Translations under genes and position numbers: made by a program
DNA from: an uncultured Acidimicrobiaceae bacterium
Lineage (GTDB): Bacteria > Actinomycetota > Acidimicrobiia > Actinomarinales > Actinomarinaceae
Assembly: GCA_964016255.1 (NCBI GenBank)
Contig: CAXHFF010000001.1
Span: 1-54,036 of the forward strand
DNA length: 54,036 nucleotides
Direction: 5' to 3'
Part shown: positions 1-54,036 of the stretch, piece by piece
Layout of the letters: every line of letters begins with the position of its first letter
How positions within the stretch are numbered: position 1 is the stretch's first letter
The notes under the pieces: model-generated
Told to the model about the DNA's origin: nothing
Databases searched by the model: none
What the model saw: the letters and a program-made list of their open reading frames with translations, nothing else

Positions 1-11
1 CACGTGTGTTC

Positions 12-44
12 TCGTCGGCAGCGTCAGATGTGTATAAGAGACAG
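12..44. other. Illumina Nextera/Tn5 Read-1 adapter (library artefact, not genomic)
   Basis: Exact 33-nt string TCGTCGGCAGCGTCAGATGTGTATAAGAGACAG read at 12-44. The last 19 nt are the Tn5 mosaic end. Confidence 0.97.
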
Positions 45-78
45 AACAATAATAAGTAAATAAAAAGGAATATATTTT

Positions 79-1191
79 ATGAATAAGAAATCAATTTCCC
101 TTCTTGTTGCTTGCTTAATGGTCTTTACTGCATGTGCAGGTGGAGATGCCGGAGAAGCAGGCCCTCAAGGAGAACAAGGTGAAAAGGGTGAGGCTGGCGA
201 GATAAGCCAAGCTGCTTTGGATGCTGCAGTAGAAGCTGCTTTAGCTGAAGAAGAAGCTGCAGTCGAAGGATCTCTAGTCATTTATAGTGGTAGAAAAGAA
301 AGCTTAGTCGCCGACGTTATAGCTGCTTTCGCAGCTGAAACTGGAGTGGCAGTTGAAGTTCGTTATGACAAGAGTGCTGCGTTAGCAGGTACTTTAGCTC
401 TTGAGGGCGCAATTAGCCCAGCTGACGTTTTCTTATCACAAGATCCAGTAAGTCTTGGTGTAGTAGCCAAGGAAGGACTTTTTGATGTCTTACCTGCTGA
501 CGTTTTAGACAACGTTCCAGCATGGGCAGTAGACCAAAGAGGATACTGGGTTGGAACTTCTGGAAGATCACGTTCACTTGTTGTTGACACCAGAGATACA
601 ACTGATGCAGAAATGCCTTCAGATATTTATGGTTTAAATGATGAAAAATTTAGAGGAAGACTTGGTCTTGCACCTGGTAACTCATCTTTCATAGCTATGG
701 TTGCTTGCATGATTGAGTCAGATGGTGAAGAAAAAGTCGCCGAATGGTTAACAGCCATCAATGGTCTTGGATATACAGAATATCCAAAGAACTCCCCTCA
801 AGTTGCTGCGGCAGATGCAGGCGAGTTAGACATTGGAATGATTAATCACTACTACACATTAAGAGTATTAGCTGAAAATGGCGATAGCCCAGTTAAAAAC
901 GTATATCTCGATGGTGGTTGTGGTGCAATGGTCATGCCAGCTGGAGCAGGAGTTTTATCTTCTAGCCAAAATAAACCAGCAGCTATGGCATTTATTGAGT
1001 ATCTACACTCAACTAGTGCACAAGAGCATTTCACAAATACTGTATTCGAGTTCCCACTCGTTCCAGGTATTACACCAAATGCCCTATTACCAGACATCGA
1101 TAGTTTGAACTCCCCTGAGGATTTGAACTGGTCTGCATTAGCTTTATGGCAAGAAAAAGCAGTAGAACTTATAGCGCAGGCAGGTTTCTAA
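79..1191 (+). CDS. ABC transporter substrate-binding lipoprotein, FbpA/AfuA/FutA (ferric-iron type) family
   Basis: 370 aa. Signal peptide with lipobox-like FTAC (Cys19). SLVIYSGRKES...ISPADVFLSQD and NHYY (paired Tyr typical of Fe3+-binding FbpA-type binding proteins). Followed by the cognate permease and ATPase. Confidence 0.85.
   Translation: MNKKSISLLVACLMVFTACAGGDAGEAGPQGEQGEKGEAGEISQAALDAAVEAALAEEEAAVEGSLVIYSGRKESLVADVIAAFAAETGVAVEVRYDKSAALAGTLALEGAISPADVFLSQDPVSLGVVAKEGLFDVLPADVLDNVPAWAVDQRGYWVGTSGRSRSLVVDTRDTTDAEMPSDIYGLNDEKFRGRLGLAPGNSSFIAMVACMIESDGEEKVAEWLTAINGLGYTEYPKNSPQVAAADAGELDIGMINHYYTLRVLAENGDSPVKNVYLDGGCGAMVMPAGAGVLSSSQNKPAAMAFIEYLHSTSAQEHFTNTVFEFPLVPGITPNALLPDIDSLNSPEDLNWSALALWQEKAVELIAQAGF
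142..204 (+). repeat. Seven consecutive Gly-X-Y triplets (collagen-like tether) inside the binding-protein gene
   Basis: Translation GDA GEA GPQ GEQ GEK GEA GEI, with Gly at residues 22, 25, 28, 31, 34, 37 and 40, just after the lipobox Cys. Confidence 0.8.
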
Positions 1192-1223
1192 CAGTCATTA
1201 GATACTAATGCTATATACAAAAG

Positions 1224-1260
1224 AAAAAAATCTGGTCAAATCAACCTGGCCAGATTTTTT
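1224..1260 (+). terminator. Candidate intrinsic (bidirectional-type) terminator/attenuator between binding-protein and permease genes
   Basis: A7-TCTGG (1224-1235) pairs with CCAGA-T6 (1250-1260) around a 14-nt loop. A-tract upstream and T-tract downstream. Lies in the 105-nt gap after the binding-protein stop. Confidence 0.5.
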
Positions 1261-1296
1261 CTTTATATAACTCTTTAACATAGATATTCTTGTAGT

Positions 1297-2853
1297 GTGA
1301 AAACTCCAAAATCACTTATAATCACTAACTTCATTATTCTTATTACGTTCTTATTGCCAACATTTTATTTAATCTGGAGATTTCTAACTTTTAATAGATC
1401 TTATATAAGTTTTTTCAGATCTTGGAATGTTTTTGACTTACTTTTAAACACCATGCTTTTATTTATTTTTGTTGTTATATCCAGTCTGATAGTAGGCCTA
1501 TTGATATCAATTATTCTGGTACGTTTTAATATACCTGGTTCCAAAATCTTATTTACCCTGTCTGTGCTTCCATTAGTCATCCCTTCTTATATTGGAGCAT
1601 TAACATATGTTTCAGCTTTTTCTCCTAAAGGTTTATTTGTACAATTATTTTCCAGTTTTGGCATAAATGAAATAGTGGGGATTGAAGGTTTTTTTGGTAG
1701 CTGGATAGTTTTAACTTTATTTACATATCCTTACGTCGTATTGATTTGTAGTAGCGCACTTCGCAATCTTGATTCCACAGTAGAAGATGCAGCACGATCA
1801 TTAGGTAAAAACAGATTTAACGTATACACACAAGTTGTAATTCCAAGATTAAAAAAACCAATTATTTTCTCTGGTCTTCTAGTTGGCTTGTATGTGATAT
1901 CAGATTTTGGTGCAGTTTCACTGATGAGATACTCAACTCTCACAAAAGCTATATATAGTTATTATGAATTCAACATAAATGGCGATCCAGTTATTTTTTA
2001 CTCAAGTATCTTGATAGTTTTAGCATTGCTTATTAGTTTTATTCAAAGAGGTTCTGAGGAGTCGAGATCAGCAAAAGTCAGCGGAACTCCAAAAATATCT
2101 GAAAAAACTAATCTAACCCCAAGATCTAAAATATTAATTTATTCCTTTATGAGTTTAATTATTTTTTCGGGACTCGTTTTGCCAATATCAGTCTTGAGCT
2201 ATTGGCTCATTAGGGGACTTTCAGCTGGAAATAGTGTTAGAGCTGTATTTGGAGGAGTTGTTGGGTCCCTAAGTGTATCTCTATTGGCAGCACTTTTTTC
2301 GGTCGTTGTTTCGACACCCATTATTATTATGGTCTCACAATATCGTTCAAAATTTGGAAATATTGTAGAGAGAATCATGTTGGCACTTTATGGACTACCT
2401 CACATATCCGTCGGGGTAGCAATTTTATTTATAACAATTAAAATTTTCCCATCAATATATCAAAGCTTTACAGCTTTAATTATCTCCTACCTAATAGTTT
2501 TTTTACCTCAAGCAATTGGAGCGGGTCAAGCCTCCATGGAACAGGTAAAATCAAATTACTTAGATGCAAGTTCTGGGTTGGGCATGTCAAAGTTAAAAAG
2601 CTTTTATAGGATTACCCTTCCCTTAATATACAGAGGCTTATTTGCGGGTGGAGCACTTGTCTTCTTATCGACTATGAAAGAATTACCACAAACTCTGTTA
2701 CTCAGGCCTACAGGTTTAAATACTATGGCTATCGATATTTGGTCATATGCATCTGAAGGATTATTCACTCAAGCAGCATTTTCTTCCTTTATTTTGTTGG
2801 CAATAAGCGCAATTCCTACTTATATATTAAGTACAAGGAATTTAACAACATAA
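1297..2853 (+). CDS. ABC transporter permease, FbpB/FutB-type fused double-domain
   Basis: 518 aa, about 12 hydrophobic helices. Two EAA-loop regions (EDAARSLGKNRFNVYTQVVIPRL and LDASSGLGMSKLKSFYRITLPLI). GTG start. Stop overlaps the next gene's ATG (TAATG). Confidence 0.85.
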   Translation: MKTPKSLIITNFIILITFLLPTFYLIWRFLTFNRSYISFFRSWNVFDLLLNTMLLFIFVVISSLIVGLLISIILVRFNIPGSKILFTLSVLPLVIPSYIGALTYVSAFSPKGLFVQLFSSFGINEIVGIEGFFGSWIVLTLFTYPYVVLICSSALRNLDSTVEDAARSLGKNRFNVYTQVVIPRLKKPIIFSGLLVGLYVISDFGAVSLMRYSTLTKAIYSYYEFNINGDPVIFYSSILIVLALLISFIQRGSEESRSAKVSGTPKISEKTNLTPRSKILIYSFMSLIIFSGLVLPISVLSYWLIRGLSAGNSVRAVFGGVVGSLSVSLLAALFSVVVSTPIIIMVSQYRSKFGNIVERIMLALYGLPHISVGVAILFITIKIFPSIYQSFTALIISYLIVFLPQAIGAGQASMEQVKSNYLDASSGLGMSKLKSFYRITLPLIYRGLFAGGALVFLSTMKELPQTLLLRPTGLNTMAIDIWSYASEGLFTQAAFSSFILLAISAIPTYILSTRNLTT

Positions 2854-3878
2854 TGGTATTTAACAGTCTTATTTTAAGAGCTAGAAGCCTATCTAAGTCA
2901 TATGGGGCTGAATCTGTTCTAAAAAATTTTAATATTGATATATGGGAAGGTTCAATTTTCGGAATACTAGGTACCTCCGGATCAGGAAAAACTACGGCTT
3001 TAAGAATGCTTGCAGGTTTTGAATTACCAGATTCGGGAAGTATTGAAATGTATGACAAAGTAATTTTTGATCAGGAGACAAACATACCACCTGAAAATAG
3101 AAATATAGGAATGGTTTTTCAAGATTACGCATTATTCCCGCACTTAAACGTTGAAAAAAATATAGCTTTTGGACTCAGCAAAGAAGAGCAAAATAGTGGG
3201 CGATTGCAAGAAGTAATAGATATGTGTAATTTGACTCAGTATAAAAATAAATTTCCTCAAAAACTTTCAGGAGGTCAGCAACAAAGAGTGGCTTTAGCTA
3301 GGGCACTTGCACCAAAACCAGAAATGATTCTTCTTGATGAACCTTTTACAAGTTTAGATGCCCAAATGGCCAGAGTCCTTAGAGATGAGGTTGTATCTCT
3401 TTTAAGAGAGACTCAAACTACTGCAATAATCGTTACACATGATCAAGAAGAAGCATTATCAGTTTGTGATATTGTCAGTGTTTTGGAAAGTGGTAATGTT
3501 ATACAAAGTGCAACCCCTCAGGAGATTTACTTAAACCCAATCAGTCAATCTGTAGCAAATTCTGTTGGGGATCCAAATATTCTCAAGGGATTTTCAGTAG
3601 ATGGAAGAGTTGAAACATCCCTTGGAAGTTTTACTTCAGCATATGAAGGTGCATTAGATGTATCGATCCGTCCAGAATGTATTGAAATCAATCTAGATTC
3701 CATGGGGCCTTATACCGTTAAGGAGTGTACTTTTTATGGTCACGATCAAGTTATATCTTTTGAGAATAACAAAGGTGAGATATTCAGATCCAGATCTCTC
3801 CCGTCTGTTATTTATGAACCGGGTGACAAGATTTGCATTGAAATTTCGGAAGTAACTACTTTTCCTTCAAATAAGTAG
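2853..3878 (+). CDS. ABC transporter ATP-binding protein (FbpC/PotA-like)
   Basis: Walker A GTSGSGKTT, Q-loop VFQDYALFPH, signature LSGGQQQRVALARAL, Walker B ILLDEPFTSLD, H-loop VTHDQEEA. C-terminal regulatory-type domain. Confidence 0.92.
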   Translation: MVFNSLILRARSLSKSYGAESVLKNFNIDIWEGSIFGILGTSGSGKTTALRMLAGFELPDSGSIEMYDKVIFDQETNIPPENRNIGMVFQDYALFPHLNVEKNIAFGLSKEEQNSGRLQEVIDMCNLTQYKNKFPQKLSGGQQQRVALARALAPKPEMILLDEPFTSLDAQMARVLRDEVVSLLRETQTTAIIVTHDQEEALSVCDIVSVLESGNVIQSATPQEIYLNPISQSVANSVGDPNILKGFSVDGRVETSLGSFTSAYEGALDVSIRPECIEINLDSMGPYTVKECTFYGHDQVISFENNKGEIFRSRSLPSVIYEPGDKICIEISEVTTFPSNK

Positions 3879-4061
3879 TTTAATCTTTGACACTTTTCCT
3901 GCGATGGCTTGAAGTGCTATTTCAGTTTCAGAAAGATAATTTGTAGCTCTTTTAAAGTTATTCTCTGCAATAAGTTCTCTTGAATTTGCTAGTGACTTTA
4001 CTAAACTGTTCAATTCATGAATCAAGTTATCTATTTCTTTATTAATTTCATTAATATCCAT
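3867..4061 (-). CDS. Hypothetical 64-aa all-helical protein (uncertain)
   Basis: The only stop-free frame in the 229-nt gap between the ATPase gene and the heliorhodopsin gene, which is a large gap for this genome. No TM segment and no clear Shine-Dalgarno. Overlaps the ATPase 3' end by 12 nt. Confidence 0.3.
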   Translation of the reverse strand: MDINEINKEIDNLIHELNSLVKSLANSRELIAENNFKRATNYLSETEIALQAIAGKVSKIKLLI

Positions 4062-4107
4062 ATCTGTAATAATAAGGTTAATACTATTTAAAAAAAGGTA
4101 AGAAATA

Positions 4108-4911
4108 ATGGAAGCAAAAATTCAGAAACTTAAGAAATTTAATTTAAGGATGGGATTAGTTCATCTTATTCAAGGAGCAGGTTTATTTTATTTGGGAACC
4201 GTAGTCAACACAGGTTTTACAGTACCTTTAACAATTACTCAACTTATAGGAGTTGGAACTCCTGAGGATCCATCTAGCTTCGCTTTAGTTCCAGAACTAC
4301 AAATCTGGAGAGAGGTATCAAACTTTGGACCTGCAGTTGCAACATTTTTGCTAGCTTCAGCAGTCGCACACTTTCTCATATCAGGACCTTTTTATAACAG
4401 ATATAAAGAAGATTTAATGAAAGGTATTAATAAAGTTCGCTGGATAGAGTATTCCATAAGTGCATCAGTAATGATTGTATTAATTGCTTTACTTGTCGGG
4501 ATCTATGATATCTGGGCATTAGCAGGTATATTTGTAATGAATGCTGCCATGTGTTGGTTTGGTTGGATGATGGAAGTACACAATCAATATACGGACAAAG
4601 TTGATTGGACCGCTTATATTATGGGATGTTTAGCTGGAATCGCACCTTGGATATTTATCTTCATTAACCTAATAGGTGATGGTGTTGCTACGGATGCAAA
4701 CCCACAAGGCGTTCCTCAGTTTGTGGTATGGATATTTGTTAGTATCTTTTTCTTTTTTAATACTTTCTCAATCAATATGATTTTGCAATATAAAGGTGTA
4801 GGTAAATGGAAAGATTATCTCTATGGAGAGAGAGCTTATATATGGCTAAGTTTATTAGCTAAGACTTGTCTTGCATGGCAAGTATTTGCGGGAACTTATC
4901 AGCCAAACTAA
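4108..4911 (+). CDS. heR: Heliorhodopsin (7-TM retinal-binding protein, inverted topology family)
   Basis: 267 aa with 7 hydrophobic helices. RWIEYSISASVMIVLIA (Glu114), GERAYIWLSLLAKTCLAWQVFAGT (Lys252, AAG 4861-4863), His19 and His88 match my recollection of heliorhodopsin 48C12 (E107, K241, H23, H80). No type-1 RYxDW or DxxxK motifs. Confidence 0.9.
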   Translation: MEAKIQKLKKFNLRMGLVHLIQGAGLFYLGTVVNTGFTVPLTITQLIGVGTPEDPSSFALVPELQIWREVSNFGPAVATFLLASAVAHFLISGPFYNRYKEDLMKGINKVRWIEYSISASVMIVLIALLVGIYDIWALAGIFVMNAAMCWFGWMMEVHNQYTDKVDWTAYIMGCLAGIAPWIFIFINLIGDGVATDANPQGVPQFVVWIFVSIFFFFNTFSINMILQYKGVGKWKDYLYGERAYIWLSLLAKTCLAWQVFAGTYQPN

Positions 4912-4989
4912 TTTGGGGTTACTTAATCCTCTTTCCAAAAAAGATTACTAATAAGATTATTAATAAGAGGCCAATATAAGAAAAAGCCA

Positions 4990-5781
4990 CTATTCTTTTT
5001 TTCTGATTTTCTTAAACAATATAAATAAAAGATAAACTGGGATTAATAACACGCTAAGAGAAACTGTGACTCCAACAATTCCTTCAATCCAATTTAAGCT
5101 TCTTTGAAAATAATAGTTCCAAGAGAATAGCGATATTCCAGATCCTTCTCTGATATTTAAAGTTAGTGTTGAATATGAAGTTGCATTTTCGTAATATTCT
5201 TTTTGTCCTTTAAGCCTTTCAATATCCTGATTTACATATCGCAGTTGATTCTGCACCTCTAATCGCTCAGATGTTGTTTTAGCCTCTAATTTAATCTCCT
5301 CAAGAGCTGTTTTCTCATTAAGTAACGAAAGTAACCGCGAGTCAATGTCTAGTACATAAGTTGTTACATCATTGGAATTGATACTAATATCTGAAAACTT
5401 TTTTATATTTTCTACTTCAGCTAAGAATTCATCAAAATCTTCAGCAGGAATATTTGACGTGATACTAAAATTTTTAAGACCTTGATAGTTACTAGAAAGA
5501 TAGGTATCTGAAATATTCCCATTATATTTTTCAACAAGTTTTTTAAACTGATCAACTTTTTTATCAAAGTTTGAAGTACTGACATCTACACTCCCATATG
5601 CAGATTTTATAACATAATCCCCCTGGGAAATAGAAGTACTTTCTATAGAGTCAGACCCCATTTTAAATGATCCAGGTTCTGTCATTCCAAAAGAAACGCT
5701 ATCTTCAGTAATGTTTGTTGAAAATAATCCACTACAGGCAGTTATAAGTGAGGCAAATAAAAATAATCTTATAAATTTCAT
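4990..5781 (-). CDS. Lipoprotein with central coiled coil and C-terminal TM anchor (DUF4349-like architecture)
   Basis: 263 aa. N-terminal signal with lipobox LITAC. Coiled-coil region (LEEIKLEAKTTSERLEVQNQLRYVNQDIERLKGQ). C-terminal helix VGVTVSLSVLLIPVYLLFILF followed by KKIRKKE. Family assignment is from memory of the architecture only. Confidence 0.6.
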   Translation of the reverse strand: MKFIRLFLFASLITACSGLFSTNITEDSVSFGMTEPGSFKMGSDSIESTSISQGDYVIKSAYGSVDVSTSNFDKKVDQFKKLVEKYNGNISDTYLSSNYQGLKNFSITSNIPAEDFDEFLAEVENIKKFSDISINSNDVTTYVLDIDSRLLSLLNEKTALEEIKLEAKTTSERLEVQNQLRYVNQDIERLKGQKEYYENATSYSTLTLNIREGSGISLFSWNYYFQRSLNWIEGIVGVTVSLSVLLIPVYLLFILFKKIRKKE

Positions 5782-5797
5782 TTGATAAGTATATCTA

Positions 5798-6892
5798 TTA
5801 GTAATTCATAATTTCGATAACGGGCACATACATTTCCTCCGGAGTTGTACCCCCGTGGTAGCCAACCAAGCTTCCTCTCAAATGCTTTGGAAAAATTATA
5901 TATCCATCTTCTAATAAAAAGCAATGGTCGGGATAAAGCCTTTTACTTAAATCTGTTTCTGGATTACCTAACAATTTTCTAATCTCTTCAGAAGTAAGAA
6001 ATCGTCCTGGCACATCTTTAAATATTTTCTTAACCTTATGAAAATCTCCATTGATATATACACTTCTTTGATCTCCAAAAATCTTAATATCATCTGTGTA
6101 ATCTAAATAAACTCTATTTTTCTCTGAAATATTTGTAAGGCCATGGTCAGCGGTGATGACAGTATACATTTTTCTTGAGTGTGAATTGTTTAAATTTTTT
6201 ATAAATTTTTCAAAGATATCAATTTCTTTATGCCACTCCTCGCTACCAACACCAAATACATGAGCTGAAATATCAATGTTTGGATAATAAATAAAGTTAA
6301 AACGATTATCTAAAACAGAAGAATCACTAATTATTTCATTTAATTCATCAGTATCTTTGTATCCAACTTGATGAGAGTCTTTATAAATGTATTCAGACAA
6401 TGCACTCTTTATAAGGTCTTTAGGTTGAATGTTATTAGATGTAATGCCTTTAGATTTAAGAATTGTCCATATCGTTTTATTATCTTTGATATCGATGTCT
6501 TTCAATATTGATTTATTGTCTTGATTCCAGTTCAGGGCATTAATCAGACCATGCTCATTTCTATCAAAAAGGTAGTAACCAAGAATGGCTGTATCTACAG
6601 GTTTAGAAACGTAATTAATAGTGCTTAAAGCGACATTTGTAGAACTCGGAAAGGTTGAGTTCACGGAAAATGAATTTGTATTATTTAAAAAATCAGACCT
6701 CGAAATTTTTAAATTTTCAGTACCTAGACCATCAGCTAAAACAAAGTTTATTGTCTCTGCCTTTAATATTTCAGAATTAAGTTTTACTTCGTATTCTTCA
6801 GAAAATATATCCTCATTTAGTACGATATTAAAAATTTTTTTAGATAAGTCTAGTAAGTTGCTTTTTCCAAAAATATTGTTTAAATGATCCAT
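5798..6892 (-). CDS. Alkaline-phosphatase superfamily protein (type I phosphodiesterase / nucleotide pyrophosphatase-like)
   Basis: 364 aa. Metal-ligand motifs NFVLADGLGTENL, VITADHGLTN and GYHGGTTPEEMYVP are typical of the superfamily. 16 nt upstream of the DUF4349-like gene on the same strand. Confidence 0.7.
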   Translation of the reverse strand: MDHLNNIFGKSNLLDLSKKIFNIVLNEDIFSEEYEVKLNSEILKAETINFVLADGLGTENLKISRSDFLNNTNSFSVNSTFPSSTNVALSTINYVSKPVDTAILGYYLFDRNEHGLINALNWNQDNKSILKDIDIKDNKTIWTILKSKGITSNNIQPKDLIKSALSEYIYKDSHQVGYKDTDELNEIISDSSVLDNRFNFIYYPNIDISAHVFGVGSEEWHKEIDIFEKFIKNLNNSHSRKMYTVITADHGLTNISEKNRVYLDYTDDIKIFGDQRSVYINGDFHKVKKIFKDVPGRFLTSEEIRKLLGNPETDLSKRLYPDHCFLLEDGYIIFPKHLRGSLVGYHGGTTPEEMYVPVIEIMNY

Positions 6893-6968
6893 AAAAAAAG
6901 TTTACAAACAATTACGCTCAACTTTCAAATAAAACTAAAATTTCCTAAGGGTTGGTTAAAATCAAATT

Positions 6969-7334
6969 ATGAATTCTTATTTTCAGGAGTACGCAACAGT
7001 AGCAGTATTGCTAGCAGTGGGCATTATATTTATGCTTATTTTGACATCGATTGCAGCCATTCTCAGACCTAATAATCCCTCTCCTGAAAAGCTAACAACC
7101 TATGAGTCAGGTGTTGACCCAGTGGGAACTGGTTGGAGCCAGACATACATCCGGTACTATATTTTTGGCTTACTATTTGTAATTTTTGACGTTGAAGCAG
7201 TATTCATATTCCCATGGGCAATTAATCTTGAGAAGTTAGGTTATTTCGGTTTAATTGAAATGTTGGTATTTATTTTTATTTTGTTGATTGGTTTAATTTA
7301 CGCAATTAGAAAGGACGTCTTGAAATGGGAGTAG
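6969..7334 (+). CDS. nuoA: NADH-quinone oxidoreductase subunit A
   Basis: 121 aa, 3 [11 protein letters not shown]...[24 protein letters not shown] matches the NuoA/ND3 signature. First gene of the nuo cluster. Confidence 0.92.
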
Positions 7335-7822
7335 TTGATAAATTTGGATTACCAAAACCTATATCATCAGTTTTAAACTGGGCAAGGTCATACTCACTGT
7401 GGTATTTTCAATTCGGCCTGGCCTGTTGCGCTATAGAAGTTATGGCTGTAAGTGGACCTAGGCATGATTTTATGAGACTAGGAATTATTCCATTGCCAGC
7501 TTCACCAAGGCAAGCTGATCTTATGGTTGTAGCAGGAACAGTTACCGACAAAATGGCACCGGCAGTAAAAAGACTTTATGATCAAATGCCAGAACCAAAA
7601 TATGTAATTTCTATGGGTTCATGTTCGAATAGTGGTGGCCCATATTGGGATTCTTATTCCGTTACCAAAGGTGTAGATCAACTTATACCCGTCGACGTGT
7701 ATGTACCTGGATGTCCACCAAGACCCGAAGCTTTACAAGAAGGAATAATTCTCCTGCAAGAAAAAATTAGAGGAGAAGATATGAAAGAAAAATGGAAAGC
7801 AGATCAAAATGAACCTGTCTAA
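7325..7822 (+). CDS. nuoB: NADH-quinone oxidoreductase subunit B
   Basis: 165 aa. N2 cluster ligands in [18 protein letters not shown] and VPGCPPRPE. Confidence 0.95.
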
Positions 7823-8360
7823 CAATGCAGAGTTTATAGAATCCCTCTCCTCAAAATTTCCAAATTTAGAAAACAATTTTGACACACTAAAAATAAAAGT
7901 CAAGACATCTGATTGGACAAGTACAGCCTCGCAGCTTAAAGATGAATTCAATCTCACATACTTTTCTTGGCTTAGTGCTATTGACTGGGAAAATGAAGTT
8001 TCCGTAGGGGACCCTCCAAAAGAACCTATATCACCTTGTTTTGAAGTAATATTTTGTTTATCGGATTCAATTGATGGAAATGTTGTTCTCGTCTCTACAG
8101 ATATTGAGAAAGACAATGCAACTATTCCTTCCTTGGTCGAGGTCTTTGCAGGTTCTAATTGGCATGAACGTGAGGCATATGAAATGTTTGGTATTGAATT
8201 CAGTGATCATCCAAATCTTGAAAAAATGTATCTTCCAGACGATTATGAAGGAAATCCCATGCTTAAATCATTTGAATTAATTAGTAGAGAGGTAAAACCC
8301 TGGCCTGGGGAAGTTGATGTGGAGGGAATGCCAGAAGACGGATCAGAGGGAGGTAGTTAA
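7809..8360 (+). CDS. nuoC: NADH-quinone oxidoreductase subunit C
   Basis: 183 aa. [22 protein letters not shown] is the 30-kDa subunit signature. Position between nuoB and nuoD. Confidence 0.9.
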
Positions 8361-8361
8361 G

Positions 8362-9558
8362 ATGGATGATATTTTAAACGCTGGTAATATCCCTTATGTC
8401 TCAGAGGCATCAGTTTCAGTTGAAATAGAAACTGAAGATATGACTTTAAACATAGGCCCGCAGCACCCCTCAACACATGGTGTTTTAAGGTTAGTAGCAA
8501 AAGTAGATGGAGAAAAAATTTCAAGTGTTGAGCCGGTATTGGGTTATATGCATAGAGGGTATGAAAAACTTGCAGAGGTTAGGACGTACCCACAAATAAC
8601 AACACTGGTAAATAGAATTGACTGGGTTTCAGGTTTTGCCAATGAGATACCTTTTATTGCTGCAACAGAAAAATTAATGGAAATAGAAGCACCAGAAAGA
8701 GCAAAGCACATTAGATTAATCCTCACTGAAATGGCAAGAATAGCATCCCATTTTGTATTCAACGGTGCTTATGCACTTGAAATAGGTGCATTGACTCCAA
8801 TATTTCTTGCAATGGAAGATAGGGAGAGAATTCTCGACCTAATTGAATCAGTGACAGGTGGTAGATTTCATCCAAACTTTAATAGGATTGGTGGCATAAA
8901 ACCAGCTGCAGGTGCAGGGCCAACAACTAAGAAAAATATACAAGATTTACCAGCTGGATTTTATCAAGAAACTAGAGACGCAATGGAGAAAGTTCTTGAA
9001 GCTGTTGAAAGAATGGAAGATTTAGTTGGAGGTAATGAGGTCTTTAAAGTCAGAACTAAGGGAGTGGGAATTATATCTAAAGAACTTGCTGAAGAGTACG
9101 GAGTTTCTGGTCCAATACTAAGAGCCTCAGGTGTAAAGTTTGACTTAAGAACACAGACTGATTTCTTACCTTATGACAAATTTGACTATGAAATTCCTGT
9201 AGGAGAAAATGGCGATTGTTATGATCGTTGGTATGTTCGATTAATGGAGATGAAAGAGTCGGCAAAAATCATACTCCAGGCAATTGACTCTATGCCAAGT
9301 GGACCTCTACAAACAAAAGTTCCTAAGGTCATAAAAGTTCCAAAGGGTCAGTCTTATGTAAGAACTGAAAATCCAAAAGGTGAAATGGGATTCTATGTTA
9401 TTTCTGAAGGTGGACTTGGACCTTATAGGCTTAAAATTAGGACACCGTCCTTTAGTAACATATCAATCCTTCCTGTATTACTTGAAGATCAGTTGTTACC
9501 CGATTTAATTGCCATTATGGGAAGTTTAGATTTTGTTTTAGGAGATGTTGATAGATGA
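8362..9558 (+). CDS. nuoD: NADH-quinone oxidoreductase subunit D
   Basis: NIGPQHPSTHGVLRL and C-terminal SLDFVLGDVDR signatures. Start moved from the ORF-track 8314 to ATG 8362: GGAGG at 8349-8353, and nuoC stops at 8360. Confidence 0.93.
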   Translation: MDDILNAGNIPYVSEASVSVEIETEDMTLNIGPQHPSTHGVLRLVAKVDGEKISSVEPVLGYMHRGYEKLAEVRTYPQITTLVNRIDWVSGFANEIPFIAATEKLMEIEAPERAKHIRLILTEMARIASHFVFNGAYALEIGALTPIFLAMEDRERILDLIESVTGGRFHPNFNRIGGIKPAAGAGPTTKKNIQDLPAGFYQETRDAMEKVLEAVERMEDLVGGNEVFKVRTKGVGIISKELAEEYGVSGPILRASGVKFDLRTQTDFLPYDKFDYEIPVGENGDCYDRWYVRLMEMKESAKIILQAIDSMPSGPLQTKVPKVIKVPKGQSYVRTENPKGEMGFYVISEGGLGPYRLKIRTPSFSNISILPVLLEDQLLPDLIAIMGSLDFVLGDVDR

Positions 9559-10535
9559 TTGATGTATCTCAAGTAATGGTAACAGCAGGTATTGTCCTAG
9601 CTTTTGCTTTAAATGGGGCAGTCATATTTACAATTCTTGATGTTAAAGGCGCTTCATGGATGCAAAGACGACCTGGACCTCTTCATGTTGGCCTAAGAGG
9701 ATTTATTTTTCCATTAGCTGAAATAATTAAATTTTTTCAGAAAGAAGACATAACACCTACAAATGTTGATTCAGCAGTATTTAAGTGGGCACCGGCATAT
9801 GTCCTTGCTTCTGTTTTCGGCTTATTTGTTGTTGTGCCAATCAGTCCAACTTTGGTTGGTAGTGATTTAGACTTAGGAGTTTTTTACTTATTGGCTATAA
9901 GTTCCTTATCAACACTAGGCGTTCTTACTGCCGGATGGTCATCTGCAAACAAATACTCATTAATGGGTGGGATACGTGCTGCAGGACAGTTAATTGCCTA
10001 TGAACTTCCATTAATTCTTGCAGTTGTTGGCGTTGTAATCCAAGCTGAAACAATGTCTCTTGTGGGAATAGTGGAAAAACAGATAGAGTTTGGACTTCCA
10101 TTTGTACTTTCTGGACAGGGTTTAGCTTTCTTAATATTTATGATTGCTGCGACAGCTGAAATGATGAGAGTTCCATTTGATATGCCAATAGGTGAATCTG
10201 AACTTGTTAGTGGATTTTTAACAGAGTATTCCGGAGTAAGATTCCTAATTTTTTATATAGCCGAATACATGAACATGTTTATTCTATGTGCTGTAGCTTC
10301 TACATTGTTTTTAGGTGGATATCATGTGCCTCTCTTGCCGGTAGAGTGGGTTAATTTTTATGGACCAGTTGTATTAATAACTAAAACAGTTTTTCTTGGT
10401 TTTATTCTAGTTTTAGTCAGGTGGTCTTTCCCAAGATTTAGAGAAGATCAACTTCAAAATTTAGCATGGAAAGTATTAATTCCTCTTGCTCTCCTTAATA
10501 TATTGATAACATCCATAATGAAAGTTGTATTTTAA
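9555..10535 (+). CDS. nuoH: NADH-quinone oxidoreductase subunit H
   Basis: 326 aa, about 8 TM. TEYSGVRFLIFYIAEYMNM is the ND1/NuoH signature. The ATG overlaps the nuoD TGA (ATGA). Confidence 0.93.
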   Translation: MIDVSQVMVTAGIVLAFALNGAVIFTILDVKGASWMQRRPGPLHVGLRGFIFPLAEIIKFFQKEDITPTNVDSAVFKWAPAYVLASVFGLFVVVPISPTLVGSDLDLGVFYLLAISSLSTLGVLTAGWSSANKYSLMGGIRAAGQLIAYELPLILAVVGVVIQAETMSLVGIVEKQIEFGLPFVLSGQGLAFLIFMIAATAEMMRVPFDMPIGESELVSGFLTEYSGVRFLIFYIAEYMNMFILCAVASTLFLGGYHVPLLPVEWVNFYGPVVLITKTVFLGFILVLVRWSFPRFREDQLQNLAWKVLIPLALLNILITSIMKVVF

Positions 10536-11021
10536 ATGAAAAAATTTAGACCTAAATTACCTGGTTTTTTGACAGGAATGAAAATTCTTCTATTTAATAT
10601 GATCAAGACGCTTTCCCCCCTAAGTCCAAATCCAAATGTTAACTATCCATTTGAAAAAGAAATTGTCGCCCCAAGAGCAAGGGGAGTTATTGCCCTTGAT
10701 CAGGACGCCTGTACTAGTTGTATGCTTTGTGCAAGACAGTGCCCAGACTGGTGTATTTACATAGAAGGCCATAAAGAATTACAACCTCCTACAAAACCTG
10801 GAGGTAGACAACGAAGTAGAGCGGTTCTCGATAGGTTTGATATAGACTACGCTTTATGCATGTATTGTGGGATTTGCGTTGAAGTTTGTCCTTTTGATGC
10901 ATTGTTTTGGACACCGGAATATGAATATTCAGAATACAATATGGGAGACATGCTTCATGATAAAACAAGACTTGATCAATGGTTAAATACAGTACCTGAA
11001 GTCGAAGGTTTAGAGAGTTAA
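10536..11021 (+). CDS. nuoI: NADH-quinone oxidoreductase subunit I (2x[4Fe-4S])
   Basis: 161 aa. Two ferredoxin motifs, CTSCMLCARQCP and CMYCGICVEVCP. Confidence 0.93.
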   Translation: MKKFRPKLPGFLTGMKILLFNMIKTLSPLSPNPNVNYPFEKEIVAPRARGVIALDQDACTSCMLCARQCPDWCIYIEGHKELQPPTKPGGRQRSRAVLDRFDIDYALCMYCGICVEVCPFDALFWTPEYEYSEYNMGDMLHDKTRLDQWLNTVPEVEGLES

Positions 11022-11022
11022 A

Positions 11023-11541
11023 ATGGAAGCACTTGACATCATCAGTTATTTTTTACTATTGGGTCTCTTACTGGTTGCTGTCAAAGTTGTAACAACCTCT
11101 AATGTAATTCATGCCGCAATTTCACTAGTTTTTACTCTAGCCATAACAGCAGGTACATTTTTATTACTATCTGCTGAATTTGTTGCACTCGTGATTGTCC
11201 TTGTATACATAGGTGCTGTAATTGTTCTTTTTCTATTTGGAATAATGATTACAAGAGCACCATTAGGACAAAATGCTGAGTTGGACAATGAAAAAAATAA
11301 AACCATGGCATTCATAGTATCCTTGTCAATTTTTGGAATTTTCTCTTACGTCATGTTGAACACCTTTGATGCTCAAATAACGGTAACATCTGGAACTTCA
11401 ACTGAATTATTAGGAGAAATTTTGTTGAGTAGATTTGTGTTTCCTTTTGAAGTTGTTTCTTTCGTTCTGTTAGCGGCTCTAATTGGAGGTATCACTCTAG
11501 CAAGACAAGATAATGCCCTCATGGATGAGAACCAAATATGA
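11023..11541 (+). CDS. nuoJ: NADH-quinone oxidoreductase subunit J
   Basis: 172 aa hydrophobic protein in the conserved I-J-K position. LVYIGAVIVLFLFGIMI is typical of ND6/NuoJ. Confidence 0.85.
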   Translation: MEALDIISYFLLLGLLLVAVKVVTTSNVIHAAISLVFTLAITAGTFLLLSAEFVALVIVLVYIGAVIVLFLFGIMITRAPLGQNAELDNEKNKTMAFIVSLSIFGIFSYVMLNTFDAQITVTSGTSTELLGEILLSRFVFPFEVVSFVLLAALIGGITLARQDNALMDENQI

Positions 11542-11843
11542 GTGTTCAACCTTTCTTAATTGCTGCAGCTGGTTTGTTCTCTATTGGGATATATGGAATT
11601 TTAGTTAGAAGAAATGTTGTAATGGTTCTTTTATCTATTGAGTTAATCTTAAATGCAGTAAATATCAACTTTGTTGTTTTTGATGCCATGCTTGGAGATG
11701 CTTTATTACAGGGTCAAATTTTTACCATTTTCATAATCACTATTGCTGCAGCTGAAGTAGGTATTGGCTTAGCTATTGTTCTGATGTTGTTCAGGAACAG
11801 AAAAACTGCAAACATAAATGAATTTGATTTATTGAAATGGTAA
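11538..11843 (+). CDS. nuoK: NADH-quinone oxidoreductase subunit K
   Basis: 101 aa, 3 TM. LSIELILNAVNINFV and AAAEVGIGLAIVL are typical of ND4L/NuoK. Confidence 0.9.
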   Translation: MSVQPFLIAAAGLFSIGIYGILVRRNVVMVLLSIELILNAVNINFVVFDAMLGDALLQGQIFTIFIITIAAAEVGIGLAIVLMLFRNRKTANINEFDLLKW

Positions 11844-13855
11844 GCAGTAATTTAACCTTTTTTTTAGCTGAAGGAAAGCCCACATATACAGATGGTGGTG
11901 TCGCTGCTGAATATACTTGGATAATTGTTGTACTACCATTTTTAGCGGCTCTTTTAATTACTTTTTTAGGAAAATATCTTCCACTTCAAGGAGCTGAAAT
12001 TGCTCTTGGCACTATCGGTTTTATTTTTGCTTTTAGTTCCTACCTTCTTTATCTAAATGTTACTGAAGGAGTAGCCTCTGAATTTTTTATTAATGTTGGA
12101 AGCATCGGCTCATTCGATCTTGAATTCGGATGGGTTGTAGACGGTCTTTCAATAATGATGTATTTTGTGGTCGGCACTGTAGCTACTTTAGTCTTTATAT
12201 ACGCAACAAATTATATGAAAGGGGAGGTTAGATATACTTTTTTCTTTACATCCCTTACTTTATTTGCTGGGAGTATGTTGGTACTCGTTTCCTCACCAAC
12301 GTTATTACAACTCTTAATTGGGTGGGAGCTCGTAGGTGTTTGTTCTTATTTATTAATTGGGCACTACTGGGAAAAGAAAGAGAATTCATCTGCAGCAATG
12401 AAAGCATTTATAACTAATAAAATTGCAGATGTCGGCTTAATGATCGGAATAATCGTACTAGCTCTTTCTACGGGTACATTGAGAATAAGTGAAATTCTTT
12501 ATCAATCTACTCATGATTACGAATCCCTTAAGTCAGTCGCATATCTAGCTGGAGTTCTTTTATTTATTGGGGCAATGGGAAAAAGTGCACAGTTTCCTCT
12601 CCATGTTTGGTTACCTGACGCAATGGCAGGTCCAACACCAGTATCTGCATTAATGCATGCTGCAACAATGGTTACAGCGGGTGTGTATTTACTTGCAAGA
12701 ATGTTTCCTTTTTATGAAGGTATGGCAAGTCAAGCGTTAGACGTAGTTTTACTTTTTGGTGTTATAACTCTCTTTACTGCGGGATTAATAGCTATAGTCC
12801 AAGATGATTTAAAAAAAGTACTTGCATATTCAACCGTTAGTCAGCTTGGATACATGGTTGCAGCTATAGGTTCCGGAGCATACACTGCTGCATTATTTCA
12901 CCTCTGGACACATGCATTTTTTAAAGCATTACTTTTTCTAGGTGCCGGCTCAGTTATTCATGCTGTACACACCAATAGCATGAGGGAAATGGGTGGCCTC
13001 AGAAAAGAAATGCCTAGAACATATATAACATTTATATTAGGAACAGTTGCTCTTGCCGGACTCCCACCTCTTGCCGGTTTTTTCTCAAAAGATGAAATAC
13101 TCGCATCTTTAAACCATGGAGGGTACAGCACTTATTTCGCTATAGCTGTTGCTGGGGCATTTATAACTGCTTTCTATATGACTAGAGCTGTAGTCCTAAC
13201 CTTCTTTGGGGAGTACAGGGGTAATGGACATCCACATGAGTCTGATTCTATGATGACCACTCCTCTTGTTGTACTTGCTGGTTTTGCTGTAGTTGCAGGT
13301 TGGGTAAATATTCCAGGAATATATACAGGTTTTACAGACTGGGTAACAACAAGGAAAAATCCTATAGTAGAGTATCACCCAGAGTCATTTGACTACTTTG
13401 CTTTGAGCAGCGGGTTGCTTGCAGGTTTAGCCGGTATTGGTTTGGCCTATTATGTGTACCAAATATTGGGTAGACCTGAAGATGGCGATCAAAAGATTAA
13501 AGTTGAGCCGATATGGAATATTTTAGAAAATAAATATTACCTAGATGACTTTTATTTCAAGTTCATTATAAATCCAACAAAATCAACACTTTCAAATATA
13601 GTCGACAGGTTCAATACAAACATTTTGGATAGGACAGTAAATATGTTTGGAGTAGCGGCTACATTTTTAGGAAAAATTGTGTACGAAAAATTTGACCAGG
13701 GTGGAATTGATAGAGCATTAAATGTATCCTCGTCTTCAACTGATGCATTGGGTGCTAGAGTAAAGCTTCTTCAAACTGGAAAAGCTCAACAGTATATTAT
13801 GTACTTTTTAAGCGGAGTAATAGTAATTAGCTTATTAATTTTGTTAGTGTTATAG
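11837..13855 (+). CDS. nuoL: NADH-quinone oxidoreductase subunit L (antiporter-like)
   Basis: 672 aa. WELVGVCSYLLIGHYW and GKSAQFPLHVWLPDAMAGPTPVSALMHAATMVTAGVYL. Confidence 0.93.
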   Translation: MVSSNLTFFLAEGKPTYTDGGVAAEYTWIIVVLPFLAALLITFLGKYLPLQGAEIALGTIGFIFAFSSYLLYLNVTEGVASEFFINVGSIGSFDLEFGWVVDGLSIMMYFVVGTVATLVFIYATNYMKGEVRYTFFFTSLTLFAGSMLVLVSSPTLLQLLIGWELVGVCSYLLIGHYWEKKENSSAAMKAFITNKIADVGLMIGIIVLALSTGTLRISEILYQSTHDYESLKSVAYLAGVLLFIGAMGKSAQFPLHVWLPDAMAGPTPVSALMHAATMVTAGVYLLARMFPFYEGMASQALDVVLLFGVITLFTAGLIAIVQDDLKKVLAYSTVSQLGYMVAAIGSGAYTAALFHLWTHAFFKALLFLGAGSVIHAVHTNSMREMGGLRKEMPRTYITFILGTVALAGLPPLAGFFSKDEILASLNHGGYSTYFAIAVAGAFITAFYMTRAVVLTFFGEYRGNGHPHESDSMMTTPLVVLAGFAVVAGWVNIPGIYTGFTDWVTTRKNPIVEYHPESFDYFALSSGLLAGLAGIGLAYYVYQILGRPEDGDQKIKVEPIWNILENKYYLDDFYFKFIINPTKSTLSNIVDRFNTNILDRTVNMFGVAATFLGKIVYEKFDQGGIDRALNVSSSSTDALGARVKLLQTGKAQQYIMYFLSGVIVISLLILLVL

Positions 13856-13863
13856 GAGGAAAA

Positions 13864-15453
13864 GTGGAAATAGTAACTAATAGTTTTGAATTCTTAGAGA
13901 ATGGATTGGGCATAACCTTAGTCGTATTTTTCCCGCTAGTAAGTGCTTTAATAGTTGCATTATTGCCTAAAAAACAAGAATTACTAATTAAACTAACTGC
14001 ACTTGGTTCTTCAGTAATCACATTCATCCTAAGTGCAATTATTGCTATTCAGTTTGACTATTCTAAAGCAGAACAATTTCAGTTGGGAAGCAAACTTTCT
14101 TGGATTGAAGCTATAAATTCTAATTATGAAATTGGTATTGATGGAATATCCTTACCCCTGTTACTTCTTTCAACTTTTATAACTGTATTAGCAATAATTT
14201 ATTCTTTTGAGCACCTCCCAGAACCTAAGAGTCCAAAAGGAATGATGGCTTTAATCTTAATTCTAGAAACAGGAATGAATGGCACGTTTGTGGCATTAGA
14301 TCTAATACTATTCTTTGTATTCTTTGAGCTTGTCCTACTACCTATGTACTTCATGATTGGAATTTGGGGAGACAGAACAATGAGAACCGTTGCGGGTCTT
14401 AAAAATGAGGTTGAGACTCGTTTATATGCAAGTATTAAGTTTTTTGTTTTTACACTCTTTGGGTCAGCATTTATGTTGCTTGGCTTTTTAGGGCTTTATT
14501 TCCGGGGAGCCAAAACTTTCAGCATTCCTGAGTTAATTGAATTGGGTACAAACGGTGCTTTCACAGGTACTTTTGCAACATTAGTGTTTGCTGTATTATT
14601 TTTAGGTTTTGCAGTTAAGGTTCCAATGTGGCCTCTGCACACCTGGCTACCTGATGCACACACAGCAGCACCAACGGTTGGATCGGTGTTACTAGCTGCA
14701 ATACTTTTAAAATTGGGATCATACGGATTTGTTAGAATTGCCTTACCGATTCTTCCTGAGCAAGCTAAAGTTTGGGCACCTGCGATCGCAATATTATCAG
14801 CTATTGGTATTATTTACGGTTCTCTGGCTTGTCTTGCACAAACTGACCTAAAGAGATTGATAGCCTTTTCCTCAGTTGGGCATATGGGTTTCGTAATGCT
14901 TGGAATATCTTCATTAACTTCTATTGGGATAAATGCTGCAATGATAGGGATGGTTGCTCACGGAGTCATTACTGGATTACTCTTCTTCTTATCAGGCTCA
15001 ATGGCACATACTTATCACACCCGAGACATGGGAAGACTTGGTGGAAATATGAAACTTCTTCCAAAGACAGGAGCACTATTAGCTTTTACAGCAATGGCAT
15101 CACTAGGGCTACCTGGATTAGCAGGTTTCTGGGGTGAATTTATGGCACTATTAGGAGCATATAATCCACTGCCAGGCCTTAATGTTACAATTTTTAGAAC
15201 ATCTATGGTTGCTGGCGCAATAGGTACAGTTTTAACAGCTGGATATCTTCTCTGGATGCTTCAAAGAGTAAATTTAGGAGAGCCAAGTGATGAATGGAAA
15301 GATAAAGAACTTCACGATGCAGATGCGTATGAATTAGCCGCATGGATACCTCTTGTTATTTTAACAATACTTATTGGAGTTTTTCCTAAGTTAATTTTCG
15401 GATCTACAAATGATGCTGTAATCAGTTTGGTTACTAAAGCATTCGGAGGCTAA
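13864..15453 (+). CDS. nuoM: NADH-quinone oxidoreductase subunit M (antiporter-like)
   Basis: 529 aa. VKVPMWPLHTWLPDAHTAAPTVGSVLLAAILLKLGSYG. GTG start preceded by AGGAGGA. Confidence 0.93.
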   Translation: MEIVTNSFEFLENGLGITLVVFFPLVSALIVALLPKKQELLIKLTALGSSVITFILSAIIAIQFDYSKAEQFQLGSKLSWIEAINSNYEIGIDGISLPLLLLSTFITVLAIIYSFEHLPEPKSPKGMMALILILETGMNGTFVALDLILFFVFFELVLLPMYFMIGIWGDRTMRTVAGLKNEVETRLYASIKFFVFTLFGSAFMLLGFLGLYFRGAKTFSIPELIELGTNGAFTGTFATLVFAVLFLGFAVKVPMWPLHTWLPDAHTAAPTVGSVLLAAILLKLGSYGFVRIALPILPEQAKVWAPAIAILSAIGIIYGSLACLAQTDLKRLIAFSSVGHMGFVMLGISSLTSIGINAAMIGMVAHGVITGLLFFLSGSMAHTYHTRDMGRLGGNMKLLPKTGALLAFTAMASLGLPGLAGFWGEFMALLGAYNPLPGLNVTIFRTSMVAGAIGTVLTAGYLLWMLQRVNLGEPSDEWKDKELHDADAYELAAWIPLVILTILIGVFPKLIFGSTNDAVISLVTKAFGG

Positions 15454-15454
15454 T

Positions 15455-16936
15455 ATTTCCATTAATTACTTTGCAATCTCCAGTGAATTAATTGTTGTTT
15501 TCACTATTGTAGCAACCATATTTTTTGATCTTCTTTTACCTAGGAAGTCAAAATTTTATGTAGCATTAGTTGCTCTTTTAGGCTCGCTAGTTTCATTTAT
15601 ACCCCTAATTTTTCAATGGGTTAATTATGAAAATCCCTTAATCCTTTTTGAAGGAAGCTATGTTGTTGATAAATTTTCCATAATTTTAAAAGGACTTTTT
15701 ATTCTAGTAACCTACCTTACATTCTTACTTTCAATTAATTTTATAGAGAGTGACAGATACTACCAAGGTGAGTATTACTATCTCCTATTAAGCTCACTAC
15801 TCGGAGCATTAGTTGTTACTTCGTCAAGAGACATGCTGACACTATTTATTGGAATTGAATTAGCATCTGCCCCGATGTTTCTATTATCAGGTTGGAAAAA
15901 AGGTGATCAAAAATCTAATGAGGGAGCTATTAAATTCTTCTTATTAGGAGTATTGTCCGCTTCGCTTATTTTATATGGCTTCTCCTTGCTTTATGGACTA
16001 ACAGGAGAGCTAATCTTTTCTGAGATCTCCAAAATATTATTAGTAACTAATCTCTCAAACTCACCTGCGGCACTGTTAAGTGTTATGTTAATATTGGCCG
16101 GTATAGGGTTTAAAATTTCTGTTGTACCTTTCCATTCGTGGGCACCGGATACATATGAAGGTTCACCACTTCCTGTAACTGCATACTTGTCAGTAAGCTC
16201 AAAAGCAACGGGATTCGTAGCTTTAATGATTATTCTTACAAAAGTATTCCCTGATTCAGGTTCGAGCTGGGGAATTATTTTAGTAATAATTTCAGCACTA
16301 ACAATGTTTATAGGTAATTTATCTGCACTCCAACAATCCAATCCCGTTAGGCTCTTGGCATACTCCTCAATTGCTCAAGCTGGATTCATTTTAGCTCCAC
16401 TTGCTGTAGCTGGAATAACGGGAGATTATGCGGATGGTATTTATGCTAGTGTTACATATTTAATCATTTATGCATTTATGAATCTTGGAGCTTTCCTTGT
16501 TGTAAATGTCCTTATCAATACCAGTGGTAGCAATAATATTTATGAGTGGGGAGGACTTGCAAAGCACCAACCCTTAACTTCTGTTTTCGCAACAGTATTT
16601 TTCTTTTCACTTGCTGGTATACCACCATTAGGTGGCTGGTTTGCAAAGTTTGTAGTTTTTAGGAGTTTATTAAGTACGGGTGAAGTTTATGGGGTAGCGC
16701 TAGCAATTATTGGAGCAATCAATGCGGTAATAGGACTTGTTTTCTATGCAAGGATTTCAAAAATAATATGGATGGATTCTCCATCTGAAAATATTACAGT
16801 TAACACTAAACCTACGCTACTAGGCCCCTTAAAAGTTGTAGGCTTTATAAGTCTCGTCATCACATTTTTAGCCGGAATTTTTCCAAACATATTTTCAAAT
16901 CTTGGCAATGCTTCTGCATTATTTTTTAATAGTTAA
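15455..16936 (+). CDS. nuoN: NADH-quinone oxidoreductase subunit N, probable non-canonical ATT start
   Basis: FKISVVPFHSWAPDTYEGSPLPVTAYLSVSSKATGF. The frame is open from 15422 and encodes NuoN-like N-terminal helices upstream of the ORF-track Met at 15833. There is no ATG/GTG/TTG in that stretch. ATT at 15455 lies 5 nt after GGAGG (15445-15449). Confidence 0.8.
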   Translation: MSINYFAISSELIVVFTIVATIFFDLLLPRKSKFYVALVALLGSLVSFIPLIFQWVNYENPLILFEGSYVVDKFSIILKGLFILVTYLTFLLSINFIESDRYYQGEYYYLLLSSLLGALVVTSSRDMLTLFIGIELASAPMFLLSGWKKGDQKSNEGAIKFFLLGVLSASLILYGFSLLYGLTGELIFSEISKILLVTNLSNSPAALLSVMLILAGIGFKISVVPFHSWAPDTYEGSPLPVTAYLSVSSKATGFVALMIILTKVFPDSGSSWGIILVIISALTMFIGNLSALQQSNPVRLLAYSSIAQAGFILAPLAVAGITGDYADGIYASVTYLIIYAFMNLGAFLVVNVLINTSGSNNIYEWGGLAKHQPLTSVFATVFFFSLAGIPPLGGWFAKFVVFRSLLSTGEVYGVALAIIGAINAVIGLVFYARISKIIWMDSPSENITVNTKPTLLGPLKVVGFISLVITFLAGIFPNIFSNLGNASALFFNS

Positions 16937-16941
16937 TAAGG

Positions 16942-17967
16942 TTGTCGAACTCTAACTTCATAAATCATCTCCAAGAAAAGTATCAACGTGACTATGTATT
17001 TTTTGATGAGTATATGGAGGTGTGCCTGTATTGAGAATATGGCTTTGTTAATACCACAAAAATTATATCTAGTAAGGATGGTGATTTCTTAACGTCACCT
17101 GAAGTCTCGAATCACTTTGGTTTGTTTATTTCAAATTGGATAGATAGTAATAAAATCAAAAATAATATAGTAGAAATAGGTCCGGGTACTGGTTCACTAG
17201 CTTCTCAAATTATAAATTATTCCAAAAAGAATCTCTTTCTTATTGAAAAATCTGAAACAGCATTTCTGACTTTGAAAGACAAAGAGTTCAATGTTTTTAA
17301 AACTTTAGACAAGGTTCCAGCTGAGGACATTGATCTTATTTACATGAATGAAGTACTTGATAATATCTCTTGTTCTATTGGTGTGTATAAGGAACATAAC
17401 TGGTTTGAAAAAGTAATCCAATTAGATTCTGAGTCATTAAGTTACAACCTTGCTCCTATACGCGCGGATAGTTTATCTTGGATAAAACAAAATAACATCG
17501 AACCTTTGGATGATTTTGAAGTTGAGATACAAACAAATATAACAACTTATCTTTCCAAGATTGTTGAACAATTTAACCCAAAATTTTTACTCATAATCGA
17601 CTACGGATACGAGAATCATGAAAGGTCGGGCAAACCCTACAAATCCCTCATAAGAACATATAAGAACCACCACCTAGCAGGGGAGACAATACTGCAACCA
17701 ACCTCTACTGATATAACTTATGATGTAAATTTTTCTAGTGTTAAAACATCTTTATCTGATCTAGGTTTTGCTGTTGAGTTATTGTCCCAGAAAGAATTCT
17801 TAGAACGCCATGGTTTCATGAGTTTTTATAAAAAAATGCAAAGTGAATTTCATAATGCTGATGGTTTAGATAAATTGAAAATAAAATCTGATCTTGTTGG
17901 GCTGGAGGCAATTTGCAACGAACGCGGACTAGGTGGCTTCAAGATTCTTTCAGCCAAAAAAATATAA
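16942..17967 (+). pseudogene. MidA/NDUFAF7-family (DUF185) SAM-dependent methyltransferase interrupted by an in-frame TGA at 17032-17034
   Basis: Same frame on both sides of the TGA: FFDEYMEVCLY-stop-EYGFVNTTKIISSKDGDFLTSPEVSNHFG (family hallmark GDFxTSPE), then VEIGPGTGSLASQI (SAM motif) and LLIIDYGY. No canonical start between the TGA and TTG 17122. The 5' end (TTG 16942) is uncertain. Confidence 0.7.
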
Positions 17968-17991
17968 ACTACATCATTTATAATTAAAAAT

Positions 17992-18831
17992 ATGAATCAA
18001 GTAAAAACTACTGTACTTTTAACCCTGATGAGTCTAGTTGTACTCTTTACTGCCCAAACACTTGGTTATAATCTGATTTTTTCAATAACCTTTGCTGCTA
18101 TTTTTAACTTTTTAATATATTTCTATTCAGGAAAGATTGCACTATCTTCAACCAAAGCTAAAGAAATTACTGAGGGCGAATATGAAGATGTAAGAGGCAT
18201 TGTTAAATATTTAACTCAAAAAGAGAAAATGCCTATGCCAAGCTTATATATCATTGAAAACGATCAACCTAATGCCTTTGCTACAGGTAGAAATCCTAAA
18301 AATGCAAGTATCGCAGTTACAACTGGAATCTTAAAAGTATTAAATAATGATGAGCTCGAAGGTGTTTTGGCACATGAAATTTCACATATAAAGAACAGAG
18401 ACATTTTAGTGTCAAGTATTGCAGCAATGCTCGCCTCAACAATATCTTTTATGTCAAGAAGTGTTTTATGGGGTGGAGGCAACAGAAATCGAAATACTCA
18501 CCCTTTATTTTTTATAATTGCTCTGATAGCAGCCCCATTAGCATCAGTAATAATACGAATGGCAATATCCAGAACGCGCGAATATGGTGCGGATAGGACT
18601 GGATCAGATATTTCTGGAAATCCTTTAGCACTTGCTTCAGCGCTAGAAAAGATTGAAGCGTACTCAAAACTCCCGATGAATGTAAACCCTGCTGTAAGTC
18701 AGCTGTTTATATCGGATCCTTTAAAAGCATTATCTGGGGGAGGTATGAGAAAACTTTTTTCAACACACCCACCAACAGCTGAAAGAGTCAGAAGATTAAG
18801 GGAGGACGCAAGTGGTATTCGGTACGGATAA
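17992..18831 (+). CDS. htpX: Zinc metalloprotease HtpX (peptidase M48)
   Basis: 279 aa, 4 TM. NAFATGRNPKNASIAVTTGIL, HEISHIKNRD (HExxH) and EYGADR. Confidence 0.92.
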   Translation: MNQVKTTVLLTLMSLVVLFTAQTLGYNLIFSITFAAIFNFLIYFYSGKIALSSTKAKEITEGEYEDVRGIVKYLTQKEKMPMPSLYIIENDQPNAFATGRNPKNASIAVTTGILKVLNNDELEGVLAHEISHIKNRDILVSSIAAMLASTISFMSRSVLWGGGNRNRNTHPLFFIIALIAAPLASVIIRMAISRTREYGADRTGSDISGNPLALASALEKIEAYSKLPMNVNPAVSQLFISDPLKALSGGGMRKLFSTHPPTAERVRRLREDASGIRYG

Positions 18832-19162
18832 TAATGAAACAATTGCACCAGAAAATCTAGAGAGCTATCTCAGTAATGGTTATAAATTAATCGATGTTCG
18901 TGAACAGGATGAATGGGATGCCGGTCATCATCCTGAAGCTATACATATTCCAATGGGAACAATTCCTCAAAAGATCGATGATTTTAAAACAAGTGATAAT
19001 TACATTATCATTTGTCGTTCTGGAGCGAGATCTGGAAGAGTTAGTTCTTTTATGAAAAATGAGGGTTTCGATTCTCTCAATCTGACTGGAGGCATGAAAG
19101 AGTTGTCTTTGAGCTCAAAAAAAATAGTTGATTTAAATGGCAATAATGGGACAGTCATCTAA
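18812..19162 (+). CDS. Rhodanese-domain sulfurtransferase
   Basis: 116 aa. IDVREQDEWDAGHHPEAIHIP and active-site loop CRSGARS. GTG start overlapping the htpX 3' end by 20 nt, with no alternative in-frame start nearby. Confidence 0.85.
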   Translation: MVFGTDNNETIAPENLESYLSNGYKLIDVREQDEWDAGHHPEAIHIPMGTIPQKIDDFKTSDNYIIICRSGARSGRVSSFMKNEGFDSLNLTGGMKELSLSSKKIVDLNGNNGTVI

Positions 19163-19171
19163 AATCATTTT

Positions 19172-20128
19172 GTGATAATTTGTATTGGAAATGCAATGGT
19201 AGATTCTCTTCAAAAAATTGAAGAAGAGGTAATTGATAAATTAAGTTTAAACAAAGCCAGAATGACCCTAGTTGATAAAGATAGGTCGAACATTTTATTA
19301 GATTCGATGACTAATCCTACGAGAGCTGCAGGTGGTTCAGCTGCAAATACAGCGTATTGGGCCGCACAATTAGGTGGAGATGTTGGCTTTATAGGGAAAA
19401 TCTCAAATGATGAACTTGGAGAACAATTCAAAGCTAGTGTCATTGATTCTGGACTCAAAGACTTTACTGTATTTGAGTCAGAGGATAATCAAACTGGACA
19501 TTGCGCAATATTCATAACTCCAGATGGGGAACGTACAATGAATACCTATCTAGGAGCCGGCGCATTTCTCTCAATTGAAGATTTAGATGATAAAGCAATA
19601 GAGTCAGCCGAAATCCTCTACATGGAGGGATATCTTTGGGATAGGCCTACCAGTAAGGAAGCATTTTTGCACGCTGCTAAATTAAATAAATTATCTGGTG
19701 GGAAAAATGCTATTACTTTATCAGATGTTTTTTGTGTTGAGATGCACAGAGATAGTTTTATTGAATTCATCAAAGAAAGCATTGATTTTGTATTCTGTAA
19801 TGAGGAAGAAATTATGGCATTGTCTCTGAAGGAGACTAATGAAGATGCTTTTGAATACTTTGAAAAAGAGTTTCCAAACTTAGAAGAATTAGTATGCACG
19901 CTTGGTCCAAACGGTGCTGTAGTAATTAGCAAAGGAGAAAAAGTCCATTATGAAGCAACTGAAGCAGAAGTTGTTGATAAAACAGGTGCGGGAGATTATT
20001 TTGCTGCAGGATATCTATACGGCTTGCAAAAAAAACTAACTATAGAAGAATCTGCTGATATTGCTAATAGAAGTGCAGCTCACGTCATCAGTGAAGTTGG
20101 CGTCAGGCCTACTAAAAACTTTTCTTAG
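19172..20128 (+). CDS. PfkB-family carbohydrate/nucleoside kinase (adenosine-kinase-like)
   Basis: 318 aa. AAGGSAANTA near the N-terminus and DKTGAGDYFAAGYLYG (PfkB signature 2). GTG start. Confidence 0.85.
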   Translation: MIICIGNAMVDSLQKIEEEVIDKLSLNKARMTLVDKDRSNILLDSMTNPTRAAGGSAANTAYWAAQLGGDVGFIGKISNDELGEQFKASVIDSGLKDFTVFESEDNQTGHCAIFITPDGERTMNTYLGAGAFLSIEDLDDKAIESAEILYMEGYLWDRPTSKEAFLHAAKLNKLSGGKNAITLSDVFCVEMHRDSFIEFIKESIDFVFCNEEEIMALSLKETNEDAFEYFEKEFPNLEELVCTLGPNGAVVISKGEKVHYEATEAEVVDKTGAGDYFAAGYLYGLQKKLTIEESADIANRSAAHVISEVGVRPTKNFS

Positions 20129-20889
20129 TTATTCCAACCAATTAATTGATAAATAACTTTTTCATCCCCTTCAAATTGTGGCGAATAAGAGCTACTAAGA
20201 TCCAACTTTATTGGTTCATGAATTTTATTTTTAGAAAAAATAATTATCTCATTTTCAGTATCTAATGCAACAATACTGTTTCCATCTGGAGACCACCTCA
20301 AAGATTCAAAGTAATAGTTTGTTGGTGCTTCAACATTAAAGACTTCAATTATATTTGAATTTTTTTGGTAGTAAATGCCAGCTGATCTTGCACTCATTTC
20401 CCTCATGTCCCAGGAGCTAAGAAGCTTTTCCCCTAAGGAGTTAACTTCATAGGCACTTCTACCTATCGAGACATCTTCATTGTTTACTTTTTTAATCTCA
20501 CTATTTTTAGGGTTTATCACCAGTGTCATTTCAGAATTAGAGGAGTTGTCCCAATAACGTAAGACTAGATTCTGATTTTCATCTATTTCTGTATTGTTCA
20601 AGTAGATGTCATACGAATATTGATATAAATCACTGGTACAGATTACTTTTTCTTCATCAGTAATCGCTGTTGAGATATCAACTTTAAAGATACATTGATC
20701 TACGATATCTGGAGCAGGTGGAAGAATATTTGAACTTTGTATTTCAACATGATAAAAAATTTCTCCGTTAAGCTCCTGATTTATCTCTGTACTGTATTCA
20801 GGCAGAGGAATTATTCCAAATGATGCAACAATACCGATAGAAAGGAACAAAATTATAAGTGATTGAATTAAAAATGACTTTTTCTTCAC
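20125..20889 (-). CDS. Hypothetical exported or membrane-anchored protein
   Basis: 254 aa. N-terminal hydrophobic helix FLIQSLIILFLSIGIVASFGII. WSPDGNSIVALD resembles beta-propeller blade motifs (TolB/DPP-IV type). 4-nt overlap with the upstream gene and 4-nt convergent overlap with the PfkB gene. Confidence 0.6.
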   Translation of the reverse strand: MKKKSFLIQSLIILFLSIGIVASFGIIPLPEYSTEINQELNGEIFYHVEIQSSNILPPAPDIVDQCIFKVDISTAITDEEKVICTSDLYQYSYDIYLNNTEIDENQNLVLRYWDNSSNSEMTLVINPKNSEIKKVNNEDVSIGRSAYEVNSLGEKLLSSWDMREMSARSAGIYYQKNSNIIEVFNVEAPTNYYFESLRWSPDGNSIVALDTENEIIIFSKNKIHEPIKLDLSSSYSPQFEGDEKVIYQLIGWNN

Positions 20890-21869
20890 GAGATCTTCTT
20901 TATATTTTCTCTAAGGGTATTTAAATATAGACCAACAGTTACTAAGACTCCTCCAACAACGAATAATATAAGAGGAGGCCAGATGTTGTCTGGGAGTAAC
21001 TCTGTAATTAATCTAGGAAGGTTTATAATCAATCCCAGACCGCCGATATAAAAAATTACTTGTTCAGAAAGCTTGATGCTTATCCAGATATAAAGACTGG
21101 AACCGATAATTAATATTACAATACTTGCTATTTCTGCATTTGAAAGCAAGTCTTCAACTATTGCAACTACTCCAATCGCAATATTTATTGATGATAAAAA
21201 ATATCCAAGCCAACTTGGTTGCAATAGCTTAGAGTATGTATTGAGGCCCCATATTATTCCTACACTTGATATGAACAAACCAATTCCCCATGGTTCTACA
21301 TTTCTTAAGAATAAATTTCCAACGCTTCCTAAAAAGAAAATTAGCGTATAAAACAGTGCAATATGTTGAAATATTTCAAAAGTCTTTTTATACAAGTATG
21401 AGGAATAGATTAAAACTGTTGTTGAGGTGATTAATATTGCAAGATCTTCTGAAAGGTTGAATGTAGTAGTGTTTTCCAATATGTTCAATGCAAATACCAC
21501 TACAGCTGCAAATGAGACTGTAGAAGTCAGGTATAAAAATGAAGACACTCTTTCATTAGACTTAAATATTAAAAGTCTCTGATTATCAAGTTTTTGGCTG
21601 TAGCCAGCTGCATAGAATAGAAACGAAGTTGTTACAATCAGTAATAATAGTTGGGCCCAGTAAGATAGGTTTTCCCAAATTAAAGGTAAAGTTCCAAGCA
21701 AACCAGATAACACAAAGAAACCACCAATTAGAGTTAGTGCTTTGGCTACTTTTGATTTTTGCGAAATAGTATTATTTTCTTGATACTTAAGAATATTCTC
21801 GTACGTTTGTTGATCTAAAATATTATTTTCAAGTAGATTATCGATAAAATTTTTAATTTTCTTATCCAT
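20886..21869 (-). CDS. Hypothetical polytopic membrane protein
   Basis: 327 aa. Soluble N-terminus of about 40 aa, then about 9 hydrophobic helices. No recognisable catalytic motif. Confidence 0.6.
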   Translation of the reverse strand: MDKKIKNFIDNLLENNILDQQTYENILKYQENNTISQKSKVAKALTLIGGFFVLSGLLGTLPLIWENLSYWAQLLLLIVTTSFLFYAAGYSQKLDNQRLLIFKSNERVSSFLYLTSTVSFAAVVVFALNILENTTTFNLSEDLAILITSTTVLIYSSYLYKKTFEIFQHIALFYTLIFFLGSVGNLFLRNVEPWGIGLFISSVGIIWGLNTYSKLLQPSWLGYFLSSINIAIGVVAIVEDLLSNAEIASIVILIIGSSLYIWISIKLSEQVIFYIGGLGLIINLPRLITELLPDNIWPPLILFVVGGVLVTVGLYLNTLRENIKKIS

Positions 21870-21948
21870 AAGATTATGTTAATGATTTAAAATTTCATCT
21901 CACTAATTTTTCTATATAATCTAAACTTTAGAGAGACTTTATTGTTAC

Positions 21949-22030
21949 GCCGAGATGCCCGAGCGGCCAAAGGGAGCAGACTGTAAATCTGCCGGTTATG
22001 CCTTCGTAGGTTCGAATCCTACTCTCGGCA
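21949..22030 (+). tRNA. tRNA-Tyr (GTA), class II long variable arm
   Basis: Acceptor GCCGAGA/TCTCGGC plus A. Anticodon stem GCAGA/TCTGC with loop CTGTAAA. T-loop TTCGAAT. No encoded CCA. Confidence 0.93.
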
Positions 22031-22033
22031 CTG

Positions 22034-22106
22034 GCCCTCTTAGCTCAGTAGGTAGAGCACTTCCATGGTAAGGAAGAGGTCTCCGGTTCAAATCCGGAAG
22101 AGGGCT
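22034..22106 (+). tRNA. tRNA-Thr (GGT)
   Basis: Acceptor GCCCTCT/AGAGGGC. D-arm GCTC..GAGC. Anticodon stem CTTCC/GGAAG with loop ATGGTAA. T-arm TCCGG-TTCAAAT-CCGGA. Confidence 0.93.
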
Positions 22107-22128
22107 CATAAGGTAAAATAAGTCTTAA

Positions 22129-22202
22129 GGCGGCGTAGCTCAGTTGGTAAGAGCGCACGACTCATAATCGTGAGGTCGGCAGTTCGAGTCTGCCCGCCGC
22201 TA
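22129..22202 (+). tRNA. tRNA with CAT anticodon (elongator Met; Ile2/lysidine not excluded)
   Basis: Acceptor GGCGGCG/CGCCGCT (G1-U72 wobble). Anticodon stem CACGA/TCGTG with loop CTCATAA. T-arm GGCAG-TTCGAGT-CTGCC. The anticodon stem lacks the three G:C pairs of initiator tRNA. Confidence 0.88.
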
Positions 22203-22223
22203 CAAGTTAAAAAAGGAGAAGAA

Positions 22224-22385
22224 ATGGCTTCAGATAAACGACCACCAATTATATTGGTCTGCACTGAAACTGGTGATCATAACTATGTGACTACAAAAAA
22301 TAAAACTAATACTCCAGATAGACTGGAATTAATGAAATATAGTCCCCGGTTAAGAAAACACACATTACATAGAGAAAAAAGGTAG
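22224..22385 (+). CDS. rpmG: 50S ribosomal protein L33 (Cys-poor, zinc-independent form)
   Basis: 53 aa, [59 protein letters not shown] 6 nt upstream. The ORF-track start at 22170 would run through tRNA-Met, so I rejected it. Confidence 0.9.
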
Positions 22386-22421
22386 ATATATCTTAATTTC
22401 TATTTATTCTTAGTTATATAG

Positions 22422-23006
22422 ATGAATAATGTAACCAAAATTAATAATTTTAATGAAGATACTTCTAATTCGGAATTAGTGCAGAGGTCACAAGCAGGTG
22501 ACAAAGTCGCGTTCGAAATGTTGGTCTACCGTCATCAAGACTTAGTTTTTTCACTTGCGTTTAAACTTACAGGTAATAAAGAGCTTGCAAACGATGTTGG
22601 TCAGGAAGCTTTTATAAGAGCATGGAAAGCAATTGATAAGTTTAGAGGAGACTCAACTTTTAGCACATGGATATACAGAATTACTGTCAACACAGCTTGG
22701 ACACTTCGTAAAAAAGCCAAAAAACACTACTCCTTAAACATTGAAGATACACAAGAACCAGTAGTTGTTGATGAAAAAAATGATCCTGAATTGATAGCTA
22801 TTAATTCAGATTTATCCTCAGTACTTAGAAAAGCGTTGGACCAGATTCCTTTAGAGCAGCGAATTATTGTAGAATTGAAAAATATTGAAGGTAGGTCCCA
22901 TAAGGAGATAGCTGAATATTTAGGTATAAGCGTCACAGCTGCAAAAGTAAGACTACATAGAGCTCATCAAAAATTGAGATCTATTTTGGAGGATGTAGAA
23001 GCATGA
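22422..23006 (+). CDS. ECF-type RNA polymerase sigma-70 family factor
   Basis: 194 aa. Region 2 (DVGQEAFIRAWKAIDKFRGDSTFSTWIYRITVNTAW) and region 4 HTH (SHKEIAEYLGISVTAAKVRLHRAHQKL). Confidence 0.88.
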   Translation: MNNVTKINNFNEDTSNSELVQRSQAGDKVAFEMLVYRHQDLVFSLAFKLTGNKELANDVGQEAFIRAWKAIDKFRGDSTFSTWIYRITVNTAWTLRKKAKKHYSLNIEDTQEPVVVDEKNDPELIAINSDLSSVLRKALDQIPLEQRIIVELKNIEGRSHKEIAEYLGISVTAAKVRLHRAHQKLRSILEDVEA

Positions 23007-23374
23007 AAGAGATTTTTTCAAATCTAAAATACCAATCTATTTGTAGGAGAAAAAGAAACCAAATGATTAAGACCTATCTTAATGGCGTTTACTTTCAGTT
23101 TGATTCTGACAACCACGTACAGTTCTGTTTAAAATGTCAAACAGCTGGAAAGAGATATAGAGCTTTTAGAGAAGAACTTGAAAATGATGTTCAAATTAAT
23201 GTTGAGGTACCATCAGATTTTGCATCTAAGGTTATGTCTTCTCTGGATAAAAAAGTAAAAACTACTACTAATAAAGGTACAAAAATAATATTATTGACAC
23301 TACTTGGATTAATGTCTTTAGTAATATTGGTCTTTGGACTAAAGCGCTCATCTAACGAGTTAGATAAAGAGTAA
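23003..23374 (+). CDS. Membrane-anchored zinc-binding anti-sigma factor (ZAS motif)
   Basis: 123 aa. ATGA overlap with the sigma gene. Cys14 followed 23 residues later by H38-x3-C42-x2-C45 (HVQFCLKC). C-terminal TM helix IILLTLLGLMSLVILVFGL. Confidence 0.7.
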   Translation: MKEIFSNLKYQSICRRKRNQMIKTYLNGVYFQFDSDNHVQFCLKCQTAGKRYRAFREELENDVQINVEVPSDFASKVMSSLDKKVKTTTNKGTKIILLTLLGLMSLVILVFGLKRSSNELDKE

Positions 23375-23378
23375 ACTT

Positions 23379-23452
23379 AGGGGTGTAGCTCTAATTGGCA
23401 GAGCGCGGGTCTCCAAAACCTGAGGTTGTGAGTTCGAGTCTCACCGCCCCTG
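23379..23452 (+). tRNA. tRNA-Trp (CCA)
   Basis: Acceptor AGGGGTG/CGCCCCT. Anticodon stem CGGGT/ACCTG with loop CTCCAAA. T-arm GTGAG-TTCGAGT-CTCAC. Confidence 0.93.
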
Positions 23453-23466
23453 CTAAGAGGTAAATT

Positions 23467-23769
23467 ATGAATGAAATGAATAGAGAAATGAGAAGGATGT
23501 CAGAGCGTGAAGAACGCCTGGCAAAAAAAGCTGATAGAAATGTTGGCAAGTTTAATAACGAGGAAAAGGTTTCTAGATTTAAAAGAATCTCTAATTACCT
23601 TGGTGAAGTTAGAACTGAATTAAAAAGAGTTAATTGGCCAACCGTTGACACTTTGACAACATTTACGGTTGTTACAATAGTAACTATTATTTCAATGACG
23701 CTATTAATTTTTGGAATGGACTTTGGTTTTAAAAATACTTTGATTAGCCTGTTATCTTCTGGAGGATAG
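23467..23769 (+). CDS. secE: Preprotein translocase subunit SecE
   Basis: 100 aa. Basic N-terminal tail, then YLGEVRTELKRVNWPT and a single TM helix. Canonical position upstream of nusG. Confidence 0.88.
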   Translation: MNEMNREMRRMSEREERLAKKADRNVGKFNNEEKVSRFKRISNYLGEVRTELKRVNWPTVDTLTTFTVVTIVTIISMTLLIFGMDFGFKNTLISLLSSGG

Positions 23770-23774
23770 AAATA

Positions 23775-24389
23775 ATGAATGATGAAATTTTAGTAGAAGA
23801 GACTGAAGAAGTCTTAGAAGATTTTAATGCAAATTCGCATCCTTATGATCTTCCTGGTGAATGGTTTGTATTGAACGCTCAATCAGGGCATGAAAAAAAA
23901 GTTAGGACAAATATTCTTACCCGTATCAAAAATTTACATCTAGACGATAAAGTATACGATGTGGTTATTCCAACTGATGAAGTTGTAGAAATAAGAAATG
24001 GAAAGAAAGTTAACGTAGAAAAGAAGACTTTTCCTGGATATGTACTAGTAAGAATGGAACTAGATGATACTACATGGTATGAAATTCGAAACACACCTTC
24101 AATAATAGGTTTTGTGGGATCTGGTAAGTTGCCTGTCTCATTATCTAGGCGAGAGATAGAAAGAATTCTTGGAACGAACGAAGAAGTTGAAGTTAAAAAA
24201 GAGTCTCCAAAATTTAAACCAGATTTTGAAGTTGCAGAAACTGTAAGAGTTACAACAGGACCTTTTGCAGATTTCAATGGAATAATTGAAGAAATTAATT
24301 TAGATCAATCAAAAGTTACAGTACTAGTTAATATATTTGGACGAGAGACTCCTGTCGAACTGGGTTTCACGGATATCGTCAAAAATTAA
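23775..24389 (+). CDS. nusG: Transcription termination/antitermination factor NusG
   Basis: 204 aa. [14 protein letters not shown] (NGN domain), PGYVLVRM, and the KOW region [20 protein letters not shown]. Confidence 0.93.
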
Positions 24390-24400
24390 GGAATAAAAAA

Positions 24401-24826
24401 ATGGCCAAAGAAGTAAAAGCAAAATTAAAATTACAAATTCCTGGTGGTGGAGCAACACCAGCACCACCTGTTGGTTCAGCATTAGGACAATATGGTGTAA
24501 ACATTATGGATTTTGTTCAAGCATTTAATAATGACACTTCAAGTCGACAGGGAGAAACGGTTCCAGTTGAAATTACTATATTTGAGGACAATTCATTTAC
24601 GTTCGAAACAAAAACAGCTCCGGCATCATATTTGATTAAGAAGGCAATTGGACTTGATTCTGGTTCAGCTGAACCGCACAAAGTAAAAGTTGCCTCAATT
24701 ACAAGAGATCAACTAAAAAATATTGCTGAAGCAAAAATGGAAGATCTAAATGCTAATGATATAGACATGGCGATAAATATTATCGCTGGTACAGCTAGAT
24801 CAATGGGCGTTACAGTAGAAGGTTAA
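24401..24826 (+). CDS. rplK: 50S ribosomal protein L11
   Basis: 141 aa. [29 protein letters not shown]. Confidence 0.96.
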
Positions 24827-24872
24827 AATATATATTTGGGAGACTGAGGTCGTTTGAACCAAAAGGAGAAAC

Positions 24873-25559
24873 ATGAAGAAATACGGTAAAAAATACAACG
24901 AAGTTAAGAAAAATATGCCCGACTCTAAACAAAGTCTTACAGATGCTTTAACTATTTGTAAAGAAAACTCAAAGGCAAATTTTGATGAGTCTATTGATGT
25001 AGTTTTTTCTCTGGGTATTGATACAAAAGCTGCAGAAGAAAATATAAGGACTACAGTTTCACTTCCCAACGGAAACGGCAAGACAATTACAATAGCAGTA
25101 TTTGCTGGAGGAGAAGCTTTAACTGAAGCTGAGAATGCTGGAGCAGATATTGTTGGAGGTAAAGAATTAGCTACAAAGGTTGCATCTGAAGAAAAACTTG
25201 ATGTAGATTTAGTTATTTCGACTCCAGAAATGATGGCTGATGTTGGTCAGCTTGGAAAAATTTTAGGTCCAAAGGGCTTAATGCCAAATCCAAAAACTGG
25301 GACAGTTACTCCTAATGTTGCCAAAGCAGTCGAAGATTTTAAAAAAGGAAAAGTAGAAATTAAAAATGATAAATTAGGCAATGTTCATTTATCTATTGGA
25401 AAAGTTTCCTTTAGTGTAGAAAACTTAAAAACAAATCTTGAAGAGGTTATAGCTGTAATTACAAGAGCTAAACCGGCATCTTCAAAAGGGGAGTACATAA
25501 AGAGTGTATTTATGTCTTCAACAATGGGGCCTTCTGTAAGCGTAGATATTAATTTATAA
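24873..25559 (+). CDS. rplA: 50S ribosomal protein L1
   Basis: 228 aa. LGKILGPKGLMPNPKTGTVT. AAGGAG upstream. Confidence 0.96.
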   Translation: MKKYGKKYNEVKKNMPDSKQSLTDALTICKENSKANFDESIDVVFSLGIDTKAAEENIRTTVSLPNGNGKTITIAVFAGGEALTEAENAGADIVGGKELATKVASEEKLDVDLVISTPEMMADVGQLGKILGPKGLMPNPKTGTVTPNVAKAVEDFKKGKVEIKNDKLGNVHLSIGKVSFSVENLKTNLEEVIAVITRAKPASSKGEYIKSVFMSSTMGPSVSVDINL

Positions 25560-25688
25560 ATATATTTGCTGATAAATCCAATTCGAGTATATTGTTTAGA
25601 TACAACTTAAACCAAAGACCGATAGTGGGAAACCTTAAAAATCTATCGTAGGTAAATCGCCTTGTCCTTGGTTTGCAAGGATTTTTTT
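25560..25688 (+). promoter_or_regulatory. Candidate rplJ (L10) leader with a terminator-like, Shine-Dalgarno-sequestering hairpin
   Basis: TCCTTG (25665-25670) pairs with CAAGGA (25676-25681), followed by T7 (25682-25688) and then ATG 25689. The only Shine-Dalgarno-like AAGGA is in the 3' arm. A second inverted repeat is CGATAG 25620-25625 / CTATCG 25643-25648. At 129 nt this is one of the largest gaps in the window. Confidence 0.5.
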
Positions 25689-26285
25689 ATGGTTAGACAA
25701 GATAAAGCAGATAAAGTAAAACAGCTAGAAGAGCTATTCAGTTCTGCAAACGCTTTAGTTTTAGCTGAGTATAGAGGTTTAACAGTAACCCAACAGACCA
25801 AACTTAGAAGAGAACTAAAAAATGCAGGAGCAACTTTTAATGTTGTAAAGATGTCTCTAGCAAAAAGAGCTGCAGAAAATATAGGGTATGAATCAATTCT
25901 TGAACATTTTTCTGGCCCGACTGGAGTGGCTGTTATAGAATCAGACCCTGTAGAGGCTGCTAAAGTATTAAAACAATTCTCCAAAGACAACGATTCATTT
26001 ATTGTCAAGGGTGGATTAATGGAATCAGAACCACTTACTTTAGATCAAATAAACATTCTTGCATCCATAGAAACAAGAGACGTTCTCTTAGCGAAGATTG
26101 CAGGAGGCTTTAATGCACCACTGACAAAAATGGCTGTGGGGCTGAAAGCAGTATTAAATAAATCTGGATATGCATTTAAGGCACTACTTGATGTAAAAGA
26201 AGCGAATCCAGAAATAAGTTCAGAAACGATAGAATCTGATTCTTCCAACGAAGATTCAGAGGATAAAATTAAAGAGGAGGAATAA
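25689..26285 (+). CDS. rplJ: 50S ribosomal protein L10
   Basis: 198 aa from ATG 25689. [33 protein letters not shown]. The ORF-track TTG at 25662 falls inside the leader hairpin. Confidence 0.93.
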
Positions 26286-26287
26286 CA

Positions 26288-26668
26288 ATGGCAAAAATGA
26301 CAACCGAAGAGTTGCTATCTGTCTTTGAAGAAATGTCAGTTCTAGAATTGAAAGAATTCTTAGACTCATTTGACGAGAAATTTGATGTTACTGCAGCAGC
26401 TCCAGTGGCTGTAGCAGCAGCTCCAGCTGGTGGAGATGGCGGATCAGAAGAAGTTAAAGATTCTTTTGATGTTGTTCTCACAGAAGCTGGTGGACAGAAA
26501 ATACAGGTTATTAAAGAAGTAAGAGGACTAACTAGTCTTGGTTTGAAAGAAGCCAAAGAACTTGTCGATGGTGCTCCTTCTGACATACTTAAAGGTGCTT
26601 CCAAAGAAGATGCTGACAAAGCAAAAGAAGCTCTTGAAGGTGCCGGTGGGACTGTAGAACTCAAATAA
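26288..26668 (+). CDS. rplL: 50S ribosomal protein L7/L12
   Basis: 126 aa. Ala/Pro hinge [14 protein letters not shown] and C-terminal domain [23 protein letters not shown]...[12 protein letters not shown]. Confidence 0.97.
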
Positions 26669-26752
26669 TTTAATATTATTTGTTTGCTTAAATATTAAGT
26701 ACTAATATACTTTACCCTTCGGGTTATTGTATTTTATTTTTTTTGAGGAGGC

Positions 26753-29700
26753 TTGTTGTCCGCTGTTCAGAATTCTAGACTTTCGTTTGCAAGAACTAAG
26801 GGTTTGGAGATTCCAGATTTACTAAATATACAAAAAGATTCATTTAAAAAGTTTCTAGACGAAGGGCTGTCTGAGATTCTTAATGAGATATCACCTATAA
26901 AAGATTTTTCAGGGCGTTTTAAATTAGAATTCCTAGAACATTTTTTTGAACCACCTATGAAAAGTTTAGAAGAATGCAAAATAACTGACTCAACCTATTC
27001 ACAACCTTTATATGTTATTGCTGAATTTACTGATGCAGAAACATATCAACAAAAAAGAGAAACAGTATTTCTTGGTGATTTCCCAATCATGACAGATACT
27101 GGTTCCTTTGTTATAAATGGGACTGAAAGAGTTATCGTCAGCCAACTTGTTCGCTCACCTGGTGTATATTTTTCAAAAGAAATTGATAAAACCTCCGACA
27201 AAGATATTTATATTGGAAAAATGATTCCTGGTAGGGGAGCATGGTTAGAATTTGATACCGATAAAAGGGATACAATTGGTGTACGTGTTGACAGAAAAAG
27301 AAGACAACACATAACAGCATTTCTAAGAGCTCTTTATGCAGTTGATCCGACACAGTGGGAAAAATATAAAATTGAGACAAAGGAAGATGCCATAAATATT
27401 TTTGGAGATTTTCCATCAATTCAAAATACAATCGAAAGAGATCCTGATCCTTCACCAGAATCAGCATTAATAGACTTATACAGAAAATTACGACCTGGTG
27501 AGCCAGCAACTGTTGAATCAGCTAGAAATTTGATTAAGCAAATGTTCTATACCGAAAAGAGATACGACTTATCTAAGGTCGGTAGATATAAAGTAGAACA
27601 AAAATTGGGTAGAGACTACTCAGAAAAAGATCAAAAACAATACACAACAGAAGTTGATGGAATGTTGAGAATTGATGACATGATTGATTCAATAAAATAT
27701 GTTATTGCTCTTCACGCTAAAGAAGAAACCATGATCAACAATCTTGGCAAAGAGCTAAAAGTGAGACTTGATGATATTGACCATTTTTCTAACAGAAGAA
27801 TAAGAACAGTTGGAGAACTTGTGCAGAATCAAGTACGAGTTGGTTTGAGTAGACTTGAAAGAGTTGTAAGGGAAAGAATGACAACTCAAGAACCTGACGC
27901 AATAAAACCACAATCCCTTATAAATATAAGACCAATCCAAGCAGCTTTAAAAGAATTCTTTGGTACAAGTCAGTTGAGCCAGTTTATGGATCAACCTAAC
28001 CCAATTGCTGCATTAACCCACAGAAGAAGACTTTCAGCCTTAGGGCCTGGGGGACTTTCAAGGGAAAGAGCTGGTTTCGAAGTCAGAGACGTTCACCCTT
28101 CTCATTACGGTAGAATGTGTCCAATTGAAACTCCAGAAGGTCCTAACATCGGTCTTATCGGGACCTTGGCAACATATGGGCGAATTAATGATTTTGGATT
28201 CATTGAAACCCCTTATTGGAAAGTTGAAAATGGTACTGTAAAAACAAGCAAAGAAGTTTACCTAACCGCTCACGATGAGAATGACGTGACTATTGCTCAA
28301 GCAAATGCACCTTTAAATGATGATGGCACATTCAAAAATAAAAGAGTTTTATGTAGAAAAACTGATGGCGAAGTAGCATTCGTTTCAGATAAAGAAATAG
28401 ATTACATGGACGTTAGTCCAAAACAAATTTGTTCAGTAACGACTGCCTTAATTCCTTTCTTAGAACATGATGATGCCAACAGAGCTCTTATGGGTTCAAA
28501 CATGCAACGACAAGCTGTTCCTCTCGTAAAGACTGAGGCACCATACGTCGGTACAGGCATGGAAGAAAATGTTGCACGAGATTCTGGTGAGGCTCTTATC
28601 TCACCTGTAGCTGGAGAAATAGTTAATGTTTCTGGTGATGAAATAATCCTCAAAGAAAAAGAAACTAACAAAAAGCATACATTTGAAGTTCAAAAGTTTA
28701 AGAGATCAAACCAGGCAACTTCTGCCAATCAAAAACCACTTGTAAAGGTTGGCACTAAAGTCAAACCAGGTGATGTTTTGGCTGATGGACCAAGTACTCA
28801 AGGTGGAGAGTTAGCTTTAGGTAAAAACTTGTTAGTTGCATACATGCCTTGGGATGGATATAACTTTGAAGATTCAATAGTCATATCAGAAAGATTAGTT
28901 AAAGAAGATGTTCTCACTTCCGTACATATTGCTGAACATGAAGTGGAAGCCAGAGACACAAAGCTTGGAGAAGAGGAGATAACAAGAGATATCCCTAATG
29001 TTGCTGAAGAAGTTTTGATGGATTTAGATGAAATGGGAATAGTTCGAATAGGTGCTGAAGTAACACCAGGGGACTATTTAGTTGGTAAAGTTACACCTAA
29101 GGGTGAGACAGAGCTAACTCCAGAGGAAAGATTATTAAGAGCTATTTTTGGTGAAAAGGCAAGAGAGGTTAGAGATACCTCACTTAGAGTTCCCCATGGA
29201 CAAAAAGGAAAAGTAATAGATGTCCAAATCCTTGATAGAGAGAATGGAGAAGATTTACCTCCAGGAGTTAATAAGAAAGTAAGAGTTTATGTAGCTATCC
29301 AAAGAAAAATTCAAGTTGGAGATAAGCTATCAGGAAGACACGGTAACAAGGGTGTAATATCAAAAATAAATGCCATAGAAGATATGCCATTTATGGAAGA
29401 TGGAACTCCCGTAGATATTCTCTTGTCTCCCTTAGGAGTTCCAAGCAGAATGAATTTAGGGCAAGTCCTTGAAACTCATCTTGGTTGGGCTGCTGATCAG
29501 GGTTGGGGAGAATATAAAGGAGATACTCTAGCCTCTAAAGGTGCAAAACCGGGAACTTTAGTAAGCACTCCAGTTTTTGATGGTGCTGATGAGGATGAAA
29601 TTCACAAAATATTAAAAAATGTAAATGAAAATAGAGATGGCAAGCAAATGGTTGATACTGATGGAAAAACAACCTTATATGATGGTCGTACCGGTGAAGC

Positions 29701-30172
29701 TTTCGATTCAAAAATAACAGTCGGGTATACATATATATTAAAATTAATTCACTTAGTTGACGAAAAAATACACGCAAGATCAACGGGTCCTTACTCTATG
29801 ATTACCCAACAACCTCTTGGAGGTAAGGCACAATTTGGTGGTCAAAGATTCGGAGAAATGGAAGTCTGGGCTTTGGAAGCATACGGTGCTAGTTATGCAT
29901 TACAGGAACTTCTTACTATTAAATCCGATGATACAGTCGGAAGAGTAAAAGTTTATGAATCTATTGTTAAAGGCGATAATATTCCTGAACCAGGAATTCC
30001 AGAATCTTTCAAAGTTTTATTAAAAGAGATGCAAAGTTTATGTTTGAATGTTGAGATTCTGTCAGCTGGTGAAGAAATTTCAATGAAAGAAATAAGTGAT
30101 GAATATGTCAAAACAGCAGAAACACTTGGAATTGACATGTCTAAGCCAGAACAAGATGAGCCGGAGCTATAG
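26753..30172 (+). CDS. rpoB: DNA-directed RNA polymerase subunit beta
   Basis: 1139 aa. [39 protein letters not shown] and [15 protein letters not shown] start just after GAGGAGG (the start could equally be TTG 26756). Confidence 0.97.
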
Positions 30173-30177
30173 GGATT

Positions 30178-33100
30178 ATGGAAAAAATATTTGACGAATT
30201 AAGTATAAGCCTTGCTACATCTGACCAAATGAGAAGTTGGTCATTTGGTGAGGTTAAAAAACCAGAGACTATTAACTATAGAACTTTAAAGCCAGAAAAA
30301 GATGGTCTTTTCGATGAAAGAATTTTTGGACCAACAAAAGATTGGGAATGTTCTTGTGGAAGGTATAAGAGAATTCGATACAGGGGAATTGTTTGTGAAA
30401 GATGTGGAGTTGAAGTCACAAGACGAGAAGTTAGACGTGAGAGAATGGGGCATATTGAACTAGCAGCACCTGTAACTCATATTTGGTACTTTAAAGGCGT
30501 TCCTAGTAGATTGGGATACTTTTTGGATATGTCCCCTAAAGAACTTGAAAAAATTATTTATTTTGCAGCATACTTAGTCGTTTCGATTGATGAGAAAAAA
30601 AGAACTAAAGATTTAGGCGAACTTGAAGAGGCAGTAGTTGCTGAGTGTGAAATTGTAGATGAAGACCATCAAGAGTGGGAGTCAAAAAGAGTTAAGCAAA
30701 TGAAGCTCGAAATTAAAGCTATGGAAAATGCTAAGGTCCCTGAAGCCGAGGTTCAAGAACGAAAAAAAGATATTGAAAAAGAGATTAAGGGTAAAAAGAA
30801 AAAATCAGATGATGAAATTGAAGTAATCAAAAATGCTTTTTCAAGATTAAAAACATTAAAACCAAAAGACATAATTGAAGACGACACTTTATGGCGTGAA
30901 ATGATTGATAAGTACGATGAATATTTCACTGGTGGCATGGGAGCTGAAGCCGTAAGAGAATTAGTTAAGCTTGTTGACTTAAAAGCAGAGATGGAAAAAT
31001 TAAAGTCTGACTTAGATTCTAAATCTGCTCAAAGAAGACAAAGGGCTATTCAACGAATGAAAGTTATAAAACCCTTCGCAGATGGTAAAAATCCTCCTGA
31101 GGCAATGATTTTAGAAATAGTTCCTGTAATTCCTCCTGAATTGAGGCCTATGGTTCAACTAGATGGTGGACGTTTTGCAACTTCAGACTTAAATGATCTT
31201 TATAGACGACTTATTAATAGAAACAACCGATTAAAAAAATTAATTGAGCTTGGTGCACCTGACATAATAATTAGTAACGAGAAAAGAATGTTGCAGGAGT
31301 CAGTTGATGCTCTATTTGACAATGGTAGAAGAGGAAGGGCTGTTGCAGGAGCTGGTGGTCGTGGACTTAAATCACTATCAGATATGTTGAAGGGTAAGCA
31401 AGGTAGATTTAGACAAAACCTTTTAGGAAAAAGAGTTGATTATTCTGCTCGTTCAGTAATCGTTGTTGGTCCACATTTACAACTCCAACAGTGCGGGTTA
31501 CCTAAAATGATGGCTTTAGAACTTTTTAAACCCTTTGTAATGAAAAGACTTGTCGAGCTAGGATTAGCTCAAAATATTAAATCAGCTAAAAGAATGGTTG
31601 AAAGATCAAGAGCTCAAGTATGGGACGTTTTAGCTGAAGTCATTGAAGAGCATCCAGTTCTTCTGAATAGGGCACCTACTTTACACAGACTAGGAATTCA
31701 AGCCTTTGAGCCGATACTTGTTGAGGGTAAAGCAATTCAAGTTCATCCGTTAGTTTGCGAAGCTTTTAATGCTGACTTTGATGGAGATCAAATGGCTGTA
31801 CATGTTCCATTATCTGCTGAGGCCCAGGCTGAGGCAAGAGTATTAATGCTAGCTACAAACAATGTACTTTCACCTGCAAGTGGTAACCCAATTGTTTCAC
31901 CTAGCCAAGACATGGTTATTGGCCTGTACTACATCACAGAATGTTATGAAAAATTAGAAGATGCAAAAATGGCTTTTGTAGATATAAACGAGGCAGAGCA
32001 AGCATATGAAGCTGGTCATATTGGTCTTCAAACTCCAATTAGGCTAAGAGTTGGCGATATTGCTGGGGATCCAAAAATTTATGATGAGATAAAAAATAGA
32101 TTTACTGATTTAATTTCTGAAAGTCCTGTAGATGGTGCAGCCTTATTGAATACTACACTTGGAAGAGTTTATTTTAATAATGTACTTCCAAATGACTTTC
32201 CATTCATACAGGCAAAAGTTCGTAAAAATGAAATGAAAAGAATTATCTCTGAGGTCATCGAAAGATACAACAAAGCAGAACTAAGAGAATTCTTAGACGC
32301 CATGAAAGATGTTGGATTTAAATACGGAGCAAAAGCTGGTTTGAGTGTAGCTATGACAGATGTTAAAACTCCTCCAGAAAAAAGTACAATTTTAGAGAAG
32401 CACGAAAGTGATGCTGAAAAAATCGAAAACCAATATAAAAGTGGAGCCATCAGTGAAGCAGAAAGAAAGAAAGCTATAATTCAAATTTGGACTAAAGCAA
32501 CTGATGAAATTCAACATGCAATGAGTCGCGCCTTAGAAGCAGATGAATTCAACCCTGTTGACATGATGGTTAAATCTGGAGCTAGAGGAAATATGATGCA
32601 GGTTAGACAACTTGCAGGTATGAGAGGTTTAGTTGCTAACCCCAAAGGTGACATTATTGAGAGACCTATTAAGAGTAACTTTCGAGAGGGAATGTCTGTT
32701 CTTGAGTACTTTATATCTACTCATGGTGCCAGGAAGGGTCTAGCTGATACGGCCTTGAGAACTGCTGATTCAGGCTACCTTACAAGAAGACTTGTAGACG
32801 TTGCAGCAGGAATTGTTGTTAAAGATCAAGGTGATGAAAATATTGACTGGAGAGGTACAAAGAAAACAGTTATTGATTCGGACGGTAAGGTTAGTAGATA
32901 CTTACACTCAAAATTATATGGACGAGTATTAGCTGAAGACATCAAAAAAGATAAAAAAGTAATTGAATTTGGAGATTCTAAAAAGCTGACTAAAGGAACT
33001 TATATTGATGCCGAAGTGTTAGATGCTATTTCTAAATGTGGCGTTGAAAGTGTTAATATACTCTCACCGTTTAACTCACAAGATCCTGAAACAATGGACC

Positions 33101-34101
33101 CACTATGTTACGGATTTAGTCTTGCAACAGGTAAACCGGTTGAAGTTGGAGAAGCTGTTGGAATTATTTCAGCACAATCTATTGGTGAACCTGGAACACA
33201 GCTTACTATGAGAACTTTCCACACTGGGGGAGTTGTAGGGCTAGACATTACATCAGGTCTTCCAAGAATTGTTGAGTTATTTGAAGCTCGAAATCCTAAA
33301 GGTAAATCAGTCATGTCCTCAATACAAGGAAAAATTAAATCTATAGACACCACGCCAGAGGGTACAAGAATTATAACTATTCAAAATGAAAAAGAGGATA
33401 TTGAGGTAGAAGTTCTTAGAAGACAAACCTTAGTAGTTAATCAGGGAGATACAGTTGAAGCTGGAGATGCTTTAACGACTGGACCAAAAGCTCCAAAAGA
33501 AGTTTTAGAAATTAACGGTGTACGGGCATGTCAAGAATATCTTGTTGATGAAGTACAAAAAACTTATCGTGACCAAGGAGTTGAAGTTCACGACAAGCAT
33601 GTTGAAATGATAGTTCGACAAATGTTAAGAAGAGTCAGAATTGTTAGTGCAAATGATTCTGATTACTTACCAAATGAACTAGTCGACTCAACATTATTTA
33701 GAAAAACTAATCAAGCATTAGTAAAAGAAGGAAAAACACCTGCTGAAGGAAGACCAGAGCTTATGGGTATCACCAAAGCTAGCCTTGCAACTGACTCATG
33801 GTTATCAGCAGCATCTTTCCAAGAAACTACAAGAGTACTGACAGAAGCGGCAATGAAGAAAAGCAGCGATTCTCTGTCAGGTTTAAAAGAGAACGTGATT
33901 ATTGGAACTCTTATTCCTGCTGGAACAGGATCAGAAGCTTATCAGAAACTATCACCTTCACTCCCAGATGCTCCTGAAGTTTCTTCACTAGGATTTATGG
34001 AAGCATCACCAGACTCAGAGGAATCTGATGGAGATGCACTACCAAATCCTGCACAATGGCTGGCTATGCTAGGCGAAGAAGGAGAAGAAGAAACAGAGTA
34101 A
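30178..34101 (+). CDS. rpoC: DNA-directed RNA polymerase subunit beta-prime
   Basis: 1307 aa. Zinc finger [20 protein letters not shown] and catalytic [12 protein letters not shown]. Extra charged coiled-coil segment of about 80 aa between YLVV (about residue 132) and GGMGAEA (about residue 252). Confidence 0.97.
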
Positions 34102-34191
34102 AAACTTATAAATTTTTGGTTGTTGTAAGTTTAAAACTCTCATATACTTCTTTCTCGGTAAGTCAATAACACTATTTAGATTGGAAAATTA

Positions 34192-34560
34192 ATGCCTACT
34201 ACGCAACAGTTAGTTAGAAAAGGACGAAAGTCCAAAGTGTCTAAAGAAAAGACACCTGGCTTAAAAGGTTCACCTCAACGAAGGGGTGTCTGCACACGTG
34301 TATACACAGTCACACCTAAAAAACCTAACTCTGCCTTAAGAAAAGTATGTAGGGTAAGACTTTCAACTGGAACAGAAGTCACTGCATATATCCCAGGTGA
34401 AGGACATAATCTCCAAGAACACTCAATAGTATTAGTAAGAGGTGGTAGAGTTAAAGACCTTCCTGGAGTCAGGTACAAGGTTATCAGGGGAGCTTTAGAT
34501 ACATCCGGAGTAGCTGATAGGAAACAAGCTAGGTCAAGATACGGAAGTAAAAAAGGTTAA
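34192..34560 (+). CDS. rpsL: 30S ribosomal protein S12
   Basis: 122 aa. [12 protein letters not shown] and [17 protein letters not shown]. Confidence 0.97.
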
Positions 34561-34562
34561 CT

Positions 34563-35030
34563 ATGAGAAGAGGACCATCACTTAAGCGTAAACCGGAACC
34601 TGACCCTTTATTTAACAGTGTGTTGGTATCTCAGCTTACAAATCAAATTTTACTAGACGGAAGAAAAGATACAGCTAGAAACATTGTTTACAGTGCACTA
34701 GAGCTAGTTGAAAAGCAAGTCGGAGGAGATCCACTAGCTGTTTTAAAAGAAGCTTTTGAAAATGTTAAGCCACAAGTTGAAACAAAATCAAGACGAGTGG
34801 GTGGAACTAATTATCAGGTACCTATGGAAGTTCCACACAGAAGAAGCACCACACTAGCAATCAGATGGATGGTTGCAGCCTCAAGAAAAAGAGGAGAAAA
34901 AACGATGGCTGAAAGATTAGGTAGAGAAATTCTTGATGCAAGTAAAAATACAGGAGCATCAGTTAAGAAAAGAGAAGACGTTCACAAGATGGCAGAATCA
35001 AATAGAGCTTTCGCTCATTATAGGTGGTAA
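34563..35030 (+). CDS. rpsG: 30S ribosomal protein S7
   Basis: 155 aa. [19 protein letters not shown] and NRAFAHYRW at the C-terminus. Confidence 0.97.
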
Positions 35031-35032
35031 TC

Positions 35033-37123
35033 ATGAGTGATAGGTTAATAGACTTAAAACAGCTTCGAAATATAGGAATAATGGCTCATATTGATGCAGG
35101 AAAAACTACGTTAACTGAAAGAGTCCTATATTACACCGGAAAAACTTACAAAATTGGTGAGGTTCACGATGGTGCTGCTGTTATGGATTGGATGGAACAA
35201 GAGCAGGAAAGAGGGATTACAATTACATCTGCAGCTACTACCTGCGAATGGGAAGATCACACTATTAATATCATAGATACACCTGGGCACGTAGACTTCA
35301 CTGTAGAGGTTGAAAGATCACTTAGAGTCTTAGATGGAGCAGTTGCAGTATTTGATGGTGTAGCTGGAGTAGAGCCACAGTCTGAAACAGTTTGGAGACA
35401 AGCAGATAAATATAATGTTCCAAGAATTTGTTTTGTAAATAAGCTTGATAGAACTGGTGCAGATTTTAATTTTGATGTTCAGTCAATCATTGAAAGATTA
35501 GAAGCGAAACCAGCAGTACTACATATTCCTATTGGTTCAGAAGAAAACTTTGTAGGTGTTGTTGATTTAGTAGAAATGAAATCACACACTTGGTCTAAAG
35601 ATGATGGATCTGAATGGGACATAGACGAGATATCTGCGGACATGCTTGATGAAGCAAATGCTAAAAGACAAGAATTACTTGATGTTATTGCTGAGGCAGA
35701 TGATGAAATCCTTGAAAAGTATTTAGGGGAAGAAGAACTTACTGTAACAGAAATCAAAAAAGCTATCAGAAAAGGAACCCTAGACGGTCTTTTTGTACCA
35801 GTACTTGCTGGAAGTGCATTCAAAAATAAAGGTGTCCAGTTACTTCTTAATGCTGTTATTGATTATCTTCCATCTCCTCTAGATATTGATCCAACAACTG
35901 GTTTCAAACCGGGAGATGAAGAAAATGAAATAGTTAGAGAACACTCTGACGAAGAACCTTTTTCAGCTCTTGCGTTCAAAGTTGTTAGTGACCCACATGT
36001 TGGTAAATTAACTTATTTTAGAGTTTATTCAGGGACACTTAAAAAGGGCGACAAAGTAGTAAACACTACTACTGGTAAAGATGAAAGACTTGGAAGAATT
36101 CTGAGAATGCACTCCAATACCAGGGAAGATATTGATTTTATTTCCACCGGAGATATCGTTGCAGGTGTTGGCTTAAAGAATGCAAAAACTGGGGATACGT
36201 TGGCTGACTCTTCAAATCCAATTCAGCTAGAGTCAATGACATTTCCAGAACCAGTTATTTCTGTAGCAATTGAGCCCAAATCAAGAGTAGATGAGGAGAA
36301 GCTCTCTGAAGGATTACAAAAATTAGCAGAAGAAGACCCCACCTTTGTTGTTCAGTCTGATGAAGAAACTGGCCAAACAATTATTTCAGGAATGGGCGAA
36401 CTTCATCTAGATATTCTTGTAGATAGATTAAAAAGAGAGTTTAGAGTAGAAGCAAATATTGGAAAACCCCAAGTAGCATATCGAGAAGCTCTTAAAAAAG
36501 AAGTCAAAATAGAAGCAAAATATATTCGTCAGAGTGGTGGTAGAGGTCAATATGGTCATGTAGTTATGGAGCTTGAACCTATCAATGAAGGTTATGAATT
36601 TGTAGACTTAATTAAGAGTGGAAGAATTCCAAAAGAATATATACCTTCCGTAAATGCAGGAGTTGAAGCCGCAATGGAATCTGGTGTTTTAGCAGGTTAT
36701 CCCTTAGAAAATATTAAAGCTACTTTAGTTGATGGAAGCTATCACGATGTGGACTCTTCGGAAATGGCATTTAAAATTGCGGGATCTATGGCCCTTAAAG
36801 ATGGAGCAAAAAAAGCAGGAATTAAACTACTAGAACCAGTTATGGAAGTAGAAGTGGTAACACCAGAAGATTTTATGGGAGATGTTGTCGGAGATCTATC
36901 CTCAAGAAGAGGAAAGATTGCTGAAATGGGACAAAGAGGATCTGCAAAGGTCATCAATGCTACAGTTCCTTTATCAGAGATGTTTGGATACGCAACTGAT
37001 TTGCGTTCAAGAACTCAAGGCCGTGCAACATTTACGATGCAGTTTGATAGTTATGAAGACGTTCCCGACGCAATAACTAAGGAAATAACTGCAAGTATTC
37101 GTGGAGTAGAGGTTGAAGTCTAA
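35033..37123 (+). CDS. fusA: Elongation factor G
   Basis: 696 aa from ATG 35033. [24 protein letters not shown] and NKLDR. Confidence 0.97.
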
Positions 37124-37165
37124 GCTTGTTTTTCAAGCAAAGGCTTTTTAAAAAAGGAGAAAAAT

Positions 37166-38350
37166 ATGTCAAAGGAAAAATTTGACCGCAGCAAGCCTCA
37201 TGTGAACATCGGTACAATGGGACACATTGACCATGGTAAAACCACATTGACGGCCGCAATAACAAAAGTTTTAGCCGAAGCCGGTGATGGTGACGCAACA
37301 GCTTTTGAAGATATTGATAAAGCCCCTGAAGAGAGGGAAAGAGGAATCACAATCCAGATTGCTCACGTAGAGTATGAAACTGAAAACAGACATTATGCTC
37401 ATGTGGACATGCCTGGTCACGCTGACTATGTAAAAAATATGATTACTGGTGCAGCTCAAGTTGATGGTGCAATTTTAGTTGTATCAGCGGCTGATGGACC
37501 AATGCCTCAGACAAGAGAACACGTTCTCTTGGCGAGACAAGTTGGTGTTCCAGCAATAGCAGTATTCCTTAACAAAGTTGATCAAGTCGACGATGATGAA
37601 CTACTTGACTTAGTTGAAATGGAAGTAAGAGAATTACTTACAGAATATGATTTCCCAGGAGATGATGTTCCAGTAGTCAGAGGTTCAGCATTAGCAGCAC
37701 TCGAGGGTGATGAAGCTGGTGTAAAAGCTGTTCTTGAAATGATGGAACAAGTTGATAGTTATATCGAAGAGCCAGTAAGAGTCGTTGATAAACCATTCCT
37801 AATGCCTGTAGAGGATGTATTCTCTATTACAGGTCGAGGTACAGTTGTTACTGGAAGAATCGAACAAGGAATAGTTAACGTAAACGAAGAAGTTGAAATT
37901 ATTGGTATAAGAGATACCCAAAAATCAGTTTGTACTGGTGTTGAGATGTTCAGAAAACTACTTGATGAAGGTAGAGCTGGAGATAACGTTGGACTACTTT
38001 TACGTGGTATTGATAAAGAAGATGTTGAAAGAGGACAGGTTATCGCAAAACCAGGTTCTATTACTCCTCATACAAAATTTGAGGGTGAAGTATATGTCTT
38101 GACAAAAGAAGAGGGTGGACGTCACAATCCATTCTTTAAAGGATACAGACCACAGTTCTATTTTAGAACTACTGATGTAACCGGTGAAGTTAGTCTTCCA
38201 GAAGGTACCGAAATGGTAATGCCTGGTGACAACGTTTCTGTAACAGTTGAACTAATCTCCCCAATTGCGATGGAAGAAGGAGTGAAGTTTGCTATCCGTG
38301 AGGGTGGTAGGACTGTAGGAGCAGGACAAGTAACAAAAGTTATAGAGTAA
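37166..38350 (+). CDS. tuf: Elongation factor Tu
   Basis: 394 aa. [23 protein letters not shown] and NKVD. AAGGAG upstream. Confidence 0.98.
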
Positions 38351-38358
38351 TAAAAATT

Positions 38359-38393
38359 AACCGGGAGTAGACTACTTGCTCCCGGTTTTTTTT
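38359..38393 (+). terminator. Rho-independent terminator after tuf
   Basis: 9-bp stem AACCGGGAG (38359-38367) / CTCCCGGTT (38379-38387) with an 11-nt loop. Run of 8 T (38386-38393). Directly followed by GAGGA and the rpsJ ATG at 38403. Confidence 0.8.
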
Positions 38394-38402
38394 GAGGAAG
38401 AA

Positions 38403-38717
38403 ATGGCAAAGCAGCAACAACAGATAAGAATAAAGCTAAAAGCATATGACAACTATGTTGTTGATGAGTCTGCGCGTAAAATTGCAGAAACAGTTATTAA
38501 GACCCAAGCAAAAGTAAAAGGTCCAATACCTCTCCCAACCCAGATACACAGATACTGTGTAATCAGATCCCCACATGTTTATAAGAAATCTAGAGAGCAC
38601 TTTGAGATGAGAATTCACAAAAGGCTTATAGACATTATTGAACCTACACCTAAAACTGTAGATTCACTAATGAGACTAGATTTACCAGCTGGTGTAGAGG
38701 TAGAGATTAAGTTATGA
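38403..38717 (+). CDS. rpsJ: 30S ribosomal protein S10
   Basis: 104 aa from ATG 38403. IRIKLKAYD...[26 protein letters not shown]. The ORF-track start at 38376 lies inside the tuf terminator. Confidence 0.96.
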
Positions 38718-39343
38718 AAACACTAATAGCTAAAAAAGTTGGAATGACTCAAATATTTGATGAAGAGTCAAACGCAAAAGGTGTTACAGTTCTAGACATA
38801 TCAGGGTGCAGGGTTGTACAGGTTAAGTCGACAGAAAAAGATGGATACTCTGCAGCTCAACTTACTATAGGCTCCTCGAAGAAAGTCAATAGACCAACTC
38901 AGCAACATTATGATACATATAAAGTTGAACCAGGAGAATGTCTTTATGAGGTCCCCCTAGACAATGACTCCGATATTAAATCTGGAACGGAATTAAACGT
39001 AAGTGAATACTTTGAAGTTGGCCAAAAAATTGACATAACAGGATTTTCAAAAGGGCATGGCTTCACAGGCGTAATGAAACGCCACAATTTTTCAGGCCAA
39101 AAAGCTAGTCACGGTGTTCATAAAGTACACAGAGCAGGTGGGTCAATTGGTAATGCTTCATATCCAGGACATGTTTTTAAGGGGCAAAAAATGGCTGGTA
39201 GAATGGGTAATCAAAAAAAGACAATTCAATCCGTAACAATTGTCGAAATCAACGCAGAAAAAAATTATATTTTAGTTAATGGACCTGTCCCTGGGAAAAA
39301 AGGGAATATTGTCCAAATACAGTCAGCAGTTAAGGTTTCATAA
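38714..39343 (+). CDS. rplC: 50S ribosomal protein L3
   Basis: 209 aa. [25 protein letters not shown]. Confidence 0.96.
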
Positions 39344-39966
39344 TGAGTATAAAGCTAGATACATACAATACTTCTGACAATAAGGTTACTAAGAGTCAGT
39401 TCAATTATGAAGTAATTGAGGATATCAATATTGGACTACTTCATCAAGTTGTAAAATCAAATAGAACAAATTACAGAAATAATACAGCTTCTGTAAAAAC
39501 AAGATCACAAGTATCTGGAACTGGAGCAAAGCCGTGGGCCCAAAAAGGCACAGGTAGAGCTAGGCAGGGTTCACTACGTTCACCGCAATTTGTTGGTGGA
39601 GGTATTGCGCATGGTCCAGGAGGAAGAGTTTACATTGATAGAACCCCTAAAAAAATGAAAAAAAAGTCACTTAATATGGCAATTTCTCAGAGGATTAAAG
39701 AAGAAGCTTTATTTATAGTTGATGGCGAATCTGTAGAAACACCATCAACAAAGCTAGCGTCAACAGTCTTAAAAGAGTTCAATATAGATAAGTCTTTTAT
39801 ATTTGTTTACGGTGAAGGCGATGATAATTTGATTAAGTCATTCAGAAATTTAAAAAACTCAAGAATTGTTTCAGTAAAAAAACTCTCAACATATGACGTT
39901 GTCTCAACTGACAATGCAGTTTTGTCAAAAAACGCAATGGTTTATATAACAGGAGAAAGTAAATGA
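39343..39966 (+). CDS. rplD: 50S ribosomal protein L4
   Basis: 207 aa. GTGAKPWAQKGTGRARQGSLRSPQFVGGGIAHGP. Confidence 0.96.
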   Translation: MSIKLDTYNTSDNKVTKSQFNYEVIEDINIGLLHQVVKSNRTNYRNNTASVKTRSQVSGTGAKPWAQKGTGRARQGSLRSPQFVGGGIAHGPGGRVYIDRTPKKMKKKSLNMAISQRIKEEALFIVDGESVETPSTKLASTVLKEFNIDKSFIFVYGEGDDNLIKSFRNLKNSRIVSVKKLSTYDVVSTDNAVLSKNAMVYITGESK

Positions 39967-40250
39967 AGTTCTTAGAAGATGTTTTACTTTCCCCAGTGAT
40001 ATCAGAAAAATCTTATGACAGGATTTCAGATTCTAATGCTTACACTTTTTTTGTTCATTCTGATGCAAAAAAACCGGAGATAAAAAGAGCAGCACAAGAA
40101 CTATTTGATGTTGAAGTATTATCTGTGAATACAATGTATAGGAAAGGCAAGAAAAAAAGATTTGGTTATATTTTAGGTCAACAAAGTACAAGAAAAATTG
40201 CAATAATCACCCTTCAAGAGGGAGATACTATCGAGGCATTCGGGGTATAG
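39963..40250 (+). CDS. rplW: 50S ribosomal protein L23
   Basis: 95 aa. SPVISEKSY...YTFFVHSDAKKPEIKRAAQELFDVEVLSVNT. Position between L4 and L2. Confidence 0.94.
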   Translation: MKFLEDVLLSPVISEKSYDRISDSNAYTFFVHSDAKKPEIKRAAQELFDVEVLSVNTMYRKGKKKRFGYILGQQSTRKIAIITLQEGDTIEAFGV

Positions 40251-40253
40251 GTT

Positions 40254-41087
40254 ATGGGACAAAAGAAAATTAGACCAGTAACTCCTGGAATGAGGGGACA
40301 AGTATCTGGAGACTTTAAAGAAATCACAAAAAGCAAACCTGAGAAATCCTTACTTCAATCTAAAAATTCATCTGGTGGAAGGAATAACAAAGGCCGAATC
40401 ACATCCCGACATCGTGGTGGCGGACACAAAAGAAAATACAGAATAATAGATTTTAGGCGTACTAAAGATAACATACCCGCAAAAGTAGCAGCTATTGAGT
40501 ATGACCCAAATAGAAATGCTCGCATAGCCCTTCTTCATTATGTAGATGGAGAAAAAGCTTACATTATTGCACCTGACGGCATCACTCCAGGAGCTCAAGT
40601 TATATCTGGTCCAAAAGCTGACATTAAAGACGGTAACTGTCTTCCTCTTAGAAATATTCCAGCTGGTACATTTGTACACAACGTAGAACTAAGACCTGCT
40701 GGTGGAGCAAAAATGGCAAGATCTGCTGGTTCATCTGTACAGCTAATGAGCAAAGAGGGTGGATTAGCACTCTTGAGACTTCCTTCTGGTGAAATGAGAA
40801 CAGTTTCAATGGATTGTAGAGCAACCATTGGAACAGTTGGAAATGCTGAAGCAGAATTAACAAAACTTGGAAAAGCAGGACGTAAAAGATGGAAGGGCGT
40901 AAGACCACAAACAAGAGGTGTTGCGATGAACCCTGTAGACCATCCACTTGGTGGAGGAGAGGGTAAATCATCTGGAGGTAGAACACCTGTGAGCCCTTGG
41001 GGTAAGCCTGAAAAAAAGACTAGGAATAAAAAGAAATATAGCAATAAATCAATTGTTAGAGGGCGATCCCAAAAGGGTAGAGGTTAG
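40254..41087 (+). CDS. rplB: 50S ribosomal protein L2
   Basis: 277 aa. [17 protein letters not shown] and [16 protein letters not shown]. Confidence 0.97.
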
Positions 41088-41089
41088 TT

Positions 41090-41353
41090 ATGTCAAGAAG
41101 TTTAAGAAAAGGACCATTTGTCGATGATCATTTACTATCAAAAGTTGAAGATGCTAAAAATAGTGGTAACAAAACAGTAATCAAAACCTGGAGTAGGAGA
41201 TCTACAGTTGTTCCTGAAATGGTCGGATTGACCATAGCAGTACACAATGGGAGACAGCACCTTCCAGTATTCATTACTGAAGCAATGGTTGGCCACAAGC
41301 TTGGAGAGTTTTCTCCAACGCGTACATTTAAAGGACACCCTGGACAAAGCTAA
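41090..41353 (+). CDS. rpsS: 30S ribosomal protein S19
   Basis: 87 aa. [13 protein letters not shown] and [32 protein letters not shown]. Confidence 0.97.
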
Positions 41354-41700
41354 TGGAAAAACAAACAGTTACAGCAAAAAGTAAATATATAAGACAATCC
41401 CCTTATAAGGTGAGATTAGTTTTGAATTTAATAAGAGGGTTAAACGTAAATGAGGCTCTAAATATATTGACTTTTACAAAAAGAAAAGCAGCTACGGATA
41501 TTAAACAGCTTTTAGAAAGTGCAATTGCCAATGCTGAAAACAATTTTGGATTGTCTTCTGCAAACCTAGAAATTACTAAGGCTATTGCTGATGAAGGACC
41601 AACTTTAAAAAGATTTAGACCTAGAGCCAGAGGTAGTGCTGGAAGAATTAATAAAAGAACTTCCCACATATTGATCGAATTAGAAAGCGCAGAGGAATAA
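41353..41700 (+). CDS. rplV: 50S ribosomal protein L22
   Basis: 115 aa. [17 protein letters not shown] and [18 protein letters not shown]. Confidence 0.96.
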
Positions 41701-41702
41701 AA

Positions 41703-42593
41703 ATGGGTCAAAAAACACATCCATATGCATTTAGGATTGGAATAGTCAATGACTGGAAATCTAGATGGTTTAGCCACAAAGATTACACAAAACTTGTAAA
41801 CCAAGATTATAGAATTAGAGAATTTCTAACAGCAGAGCTTTTAAAAGGTGCACTTTCCAGAATTGATATTGAAAGAACACGAGATAAGGTACAAGTAGAC
41901 ATACATACAGCTCGTCCAGGTGTCGTAATAGGTCGAAAAGGTGCAGAAGCTGATCGTTTAAGAAAAGGTCTTGAAGAATTAACTAGCCAACCTGTAAAAC
42001 TCAACATTATTGAAGTTAGAGAAGCAGAACTAGATGCACAACTATTAGCTCGCGCCGTAGCTGACCAGCTGGAAAACAGAGTTGCCTTTAGAAGAGCAAT
42101 GAAAAGGGCAGTAGGTTCGGCACTAAAAGCAGGAGCTGAAGGAGTTAGAGTTGAGTGTTCCGGAAGACTGGGTGGAGCTGAAATGGGAAGGCGAGAATGG
42201 TACAGAGAAGGTAGAGTCCCTCTTCATACATTACGAGCAGACATAGATTTTGGTAGAGCCGCAGCACACACAACTGTTGGAGCAATAGGTGTAAAAGTAT
42301 GGGTTTATAAAGGGGACGTTGTTGCTACAAATAAACTTCATCAAGATAAAATTAACGCGGAAGCATCTCTTGCAAGTGGAGGTCCTGCAACCGGTAGAGT
42401 TAAGTCTGTCAAATCAAGAGTGGAAGCCGCCGCAGGAGAGACTAAAGAATCAAGAATACTTGAAGCCGGTGGAGGAAAAAAAGTCGGAGAACAAACTTCT
42501 AAAATAGTTGAAGCTGGCGGAGGTAAAAAAATAACTCCTGTAAAAGCCCAAGAACAATTTGAAGAAGAAAAATCAATATTGGAAGAAGAATAA
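41703..42593 (+). CDS. rpsC: 30S ribosomal protein S3 with long C-terminal extension
   Basis: 296 aa. [14 protein letters not shown]...W.SRWF and the KH domain. The conserved core ends near VWVYKGDV (residue ~206), followed by a charged tail of about 90 aa. Confidence 0.96.
42456..42533 (+). repeat. Tandem 16-aa-period repeat inside the S3 tail
   Basis: [10 protein letters not shown] (residues 252-261) and [10 protein letters not shown] (residues 268-277). At nucleotide level GAAGCCGGTGGAGGAAAAAAA and GAAGCTGGCGGAGGTAAAAAA. Confidence 0.8.
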
Positions 42594-42596
42594 CTT

Positions 42597-43007
42597 ATGT
42601 TAATGCCTAAAAAAACAAAATATAGAAAGTCTCATAGAGGAAGAAGAAAAGGCATGTCTAAAGGTGGAACCGAAGTAAATTTTGGTGACTTTGGCCTACA
42701 AGCATTAGAAACATCCTATATTACAGGTCGTCAAATTGAAGCAGCAAGAATAACAATTACACGTACAATGCAGAGAAAAGGGAAAGTTTGGATAAACATT
42801 TTTCCCCATAAACCAATTACAAAAAAACCGGCTGAAGTCAGAATGGGTTCAGGAAAAGGTGCTGTTGAATACTATGTAGCTGTTGTAAAACCAGGAAGAA
42901 TTATTTTTGAAATTTCTGGTGTTTCTGAAGAAGTTGCTAGGGAAGCAATGAGAAAAGCTGGACACAAGCTCCCCATCAGTACAAAATTCGTAATGAGGCA
43001 CACATGA
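42597..43007 (+). CDS. rplP: 50S ribosomal protein L16
   Basis: 136 aa. [16 protein letters not shown] and [25 protein letters not shown]. Confidence 0.96.
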
Positions 43008-43222
43008 GTATAAATGATTTAAGAGAACTTTCTATTTCGGAACTAGAGACTAAAGTATCTGAATTAAAGAAAGAATTGATGGAGTCTAGGTTCTCTTTGG
43101 CAACTAGCCAGATTGAAGATACTTCAATTTTTAAAAAAATAAAAAAACAAATTGCACAAGCCAACACTGTTTTAAACCAAAAAAAAAGAGAAGATATGAT
43201 GAAAGCTGATAATAATGAGTAA
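43004..43222 (+). CDS. rpmC: 50S ribosomal protein L29
   Basis: 72 aa. [25 protein letters not shown]. Conserved position L16-L29-S17. Confidence 0.93.
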
Positions 43223-43481
43223 CCAGATAGAAAGATCGTCCAGAAAAGTAAGAACGGGTGTTGTTGTGTCTGATAAAAGACAAAACACGGTCACTGTTGC
43301 CATTGAGTTACAATATCCTCATCCAAAGTATGGAAAAATAGTTAAGAAAACTAGAAAACTGCACGCTCATGATGAAAGCTTTGAAGCAAAGATGGGTGAC
43401 ACTGTAAAAATAATGGAAACTAAGCCAATTTCTAAATCCAAACGATGGAGAGTTACTGAAGTCATTGAGAGGGCAAGATGA
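43215..43481 (+). CDS. rpsQ: 30S ribosomal protein S17
   Basis: 88 aa. [42 protein letters not shown]. Confidence 0.96.
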
Positions 43482-43846
43482 TACAGAAAGAATCTCGTCT
43501 TAAGGTTGCTGATAATTCCGGCGCTAAAGAAGTTTTATGCATAAAAGTAAAAGGGAGCTCAAGAATTAGATACGCAGGTCTTGGAGATGTATTTACTGCG
43601 ACTGTAAAAGATGCTATTCCTGGTGGCCAAATTAAAAAAGGAGATATCGTCGAAGCGGTAGTTGTGAGAACTAGTAAAGAAACAAGAAGAAAAGATGGCA
43701 CATATATAAGATTTGATGAAAATGCTTGCGTAATAATTAATGAGCAGGAACAACCAAGAGGAACTAGAATCTTTGGACCTGTTGGCAGAGAATTGAGAGA
43801 AAAAAAGTTTATGAGAATAGTATCACTCGCTCCGGAGGTAATTTAA
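43478..43846 (+). CDS. rplN: 50S ribosomal protein L14
   Basis: 122 aa. [24 protein letters not shown]. Confidence 0.97.
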
Positions 43847-44148
43847 TGAAAATTAAAAAAGGTGATTTAGTGAAAGTCATTGCTGGAAAAGATAATGGAA
43901 AAGAAGGTAAAGTTATACAAGTTTTTCCTAAAAAGAACAAAGTACTTGTTGAAGGTGTAAATATCACTAAAAAACATCAAAAACCCCAAGGCCAAACAAT
44001 GCAAGGTGGTGTAATTGACATTACAATGCCAATACATATTTCCAATGTAGCTCTAGTTGTTAAAAAGAAGAGCGGAAGAGTAGCTTATAAATTTGATAAA
44101 AATGGTCAAAAATATCGAGTTCTTGCTCAAACAGGAGATGAAGTATGA
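43846..44148 (+). CDS. rplX: 50S ribosomal protein L24
   Basis: 100 aa. KIKKGDLVKVIAGKDNGKEGKVIQV (KOW motif). Confidence 0.96.
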   Translation: MKIKKGDLVKVIAGKDNGKEGKVIQVFPKKNKVLVEGVNITKKHQKPQGQTMQGGVIDITMPIHISNVALVVKKKSGRVAYKFDKNGQKYRVLAQTGDEV

Positions 44149-44690
44149 TTCCAAGATTAAAAGAAGCATTTAATACAGGACTAAATGAAGAGATCAAAAA
44201 AGAGTTGGGCTTAGAGAACGTTAACCAAATACCCACTCTTGAAAAAATTGTTCTCAACATTGGTTCCAGTAAAGCTGCTACAGATGGCAGAACTTTGGAG
44301 TCAATTGTAGATGAGCTCACAGCAATATCAGGTCAAAAACCTGTTATAAAAAGAGCTAAAAAATCCATTGCAGGTTTTAAAGTCAGAGAGGGAATGCCAG
44401 TAGGTGTTTCTGTGACTCTTCGTGGAGATAGAATGTGGGAATTTTATGATCGATTCATTCAAGTTGTAGTACCTAGAATTAGAGACTTTAGAGGATTTAG
44501 TATGAAGTCATTTGATGGCAATGGGAACTATTCACTTGGATTAAATGAACAATTGGTTTTTCCTGAAGTTGAATATGACAAGGTTAAAGATATTCGCGGC
44601 ATGAACATTACAATTTGTACAACCGCTAACGATAATAAAAAAGGATATGTATTATTACATTCGCTAGGGTTTCCTTTTAGAGAGAATTAA
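44145..44690 (+). CDS. rplE: 50S ribosomal protein L5
   Basis: 181 aa. [39 protein letters not shown]. Confidence 0.96.
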
Positions 44691-44692
44691 AA

Positions 44693-44998
44693 ATGGCAAA
44701 AACAAGTAAAATAGTTAAAAACAATAAAAGATTAGATACAGTAAATTTTTACAGTGACAAACGAAAAGATTTGCTTGCAGTAATTAAAGATCCTGAATCA
44801 TCATATGATGAAAAAAGAGCTGCTCAAAAAAAGATTGCAAAAATGCCAAGAGATGCTTCTGCGACAAGACATAGAAATAGGTGTCAAGTTACTGGAAGAC
44901 CAAGAGGCACACTCAGGAAATTTGGTATGTCAAGAAATACATTCCGAGACCTAGCACTTAAGGGTGAACTCCCTGGAATAAAGAAAGCATCGTGGTAA
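44693..44998 (+). CDS. rpsN: 30S ribosomal protein S14, long zinc-independent (C-minus) form
   Basis: 101 aa. [43 protein letters not shown]. Only one Cys and no CxxC pairs. Confidence 0.95.
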
Positions 44999-45001
44999 GC
45001 A

Positions 45002-45400
45002 ATGGTTACTGATCCAATTTCTGACTTATTAACAAGACTTCGCAATGCATCCATGGTTTCAAAGCCTAATGTTTCTATTCCCCATTCAAACTTTAAGCTT
45101 GAACTAGCAAAGCTTCTTAAAAATGAGGGCTATGTATCTGATGTTAAAGTATCTGGAGAAGGTGTAAAAAAATTAATTGATATTGACATGAAATATTCTG
45201 ATGAAGGCATGTCAGTTATATCTGGTATGAATCGATTATCAAAACCAGGTCAAAGAGTTTATTCAAGTTTTGATAAGCTACCAAGAAATAATGGCGGATT
45301 AGGTACGGTCATAGTCTCGACATCACGTGGTTTACTTTCTGACTCCGAAGCAAGAAAAAGAAAATTAGGTGGAGAGTTAATTTGTGAGGTTTGGTCATGA
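45002..45400 (+). CDS. rpsH: 30S ribosomal protein S8
   Basis: 132 aa. MVTDPISDLLTRLRNA and GGELICEVW at the C-terminus. Confidence 0.97.
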   Translation: MVTDPISDLLTRLRNASMVSKPNVSIPHSNFKLELAKLLKNEGYVSDVKVSGEGVKKLIDIDMKYSDEGMSVISGMNRLSKPGQRVYSSFDKLPRNNGGLGTVIVSTSRGLLSDSEARKRKLGGELICEVWS

Positions 45401-45948
45401 GTCGAATTGGTAATAAGCCGATCGCAATACCTGAAAAAGTTGAAGTATCAATAAAAGATATGACAATTTCAGTAAAAGGTCCCAAAGGTGAGTTGTCTAC
45501 AATAGTCGTTGATGAAAGAATAACTTTTGAAGTTAATGAAGGAATCCTTGCATTTTCAAGAACCAGCGAAGACAAAGTTGTTAAAAGCTTACATGGTTTG
45601 TACAGGTCTCTAGTGGCCAATAACATTGAAGGAGTTGTAGACGGATATTCAAAGACACTTTCTCTTGTTGGTGTTGGGCACAGAGTTTCAATGAAAGGTA
45701 ATGATCTTGAAATTTTATGCGGATTTTCACATCCTGTATTATTTAAAAAAGTTGAGAATATAAAATATGAAGTTCCTGATCAAAATACAATAATTGTTTC
45801 TGGTATTGATAAGGCTTTAGTTGGAGAAGTAGCTGCAAACATAAGAGCTATAAAACCTCCGGAACCATATAAAGGTAAAGGTATTCGCTATAAAGATGAA
45901 TATGTTAGAAGAAAAGCAGGTAAAGCTGCTGTGACAGCAGGAGCATAA
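45397..45948 (+). CDS. rplF: 50S ribosomal protein L6
   Basis: 183 aa from ATG 45397 (ATGA overlap with the rpsH stop). MSRIGNKPIAIPEKVEV and PEPYKGKGIRY. Confidence 0.95.
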   Translation: MSRIGNKPIAIPEKVEVSIKDMTISVKGPKGELSTIVVDERITFEVNEGILAFSRTSEDKVVKSLHGLYRSLVANNIEGVVDGYSKTLSLVGVGHRVSMKGNDLEILCGFSHPVLFKKVENIKYEVPDQNTIIVSGIDKALVGEVAANIRAIKPPEPYKGKGIRYKDEYVRRKAGKAAVTAGA

Positions 45949-45955
45949 AATAGCT

Positions 45956-46303
45956 ATGAAAACAAAGAATCCTAGACTTAAAAGAAAAATTAGAATAAGA
46001 AAAAAAATATTTGGCACATCCTCAAAGCCAAGACTTGCAGTTTTTAAAAGTAATAAAAATATTTATGTCCAAGCAATTGATGACTTAAGTCAAAATACAA
46101 TCGCAACCGCAAGTTCATTATCAGATGAACTTAAAAATGAGAAATTAACTGTAGAAACATCAAAAAAGGTTGGCGAAAAATTGGGAGAAGATTTATCTAA
46201 AATAGGAATCAAAGAAGCTGTCTTTGATAGAGGTGGATATATTTATCACGGAAGAGTCGAAGCTGTAGCCGAAGGAATAAGAGAAAAAGGGATTAAATTT
46301 TAA
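45956..46303 (+). CDS. rplR: 50S ribosomal protein L18
   Basis: 115 aa. RLAVFKSNKNIYVQAIDD and FDRGGYIYHGRVEAVAEGIREKGIKF. Confidence 0.96.
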   Translation: MKTKNPRLKRKIRIRKKIFGTSSKPRLAVFKSNKNIYVQAIDDLSQNTIATASSLSDELKNEKLTVETSKKVGEKLGEDLSKIGIKEAVFDRGGYIYHGRVEAVAEGIREKGIKF

Positions 46304-46851
46304 TGGTAGAGCAAGAGTTACAAGAGAGTGTTATTCACATTAACCGAGTGGCTAAAGTCGTAAAAGGTGGTCGAAATTTTGCTTTTACAGCTCTAGTTGC
46401 TGTAGGTGATGGGAATGGTAATGCAGGTATAGGCTATGGAAAAGGTTCAGAAGTTCCTCTCGCAATACAGAAAGCAATTGAAAATGCAAAGAGAGACATA
46501 CATCAAATCCCAATGGCAGGTTCAACTATAGTTCACACCATTACAGGAGAACAAGGGTCTTCTAAAGTTCTTCTTAAACCCGCATCCCCAGGAACAGGTA
46601 TTATTGCAGGAGGGGCTGCAAGAGAAGTTTTACAGGTTGCAGGGATAAAAGATATCCTAGCTAAATCTTTAGGTTCTCCGACACACTTGAATGTTGCTAA
46701 AGCCACCATGAATGGTTTGCTTGGACAAAGAACGCCTGACTCTGTAGCAAAATTAAGAGGTAAGAAACCTTCTGAAATTGCTCCCAAAGGATTAGTAGAC
46801 GCATATGAAAAAACAAAAGCTGAAAGAAAAGTTACTAACCAAGATGTCTAA
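46303..46851 (+). CDS. rpsE: 30S ribosomal protein S5
   Basis: 182 aa. INRVAKVVKGGRNFAFTALVAVGDGNGNAGIGYGKGSEV. Confidence 0.96.
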   Translation: MVEQELQESVIHINRVAKVVKGGRNFAFTALVAVGDGNGNAGIGYGKGSEVPLAIQKAIENAKRDIHQIPMAGSTIVHTITGEQGSSKVLLKPASPGTGIIAGGAAREVLQVAGIKDILAKSLGSPTHLNVAKATMNGLLGQRTPDSVAKLRGKKPSEIAPKGLVDAYEKTKAERKVTNQDV

Positions 46852-47026
46852 AGTAAAAATTACACTCAAAAGAAGCCTTATTGGACAAGGTCATAAATCT
46901 CGCGAAACTATTAAGTCTTTAGGCTTAAAAAAAATTAATTCTTATGTTGAAAGAGACATGGATGACTCTTTACAGGGAATGCTTCGTGTTGTAAATCATC
47001 TAGTAGAAATTGAAGAGGTTTCATAA
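46844..47026 (+). CDS. rpmD: 50S ribosomal protein L30
   Basis: 60 aa from ATG 46844. MSKVKITLKRSLIGQGHKSRETIKSLGLKKI. The ORF-track start at 46805 would overlap rpsE by 47 nt. Confidence 0.92.
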   Translation: MSKVKITLKRSLIGQGHKSRETIKSLGLKKINSYVERDMDDSLQGMLRVVNHLVEIEEVS

Positions 47027-47475
47027 TGGATAAATTAAGATTTCATCATCTAAAGCCGACTCCTGGTTCTACAAAAAAGAAATTAAGAAAAGGTAGGGGT
47101 GAAGCTGGTAAAAGAGGAAAAACAGCTGGTAGAGGTACTAAAGGTACAGGAGCTCGTAAAACAGTGCCTGCTTATTTTGAGGGTGGACAAATACCACTTT
47201 ATAGAAGAATTCCTAAATTAAAAGGTATTGGAAATGGACCTAAAATGGCATATGTTGTTGTTAATGTTTCAGATCTTCAAGAAAAAAACATTTCTGGTGA
47301 TGTAGATCCCGATACACTGAGAAATCTTGGTTTAACAAGAAAAAAAGGTTTAGTAAAAATACTCGGTAATGGTGAAATCTCTAATTCTGTGAATTTGAAA
47401 GTACACTCTATTAGCGAAGTTGCAAAAGAAAAAATTGAAAAAGCTGGTGGTACAATAGAGATCATCGAAGGCTAG
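47026..47475 (+). CDS. rplO: 50S ribosomal protein L15
   Basis: 149 aa. LKPTPGSTKKKLRKGRGEAGKRGKTAGRGTKG and FEGGQIPLYRRIPK. Confidence 0.96.
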   Translation: MDKLRFHHLKPTPGSTKKKLRKGRGEAGKRGKTAGRGTKGTGARKTVPAYFEGGQIPLYRRIPKLKGIGNGPKMAYVVVNVSDLQEKNISGDVDPDTLRNLGLTRKKGLVKILGNGEISNSVNLKVHSISEVAKEKIEKAGGTIEIIEG

Positions 47476-47477
47476 TT

Positions 47478-48791
47478 ATGAAATTATCTATATTTAAATA
47501 TATGTTTAAGATTCCAGATCTTAGAAAGAGAATTCTATTCACGCTAGCTATGTTCGGTGTTTATAGATTAGGAGCATCCGTTCCCGTCCCAGGAGTAGAC
47601 CTAGAAGCAGTTCAAAGATTAACTGACTCAGGTTCCCAGGCCGGTATTTATGGATTACTCAACTTATTTTCTGGTGGGGCACTTGAAACTTTCTCTGTTT
47701 TCGCTTTAGGGATAATGCCATATATCACCTCTAGTATTATTTTACAATTACTCACCGTTGTTATTCCACGACTTCAAAAATTACAAGAAGAAGGAGAGTC
47801 GGGTAGAAAAGTAATTACACAATGGACGAGATATATCACTGTTGTTTTAGCGCTACTGCAATCAACAGGCCTTACTTATATTTTTTCTAGAGGAAGTTTA
47901 ACAGGAGGTATATCACTTATCCCGAATTATACTCCTTCCAGAGTTGGGTTGATAGTCTTAACCATGACGGCGGGTACTGCATTTATTATGTGGCTCGGAG
48001 AACTTATTTCACAACGTGGTATTGGTAATGGAATGTCTCTAATTATTTTTGCTAGCATCATTTCTCAATTGCCAGCTAGTTTTGGCGGAGCATACCAAGT
48101 TACTGCAGGCCAAGGAAGAATAGGGCAGTTCTCATTTCTAGTTTTGATGTTCATACTTATGATTGTTGGAATAATTTATGTCGAACAAGGTCAGAGAAGG
48201 ATTCCTATACAGTTTGCTAAAAGAGTTAGAGGAAGAAAAGTTATGGGTGGTCAAAGTACATATATTCCATTAAAAGTAAACAGTGCTGGGGTTATTCCAG
48301 TAATCTTTGCTACAAGCATTTTATTTTTCCCGGCATTAATTGCAACTTCTTTGCCTCAAGATAATGCAATCACTGCAGGAATTAGAAATTGGATAGACGT
48401 TAATCTTGCAAACTCTCAAGGAACAAGTTGGTTTTACATCTTTTTTCTTGGCATGTTGATAATTTTCTTTACCTATTTTTATACCACTATTCAATTCGAT
48501 CCAGTTAGACAATCCGATATGATAAGACGTCAGGGCGGTTTCGTACCTGGAGTTAGACCAGGTATCTCAACAACAAACTACTTATCTCATATAGTAAGTC
48601 GAATTACTCTTCCGGGCTCAGTTTTCCTTGCCTCTGTAGCAGTTCTTCCATCAATTGCTTCAGCTATTTGGGATATACCATTGGGATTTGGTGGAATATC
48701 AATTTTGATTACCGTAGGTGTTGCATTAGAAACTATGAAACAAATAGAAAGTCAATTAAGTATGAGAAATTATGAAGGGTTTATTGATTGA
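47478..48791 (+). CDS. secY: Preprotein translocase subunit SecY
   Basis: 437 aa, about 10 TM. LFSGGALETFSVFALGIMPYITSSIILQLL and GNGMSLIIF. Confidence 0.97.
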   Translation: MKLSIFKYMFKIPDLRKRILFTLAMFGVYRLGASVPVPGVDLEAVQRLTDSGSQAGIYGLLNLFSGGALETFSVFALGIMPYITSSIILQLLTVVIPRLQKLQEEGESGRKVITQWTRYITVVLALLQSTGLTYIFSRGSLTGGISLIPNYTPSRVGLIVLTMTAGTAFIMWLGELISQRGIGNGMSLIIFASIISQLPASFGGAYQVTAGQGRIGQFSFLVLMFILMIVGIIYVEQGQRRIPIQFAKRVRGRKVMGGQSTYIPLKVNSAGVIPVIFATSILFFPALIATSLPQDNAITAGIRNWIDVNLANSQGTSWFYIFFLGMLIIFFTYFYTTIQFDPVRQSDMIRRQGGFVPGVRPGISTTNYLSHIVSRITLPGSVFLASVAVLPSIASAIWDIPLGFGGISILITVGVALETMKQIESQLSMRNYEGFID

Positions 48792-49345
48792 CCGATATTA
48801 TAATTTTTCTCGGCCCTCCAGGTGCTGGAAAAGGAACTCAAGCATCGCGAATAGCTGAAGAAAACAACCTTGCCCATATTTCTACTGGAGATATGTTACG
48901 AGAACATGTTTCGAATAATTCTGAACTAGGCATAAAAGCAAAGTCATTATTAGACGAGGGAAAATTAGTACCTGATGCACTCGTTATAGATATGCTTACT
49001 GAGAGATTGAATGCGGATGATTGTAAAAATGGTGCAATACTTGATGGCTTTCCACGAACTTTAGCTCAAGCCCAAAGTCTTGAAAAAGTAAGTGAATACT
49101 TTCAAATAACAAAGGTTATTGTTTTTGAAGCTAATAATGATGAGTTGGTAAAGCGTATTCTACATAGAGGAGAGACTTCTGGACGAAGCGATGATACAGA
49201 AGAATCTATAAGAGTCCGTTTAGAGGTATATCAAAAAGATACAGAACCACTTATCGATTATTATGAAAAGAATACTTCAACTCTAAAAATTAATGCAGTT
49301 GGCAAAGTGAACGATATCTACAGTCTTCTTTCTCAGGAGTTTTAA
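48788..49345 (+). CDS. adk: Adenylate kinase, short-lid form
   Basis: 185 aa. P-loop FLGPPGAGKGTQ and ILDGFPRT. No Cys4 zinc-lid insert. TTG start overlapping the secY TGA. Confidence 0.95.
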   Translation: MTDIIIFLGPPGAGKGTQASRIAEENNLAHISTGDMLREHVSNNSELGIKAKSLLDEGKLVPDALVIDMLTERLNADDCKNGAILDGFPRTLAQAQSLEKVSEYFQITKVIVFEANNDELVKRILHRGETSGRSDDTEESIRVRLEVYQKDTEPLIDYYEKNTSTLKINAVGKVNDIYSLLSQEF

Positions 49346-49350
49346 TTTTT

Positions 49351-50118
49351 ATGGTTACTTACAAAACACCCGAAGACTTTTTAAAGATGGCTAAAGCAGG
49401 TAAAGTTGTTTCAAATATCCACTATGAAATTTATAATTCAGCAAAACCAGGAATGACTTTAAAAGATTTAGATAATATTGCAAAAGAAATAGTAGAGAAA
49501 TCAAATGTAATATCTAGCTTTCTTGGCTATCCGCAACCAGGAACGATCGATTTTCCTGCTTATATATGTGCATCTCCAAATGAGATAATTGTTCATGGAA
49601 TACCAAACCAATATGTAATAAAAGAAGGAGATATAATCTCCATTGATGCTGGTGTTTCCTTTGAAGGCTATCACGCGGATGCAGCTTTCACCTTTGGAAT
49701 AGGGGAAATAACTGATGAAGACAAAAACTTGATTAAAGATACAAAGTACGCACTGCTTGAAGCCATAAACCTCGTTCAAGACGGGCAAAGACTTGGAACT
49801 ATTGGTCATAAAATTGATAAAATTGCGACAAAAAAGAACCTCGGCAATGTTAGAAATTATGTCGGTCATGGAATTGGTATAGAGATGCATGAAGCCCCTC
49901 AAATACCCCATTATGGTAAAAAGAACACAGGTTTTGAATTGAGGACAGGAATGGCAATTTGTATTGAGCCAATGTTTAATTTAGGCACTAAAGAAACTAC
50001 AGTAGATGAGGATGGTTGGACAGTTAGAACGCTCGATGGGAGAAAATCGGCTCATTATGAACATACAATAGGTTTAACAGAGGAAGGCACCCGTGTTTTT
50101 ACTGAAAACTTATTTTAA
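49351..50118 (+). CDS. map: Methionine aminopeptidase, type I
   Basis: 255 aa. Metal ligands in ISIDAGVSFEGYHAD, YVGHGIGIEMHEAPQIPHY and CIEPM...HYEHT. Confidence 0.95.
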   Translation: MVTYKTPEDFLKMAKAGKVVSNIHYEIYNSAKPGMTLKDLDNIAKEIVEKSNVISSFLGYPQPGTIDFPAYICASPNEIIVHGIPNQYVIKEGDIISIDAGVSFEGYHADAAFTFGIGEITDEDKNLIKDTKYALLEAINLVQDGQRLGTIGHKIDKIATKKNLGNVRNYVGHGIGIEMHEAPQIPHYGKKNTGFELRTGMAICIEPMFNLGTKETTVDEDGWTVRTLDGRKSAHYEHTIGLTEEGTRVFTENLF

Positions 50119-50177
50119 TTTTATGTTGGTAATAGTTTTTAATCGCACTATTCTGATTTATCGGTCCTAATTACAAG

Positions 50178-50408
50178 GTGATTTTGGTAGAAAAAGAAAA
50201 AAATATAATAAAGGTTCAGGGAACAGTTACTGAGACTTTACCAAACGCATCTTTTAAAGTGGAGCTTGAAAGTGGTGCAGAAATTCTTGCACACGTTTCA
50301 GGCAAAATGAGAATGAGGTATATAAGAATACTTCCTGGGGACATGGTTGATATGGAAGTATCACCGTATGATCCTACAAGAGGTAGGATAACTTGGAGAC
50401 ACAAATGA
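50178..50408 (+). CDS. infA: Translation initiation factor IF-1
   Basis: 76 aa. [40 protein letters not shown]. The start is GTG 50178 or TTG 50184 (AAGGTG just upstream), so it is uncertain by 6 nt. Confidence 0.93.
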
Positions 50409-50521
50409 AAGTTAAATCAAGTATTAAGAAGAGGGGTCCAGGCGACCAAATTGTTAGACGTAAGGGAAAACTTTATGTAATTAACAAGAAAAATCCTCGA
50501 AATAAGCAAAGGCAAGGCTAA
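50405..50521 (+). CDS. rpmJ: 50S ribosomal protein L36, Cys-less (zinc-independent, YkgO-like) form
   Basis: Below the ORF-track size cut-off. 38 aa, [42 protein letters not shown] overlap with the infA stop. Canonical position before rpsM. Confidence 0.9.
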
Positions 50522-50524
50522 AGA

Positions 50525-50902
50525 ATGGCTAGAATTTCTGGAATTGACATTCCAAGAGACAAAAGAGTTATTGCTTCTTTAAGATACATTCACGGTGTTG
50601 GGGCTAAAAGATCTGCTGATATTTGTACAGACCTCAAAATAGATCCAAGTACAAGAGTAAGCAATTTAACAAATGACGAAGTTGCACAAATAAGAAAATA
50701 CATCGAAGCAAACTTCCGAGTTGAAGGTGACCTAAGAAGAGACGTATCTCAAAACATCAGAAGAAAAACTGAAATAGGCACATATCAAGGTTTAAGACAT
50801 AGAACAGGCTTACCTGTAAGAGGTCAAAGGACACACACAAATGCAAGGACCCGTAAAGGTCCTAGGTTTGCCATAGCAGGTAAGAAAAAGGTAATGAAAT
50901 AA
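50525..50902 (+). CDS. rpsM: 30S ribosomal protein S13
   Basis: 125 aa. [15 protein letters not shown] and [26 protein letters not shown]. Confidence 0.97.
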
Positions 50903-51285
50903 TGGCTGATACTAAATCAAAAAAGAAAAACAAGAAGAACATACCTTCCGGAGTAGCCCACATAAAAGCTAGCTTTAACAATACAATTATTAACATTTCT
51001 GATTCAAATGGAGAAACAATTGTTTGGACATCGGGAGGCTCTGTAGGCTTTAAAGGATCTAGAAAATCGACTCCATATGCTGCCCAGGTTGCAGCCGAAG
51101 AAGCCGTTCGAAGAGCAACTGAATTTGGTGTACACAAACTTGATATCATTATTAGTGGTACTGGTGCAGGAAGAGAAACTGCAGTAAGAACTCTACAAAA
51201 TATGGGAATGGATGTTGGAACAATCAAAGATATTACCCCTACACCCCACAACGGTTGCAGGCCTAAGAAACGAAGGAGGGGATAA
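50902..51285 (+). CDS. rpsK: 30S ribosomal protein S11
   Basis: 127 aa. [18 protein letters not shown] and [19 protein letters not shown]. Confidence 0.97.
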
Positions 51286-51899
51286 TGGCTAGATATACAG
51301 GACCCAGAGTAAGAGTTTCAAGAAGAATTGGTTTTAATGTATTTGAAAATAAAAAAGGGGACAAGGCCCTTCAAGATAGACCATATCCTCCAGGAGAAAA
51401 TGGAAGAAAAAGAGTTAGAGAAACTGACTACGGTACACAATTAAAAGAAAAGCAAAAAGTAAGATATATGTACGGAATACTCGAAAAACAATTTCGTAAT
51501 TACTACAAAGAAGCTTCTCGTATGTCAGGAATCACAGGAGAAAACTTACTAATACTTTTAGAATCAAGATTAGATAATGTTATTTATAGAGCTGGATTTG
51601 CCTCTACAAGGCCACAAGCCCGACAAATAGCTTCTCACAGACACTTAAAACTTAATGGTTCACTAGTAGACATTCCTTCAATACAAGTTAAACCAGGAGA
51701 TAAAATAGAATTAAAAGACAGTAGTCAGAATATGATTATAGTCCAACACACCATTGATACCGGACAAGACAATGAAACACCTTCATGGTTGTCTGTAGAC
51801 AACAACAAGAAAACAATTGAGGTCTTATCTTTGCCCTCTAGGGGAGATATAAGTCAACAAATAGAAGAACAGTTAATAGTAGAGCTTTATTCAAAATAA
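51285..51899 (+). CDS. rpsD: 30S ribosomal protein S4
   Basis: 204 aa. [16 protein letters not shown] and LESRLDNVIYRAGFASTRPQARQIASHRH. Confidence 0.97.
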   Translation: MARYTGPRVRVSRRIGFNVFENKKGDKALQDRPYPPGENGRKRVRETDYGTQLKEKQKVRYMYGILEKQFRNYYKEASRMSGITGENLLILLESRLDNVIYRAGFASTRPQARQIASHRHLKLNGSLVDIPSIQVKPGDKIELKDSSQNMIIVQHTIDTGQDNETPSWLSVDNNKKTIEVLSLPSRGDISQQIEEQLIVELYSK

Positions 51900-51920
51900 A
51901 AATTAGAGAGGAGAATTAAA

Positions 51921-52880
51921 TTGCTAATACTACAAAGACCAGACATATCTCAGGAAGAAGTAAGCACAAACAGAGCAAAGTTTTCAATTGAACCATTAGA
52001 GCCTGGATTTGGTTTAACTCTTGGTAATACTATGAGGAGAGCTTTATTATCCAGAGTCCCTGGAGTTGCAGTTACAGGAGTAAAGATTCAAGGTGTTAAC
52101 CATGAGTTCACATCAGTTCCTGGAGTTGTTGAAGATGTTTTAGACCTTCTGTTGAATCTAAAAAGACTTGTTCTCCATGTTGAGGATCAAGAGAATCATA
52201 CTTTAACAGTCAAGGCAAAAGGTCCAGGAGACGTTACTGCTGCACAAATACAGTGTCCTGCTGGAGTAGAAGTTGTTAACACTGATCTAAAAATTTGTAC
52301 ACTTTCAGGTGATGCAACTTTGGATATGGAAGTTTCTATTGCACATGGAGTAGGGTATCGTCTTGCTGATAAAAATAAAACTAGCGATTCAAATTTTATT
52401 CCAATTGACTCAATATTTTCCCCTATCGTCAAAGTAAGTTATGCTGTTACACCAACACAAGTTGGTCAAGTAACAAACTATGACAAACTTACATTAGATG
52501 TTGAGACCGATGGTTCGGTTTCTCCAAGTGAGTCCATGTCATCTGTCGGTAAAACTCTTGGTGAACTATGGAAACTATTTGCTGATATTGATGAAGGTAT
52601 TGGGCTTGAATTAGGAGAGTTAACCGTATCTGAGGGAAGCTCCCCAGATTTATCAATTTCAGTTGACGCATTAGATTTATCCGAAAGACCAATGAACTGT
52701 TTGGGCAGAGAGAACATTACAACTGTTGGACAAATTTTAGAGTACACAGAAGATGATCTTTTGAACCTAACAAACTTTGGCCAGAAAAGTCTTGATGAGC
52801 TTGTTGCTAAATTAGATGAATTAGGGTTAAGTTTACCAACTAGTTCTGACTTAGATTCTGAGGAAAACGCTGATGCCTAA
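51921..52880 (+). CDS. rpoA: DNA-directed RNA polymerase subunit alpha
   Basis: 319 aa. [23 protein letters not shown] and C-terminal domain [24 protein letters not shown] start after GAGAGGAG. Confidence 0.96.
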
Positions 52881-53223
52881 ACCTACTAAAGGTAAAAGAT
52901 TAGGTGGTTCTGCCTCACACGAAGATCAAATTATAAGTAATTTGGTAAGATCTTTAATCCAACATGAAAAAATTGAAACTACTATAACCAAAGCTAAGGC
53001 TGTAAAACCTTATGCAGAAAAAGTTATTACTAAGGCAAAAAAGGGAACATTGCACGATAGACGACAAGTACTAAAAATGATTCAAGACAAAGCCGTAGTC
53101 GCAAAACTTTTCGAAGAGATTGGCCCTAAGTATCAAGAGAGAAACGGCGGATACACTAGAATCACAAGAACAACTTACCGAAAGGGCGACGGTACTGAAC
53201 TAGCTGTTCTAGAACTAGTTTGA
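52873..53223 (+). CDS. rplQ: 50S ribosomal protein L17
   Basis: 116 aa. [23 protein letters not shown] and [11 protein letters not shown]. Confidence 0.96.
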
Positions 53224-53224
53224 T

Positions 53225-53770
53225 TTGAGTACCTTTAGCGATGTCTGGAAAAAATTCCAAGCATTTTTAAGATTCAACCCTTCACTTATACAAAATATTA
53301 TCAACGATAGGTATGAAAGTGGTAATGCCTTTTTAATTGTAATAACAAGTCTCATTTCCATATATACTGCACTTTTTGTAACAACTAGATTTTCAAACTT
53401 TGTGGACATAGTATTTTATGGAATATTAGATGGCGCATTTGCGTGGATAATAGCAAGTTTAGGAATGTGGTTTATTTTATCGAGAGTATTCAAAGAAAAT
53501 TTAGATGTTAACAGTGTTTCAACCATGACTGGATACGCGCACGGGATAGTTGCAAGCATATCTGTCGTTATATTACTTCAAAATTATCTCAATCTCAGTG
53601 CAAGAATTATTGAGATTGCAATCTTAGGCATCTTTCTATGGCTGTTCTATACAATTTCTAGAACTTTAGAGATAGGGTTTCTGATTGATAAAAGAAGCTC
53701 AAGAATTTCTGCCTCCGTTTTTATTATTATATTGGTTTGGACTTCAGGCCCTTTAAAAATATTTTTCTAG
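53225..53770 (+). CDS. Hypothetical membrane protein (4-5 TM, possibly Yip1-like)
   Basis: 181 aa. Hydrophobic helices (FLIVITSLISIYTALFV, AFAWIIASLGMWFIL, IVASISVVILL, IAILGIFLWLFY, SVFIIILVW). TTG start 1 nt after the rplQ stop. The family guess is weak. Confidence 0.55.
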   Translation: MSTFSDVWKKFQAFLRFNPSLIQNIINDRYESGNAFLIVITSLISIYTALFVTTRFSNFVDIVFYGILDGAFAWIIASLGMWFILSRVFKENLDVNSVSTMTGYAHGIVASISVVILLQNYLNLSARIIEIAILGIFLWLFYTISRTLEIGFLIDKRSSRISASVFIIILVWTSGPLKIFF

Positions 53771-53771
53771 A

Positions 53772-54036
53772 TTGAATAACTATAAAATAATAATTTCTTA
53801 CGATGGAAAACATTTTCATGGTTTCCAAAAACAGACTTCAAACTTCACTGTTCAAGAGGCAATTGAGATAGCATTAGATAAACTCTTGAACTCATATCAA
53901 TTAACTTATGCTGGACGCACAGACAGTGGAGTTCATGCTAGGCAACAAGTCTTAAGCATTGTAACAAGTGAGATACTAAAAGATTCATTTAAACAATCAC
54001 TGAATGCTTTAGTTGGAGATCACATTTTTATAAAAA
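53772..54036 (+). CDS. truA: tRNA pseudouridine synthase A, 5' part (runs off the window)
   Basis: YKIIISYDGKHFHGFQKQ and AGRTDSGVHARQQV (catalytic Asp motif). TTG start 53772. Truncated by the window end. Confidence 0.9.
   Translation, partial: MNNYKIIISYDGKHFHGFQKQTSNFTVQEAIEIALDKLLNSYQLTYAGRTDSGVHARQQVLSIVTSEILKDSFKQSLNALVGDHIFIK

What the first reader, a model, noticed from the sequence alone, without database searches (positions are those of the whole stretch)
4108..4911. Heliorhodopsin gene: an inverted-topology retinal protein whose cellular role is still unresolved
The 267-aa product has seven hydrophobic segments. By eye it aligns along its whole length with my recollection of the founding heliorhodopsin 48C12:
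- FNLRMGLVHLIQ: His19 corresponds to H23.
- SAVAHFLISG: His88 corresponds to H80.
- RWIEYSISASVMIVLIA: Glu114 (codon GAG 4447-4449) corresponds to the counterion E107.
- CLAGIAPWI.
- QYKGVGKWKDYLYGERAYIWLSLLAKTCLAWQVFAGT: Lys252 (codon AAG 4861-4863) corresponds to the Schiff-base K241.

It lacks type-1 rhodopsin hallmarks: no RYxDW in helix 3 and no DxxxK in helix 7.

Established knowledge: the family was recognised only in 2018 by functional metagenomics. It has its N-terminus inside, a slow photocycle and no ion pumping, and it is restricted to monoderms. Reported partners (glutamine synthetase, photolyase) do not give a consensus function.

Here the gene looks monocistronic, with non-coding flanks of 229 nt and 78 nt and a convergent downstream neighbour. 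No carotenoid or retinal genes (crtE/B/I/Y, blh) occur in the 54 kb.
Basis: partly seen in the sequence, partly recalled or inferred. Interest (0 to 1): 0.9.

Follow-up and report, generated by a model that had tools for sequence, protein, structure and literature searches.

The report
Known Actinomarina heliorhodopsin gene, function unresolved
The gene is a genuine heliorhodopsin (an upside-down, retinal-binding light sensor) from the abundant marine bacterium Candidatus Actinomarina. This same gene and its neighbourhood have already been described in two papers, so the call is correct but not a discovery.

Summary
The ORF at 4108..4911 (+), 267 aa, is a heliorhodopsin (HeR).
- Profile matches: Pfam PF18761 E=3e-88, NCBIfam HeR equivalog 314 bits against a cutoff of 100.
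- Solved structures by sequence: TaHeR E=5e-67, 48C12 E=2e-57.
- AF2 model: pLDDT 90.5, TM-score 0.86/0.92 to TaHeR, about 0.5 to type-1 rhodopsins.
The SxxxK motif is present and 16 of 17 key 48C12 residues are identical.
- Lys+Arg is 13 on the N-terminal side and 1 on the other, so the N-terminus is cytoplasmic.
- dN/dS is about 0.016.

The host is Ca. Actinomarinales, a monoderm; HeR is 97-99% identical in four published MAGs. No retinal, carotenoid or type-1 rhodopsin genes occur in the 54 kb.

Lopez-Perez 2020 and Bulzu 2021 (cluster C11) already described this HeR and its setting: ferric ABC importer, HeR, 11-subunit nuo operon. They also noted that the order cannot make retinal.

One correction. 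The flanks are not non-coding. The 229-nt flank holds a conserved 64-aa antisense gene. The 78-nt flank holds a conserved, uncalled 23-codon transmembrane micro-ORF.

The most likely mechanism is a non-transporting light sensor that acts through a protein partner. The partner is unknown.

The parts
4108..4911 (+). Heliorhodopsin gene, 267 aa
   Evidence: Pfam PF18761 E=3.3e-88 over profile positions 1-241 of 242. NCBIfam NF038020 HeR equivalog, 313.9 bits against a cutoff of 100. PDB sequence hits: TaHeR 5e-67, 48C12 1.6e-57. AF2 pLDDT 90.5. Foldseek TM-score 0.86/0.92 to 6is6. dN/dS 0.016.
4447..4449 (+). GAG codon for Glu114, the predicted Schiff-base counterion (48C12 E107, TaHeR E108)
   Evidence: Alignments. 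The column is invariant in the 48-sequence alignment A1.
4861..4863 (+). AAG codon for Lys252, the predicted retinal Schiff-base lysine (48C12 K241), within S248-x-x-x-K252
   Evidence: Alignments. S248 and K252 are invariant in A1.
3867..4061 (-). small64: a conserved 64-aa gene divergent from HeR, with 46 nt between the start codons. It overlaps the 3' end of the ABC ATPase gene by 12 nt. Predicted soluble helical hairpin, restricted to the order, function unknown.
   Evidence: Intact in the Actinomarinales loci. 297 homologues, all about 64 aa. dN/dS 0.09-0.30. Called as a gene by JGI. AF2 helical hairpin, pLDDT 96.3. No Pfam, NCBIfam, PDB or Foldseek assignment.
4919..4990 (-). mini23: a conserved 23-codon micro-ORF encoding VAFSYIGLLLIILLVIFFGKRIK (one TM helix plus a basic tail). 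It is convergent with HeR, with 7 nt between the stops. Its GTG start overlaps the DUF4349 stop as TAGTG.
   Evidence: Exactly 23 codons in all 22 Actinomarinales loci, including those without DUF4349. Variable sites by codon position 16/22, 5/22, 22/22, and only this frame is open in all loci. Not called by the public gene caller.
79..3878 (+). Ferric-iron ABC importer: binding protein 79..1191, permease 1297..2853, ATPase 2853..3878. This is context and a candidate partner.
   Evidence: Pfam SBP_bac_6/11, BPD_transp_1, ABC_tran plus TOBE_2. The binding protein matches solved ferric-binding proteins: 7w3w E=2.8e-62, and also FbpA, HitA, SfuA. It precedes HeR in all 22 loci.
4990..6892 (-). 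Minus-strand pair DUF4349 (4990..5781) and a type I phosphodiesterase/PglZ-like protein (5798..6892). Together with mini23 they probably form one minus-strand operon convergent on HeR.
   Evidence: Pfam PF14257 E=1.9e-33 and PF01663 E=8e-12. DUF4349 was not detected at E<1e-5 in 11 of 22 loci; the phosphodiesterase is in all 22.
6969..16936 (+). 11-subunit complex I operon nuoA,B,C,D,H,I,J,K,L,M,N, without nuoE, F, G. This is context and a candidate partner.
   Evidence: Pfam assignments. The nuoN frame is open from 15455. Same order as described in PMC7771536 and in Bulzu 2021.

Best explanation
This is the heliorhodopsin of a Candidatus Actinomarina genome.

Shown by computation:
- It is a 7-TM protein with the HeR fold and a cytoplasmic N-terminus.
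- It has the long AB-loop beta-hairpin.
- The Schiff-base Lys252 sits in an SxxxK motif, and Glu114 is the only counterion.
- The His19/His88 polar cavity is present.
- The gene is under very strong purifying selection.

Inferred from family knowledge:
- It binds all-trans retinal. The cell must scavenge retinal, because the order has no retinal pathway.
- It absorbs green light and enters a seconds-long photocycle without moving ions.
- In the long-lived activated state, its positively charged cytoplasmic loops (K229, K233, K235, D236, R242; R98, K100) bind and tune a partner protein. This would work as shown for glutamine synthetase, photolyase and the ABC transporter OmrDE in other HeRs.

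The partner in Actinomarina is not known. The neighbouring ferric ABC importer and the 11-subunit complex I are the positional candidates.

The gene has its own Shine-Dalgarno sequence and is bracketed by opposite-strand genes, so it is probably transcribed on its own.
For: Identity:
- HMM, PDB-sequence and fold matches.
- 16 of 17 structurally key 48C12 residues are identical, and the SxxxK motif is present.
- 53 columns are invariant across 48 HeRs, including H19, S84, H88, E114, S248 and K252.

Topology: Lys+Arg is 13 on the N-terminal-side loops and 1 on the other side.

Functional constraint: dN/dS is 0.016 at dS 0.70, the same as nuoB/D/H. The gene is present at the same place in all 22 Actinomarinales loci.

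Host: 97-99% identical HeR in Actinomarinales MAGs.

No retinal or carotenoid genes in the window, and none in the order (PMC7771536).

[quoted passage not shown] The conserved charged ICL3 pattern QYKxxGKWKDYLxGER is present.

Own translation start: an AAAGG or GGGGG motif lies 6-12 nt upstream in all loci.
Against: - No experiment exists for any Actinomarina HeR. Retinal binding, colour, photocycle and absence of transport are extrapolated from 48C12 and TaHeR, which are only 44-49% identical.
- No partner can be named. None of the neighbours recurs next to HeR in the 58 loci outside the order, and synteny inside the order is high everywhere, so adjacency is weak evidence.
- No promoter-like or terminator-like site was found around the gene. 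A long read-through transcript, as Bulzu 2021 proposed, is therefore not excluded.
- The clade has its own retinal-pocket changes (I142 to C149, Q213 to M224, S242 to T253). Their effect is unknown.
Confidence: 0.6

Rival explanations
1. HeR is specifically a light-dependent modulator of the adjacent FbpABC-type ferric-iron importer. It would couple iron uptake to daylight, when Fe(III) photoreduction and oxidative risk change, by analogy with OcHeR stimulating the ABC transporter OmrDE.
For: The importer immediately precedes HeR on the same strand in all 22 Actinomarinales loci. The binding protein is a clear ferric-binding-protein homologue. An iron-dependent repressor lies next to the cluster in the closest relative (PMC7771536). 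HeR regulation of an ABC transporter has experimental precedent (PMC11109279).
Against: OmrDE is a fused heterodimeric exporter, whereas this is a binding-protein-dependent importer with separate subunits, so the interaction surface is not transferable. A conserved antisense gene separates the importer from HeR. The pairing is not seen in any of 58 HeR loci outside the order. No IdeR-type box lies upstream of HeR or anywhere in the window.
Confidence: 0.15
2. HeR is a light switch for the 11-subunit (nuoEFG-less, possibly F420- or ferredoxin-linked) complex I encoded downstream. It would be part of one long transcriptional unit, as Bulzu et al. proposed.
For: The nuoA-N operon follows HeR at a fixed distance in all 22 loci, and the accessory genes NDUFAF7, htpX, rhodanese and pfkB follow it in the window. 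The proposal is in the literature. HeR and the nuo core subunits show the same very low dN/dS.
Against: About 2 kb of opposite-strand genes (mini23, DUF4349, phosphodiesterase) lie between HeR and nuoA, so co-transcription would have to run antisense through them. The association is not seen outside the order. There is no biochemical precedent for HeR acting on complex I.
Confidence: 0.1
3. HeR is a two-chromophore light-harvesting or sensing protein. It would capture an exogenous xanthophyll at a lateral fenestration, as proposed in the Kornilov et al. 2025 preprint. Its outward-facing C-terminal half would let a monoderm cell that makes neither retinal nor carotenoids pick both up from seawater.
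For: The fenestration motif defined in that preprint (48C12 F162, C166, G169, F206, N207, A210) maps to Y170, C174, G177, F217, N218, S221. That gives an opposing aromatic pair, small residues and the Gly. The order lacks carotenoid and retinal synthesis, and the window has none.
Against: The preprint rests on docking and sequence motifs, and no carotenoid-bound HeR has been shown. By its own count 91% of HeRs carry the motif, so its presence here says little. An antenna explains light capture, not the output function.
Confidence: 0.1
4. HeR is an ion transporter or a light-driven enzyme. The options are proton transport, as in the viral V2HeR3, or the carbonate/nitrate-reducing activity speculated for the 48C12 subfamily.
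For: Viral HeRs transport protons (cited in PMC11109279, and PMC12873467). Kovalev 2020 suggested an enzymatic role for the polar Schiff-base cavity, and all the cavity residues are conserved here.
Against: Bacterial HeRs tested so far show no ion transport. This protein groups with TaHeR and 48C12, not with viral subfamily 2, which has His at positions 162 and 166 and no fenestration motif. The enzyme idea has no experimental support.
Confidence: 0.05

Closest known systems
Heliorhodopsins of Ca. Actinomarinales: cluster C11 of Bulzu et al. 2021, and the HeR of Lopez-Perez et al. 2020
   Same: HeR is 97-99% identical to that of four published MAGs and 82-88% identical to that of the other 18 Actinomarina genomes. 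The gene order is identical: ferric ABC importer, HeR, 11-subunit nuo, NDUFAF7, htpX, rhodanese, pfkB kinase. The absence of retinal genes matches too.
   Different: Nothing of substance. The window comes from a different species-level genome, about 86% nucleotide identity to the nearest MAGs over 12.9 kb. Neither the passages of the two papers that I searched and read nor the JGI gene calls on L081 mention the 23-codon ORF abutting the 3' end of HeR. Those passages also do not mention the conserved 64-aa divergent gene.
TaHeR (Thermoplasmatales archaeon heliorhodopsin, PDB 6is6)
   Same: It is the best solved-structure match: E=5e-67 by sequence, TM-score 0.86/0.92, rmsd 2.4 A, 46% identity. 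It shares the counterion Glu, the SxxxK lysine, Tyr at the 48C12-162 position and Met at the 48C12-213 position.
   Different: The AB-loop beta-hairpin is longer here (residues 38-71), and the E-F loop carries an 8-residue insertion, DGVATDAN. The host is bacterial, not archaeal.
48C12, the founding heliorhodopsin (PDB 6su3, 6uh3)
   Same: 49% identity over 247 aligned positions. 16 of 17 key polar or charged residues are identical, including H23, H80, E107, S237 and K241. TM-score 0.81/0.84.
   Different: Q213 to M224, I142 to C149 in the retinal pocket, S242 to T253, and the dimer-interface Y179 to N187. The AB loop is 7 residues longer.
OcHeR-OmrDE, the HeR that up-regulates an ABC transporter in light (Cho et al. 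2024)
   Same: A HeR is encoded next to ABC-transporter genes, and the conserved positively charged ICL3 is present (K229, K233, K235, D236).
   Different: The transporter here is a binding-protein-dependent ferric importer, not a heterodimeric multidrug exporter. An antisense gene separates it from HeR. No interaction data exist.

Membership tests
Heliorhodopsin (Pfam PF18761 / NCBIfam NF038020) | Full-length match to the family profile above the curated threshold | tested here: met
   PF18761 gives 295.5 bits (cutoff 26.7) over profile positions 1-241 of 242. NF038020 equivalog gives 313.9 bits (cutoff 100).
Heliorhodopsin (Pfam PF18761 / NCBIfam NF038020) | Seven TM helices with inverted topology (N-terminus cytoplasmic) | tested here: met
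   The AF2 model has 7 long helices. Lys+Arg is 13 on the N-terminal-side loops and 1 on the opposite side. This is prediction only, not an experimental topology.
Heliorhodopsin (Pfam PF18761 / NCBIfam NF038020) | Schiff-base lysine in TM7 within an SxxxK motif | tested here: met
   S248-L-L-A-K252 aligns with 48C12 S237...K241. Both residues are invariant in 48 HeRs.
Heliorhodopsin (Pfam PF18761 / NCBIfam NF038020) | Single Glu counterion in TM3 (48C12 E107) and the His23/His80 polar Schiff-base cavity | tested here: met
   E114, H19 and H88 are present, along with N12, S84, Y99, N108, R111, W112, Y115, S118, E156, Q227, Y237 and E241. That is 16 of 17 key residues.
Heliorhodopsin (Pfam PF18761 / NCBIfam NF038020) | HeR fold, including the long AB-loop beta-hairpin, distinct from type-1 rhodopsins | tested here: met
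   Foldseek TM-score is 0.86/0.92 to 6is6 and 0.81/0.84 to 6su3. The best type-1 rhodopsins score about 0.5 with rmsd above 6 A. Beta strands span 38-49 and 59-71.
Heliorhodopsin (Pfam PF18761 / NCBIfam NF038020) | Binds all-trans retinal, slow (seconds) photocycle, no ion pumping | not testable with these tools
   This needs heterologous expression and spectroscopy. No Actinomarina HeR has been characterised in the papers found.
Heliorhodopsin (Pfam PF18761 / NCBIfam NF038020) | Monoderm host | tested here: met
   The locus is 97-99% identical in HeR and syntenic with Ca. Actinomarinales (Actinomycetota) genomes. HeRs were reported as restricted to monoderms by Bulzu 2021.
Type-1 microbial rhodopsin (Bac_rhodopsin, PF01036) | Profile match; RYxDW-type helix 3 and DxxxK helix 7; N-terminus outside | tested here: not met
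   There is no PF01036 hit at E<=0.01. Helix 3 reads RWIEYS and helix 7 reads SLLAK. TM-score to type-1 structures is about 0.5. The charge bias puts the N-terminus inside.
HeR plus ABC-transporter regulatory pair (OcHeR-OmrDE type) | helR in the same operon as a heterodimeric multidrug ABC exporter | tested here: not met
   The neighbour is a ferric importer with a separate binding protein, permease and ATPase. A conserved antisense gene lies between it and HeR.
HeR plus ABC-transporter regulatory pair (OcHeR-OmrDE type) | Physical, light-modulated binding of HeR to the transporter | not testable with these tools
   This requires ITC or pull-down and transport assays.

The most novel reading that the evidence does not exclude
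In Actinomarina the heliorhodopsin is the core of a small, order-specific light-sensing module. HeR would work with the two conserved opposite-strand micro-genes that abut it: the 64-aa cytoplasmic helical hairpin, and the previously uncalled 23-aa single-TM peptide. Together they would gate the neighbouring ferric-iron importer and/or the NADH-module-less complex I in daylight. That would link light sensing to iron and redox economy in one of the ocean's most abundant photoheterotrophs, using scavenged retinal.
Probability: 0.1. Interest if true: 0.65.

Novelty: already known. Interest (0 to 1): 0.22.

Why it matters
Heliorhodopsins are widespread and still lack an agreed physiological role. 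Actinomarina is among the most abundant marine photoheterotrophs, and it keeps this gene under purifying selection as strong as that on its respiratory core (dN/dS about 0.016), even with a genome of about 1.1 Mb. Whatever HeR does is therefore important to the cell.

This window does not make the question more tractable than the published genomes already do. The same gene, position and retinal auxotrophy have been in print since 2020-2021. The only new material is local anatomy: HeR is packed between two conserved opposite-strand small genes, one of which is missed by the public gene calls I checked. This bears on how the gene is transcribed and offers two cheap extra candidates for interaction tests.

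Tried and rejected
- Neighbour association outside the order. tblastn of ten window proteins against 58 non-Actinomarinales HeR loci gave only generic ABC-ATPase hits at 24-33% identity. An HMM of small64 against all ORFs of those loci found nothing below E=0.3. The context is therefore lineage-specific and weak as functional evidence.
- Promoter and terminator scan of 3600..7100. Promoter-like sites were fewer than in shuffles, none lay in 4062..4107, and there were no terminator-like sites. This does not settle the transcription units.
- IdeR/DtxR operator search (TWAGGTWAGSCTWACCTWA, up to 3 mismatches) found 0 matches in the window. An 11/19 resemblance I saw by eye at 4062..4107 is not conserved in the alignment of 23 intergenic regions, so I dropped it.
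- small64 function. No match that assigns a function came from Pfam, NCBIfam, a PDB profile search or Foldseek. The few hits are sub-threshold or generic coiled-coil and helical-hairpin matches.
- Substrate doubt. The sub-threshold NCBIfam best hits for the binding protein and ATPase were 2-aminoethylphosphonate transporters. I rejected that reading in favour of ferric iron, because the binding protein matches many solved ferric-binding proteins at E down to 3e-62.
- Pseudogene or non-functional relic: rejected on dN/dS 0.016 and an intact ORF in all loci.
- Type-1 rhodopsin: rejected.
- The Lys252-Glu114 distance could not be measured, because model coordinates are not exposed to the script tool (directory listing).
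Full report
**1. The observation**

The ORF at 4108..4911 (+) exists as described: ATG start, TAA stop, 267 aa, with every quoted peptide segment. The GAG codon at 4447-4449 is residue 114 and the AAG codon at 4861-4863 is residue 252. The distances to the neighbouring large ORFs are 229 nt upstream and 78 nt downstream. The downstream neighbour, DUF4349 at 4990..5781, is convergent.

**2. Identity**

- The protein matches Pfam Heliorhodopsin PF18761 end to end: E=3.3e-88, 295.5 bits against a cutoff of 26.7.
- It matches the NCBIfam HeR equivalog NF038020 at 313.9 bits against a cutoff of 100.
- Against solved structures by sequence, the best hits are TaHeR (6is6, E=5e-67) and 48C12 (6su3 and 9ljj, E about 1.5e-57).
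- An AlphaFold2 model built on 48 homologues has mean pLDDT 90.5 and pTM 0.84. It shows seven long helices plus a beta-hairpin at 38-49 and 59-71.
- Foldseek places the model on TaHeR (TM-score 0.86/0.92, rmsd 2.4 A) and on 48C12 (0.81/0.84). Type-1 rhodopsins reach only about 0.5.

- S248...K252 forms the SxxxK motif.
- Of the 17 polar or charged residues that Kovalev et al. 2020 list as structurally key, 16 are identical. The exception, Q213 to M224, is a variant they describe as common.
- Lys+Arg counts are 13 on the N-terminal-side loops and 1 on the other side, so the N-terminus is predicted to be cytoplasmic.
- There is no type-1 signature and no Bac_rhodopsin hit.

**3. Host and distribution**

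A scan of species-representative genomes found HeR at 97-99% identity in four Ca. Actinomarinales MAGs and at 82-88% in 18 further Actinomarina SAGs and MAGs. The next relatives are only about 53% identical: Methanomassiliicoccales, Patescibacteria, Thermoplasmata and Anaerolineae. The protein database search gave 6,724 HeR hits with the same gap, from 80-87% down to 57% or less. The window is about 86% identical in nucleotides to the nearest MAGs over 12.9 kb, so it is a different species of the same group. The rest of the window is ordinary bacterial core:
- a tRNA cluster and an ECF sigma factor;
- secE-nusG-rplKAJL-rpoBC;
- the str, S10, spc and alpha ribosomal operons;
- secY, adk and map.

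**4. Surroundings**

Upstream on the same strand lies a complete binding-protein-dependent ABC importer. Its binding protein is a clear homologue of solved ferric-binding proteins: 7w3w at E=2.8e-62, and also FbpA, HitA, SfuA and FutA.

Downstream, after the minus-strand genes DUF4349 and a type I phosphodiesterase/PglZ-like protein, comes an 11-subunit nuo operon (A, B, C, D, H, I, J, K, L, M, N; no E, F, G). It is followed by NDUFAF7-like, HtpX, rhodanese and PfkB-kinase genes.

This order is kept in all 22 Actinomarinales loci. DUF4349 was not detected in 11 of them. None of these neighbours accompanies HeR in the 58 loci from other lineages. No ORF I scanned in the 54 kb is a carotenoid, retinal or type-1 rhodopsin gene.

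**5. What is already published**

- Lopez-Perez et al. 2020 (PMC7771536) reported four points. All Actinomarinales carry one type-1 rhodopsin and one heliorhodopsin. [quoted passage not shown] Its key residues match 48C12. The order lacks retinal biosynthesis.
- Bulzu et al. 2021 singled out this clade as cluster C11 and listed exactly the gene string found here: afuABC, HeR, 11-subunit complex I, NDUFAF7, htpX, pspE, adenosine kinase. They proposed HeR as a light switch for these functions.
- A 2026 preprint on complete Actinomarina genomes again notes 'a heliorhodopsin of unknown function'.

The finding is therefore correct but already known.

**6.

(a) The region 3867..4061 (-) encodes a 64-aa protein.
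- It is conserved in all 22 loci at 47-94% identity. An ORF scan recovered it intact in 20 of them; in L008 and L017 the longest ORF picked was in another frame.
- It is under purifying selection, dN/dS 0.09-0.30.
- It has 297 homologues of about 64 aa, all in marine or Actinomarina data, and JGI calls it as a gene.
- It is predicted with high confidence (pLDDT 96.3) to be a helical hairpin.
- It has no assignable family or structural relative.
- It is divergent from HeR, with 46 nt between the start codons here and 32-59 nt in the 20 loci where the ORF scan recovered it.

(b) The region 4919..4990 (-) is a 23-codon ORF encoding VAFSYIGLLLIILLVIFFGKRIK, one TM helix with a basic tail.
- It has exactly 23 codons in all 22 loci, including those without DUF4349.
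- Its stop lies 0-7 nt from the HeR stop.
- It is the only frame open in all loci.
- Variable sites by codon position are 16/22, 5/22 and 22/22, which is a coding signature.
- In the window its GTG start overlaps the DUF4349 stop as TAGTG.
- The JGI gene calls checked (L081) do not call it.

HeR is therefore tightly sandwiched between opposite-strand genes. It carries its own Shine-Dalgarno-like motif. No consensus promoter or terminator was detected.

**7. Selection**

Against the nearest MAG, HeR has dN/dS 0.016 at dS 0.70. That matches nuoB, nuoD and nuoH (0.006-0.018) and is much lower than the ferric-binding protein (0.13) or the minus-strand genes (0.06-0.09). The gene is clearly functional.

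**8. Mechanism**

Shown by computation: the protein is a HeR-fold 7-TM protein with a cytoplasmic N-terminus. It has the retinal lysine, the counterion and the polar cavity, and it is strongly conserved.

Inferred from the family:
- It binds scavenged all-trans retinal.
- It has a slow photocycle without ion transport.
- It signals by protein-protein contact through its basic cytoplasmic loops. This would work as shown for HeRs acting on glutamine synthetase, photolyase and the ABC exporter OmrDE (PMC11109279). The conserved ICL3 charges are present: K229, K233, K235, D236.

I put about 0.97 on the identity and about 0.6 on the sensor/regulator mechanism as a whole.

The partner is unknown.
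- The ferric importer is my leading positional candidate (about 0.15).
- The 11-subunit complex I is second (about 0.10).
- Both rest on synteny that is uninformative in a lineage where most of the genome is syntenic.
- A 2025 preprint proposes that HeRs bind exogenous xanthophylls at a lateral fenestration. The sequence motif is present here (Y170, C174, G177, F217, N218, S221). It would fit an organism that makes neither chromophore. However, the motif occurs in 91% of HeRs and the idea rests on docking.
- Transport or enzymatic roles are unlikely.

**9. Clade-specific features**

Relative to 41 other HeRs, the Actinomarina clade has fixed changes at I142 to C149 (beta-ionone side of the pocket), A210 to S221, S242 to T253, Y to V207, and L/R to Y264/Q265. 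N187 sits at the 48C12 dimer-interface Tyr179 position. The AB hairpin is longer and the E-F loop has an insertion. These are candidates for spectral tuning or partner specificity, but their significance is unknown.

**10. Verdict**

The statement about non-coding flanks is wrong. The novelty is low, because this gene and its context are already in the literature. Interest is about 0.2. The only new items are the flanking micro-genes.

Noticed in passing
window 1..44: The window starts with an untrimmed Illumina Nextera/Tn5 mosaic-end adapter (TCGTCGGCAGCGTCAGATGTGTATAAGAGACAG). Positions 26..44 match the 19-nt mosaic end exactly, with 0 matches expected by chance. The contig's left end is therefore a library artefact, and only about 34 nt of real sequence precede the ferric-binding-protein gene.
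   Followed up: yes
window 4919..4990 (-): A conserved 23-codon ORF encodes a single-TM peptide (VAFSYIGLLLIILLVIFFGKRIK). It is convergent with HeR, with 7 nt between the stops. It is present in all 22 Actinomarinales loci and shows a coding substitution pattern. The JGI gene calls checked do not call it.
   Followed up: yes
window 3867..4061 (-): A conserved, order-restricted 64-aa helical-hairpin protein is encoded divergently from HeR. It overlaps the last 12 nt of the ABC ATPase gene. No family or function can be assigned.
   Followed up: yes
window 15454..15832: The apparent 380-nt gap between nuoM and nuoN is an artefact of listing only ATG, GTG and TTG starts. The nuoN frame is open from 15455, two bases after the nuoM stop, and encodes a typical hydrophobic N-terminus. 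This implies a non-canonical start such as ATT.
   Followed up: partly
window 79..10535 compared with L001: Synonymous divergence from the nearest MAG is very uneven along 10 kb. dS is 0.11 for the ferric-binding protein, 0.5-0.7 for the permease, ATPase and HeR, 1.1-1.4 for nuoC, D and H, and 2-3 for DUF4349 and the phosphodiesterase. This looks like a recombination mosaic between species.
   Followed up: no
L001 3022..3699 (-); L081 1850..2092: A DtxR/IdeR-type iron-dependent repressor lies divergently upstream of the ferric importer in the closest relative. This is just beyond the left edge of the window. It is absent at that position in another Actinomarina lineage. No IdeR-like operator was found in the window.
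   Followed up: partly
window 22422..23374 (+): An ECF-type sigma factor gene (22422..23006) is followed, with a 4-nt overlap, by a 123-aa ORF with no Pfam match. That ORF may be its anti-sigma factor. The pair sits between a tRNA cluster and secE/nusG.
   Followed up: no
window 79..3878: NCBIfam's best (sub-threshold) hits for the binding protein and ATPase are 2-aminoethylphosphonate transporters, whereas solved ferric-binding proteins match at E=3e-62. Annotation by best NCBIfam hit would mislabel this importer.
   Followed up: yes

Follow-up and report, generated by a model that had tools for sequence, protein, structure and literature searches.

On sequence grounds, the operon nuoA-B-C-D-H-I-J-K-L-M-N at positions 6969-16936 of the window, by which we mean the whole stretch of 54,036 nucleotides analyzed, is a member of an old, monophyletic actinobacterial clade, "Nuo2," that is spread over the Actinomycetota. 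The operon lacks the genes of the N-module; a donor other than NADH is the best reading of the enzyme that it would encode, and we infer that ferredoxin is more likely than F420H2. An eleven-gene operon of this kind is real, yet known already for this lineage: a truncated nuo paralogue, together with the F420 idea, has been described in Candidatus Actinomarinales by Lopez-Perez et al. 2020 (PMC7771536) and Bulzu et al. 2021 (bioRxiv 10.1101/2021.02.01.429150). New here are the membership in the Nuo2 clade, the Trp, deletion, and Arg features of NuoD2, the link to a methyltransferase beyond Actinomarinales, the failure to find FpoF/FrhB in 27 Actinomarinales genomes, and the presence of KorAB and a small ferredoxin where the 2-oxoglutarate dehydrogenase E1 component was undetected.

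An eleven-gene nuo operon without nuoE, nuoF, and nuoG

ORF listing and Pfam scans bore out the gene order given in the preliminary description, with all genes on the forward strand; we use the names nuoA2 to nuoN2, which are in use in the Streptomyces literature. The first gene, nuoA2 (6969-7334; 121 aa; PF00507, E = 6e-35), whose product is 31% identical to its Nuo1A paralogue on contig C6, is followed by nuoB2 (7325-7822; 165 aa; PF01058), encoding the carrier of cluster N2 with 50% identity to Nuo1B, and nuoC2 (7809-8360; 183 aa; PF00329), whose product is 36% identical to Nuo1C and has a longer C-terminus. The quinone-site subunit is encoded by nuoD2 (8362-9558; 398 aa), with a PF00346 match in two stretches; its start is most likely ATG 8362 rather than the upstream TTG 8314. 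The ATG of nuoH2 (9555-10535; 326 aa; PF00146, E = 9e-97) at 9555-9557 overlaps the nuoD2 TGA at 9556-9558 in the sequence ATGA (9555-9558), which leaves no room for a gene between D and H, as had been argued for the canonical place of E, F, and G. Next come nuoI2 (10536-11021; 161 aa; Fer4 families, two [4Fe-4S] clusters; 30% identity to Nuo1I), nuoJ2 (11023-11541; 172 aa; PF00499), nuoK2 (11538-11843; 101 aa; PF00420), and the genes of the antiporter-like subunits, nuoL2 (11837-13855; 672 aa; PF00361 and PF00662) and nuoM2 (13864-15453; 529 aa; PF00361).

The last gene, nuoN2 (15455-16936; about 493 aa; PF00361), most likely starts at ATT 15455. In its frame, which is open from 15422, neither ATG nor GTG nor TTG occurs before 15833, a GGAGG lies 5 nt before the ATT, and both the N-terminus INYFAISSELIV and the ATT start are kept in relatives, with synonymous changes.

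A complete paralogous operon in the same genome

The host is a marine Candidatus Actinomarina with a GC content of 36% and a genome of about 1 Mb, represented by an assembly that is 73% complete. The genome contains two nuo operons, i.e., the N-module-less copy on contig C1 and, on contig C6, a complete 14-gene nuoA-N operon (Nuo1) that includes nuoEFG and encodes an ordinary NADH complex I. When the host's own NuoE, NuoF, and NuoG were used in tblastn searches of its genome, they matched only the Nuo1 operon on C6 and not the window. The preliminary description had considered that nuoEFG might be encoded elsewhere, and that such a cluster would speak against a donor other than NADH; the first holds literally and the second is satisfied to the letter, but the genes belong to a complete paralogous operon, and their presence does not decide the donor of the eleven-subunit enzyme.

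In relatives, Nuo1 lies about 27 kb upstream of Nuo2 on the same contig, and of 61 genomes from the order, nearly all have both NuoD paralogues, about 27 kb apart. Nuo1 and Nuo2 subunits share only 30-50% identity (38% between NuoD2 and Nuo1D). Rather than a decayed copy, Nuo2 is a paralogue of ancient origin that is conserved throughout Actinomarinales.

In a NuoD tree, the window NuoD2 fell within a 52-row Nuo2 clade with an SH-aLRT support of 100, apart from Nuo1D. Identity to the window NuoD2 reaches 97% in the closest genomes, and the protein keeps 81-97% identity over a large number of Actinomarina genomes and abundant metagenome contigs. Eleven-gene operons without EFG are common over the phylum, in many families and often in tandem behind Nuo1, and Streptomyces has a second nuoA2-N2 set; the earlier statement that model actinobacteria carry a 14-gene nuoA-N operon was to that extent incomplete. 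In the three large genomes sampled (7.5-9.2 Mb), the locus examined showed only an orphan NuoD2 and no operon.

Cofactor, quinone-site, and channel residues

The Nuo2 subunits appear competent, as the N2 ligands, the NuoI cysteines, the NuoK glutamates, and nearly all of the channel Lys, Glu, and His residues are kept. In the translations, all four N2 ligands (pattern CC...C...CP) are found in NuoB2, with VPGCPP among the motifs that hold them, and both CxxCxxCxxxCP motifs (N6a/N6b), amounting to eight cysteines, in NuoI2, while NuoK2 keeps both membrane glutamates (SIELIL and AAAEVG). Pairwise alignment with Nuo1L indicated conservation of the TM5 Glu, TM7 Lys, TM8 His, and TM12 Lys in NuoL2; by the same pairwise approach, NuoM2 conserves the TM5 Glu, TM7 Lys, and TM8 Lys, with the Nuo1M TM12 Glu (YER) aligned with His, and NuoN2 has the TM5 Glu, TM7 Lys, TM8 Lys/His, and TM12 Lys.

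Compared with Thermus Nqo4, NuoD2 lacks about 25 residues, keeps the His38 equivalent (PSTHGV), and has Trp (RIDWVS) in place of the quinone-ligating Tyr87 (Thermus numbering), as do all 52 clade members; of the His38-Tyr87 pair of quinone-reacting enzymes, it possesses the His only. An Arg in GYMHRGYEK is shared by all NuoD2-type proteins, whereas Nuo1D has Thr (GYLHTG). The Trp is a departure from the quinone-reacting NUO11 and NUO14 enzymes and marks a variant within the kind. When the same Tyr-to-Trp change was engineered into canonical complex I, activity with decyl-ubiquinone (DBQ) was severely reduced (Degli Esposti 2015, quoting mutagenesis work), and therefore the acceptor chemistry of Nuo2 may differ, a point against the role favored below.

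A neighboring MidA/NDUFAF7-like methyltransferase gene

Directly after nuoN2 on the forward strand lies a MidA/NDUFAF7-like methyltransferase gene (16942-17967; PF02636, E = 3e-27), a gene order published by Bulzu et al. 2021. The gene has an in-frame TGA at 17032-17034 in the host assembly; it is intact, encoding 344 aa, in three relatives (L006-L008), and seven relatives have a Ser codon (TCA, TCT, or TCC) where the TGA lies. In about 26 genomes, a PF02636 match is no more than about 15 kb away from a NuoD2-type gene, and in several it directly adjoins an orphan NuoD2. The target of NDUFAF7 is Arg85 of bovine NDUFS2, in the motif HRG (PMC3829151). The MidA-like protein carries GDFLTSPEVS, corresponding to the NDUFAF7/MidA motif GDFxTSPE, and the cognate NuoD2 has the target Arg. 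We take this Arg to be the counterpart of bovine Arg85. The NDUFAF7-like gene product probably modifies the NuoD2 Arg.

The electron donor of Nuo2

We tentatively favor the reading, with a likelihood a little short of even, that Nuo2 is a proton-pumping ferredoxin:menaquinone oxidoreductase. Reduced ferredoxin would come from a two-subunit 2-oxoacid:ferredoxin oxidoreductase, KorAB, which appears to stand in for 2-oxoglutarate dehydrogenase in the TCA cycle; single electrons would enter at the exposed NuoI2 clusters, the likely entry point, and pass via cluster N2 of NuoB2 to quinone at the NuoD2/NuoH2 site. This unusual site would combine Trp at the position of the quinone-ligating Tyr with the Arg that NDUFAF7 dimethylates in mitochondria, here probably modified by the product encoded behind nuoN2, and quinone reduction would drive proton pumping via NuoH, A, J, K, L, M, and N.

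KorA and KorB are encoded on the host's own contig C15, and 26 of 27 Actinomarinales genomes have POR_N, while no 2-oxoglutarate dehydrogenase E1 (TIGR00239) scored above the cut-off in five genomes that are 90-94% complete. Three genomes that carry Nuo2 and belong to the same class (G092, G165, and G122) have no POR_N enzyme, and therefore KorAB is not a universal donor source. An 81-aa ferredoxin is encoded in the host genome and in the related genome G001; this sole ferredoxin found is of the single-cluster type, which we count against a ferredoxin donor. The preliminary description had also pointed to ndhS-like genes, and none (PF11623) was found in five genomes, with a positive Synechococcus control. 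No conserved flavoprotein neighbor was seen in 42 loci. For NUO11 enzymes, the literature consensus is a ferredoxin donor or no fixed partner.

It is also conceivable, though we consider it unlikely, that Nuo2 borrows an N-module, with NuoEFG of Nuo1 docking on either Q/P-module. The cell would then have two NADH:menaquinone oxidoreductases, and that formed by Nuo2 would differ in its quinone site, e.g., by being insensitive to inhibitors. Trp-type Nuo2 operons are essentially always found in NuoF-bearing genomes of the phylum sample and often stand directly behind Nuo1; this near-constant co-occurrence with Nuo1, usually adjoining, equally fits NuoEFG sharing and weighs against ferredoxin. 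Resistance to Q-site inhibitors has been linked to the Tyr87-to-Trp change, and we count Spero et al. in favor of sharing as well. However, the docking-surface subunits are the most diverged (NuoI 30%, NuoC 36%, and NuoD 38% identity, versus 50% for NuoB), a deletion-type NuoD is the sole NuoD in two Actinomycetota genomes without NuoF (G139, 100% complete, and G124, 91%), which also favors ferredoxin, and the N-module-less enzymes of other phyla function without EFG. Less probable still is a bacterial Fpo/Fqo analogue, i.e., a proton-pumping F420H2:menaquinone oxidoreductase, as suggested by Lopez-Perez et al. 2020 and raised in the preliminary description. Relatives do encode F420 biosynthesis genes (CofD in 25 of 27 genomes, with one cofD-cofE pair at locus L009), and CofE and F420 biosynthesis are found in every family with a Trp-type NuoD2, which also counts against ferredoxin, although this co-distribution may simply mirror shared ancestry. 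An FpoF/FrhB-type subunit occurs in 76 of 151 Actinomycetota genomes. Many other Nuo2-bearing members of the phylum have a gene for a protein built like FpoF (about 380-430 aa; a Fer4 dicluster followed by FrhB_N and FrhB_C domains in the list of its parts), and this protein was not found in the sampled CofE-positive, NuoD2-less families f40, f34, and f46. In Methanosarcina, too, fpoF is unlinked to the fpo operon. F420H2, however, is an obligate hydride donor, and a flavin is needed to feed Fe-S clusters; no flavoprotein is encoded in or beside the operon. Moreover, FrhB_FdhB_C (PF04432) had no match in 27 Actinomarinales genomes, of which 12 reach a completeness of 90% or more; the search gave nothing in the host genome or in 26 relatives at least 85% complete and was positive in its Methanosarcina control. 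Nor was the FpoF/FrhB type found in the four genomes from the closest families, f2, f6, and f7. CofD and CofE were not found in the host assembly, which is only 73% complete. The F420 option is thus weakened for this lineage.

Complex I-type enzymes are reversible, and KorAB-type enzymes can run reductively as well. A speculative and quite improbable reading is that Nuo2 runs mainly in reverse, a proton motive force, e.g., from a proton-pumping rhodopsin, driving electrons from menaquinol to ferredoxin as a supply of low-potential reductant. The operon stands in a conserved same-strand block with heliorhodopsin, and the lineage is photoheterotrophic with a proton-pumping rhodopsin; on the other hand, this heterotroph of about 1 Mb lacks a pathway of carbon fixation, nor is another sink for reduced ferredoxin evident, and the literature describes an oxidative TCA cycle. 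That the operon is a decaying or nonfunctional duplicate is hardly credible. The TGA in the adjacent MidA-like gene and the lack of a canonical nuoN start codon could be so read, but none of the 11 frames is interrupted, the ligands of the cofactors and the channel residues are preserved, the nuoN ATT start and N-terminus are themselves conserved, as is NuoD2 across Actinomarina, and the operon has been retained by a genome that ranks among the most streamlined known.

Comparison with known systems

The published Actinomarinales paralogue and the present operon are one locus of this lineage, with no structural difference. The published block comprises an Fe(III) ABC transporter, heliorhodopsin, the 11-gene nuoABCDHIJKLMN, NDUFAF7, htpX, a rhodanese protein, and adenosine kinase, and a full nuo operon of 14 genes lies close by; here, the two operons are split over C1 and C6 and the NDUFAF7-like gene has a TGA. 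With regard to the published F420 suggestion, the FpoF-type subunit was searched for here and not found.

The ancestral NUO11 enzymes (Moparthi and Hagerhall 2011) of Desulfitobacterium, Chlorobium, and Bacillus cereus resemble Nuo2 in having eleven subunits and neither N-module nor dedicated partner gene, and ferredoxin is their proposed donor. They are, however, usually the organism's only complex I, whereas Nuo2 coexists with a 14-subunit complex, and their quinone-reacting forms keep Tyr87 (Degli Esposti 2015), where Nuo2 has Trp. Fpo and Fqo of Methanosarcinales and Archaeoglobales share a homologous 11-subunit core and a NuoD of the same short layout, and F420 biosynthesis, which relatives of the host encode, is probably common to both as well, but they need FpoF/FqoF, none of which was found in Actinomarinales, and their acceptor is methanophenazine or a modified menaquinone; a review of F420 lists both in archaea only. 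Cyanobacterial and plastid NDH-1 likewise has eleven core subunits, a ferredoxin donor, and an NdhH with the HRG Arg; it differs in its ferredoxin-docking subunits NdhS, NdhV, and NdhO, of which NdhS was not found here, and, by alignment, in that NdhH keeps Tyr87 and a 22-residue segment, both missing from NuoD2.

Also close are the nuoA2-nuoN2 set of Streptomyces and the other actinobacterial Nuo2 operons. In many lineages, Nuo2 follows Nuo1 directly in tandem, whereas here the two are separated by about 15 kb of other genes, and the other NuoD2 proteins are 47-70% identical to the window NuoD2. These operons share the gene order and the absence of EFG with the one described here, and the NuoD of actinobacterial Nuo2 operons belongs to the same clade, in which Trp replaces Tyr87, the Arg of HR(G/A) is present, and roughly 25 aa are deleted.

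An 11-gene nuo operon in a genome that also has a complete one

In the window, whose G+C content is 36%, the Nuo2 operon occupies 6969-16936 on the forward strand as eleven tightly packed ORFs, with Pfam families in the order NuoA, B, C, D, H, I, J, K, L, M, N. The nuoH start overlaps the nuoD stop within ATGA at 9555-9558, leaving no space for nuoE, nuoF, and nuoG between them; the ORF map, the Pfam assignments, and this overlap thus bear out the gene order, lacking nuoE/F/G, given in the preliminary description. The nuoD start is most likely ATG 8362, predicting a protein of 398 residues that matches the length of its homologues. The nuoN2 frame is open from 15422, with ATG, GTG, and TTG all missing before 15833. 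Because an ATT at 15455 sits 5 nt 3' of a GGAGG (window 15419-15463), and because the residues that follow it, INYFAISSELIV, are conserved in relatives with synonymous differences, this non-canonical codon is the probable start of nuoN2. In relatives, gene callers shorten the NuoN2 protein to 475 aa. A promoter and terminator scan of 6700-20300 performed no better than shuffled sequences.

Homologues of NuoD2 at 81-97% identity are numerous in marine metagenomes, and the named ones are labelled Candidatus Actinomarina, Acidimicrobiaceae, or Actinobacteria. The source assembly (0.90 Mb, 142 contigs) is 73% complete and 0.35% contaminated. When its contigs were searched with profiles, another contig, C6, was matched by both the NuoF and the NuoD families, and its ORF map revealed a canonical 14-gene nuoA-N operon (Nuo1), E, F, and G included, that is truncated within nuoN where the contig ends. 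The interpretation offered at the outset is therefore partly right, since nuoEFG are encoded elsewhere, though inside a full second nuo operon; with NuoE, F, and G of C6 as tblastn queries, no further copies were detected elsewhere in the assembly. Among 61 genomes of the order, nearly every one carries both NuoD types, typically on a single contig with the same orientation and a spacing of about 27 kb, which indicates that C6 and the window belong together.

Two other contigs of the assembly were inspected. C85 (3.7 kb, GC 31%) carries a third nuoA-nuoB-nuoC fragment (L109 1-1267). Its proteins look alphaproteobacterial (SAR11-like by eye) and have no counterpart in five close genomes, so we do not count it as another nuo operon of the organism; C85 probably entered the bin as contamination. 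On C60 (L110 3286-5104), a gene for a 149-aa 2x[4Fe-4S] protein lies directly upstream of a cytochrome b gene, with a weak COX1-like gene and cytochrome c genes divergent from this pair; the cluster could be an unusual quinol-oxidizing module, in a lineage reported to be without complex III.

Nuo2 as a paralogue clade of Actinomycetota

Subunits of Nuo1 and Nuo2 are only 30-50% identical. Since the nearest 50%-representative clusters outside NuoD2's own, are only 47% identical and nearly all unnamed, apart from a few with archaeal names, its placement rests on a phylum sample of 151 Actinomycetota genomes, each at least 85% complete, in which 104 gave a NuoD2-type match. Sixty loci were fetched and annotated with the Nuo1 and Nuo2 proteins of the window's own genome. 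EFG-less 11-gene operons occur in many families, and in many they stand directly behind Nuo1 in tandem. The 14-gene and 11-gene operons are head-to-tail in L025, L029, L031, L032, L034, L036, L038, L039, L044, L046, and others, with a polyprenyl diphosphate synthase gene sometimes between them. In a second class, found in many Actinomycetota, a NuoD2-type gene stands as an orphan, without further nuo genes within 20 kb and often directly convergent with a PF02636 methyltransferase gene (L030, L040, L048, L051, L052, L056, L057, L059, L060, L064-L066, L068, L071, and L073); three of the carrier genomes measure 7.5-9.2 Mb, and the orphan proteins, which share the Trp site and the HRG/HRA arginine described below, might serve as a swap-in NuoD for Nuo1. 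There are also a few more distant nuo variants of 11 to 13 genes. In one family (L069, L070, and L072), a distant Tyr-type operon has NuoF-like and NuoG-like genes after nuoI, not between D and H.

In a quick IQ-TREE analysis of 163 NuoD sequences, the window's NuoD2 fell inside a clade of its class (SH-aLRT 97), itself nested in a 52-row clade (SH-aLRT 100) that holds all operon and orphan NuoD2 sequences of the phylum sample and excludes the Nuo1D sequences; deeper branches are poorly supported, and no sister group is therefore assigned to the Nuo2 clade. On this evidence Nuo2 is an ancient paralogue.

Conserved residues and a clade-wide Tyr87-to-Trp substitution

NuoB2 retains the tandem-Cys N2 ligands, NuoI2 both 4Fe-4S motifs, and NuoK2 both glutamates. 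Charged residues of TM5 (Glu), TM7 (Lys), TM8 (Lys/His), and TM12 (Lys) are conserved in the antiporter-like subunits, with the sole exception of NuoM2 (13864-15453), in which, by pairwise alignment only, a His (AHT) aligns with the TM12 Glu of Nuo1M (YER). In NuoD2, the equivalent of His38 is kept, Trp replaces Thermus Tyr87 (RIDWVS), and the motif GYMHRGYEK carries Arg where Nuo1D has Thr; the protein is also shorter by about 25 residues that Nuo1D, Thermus, and NdhH all have. The Trp, the Arg, and the deletion of about 25 residues, called from comparison with these three proteins rather than from the 163-row alignment, are common to all 52 clade members. More distant 11-subunit NuoD types of the phylum share the Arg and the deletion while keeping the Tyr. 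The same Tyr87-to-Trp change in NuoD of piericidin-producing Streptomyces has been read as self-resistance, and when engineered it severely reduced decyl-ubiquinone (DBQ) activity and conferred inhibitor resistance (Degli Esposti 2015). Tyr87-to-Trp is a clade-wide trait of the NuoD2 paralogue.

A methyltransferase gene linked to NuoD2

Five nucleotides 3' of nuoN2 begins a PF02636 (MidA/NDUFAF7) gene, at 16942-17967 (+), which contains an in-frame TGA at 17032-17034. In seven relatives the gene is intact (344 aa in L006-L008) with a Ser codon (TCA, TCT, or TCC) at this site; the two relatives closest by this region have TCA, so the TGA is a single C-to-G difference and may reflect either a true nonsense mutation or a mistake in the assembly.

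We take the Arg of the HRG motif, present in NuoD2 and not in Nuo1D, to correspond to Arg85 of bovine NDUFS2. Arg85 of NDUFS2, the NuoD homologue, is dimethylated by NDUFAF7 (PMC3829151). PF02636 was detected in 54 of the 151 Actinomycetota genomes, and in about 26 it lies within roughly 15 kb of a NuoD2-type gene, a distance taken from Pfam coordinates, as tblastn with the Actinomarina methyltransferase missed distant copies. In the class of Actinomarina the gene comes after nuoN2, and in several other families it immediately adjoins an orphan NuoD2 gene, in convergent orientation. From this proximity we infer that the methyltransferase probably works together with NuoD2.

Candidate electron donors

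Our preferred reading for this genome, tentative and given somewhat less than an even chance, is that Nuo2 pumps protons while passing electrons from ferredoxin to menaquinone, with an unusual acceptor site marked by Trp and an Arg modified by the MidA-type enzyme. The genome encodes KorA and KorB, components of a 2-oxoacid:ferredoxin oxidoreductase, together with an 81-aa single-cluster ferredoxin, and no 2-oxoglutarate dehydrogenase E1 scored above the cut-off in five genomes that are 90-94% complete. Every turn of the TCA cycle probably reduces ferredoxin, whose re-oxidation is then required. NdhS was absent from five genomes by profile search, and ORF clusters flanking 42 Nuo2 loci included no conserved partner flavoprotein or ferredoxin; the only conserved flanking genes were those for a polyprenyl synthase, an M48 peptidase, the methyltransferase, and a phosphodiesterase-like protein. 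Nuo2 might instead share NuoEFG with Nuo1, which is nearly always present alongside it, although this appears unlikely. In two genomes, G139 (100% complete) and G124 (91%), the deletion-type NuoD is the sole NuoD and NuoF is missing, and divergence between the two paralogues is greatest in the docking subunits. A POR_N enzyme is missing in three Nuo2-bearing genomes, and no one donor explanation fits all lineages.

The preliminary description had raised F420 as an option. CofD was found in 25 of 27 relatives, with a cofD-cofE pair at one locus. Neither CofD nor CofE was found in the window's own assembly (73% complete), however, and the C-terminal domain of FrhB/FpoF, the F420H2-oxidizing subunit, occurred in none of the 27 Actinomarinales genomes and was also absent from four genomes of the nearest families, making F420H2 a quite improbable donor here. 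Unexpectedly, this domain was present in 76 of the 151 Actinomycetota genomes, in proteins of about 380-430 aa with an FpoF-like architecture (Fer4 dicluster, FrhB_N, and FrhB_C; L099-L108, e.g., L099 4531-5667 on the reverse strand) that aligned with nearly the whole length of the FpoF model at scores far below its cut-off. In several genomes cofE lies a few kilobases away. Most families with NuoD2-type genes, Actinomarinales excepted, contain such proteins, which were not found in sampled CofE-positive families without NuoD2; our literature search returned no description of them, and a review of F420 lists Fpo and Fqo only in archaea. Because the sampled genomes are related to one another, this co-occurrence is a lead rather than a test, one that would keep an Fpo-like role for Nuo2 alive in other lineages.

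Discussion

More broadly, Nuo2 of actinobacteria may constitute a distinct, uncharacterized complex I branch that combines a Trp-type acceptor site, a dedicated MidA-type arginine methyltransferase, and modular electron input. In most actinobacteria the unlinked FpoF-like protein would be its partner, and together they would make up a proton-pumping F420H2:menaquinone oxidoreductase, the first in bacteria; Actinomarina and its nearest families are without that protein, and there Nuo2 would be fed by ferredoxin and close a KorAB-dependent TCA cycle. As a whole we regard this picture as rather doubtful. Few bacteria of the surface ocean are as abundant or as streamlined as Ca. Actinomarina, yet it devotes about 10 kb to a second pump of the complex I type, and the identity of the donor would reveal its low-potential reductant balance and its energy gain per carbon oxidized. 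The clade-wide Trp site, the MidA-NuoD2 link, and the FpoF-like protein, whose distribution in other actinobacteria follows that of NuoD2, could make it possible to test for a bacterial Fpo-like respiratory entry point for F420H2.

An 11-gene operon without EFG, possibly linked to F420, is already in the literature and is no discovery in itself. Lopez-Perez et al. (2020, PMC7771536) reported two nuo clusters, one without EFG, on either side of the heliorhodopsin gene in all Ca. Actinomarinales and, drawing a parallel to Methanosarcina Fpo, suggested possible F420 use by the EFG-less cluster. Bulzu et al. (2021) described a same-strand block of afuABC, heliorhodopsin, the 11-subunit nuo operon, NDUFAF7, htpX, a rhodanese protein, and adenosine kinase, also noting a 14-subunit operon near it; gene order in our fetched relatives is identical to that block. 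The 11-subunit class has been surveyed, with actinobacteria among its holders and no designated partner protein found (Moparthi and Hagerhall 2011), and Streptomyces genes already go by the names nuoA2 to nuoN2 in the literature. Among solved structures, the best matches of Nuo1D are NuoD of Mycobacterium smegmatis (458 bits) and Nqo4 of Thermus (452 bits), whereas NuoD2 scores much lower (Thermus, 341 bits; cyanobacterial NdhH, 329 bits; M. smegmatis, 250 bits).
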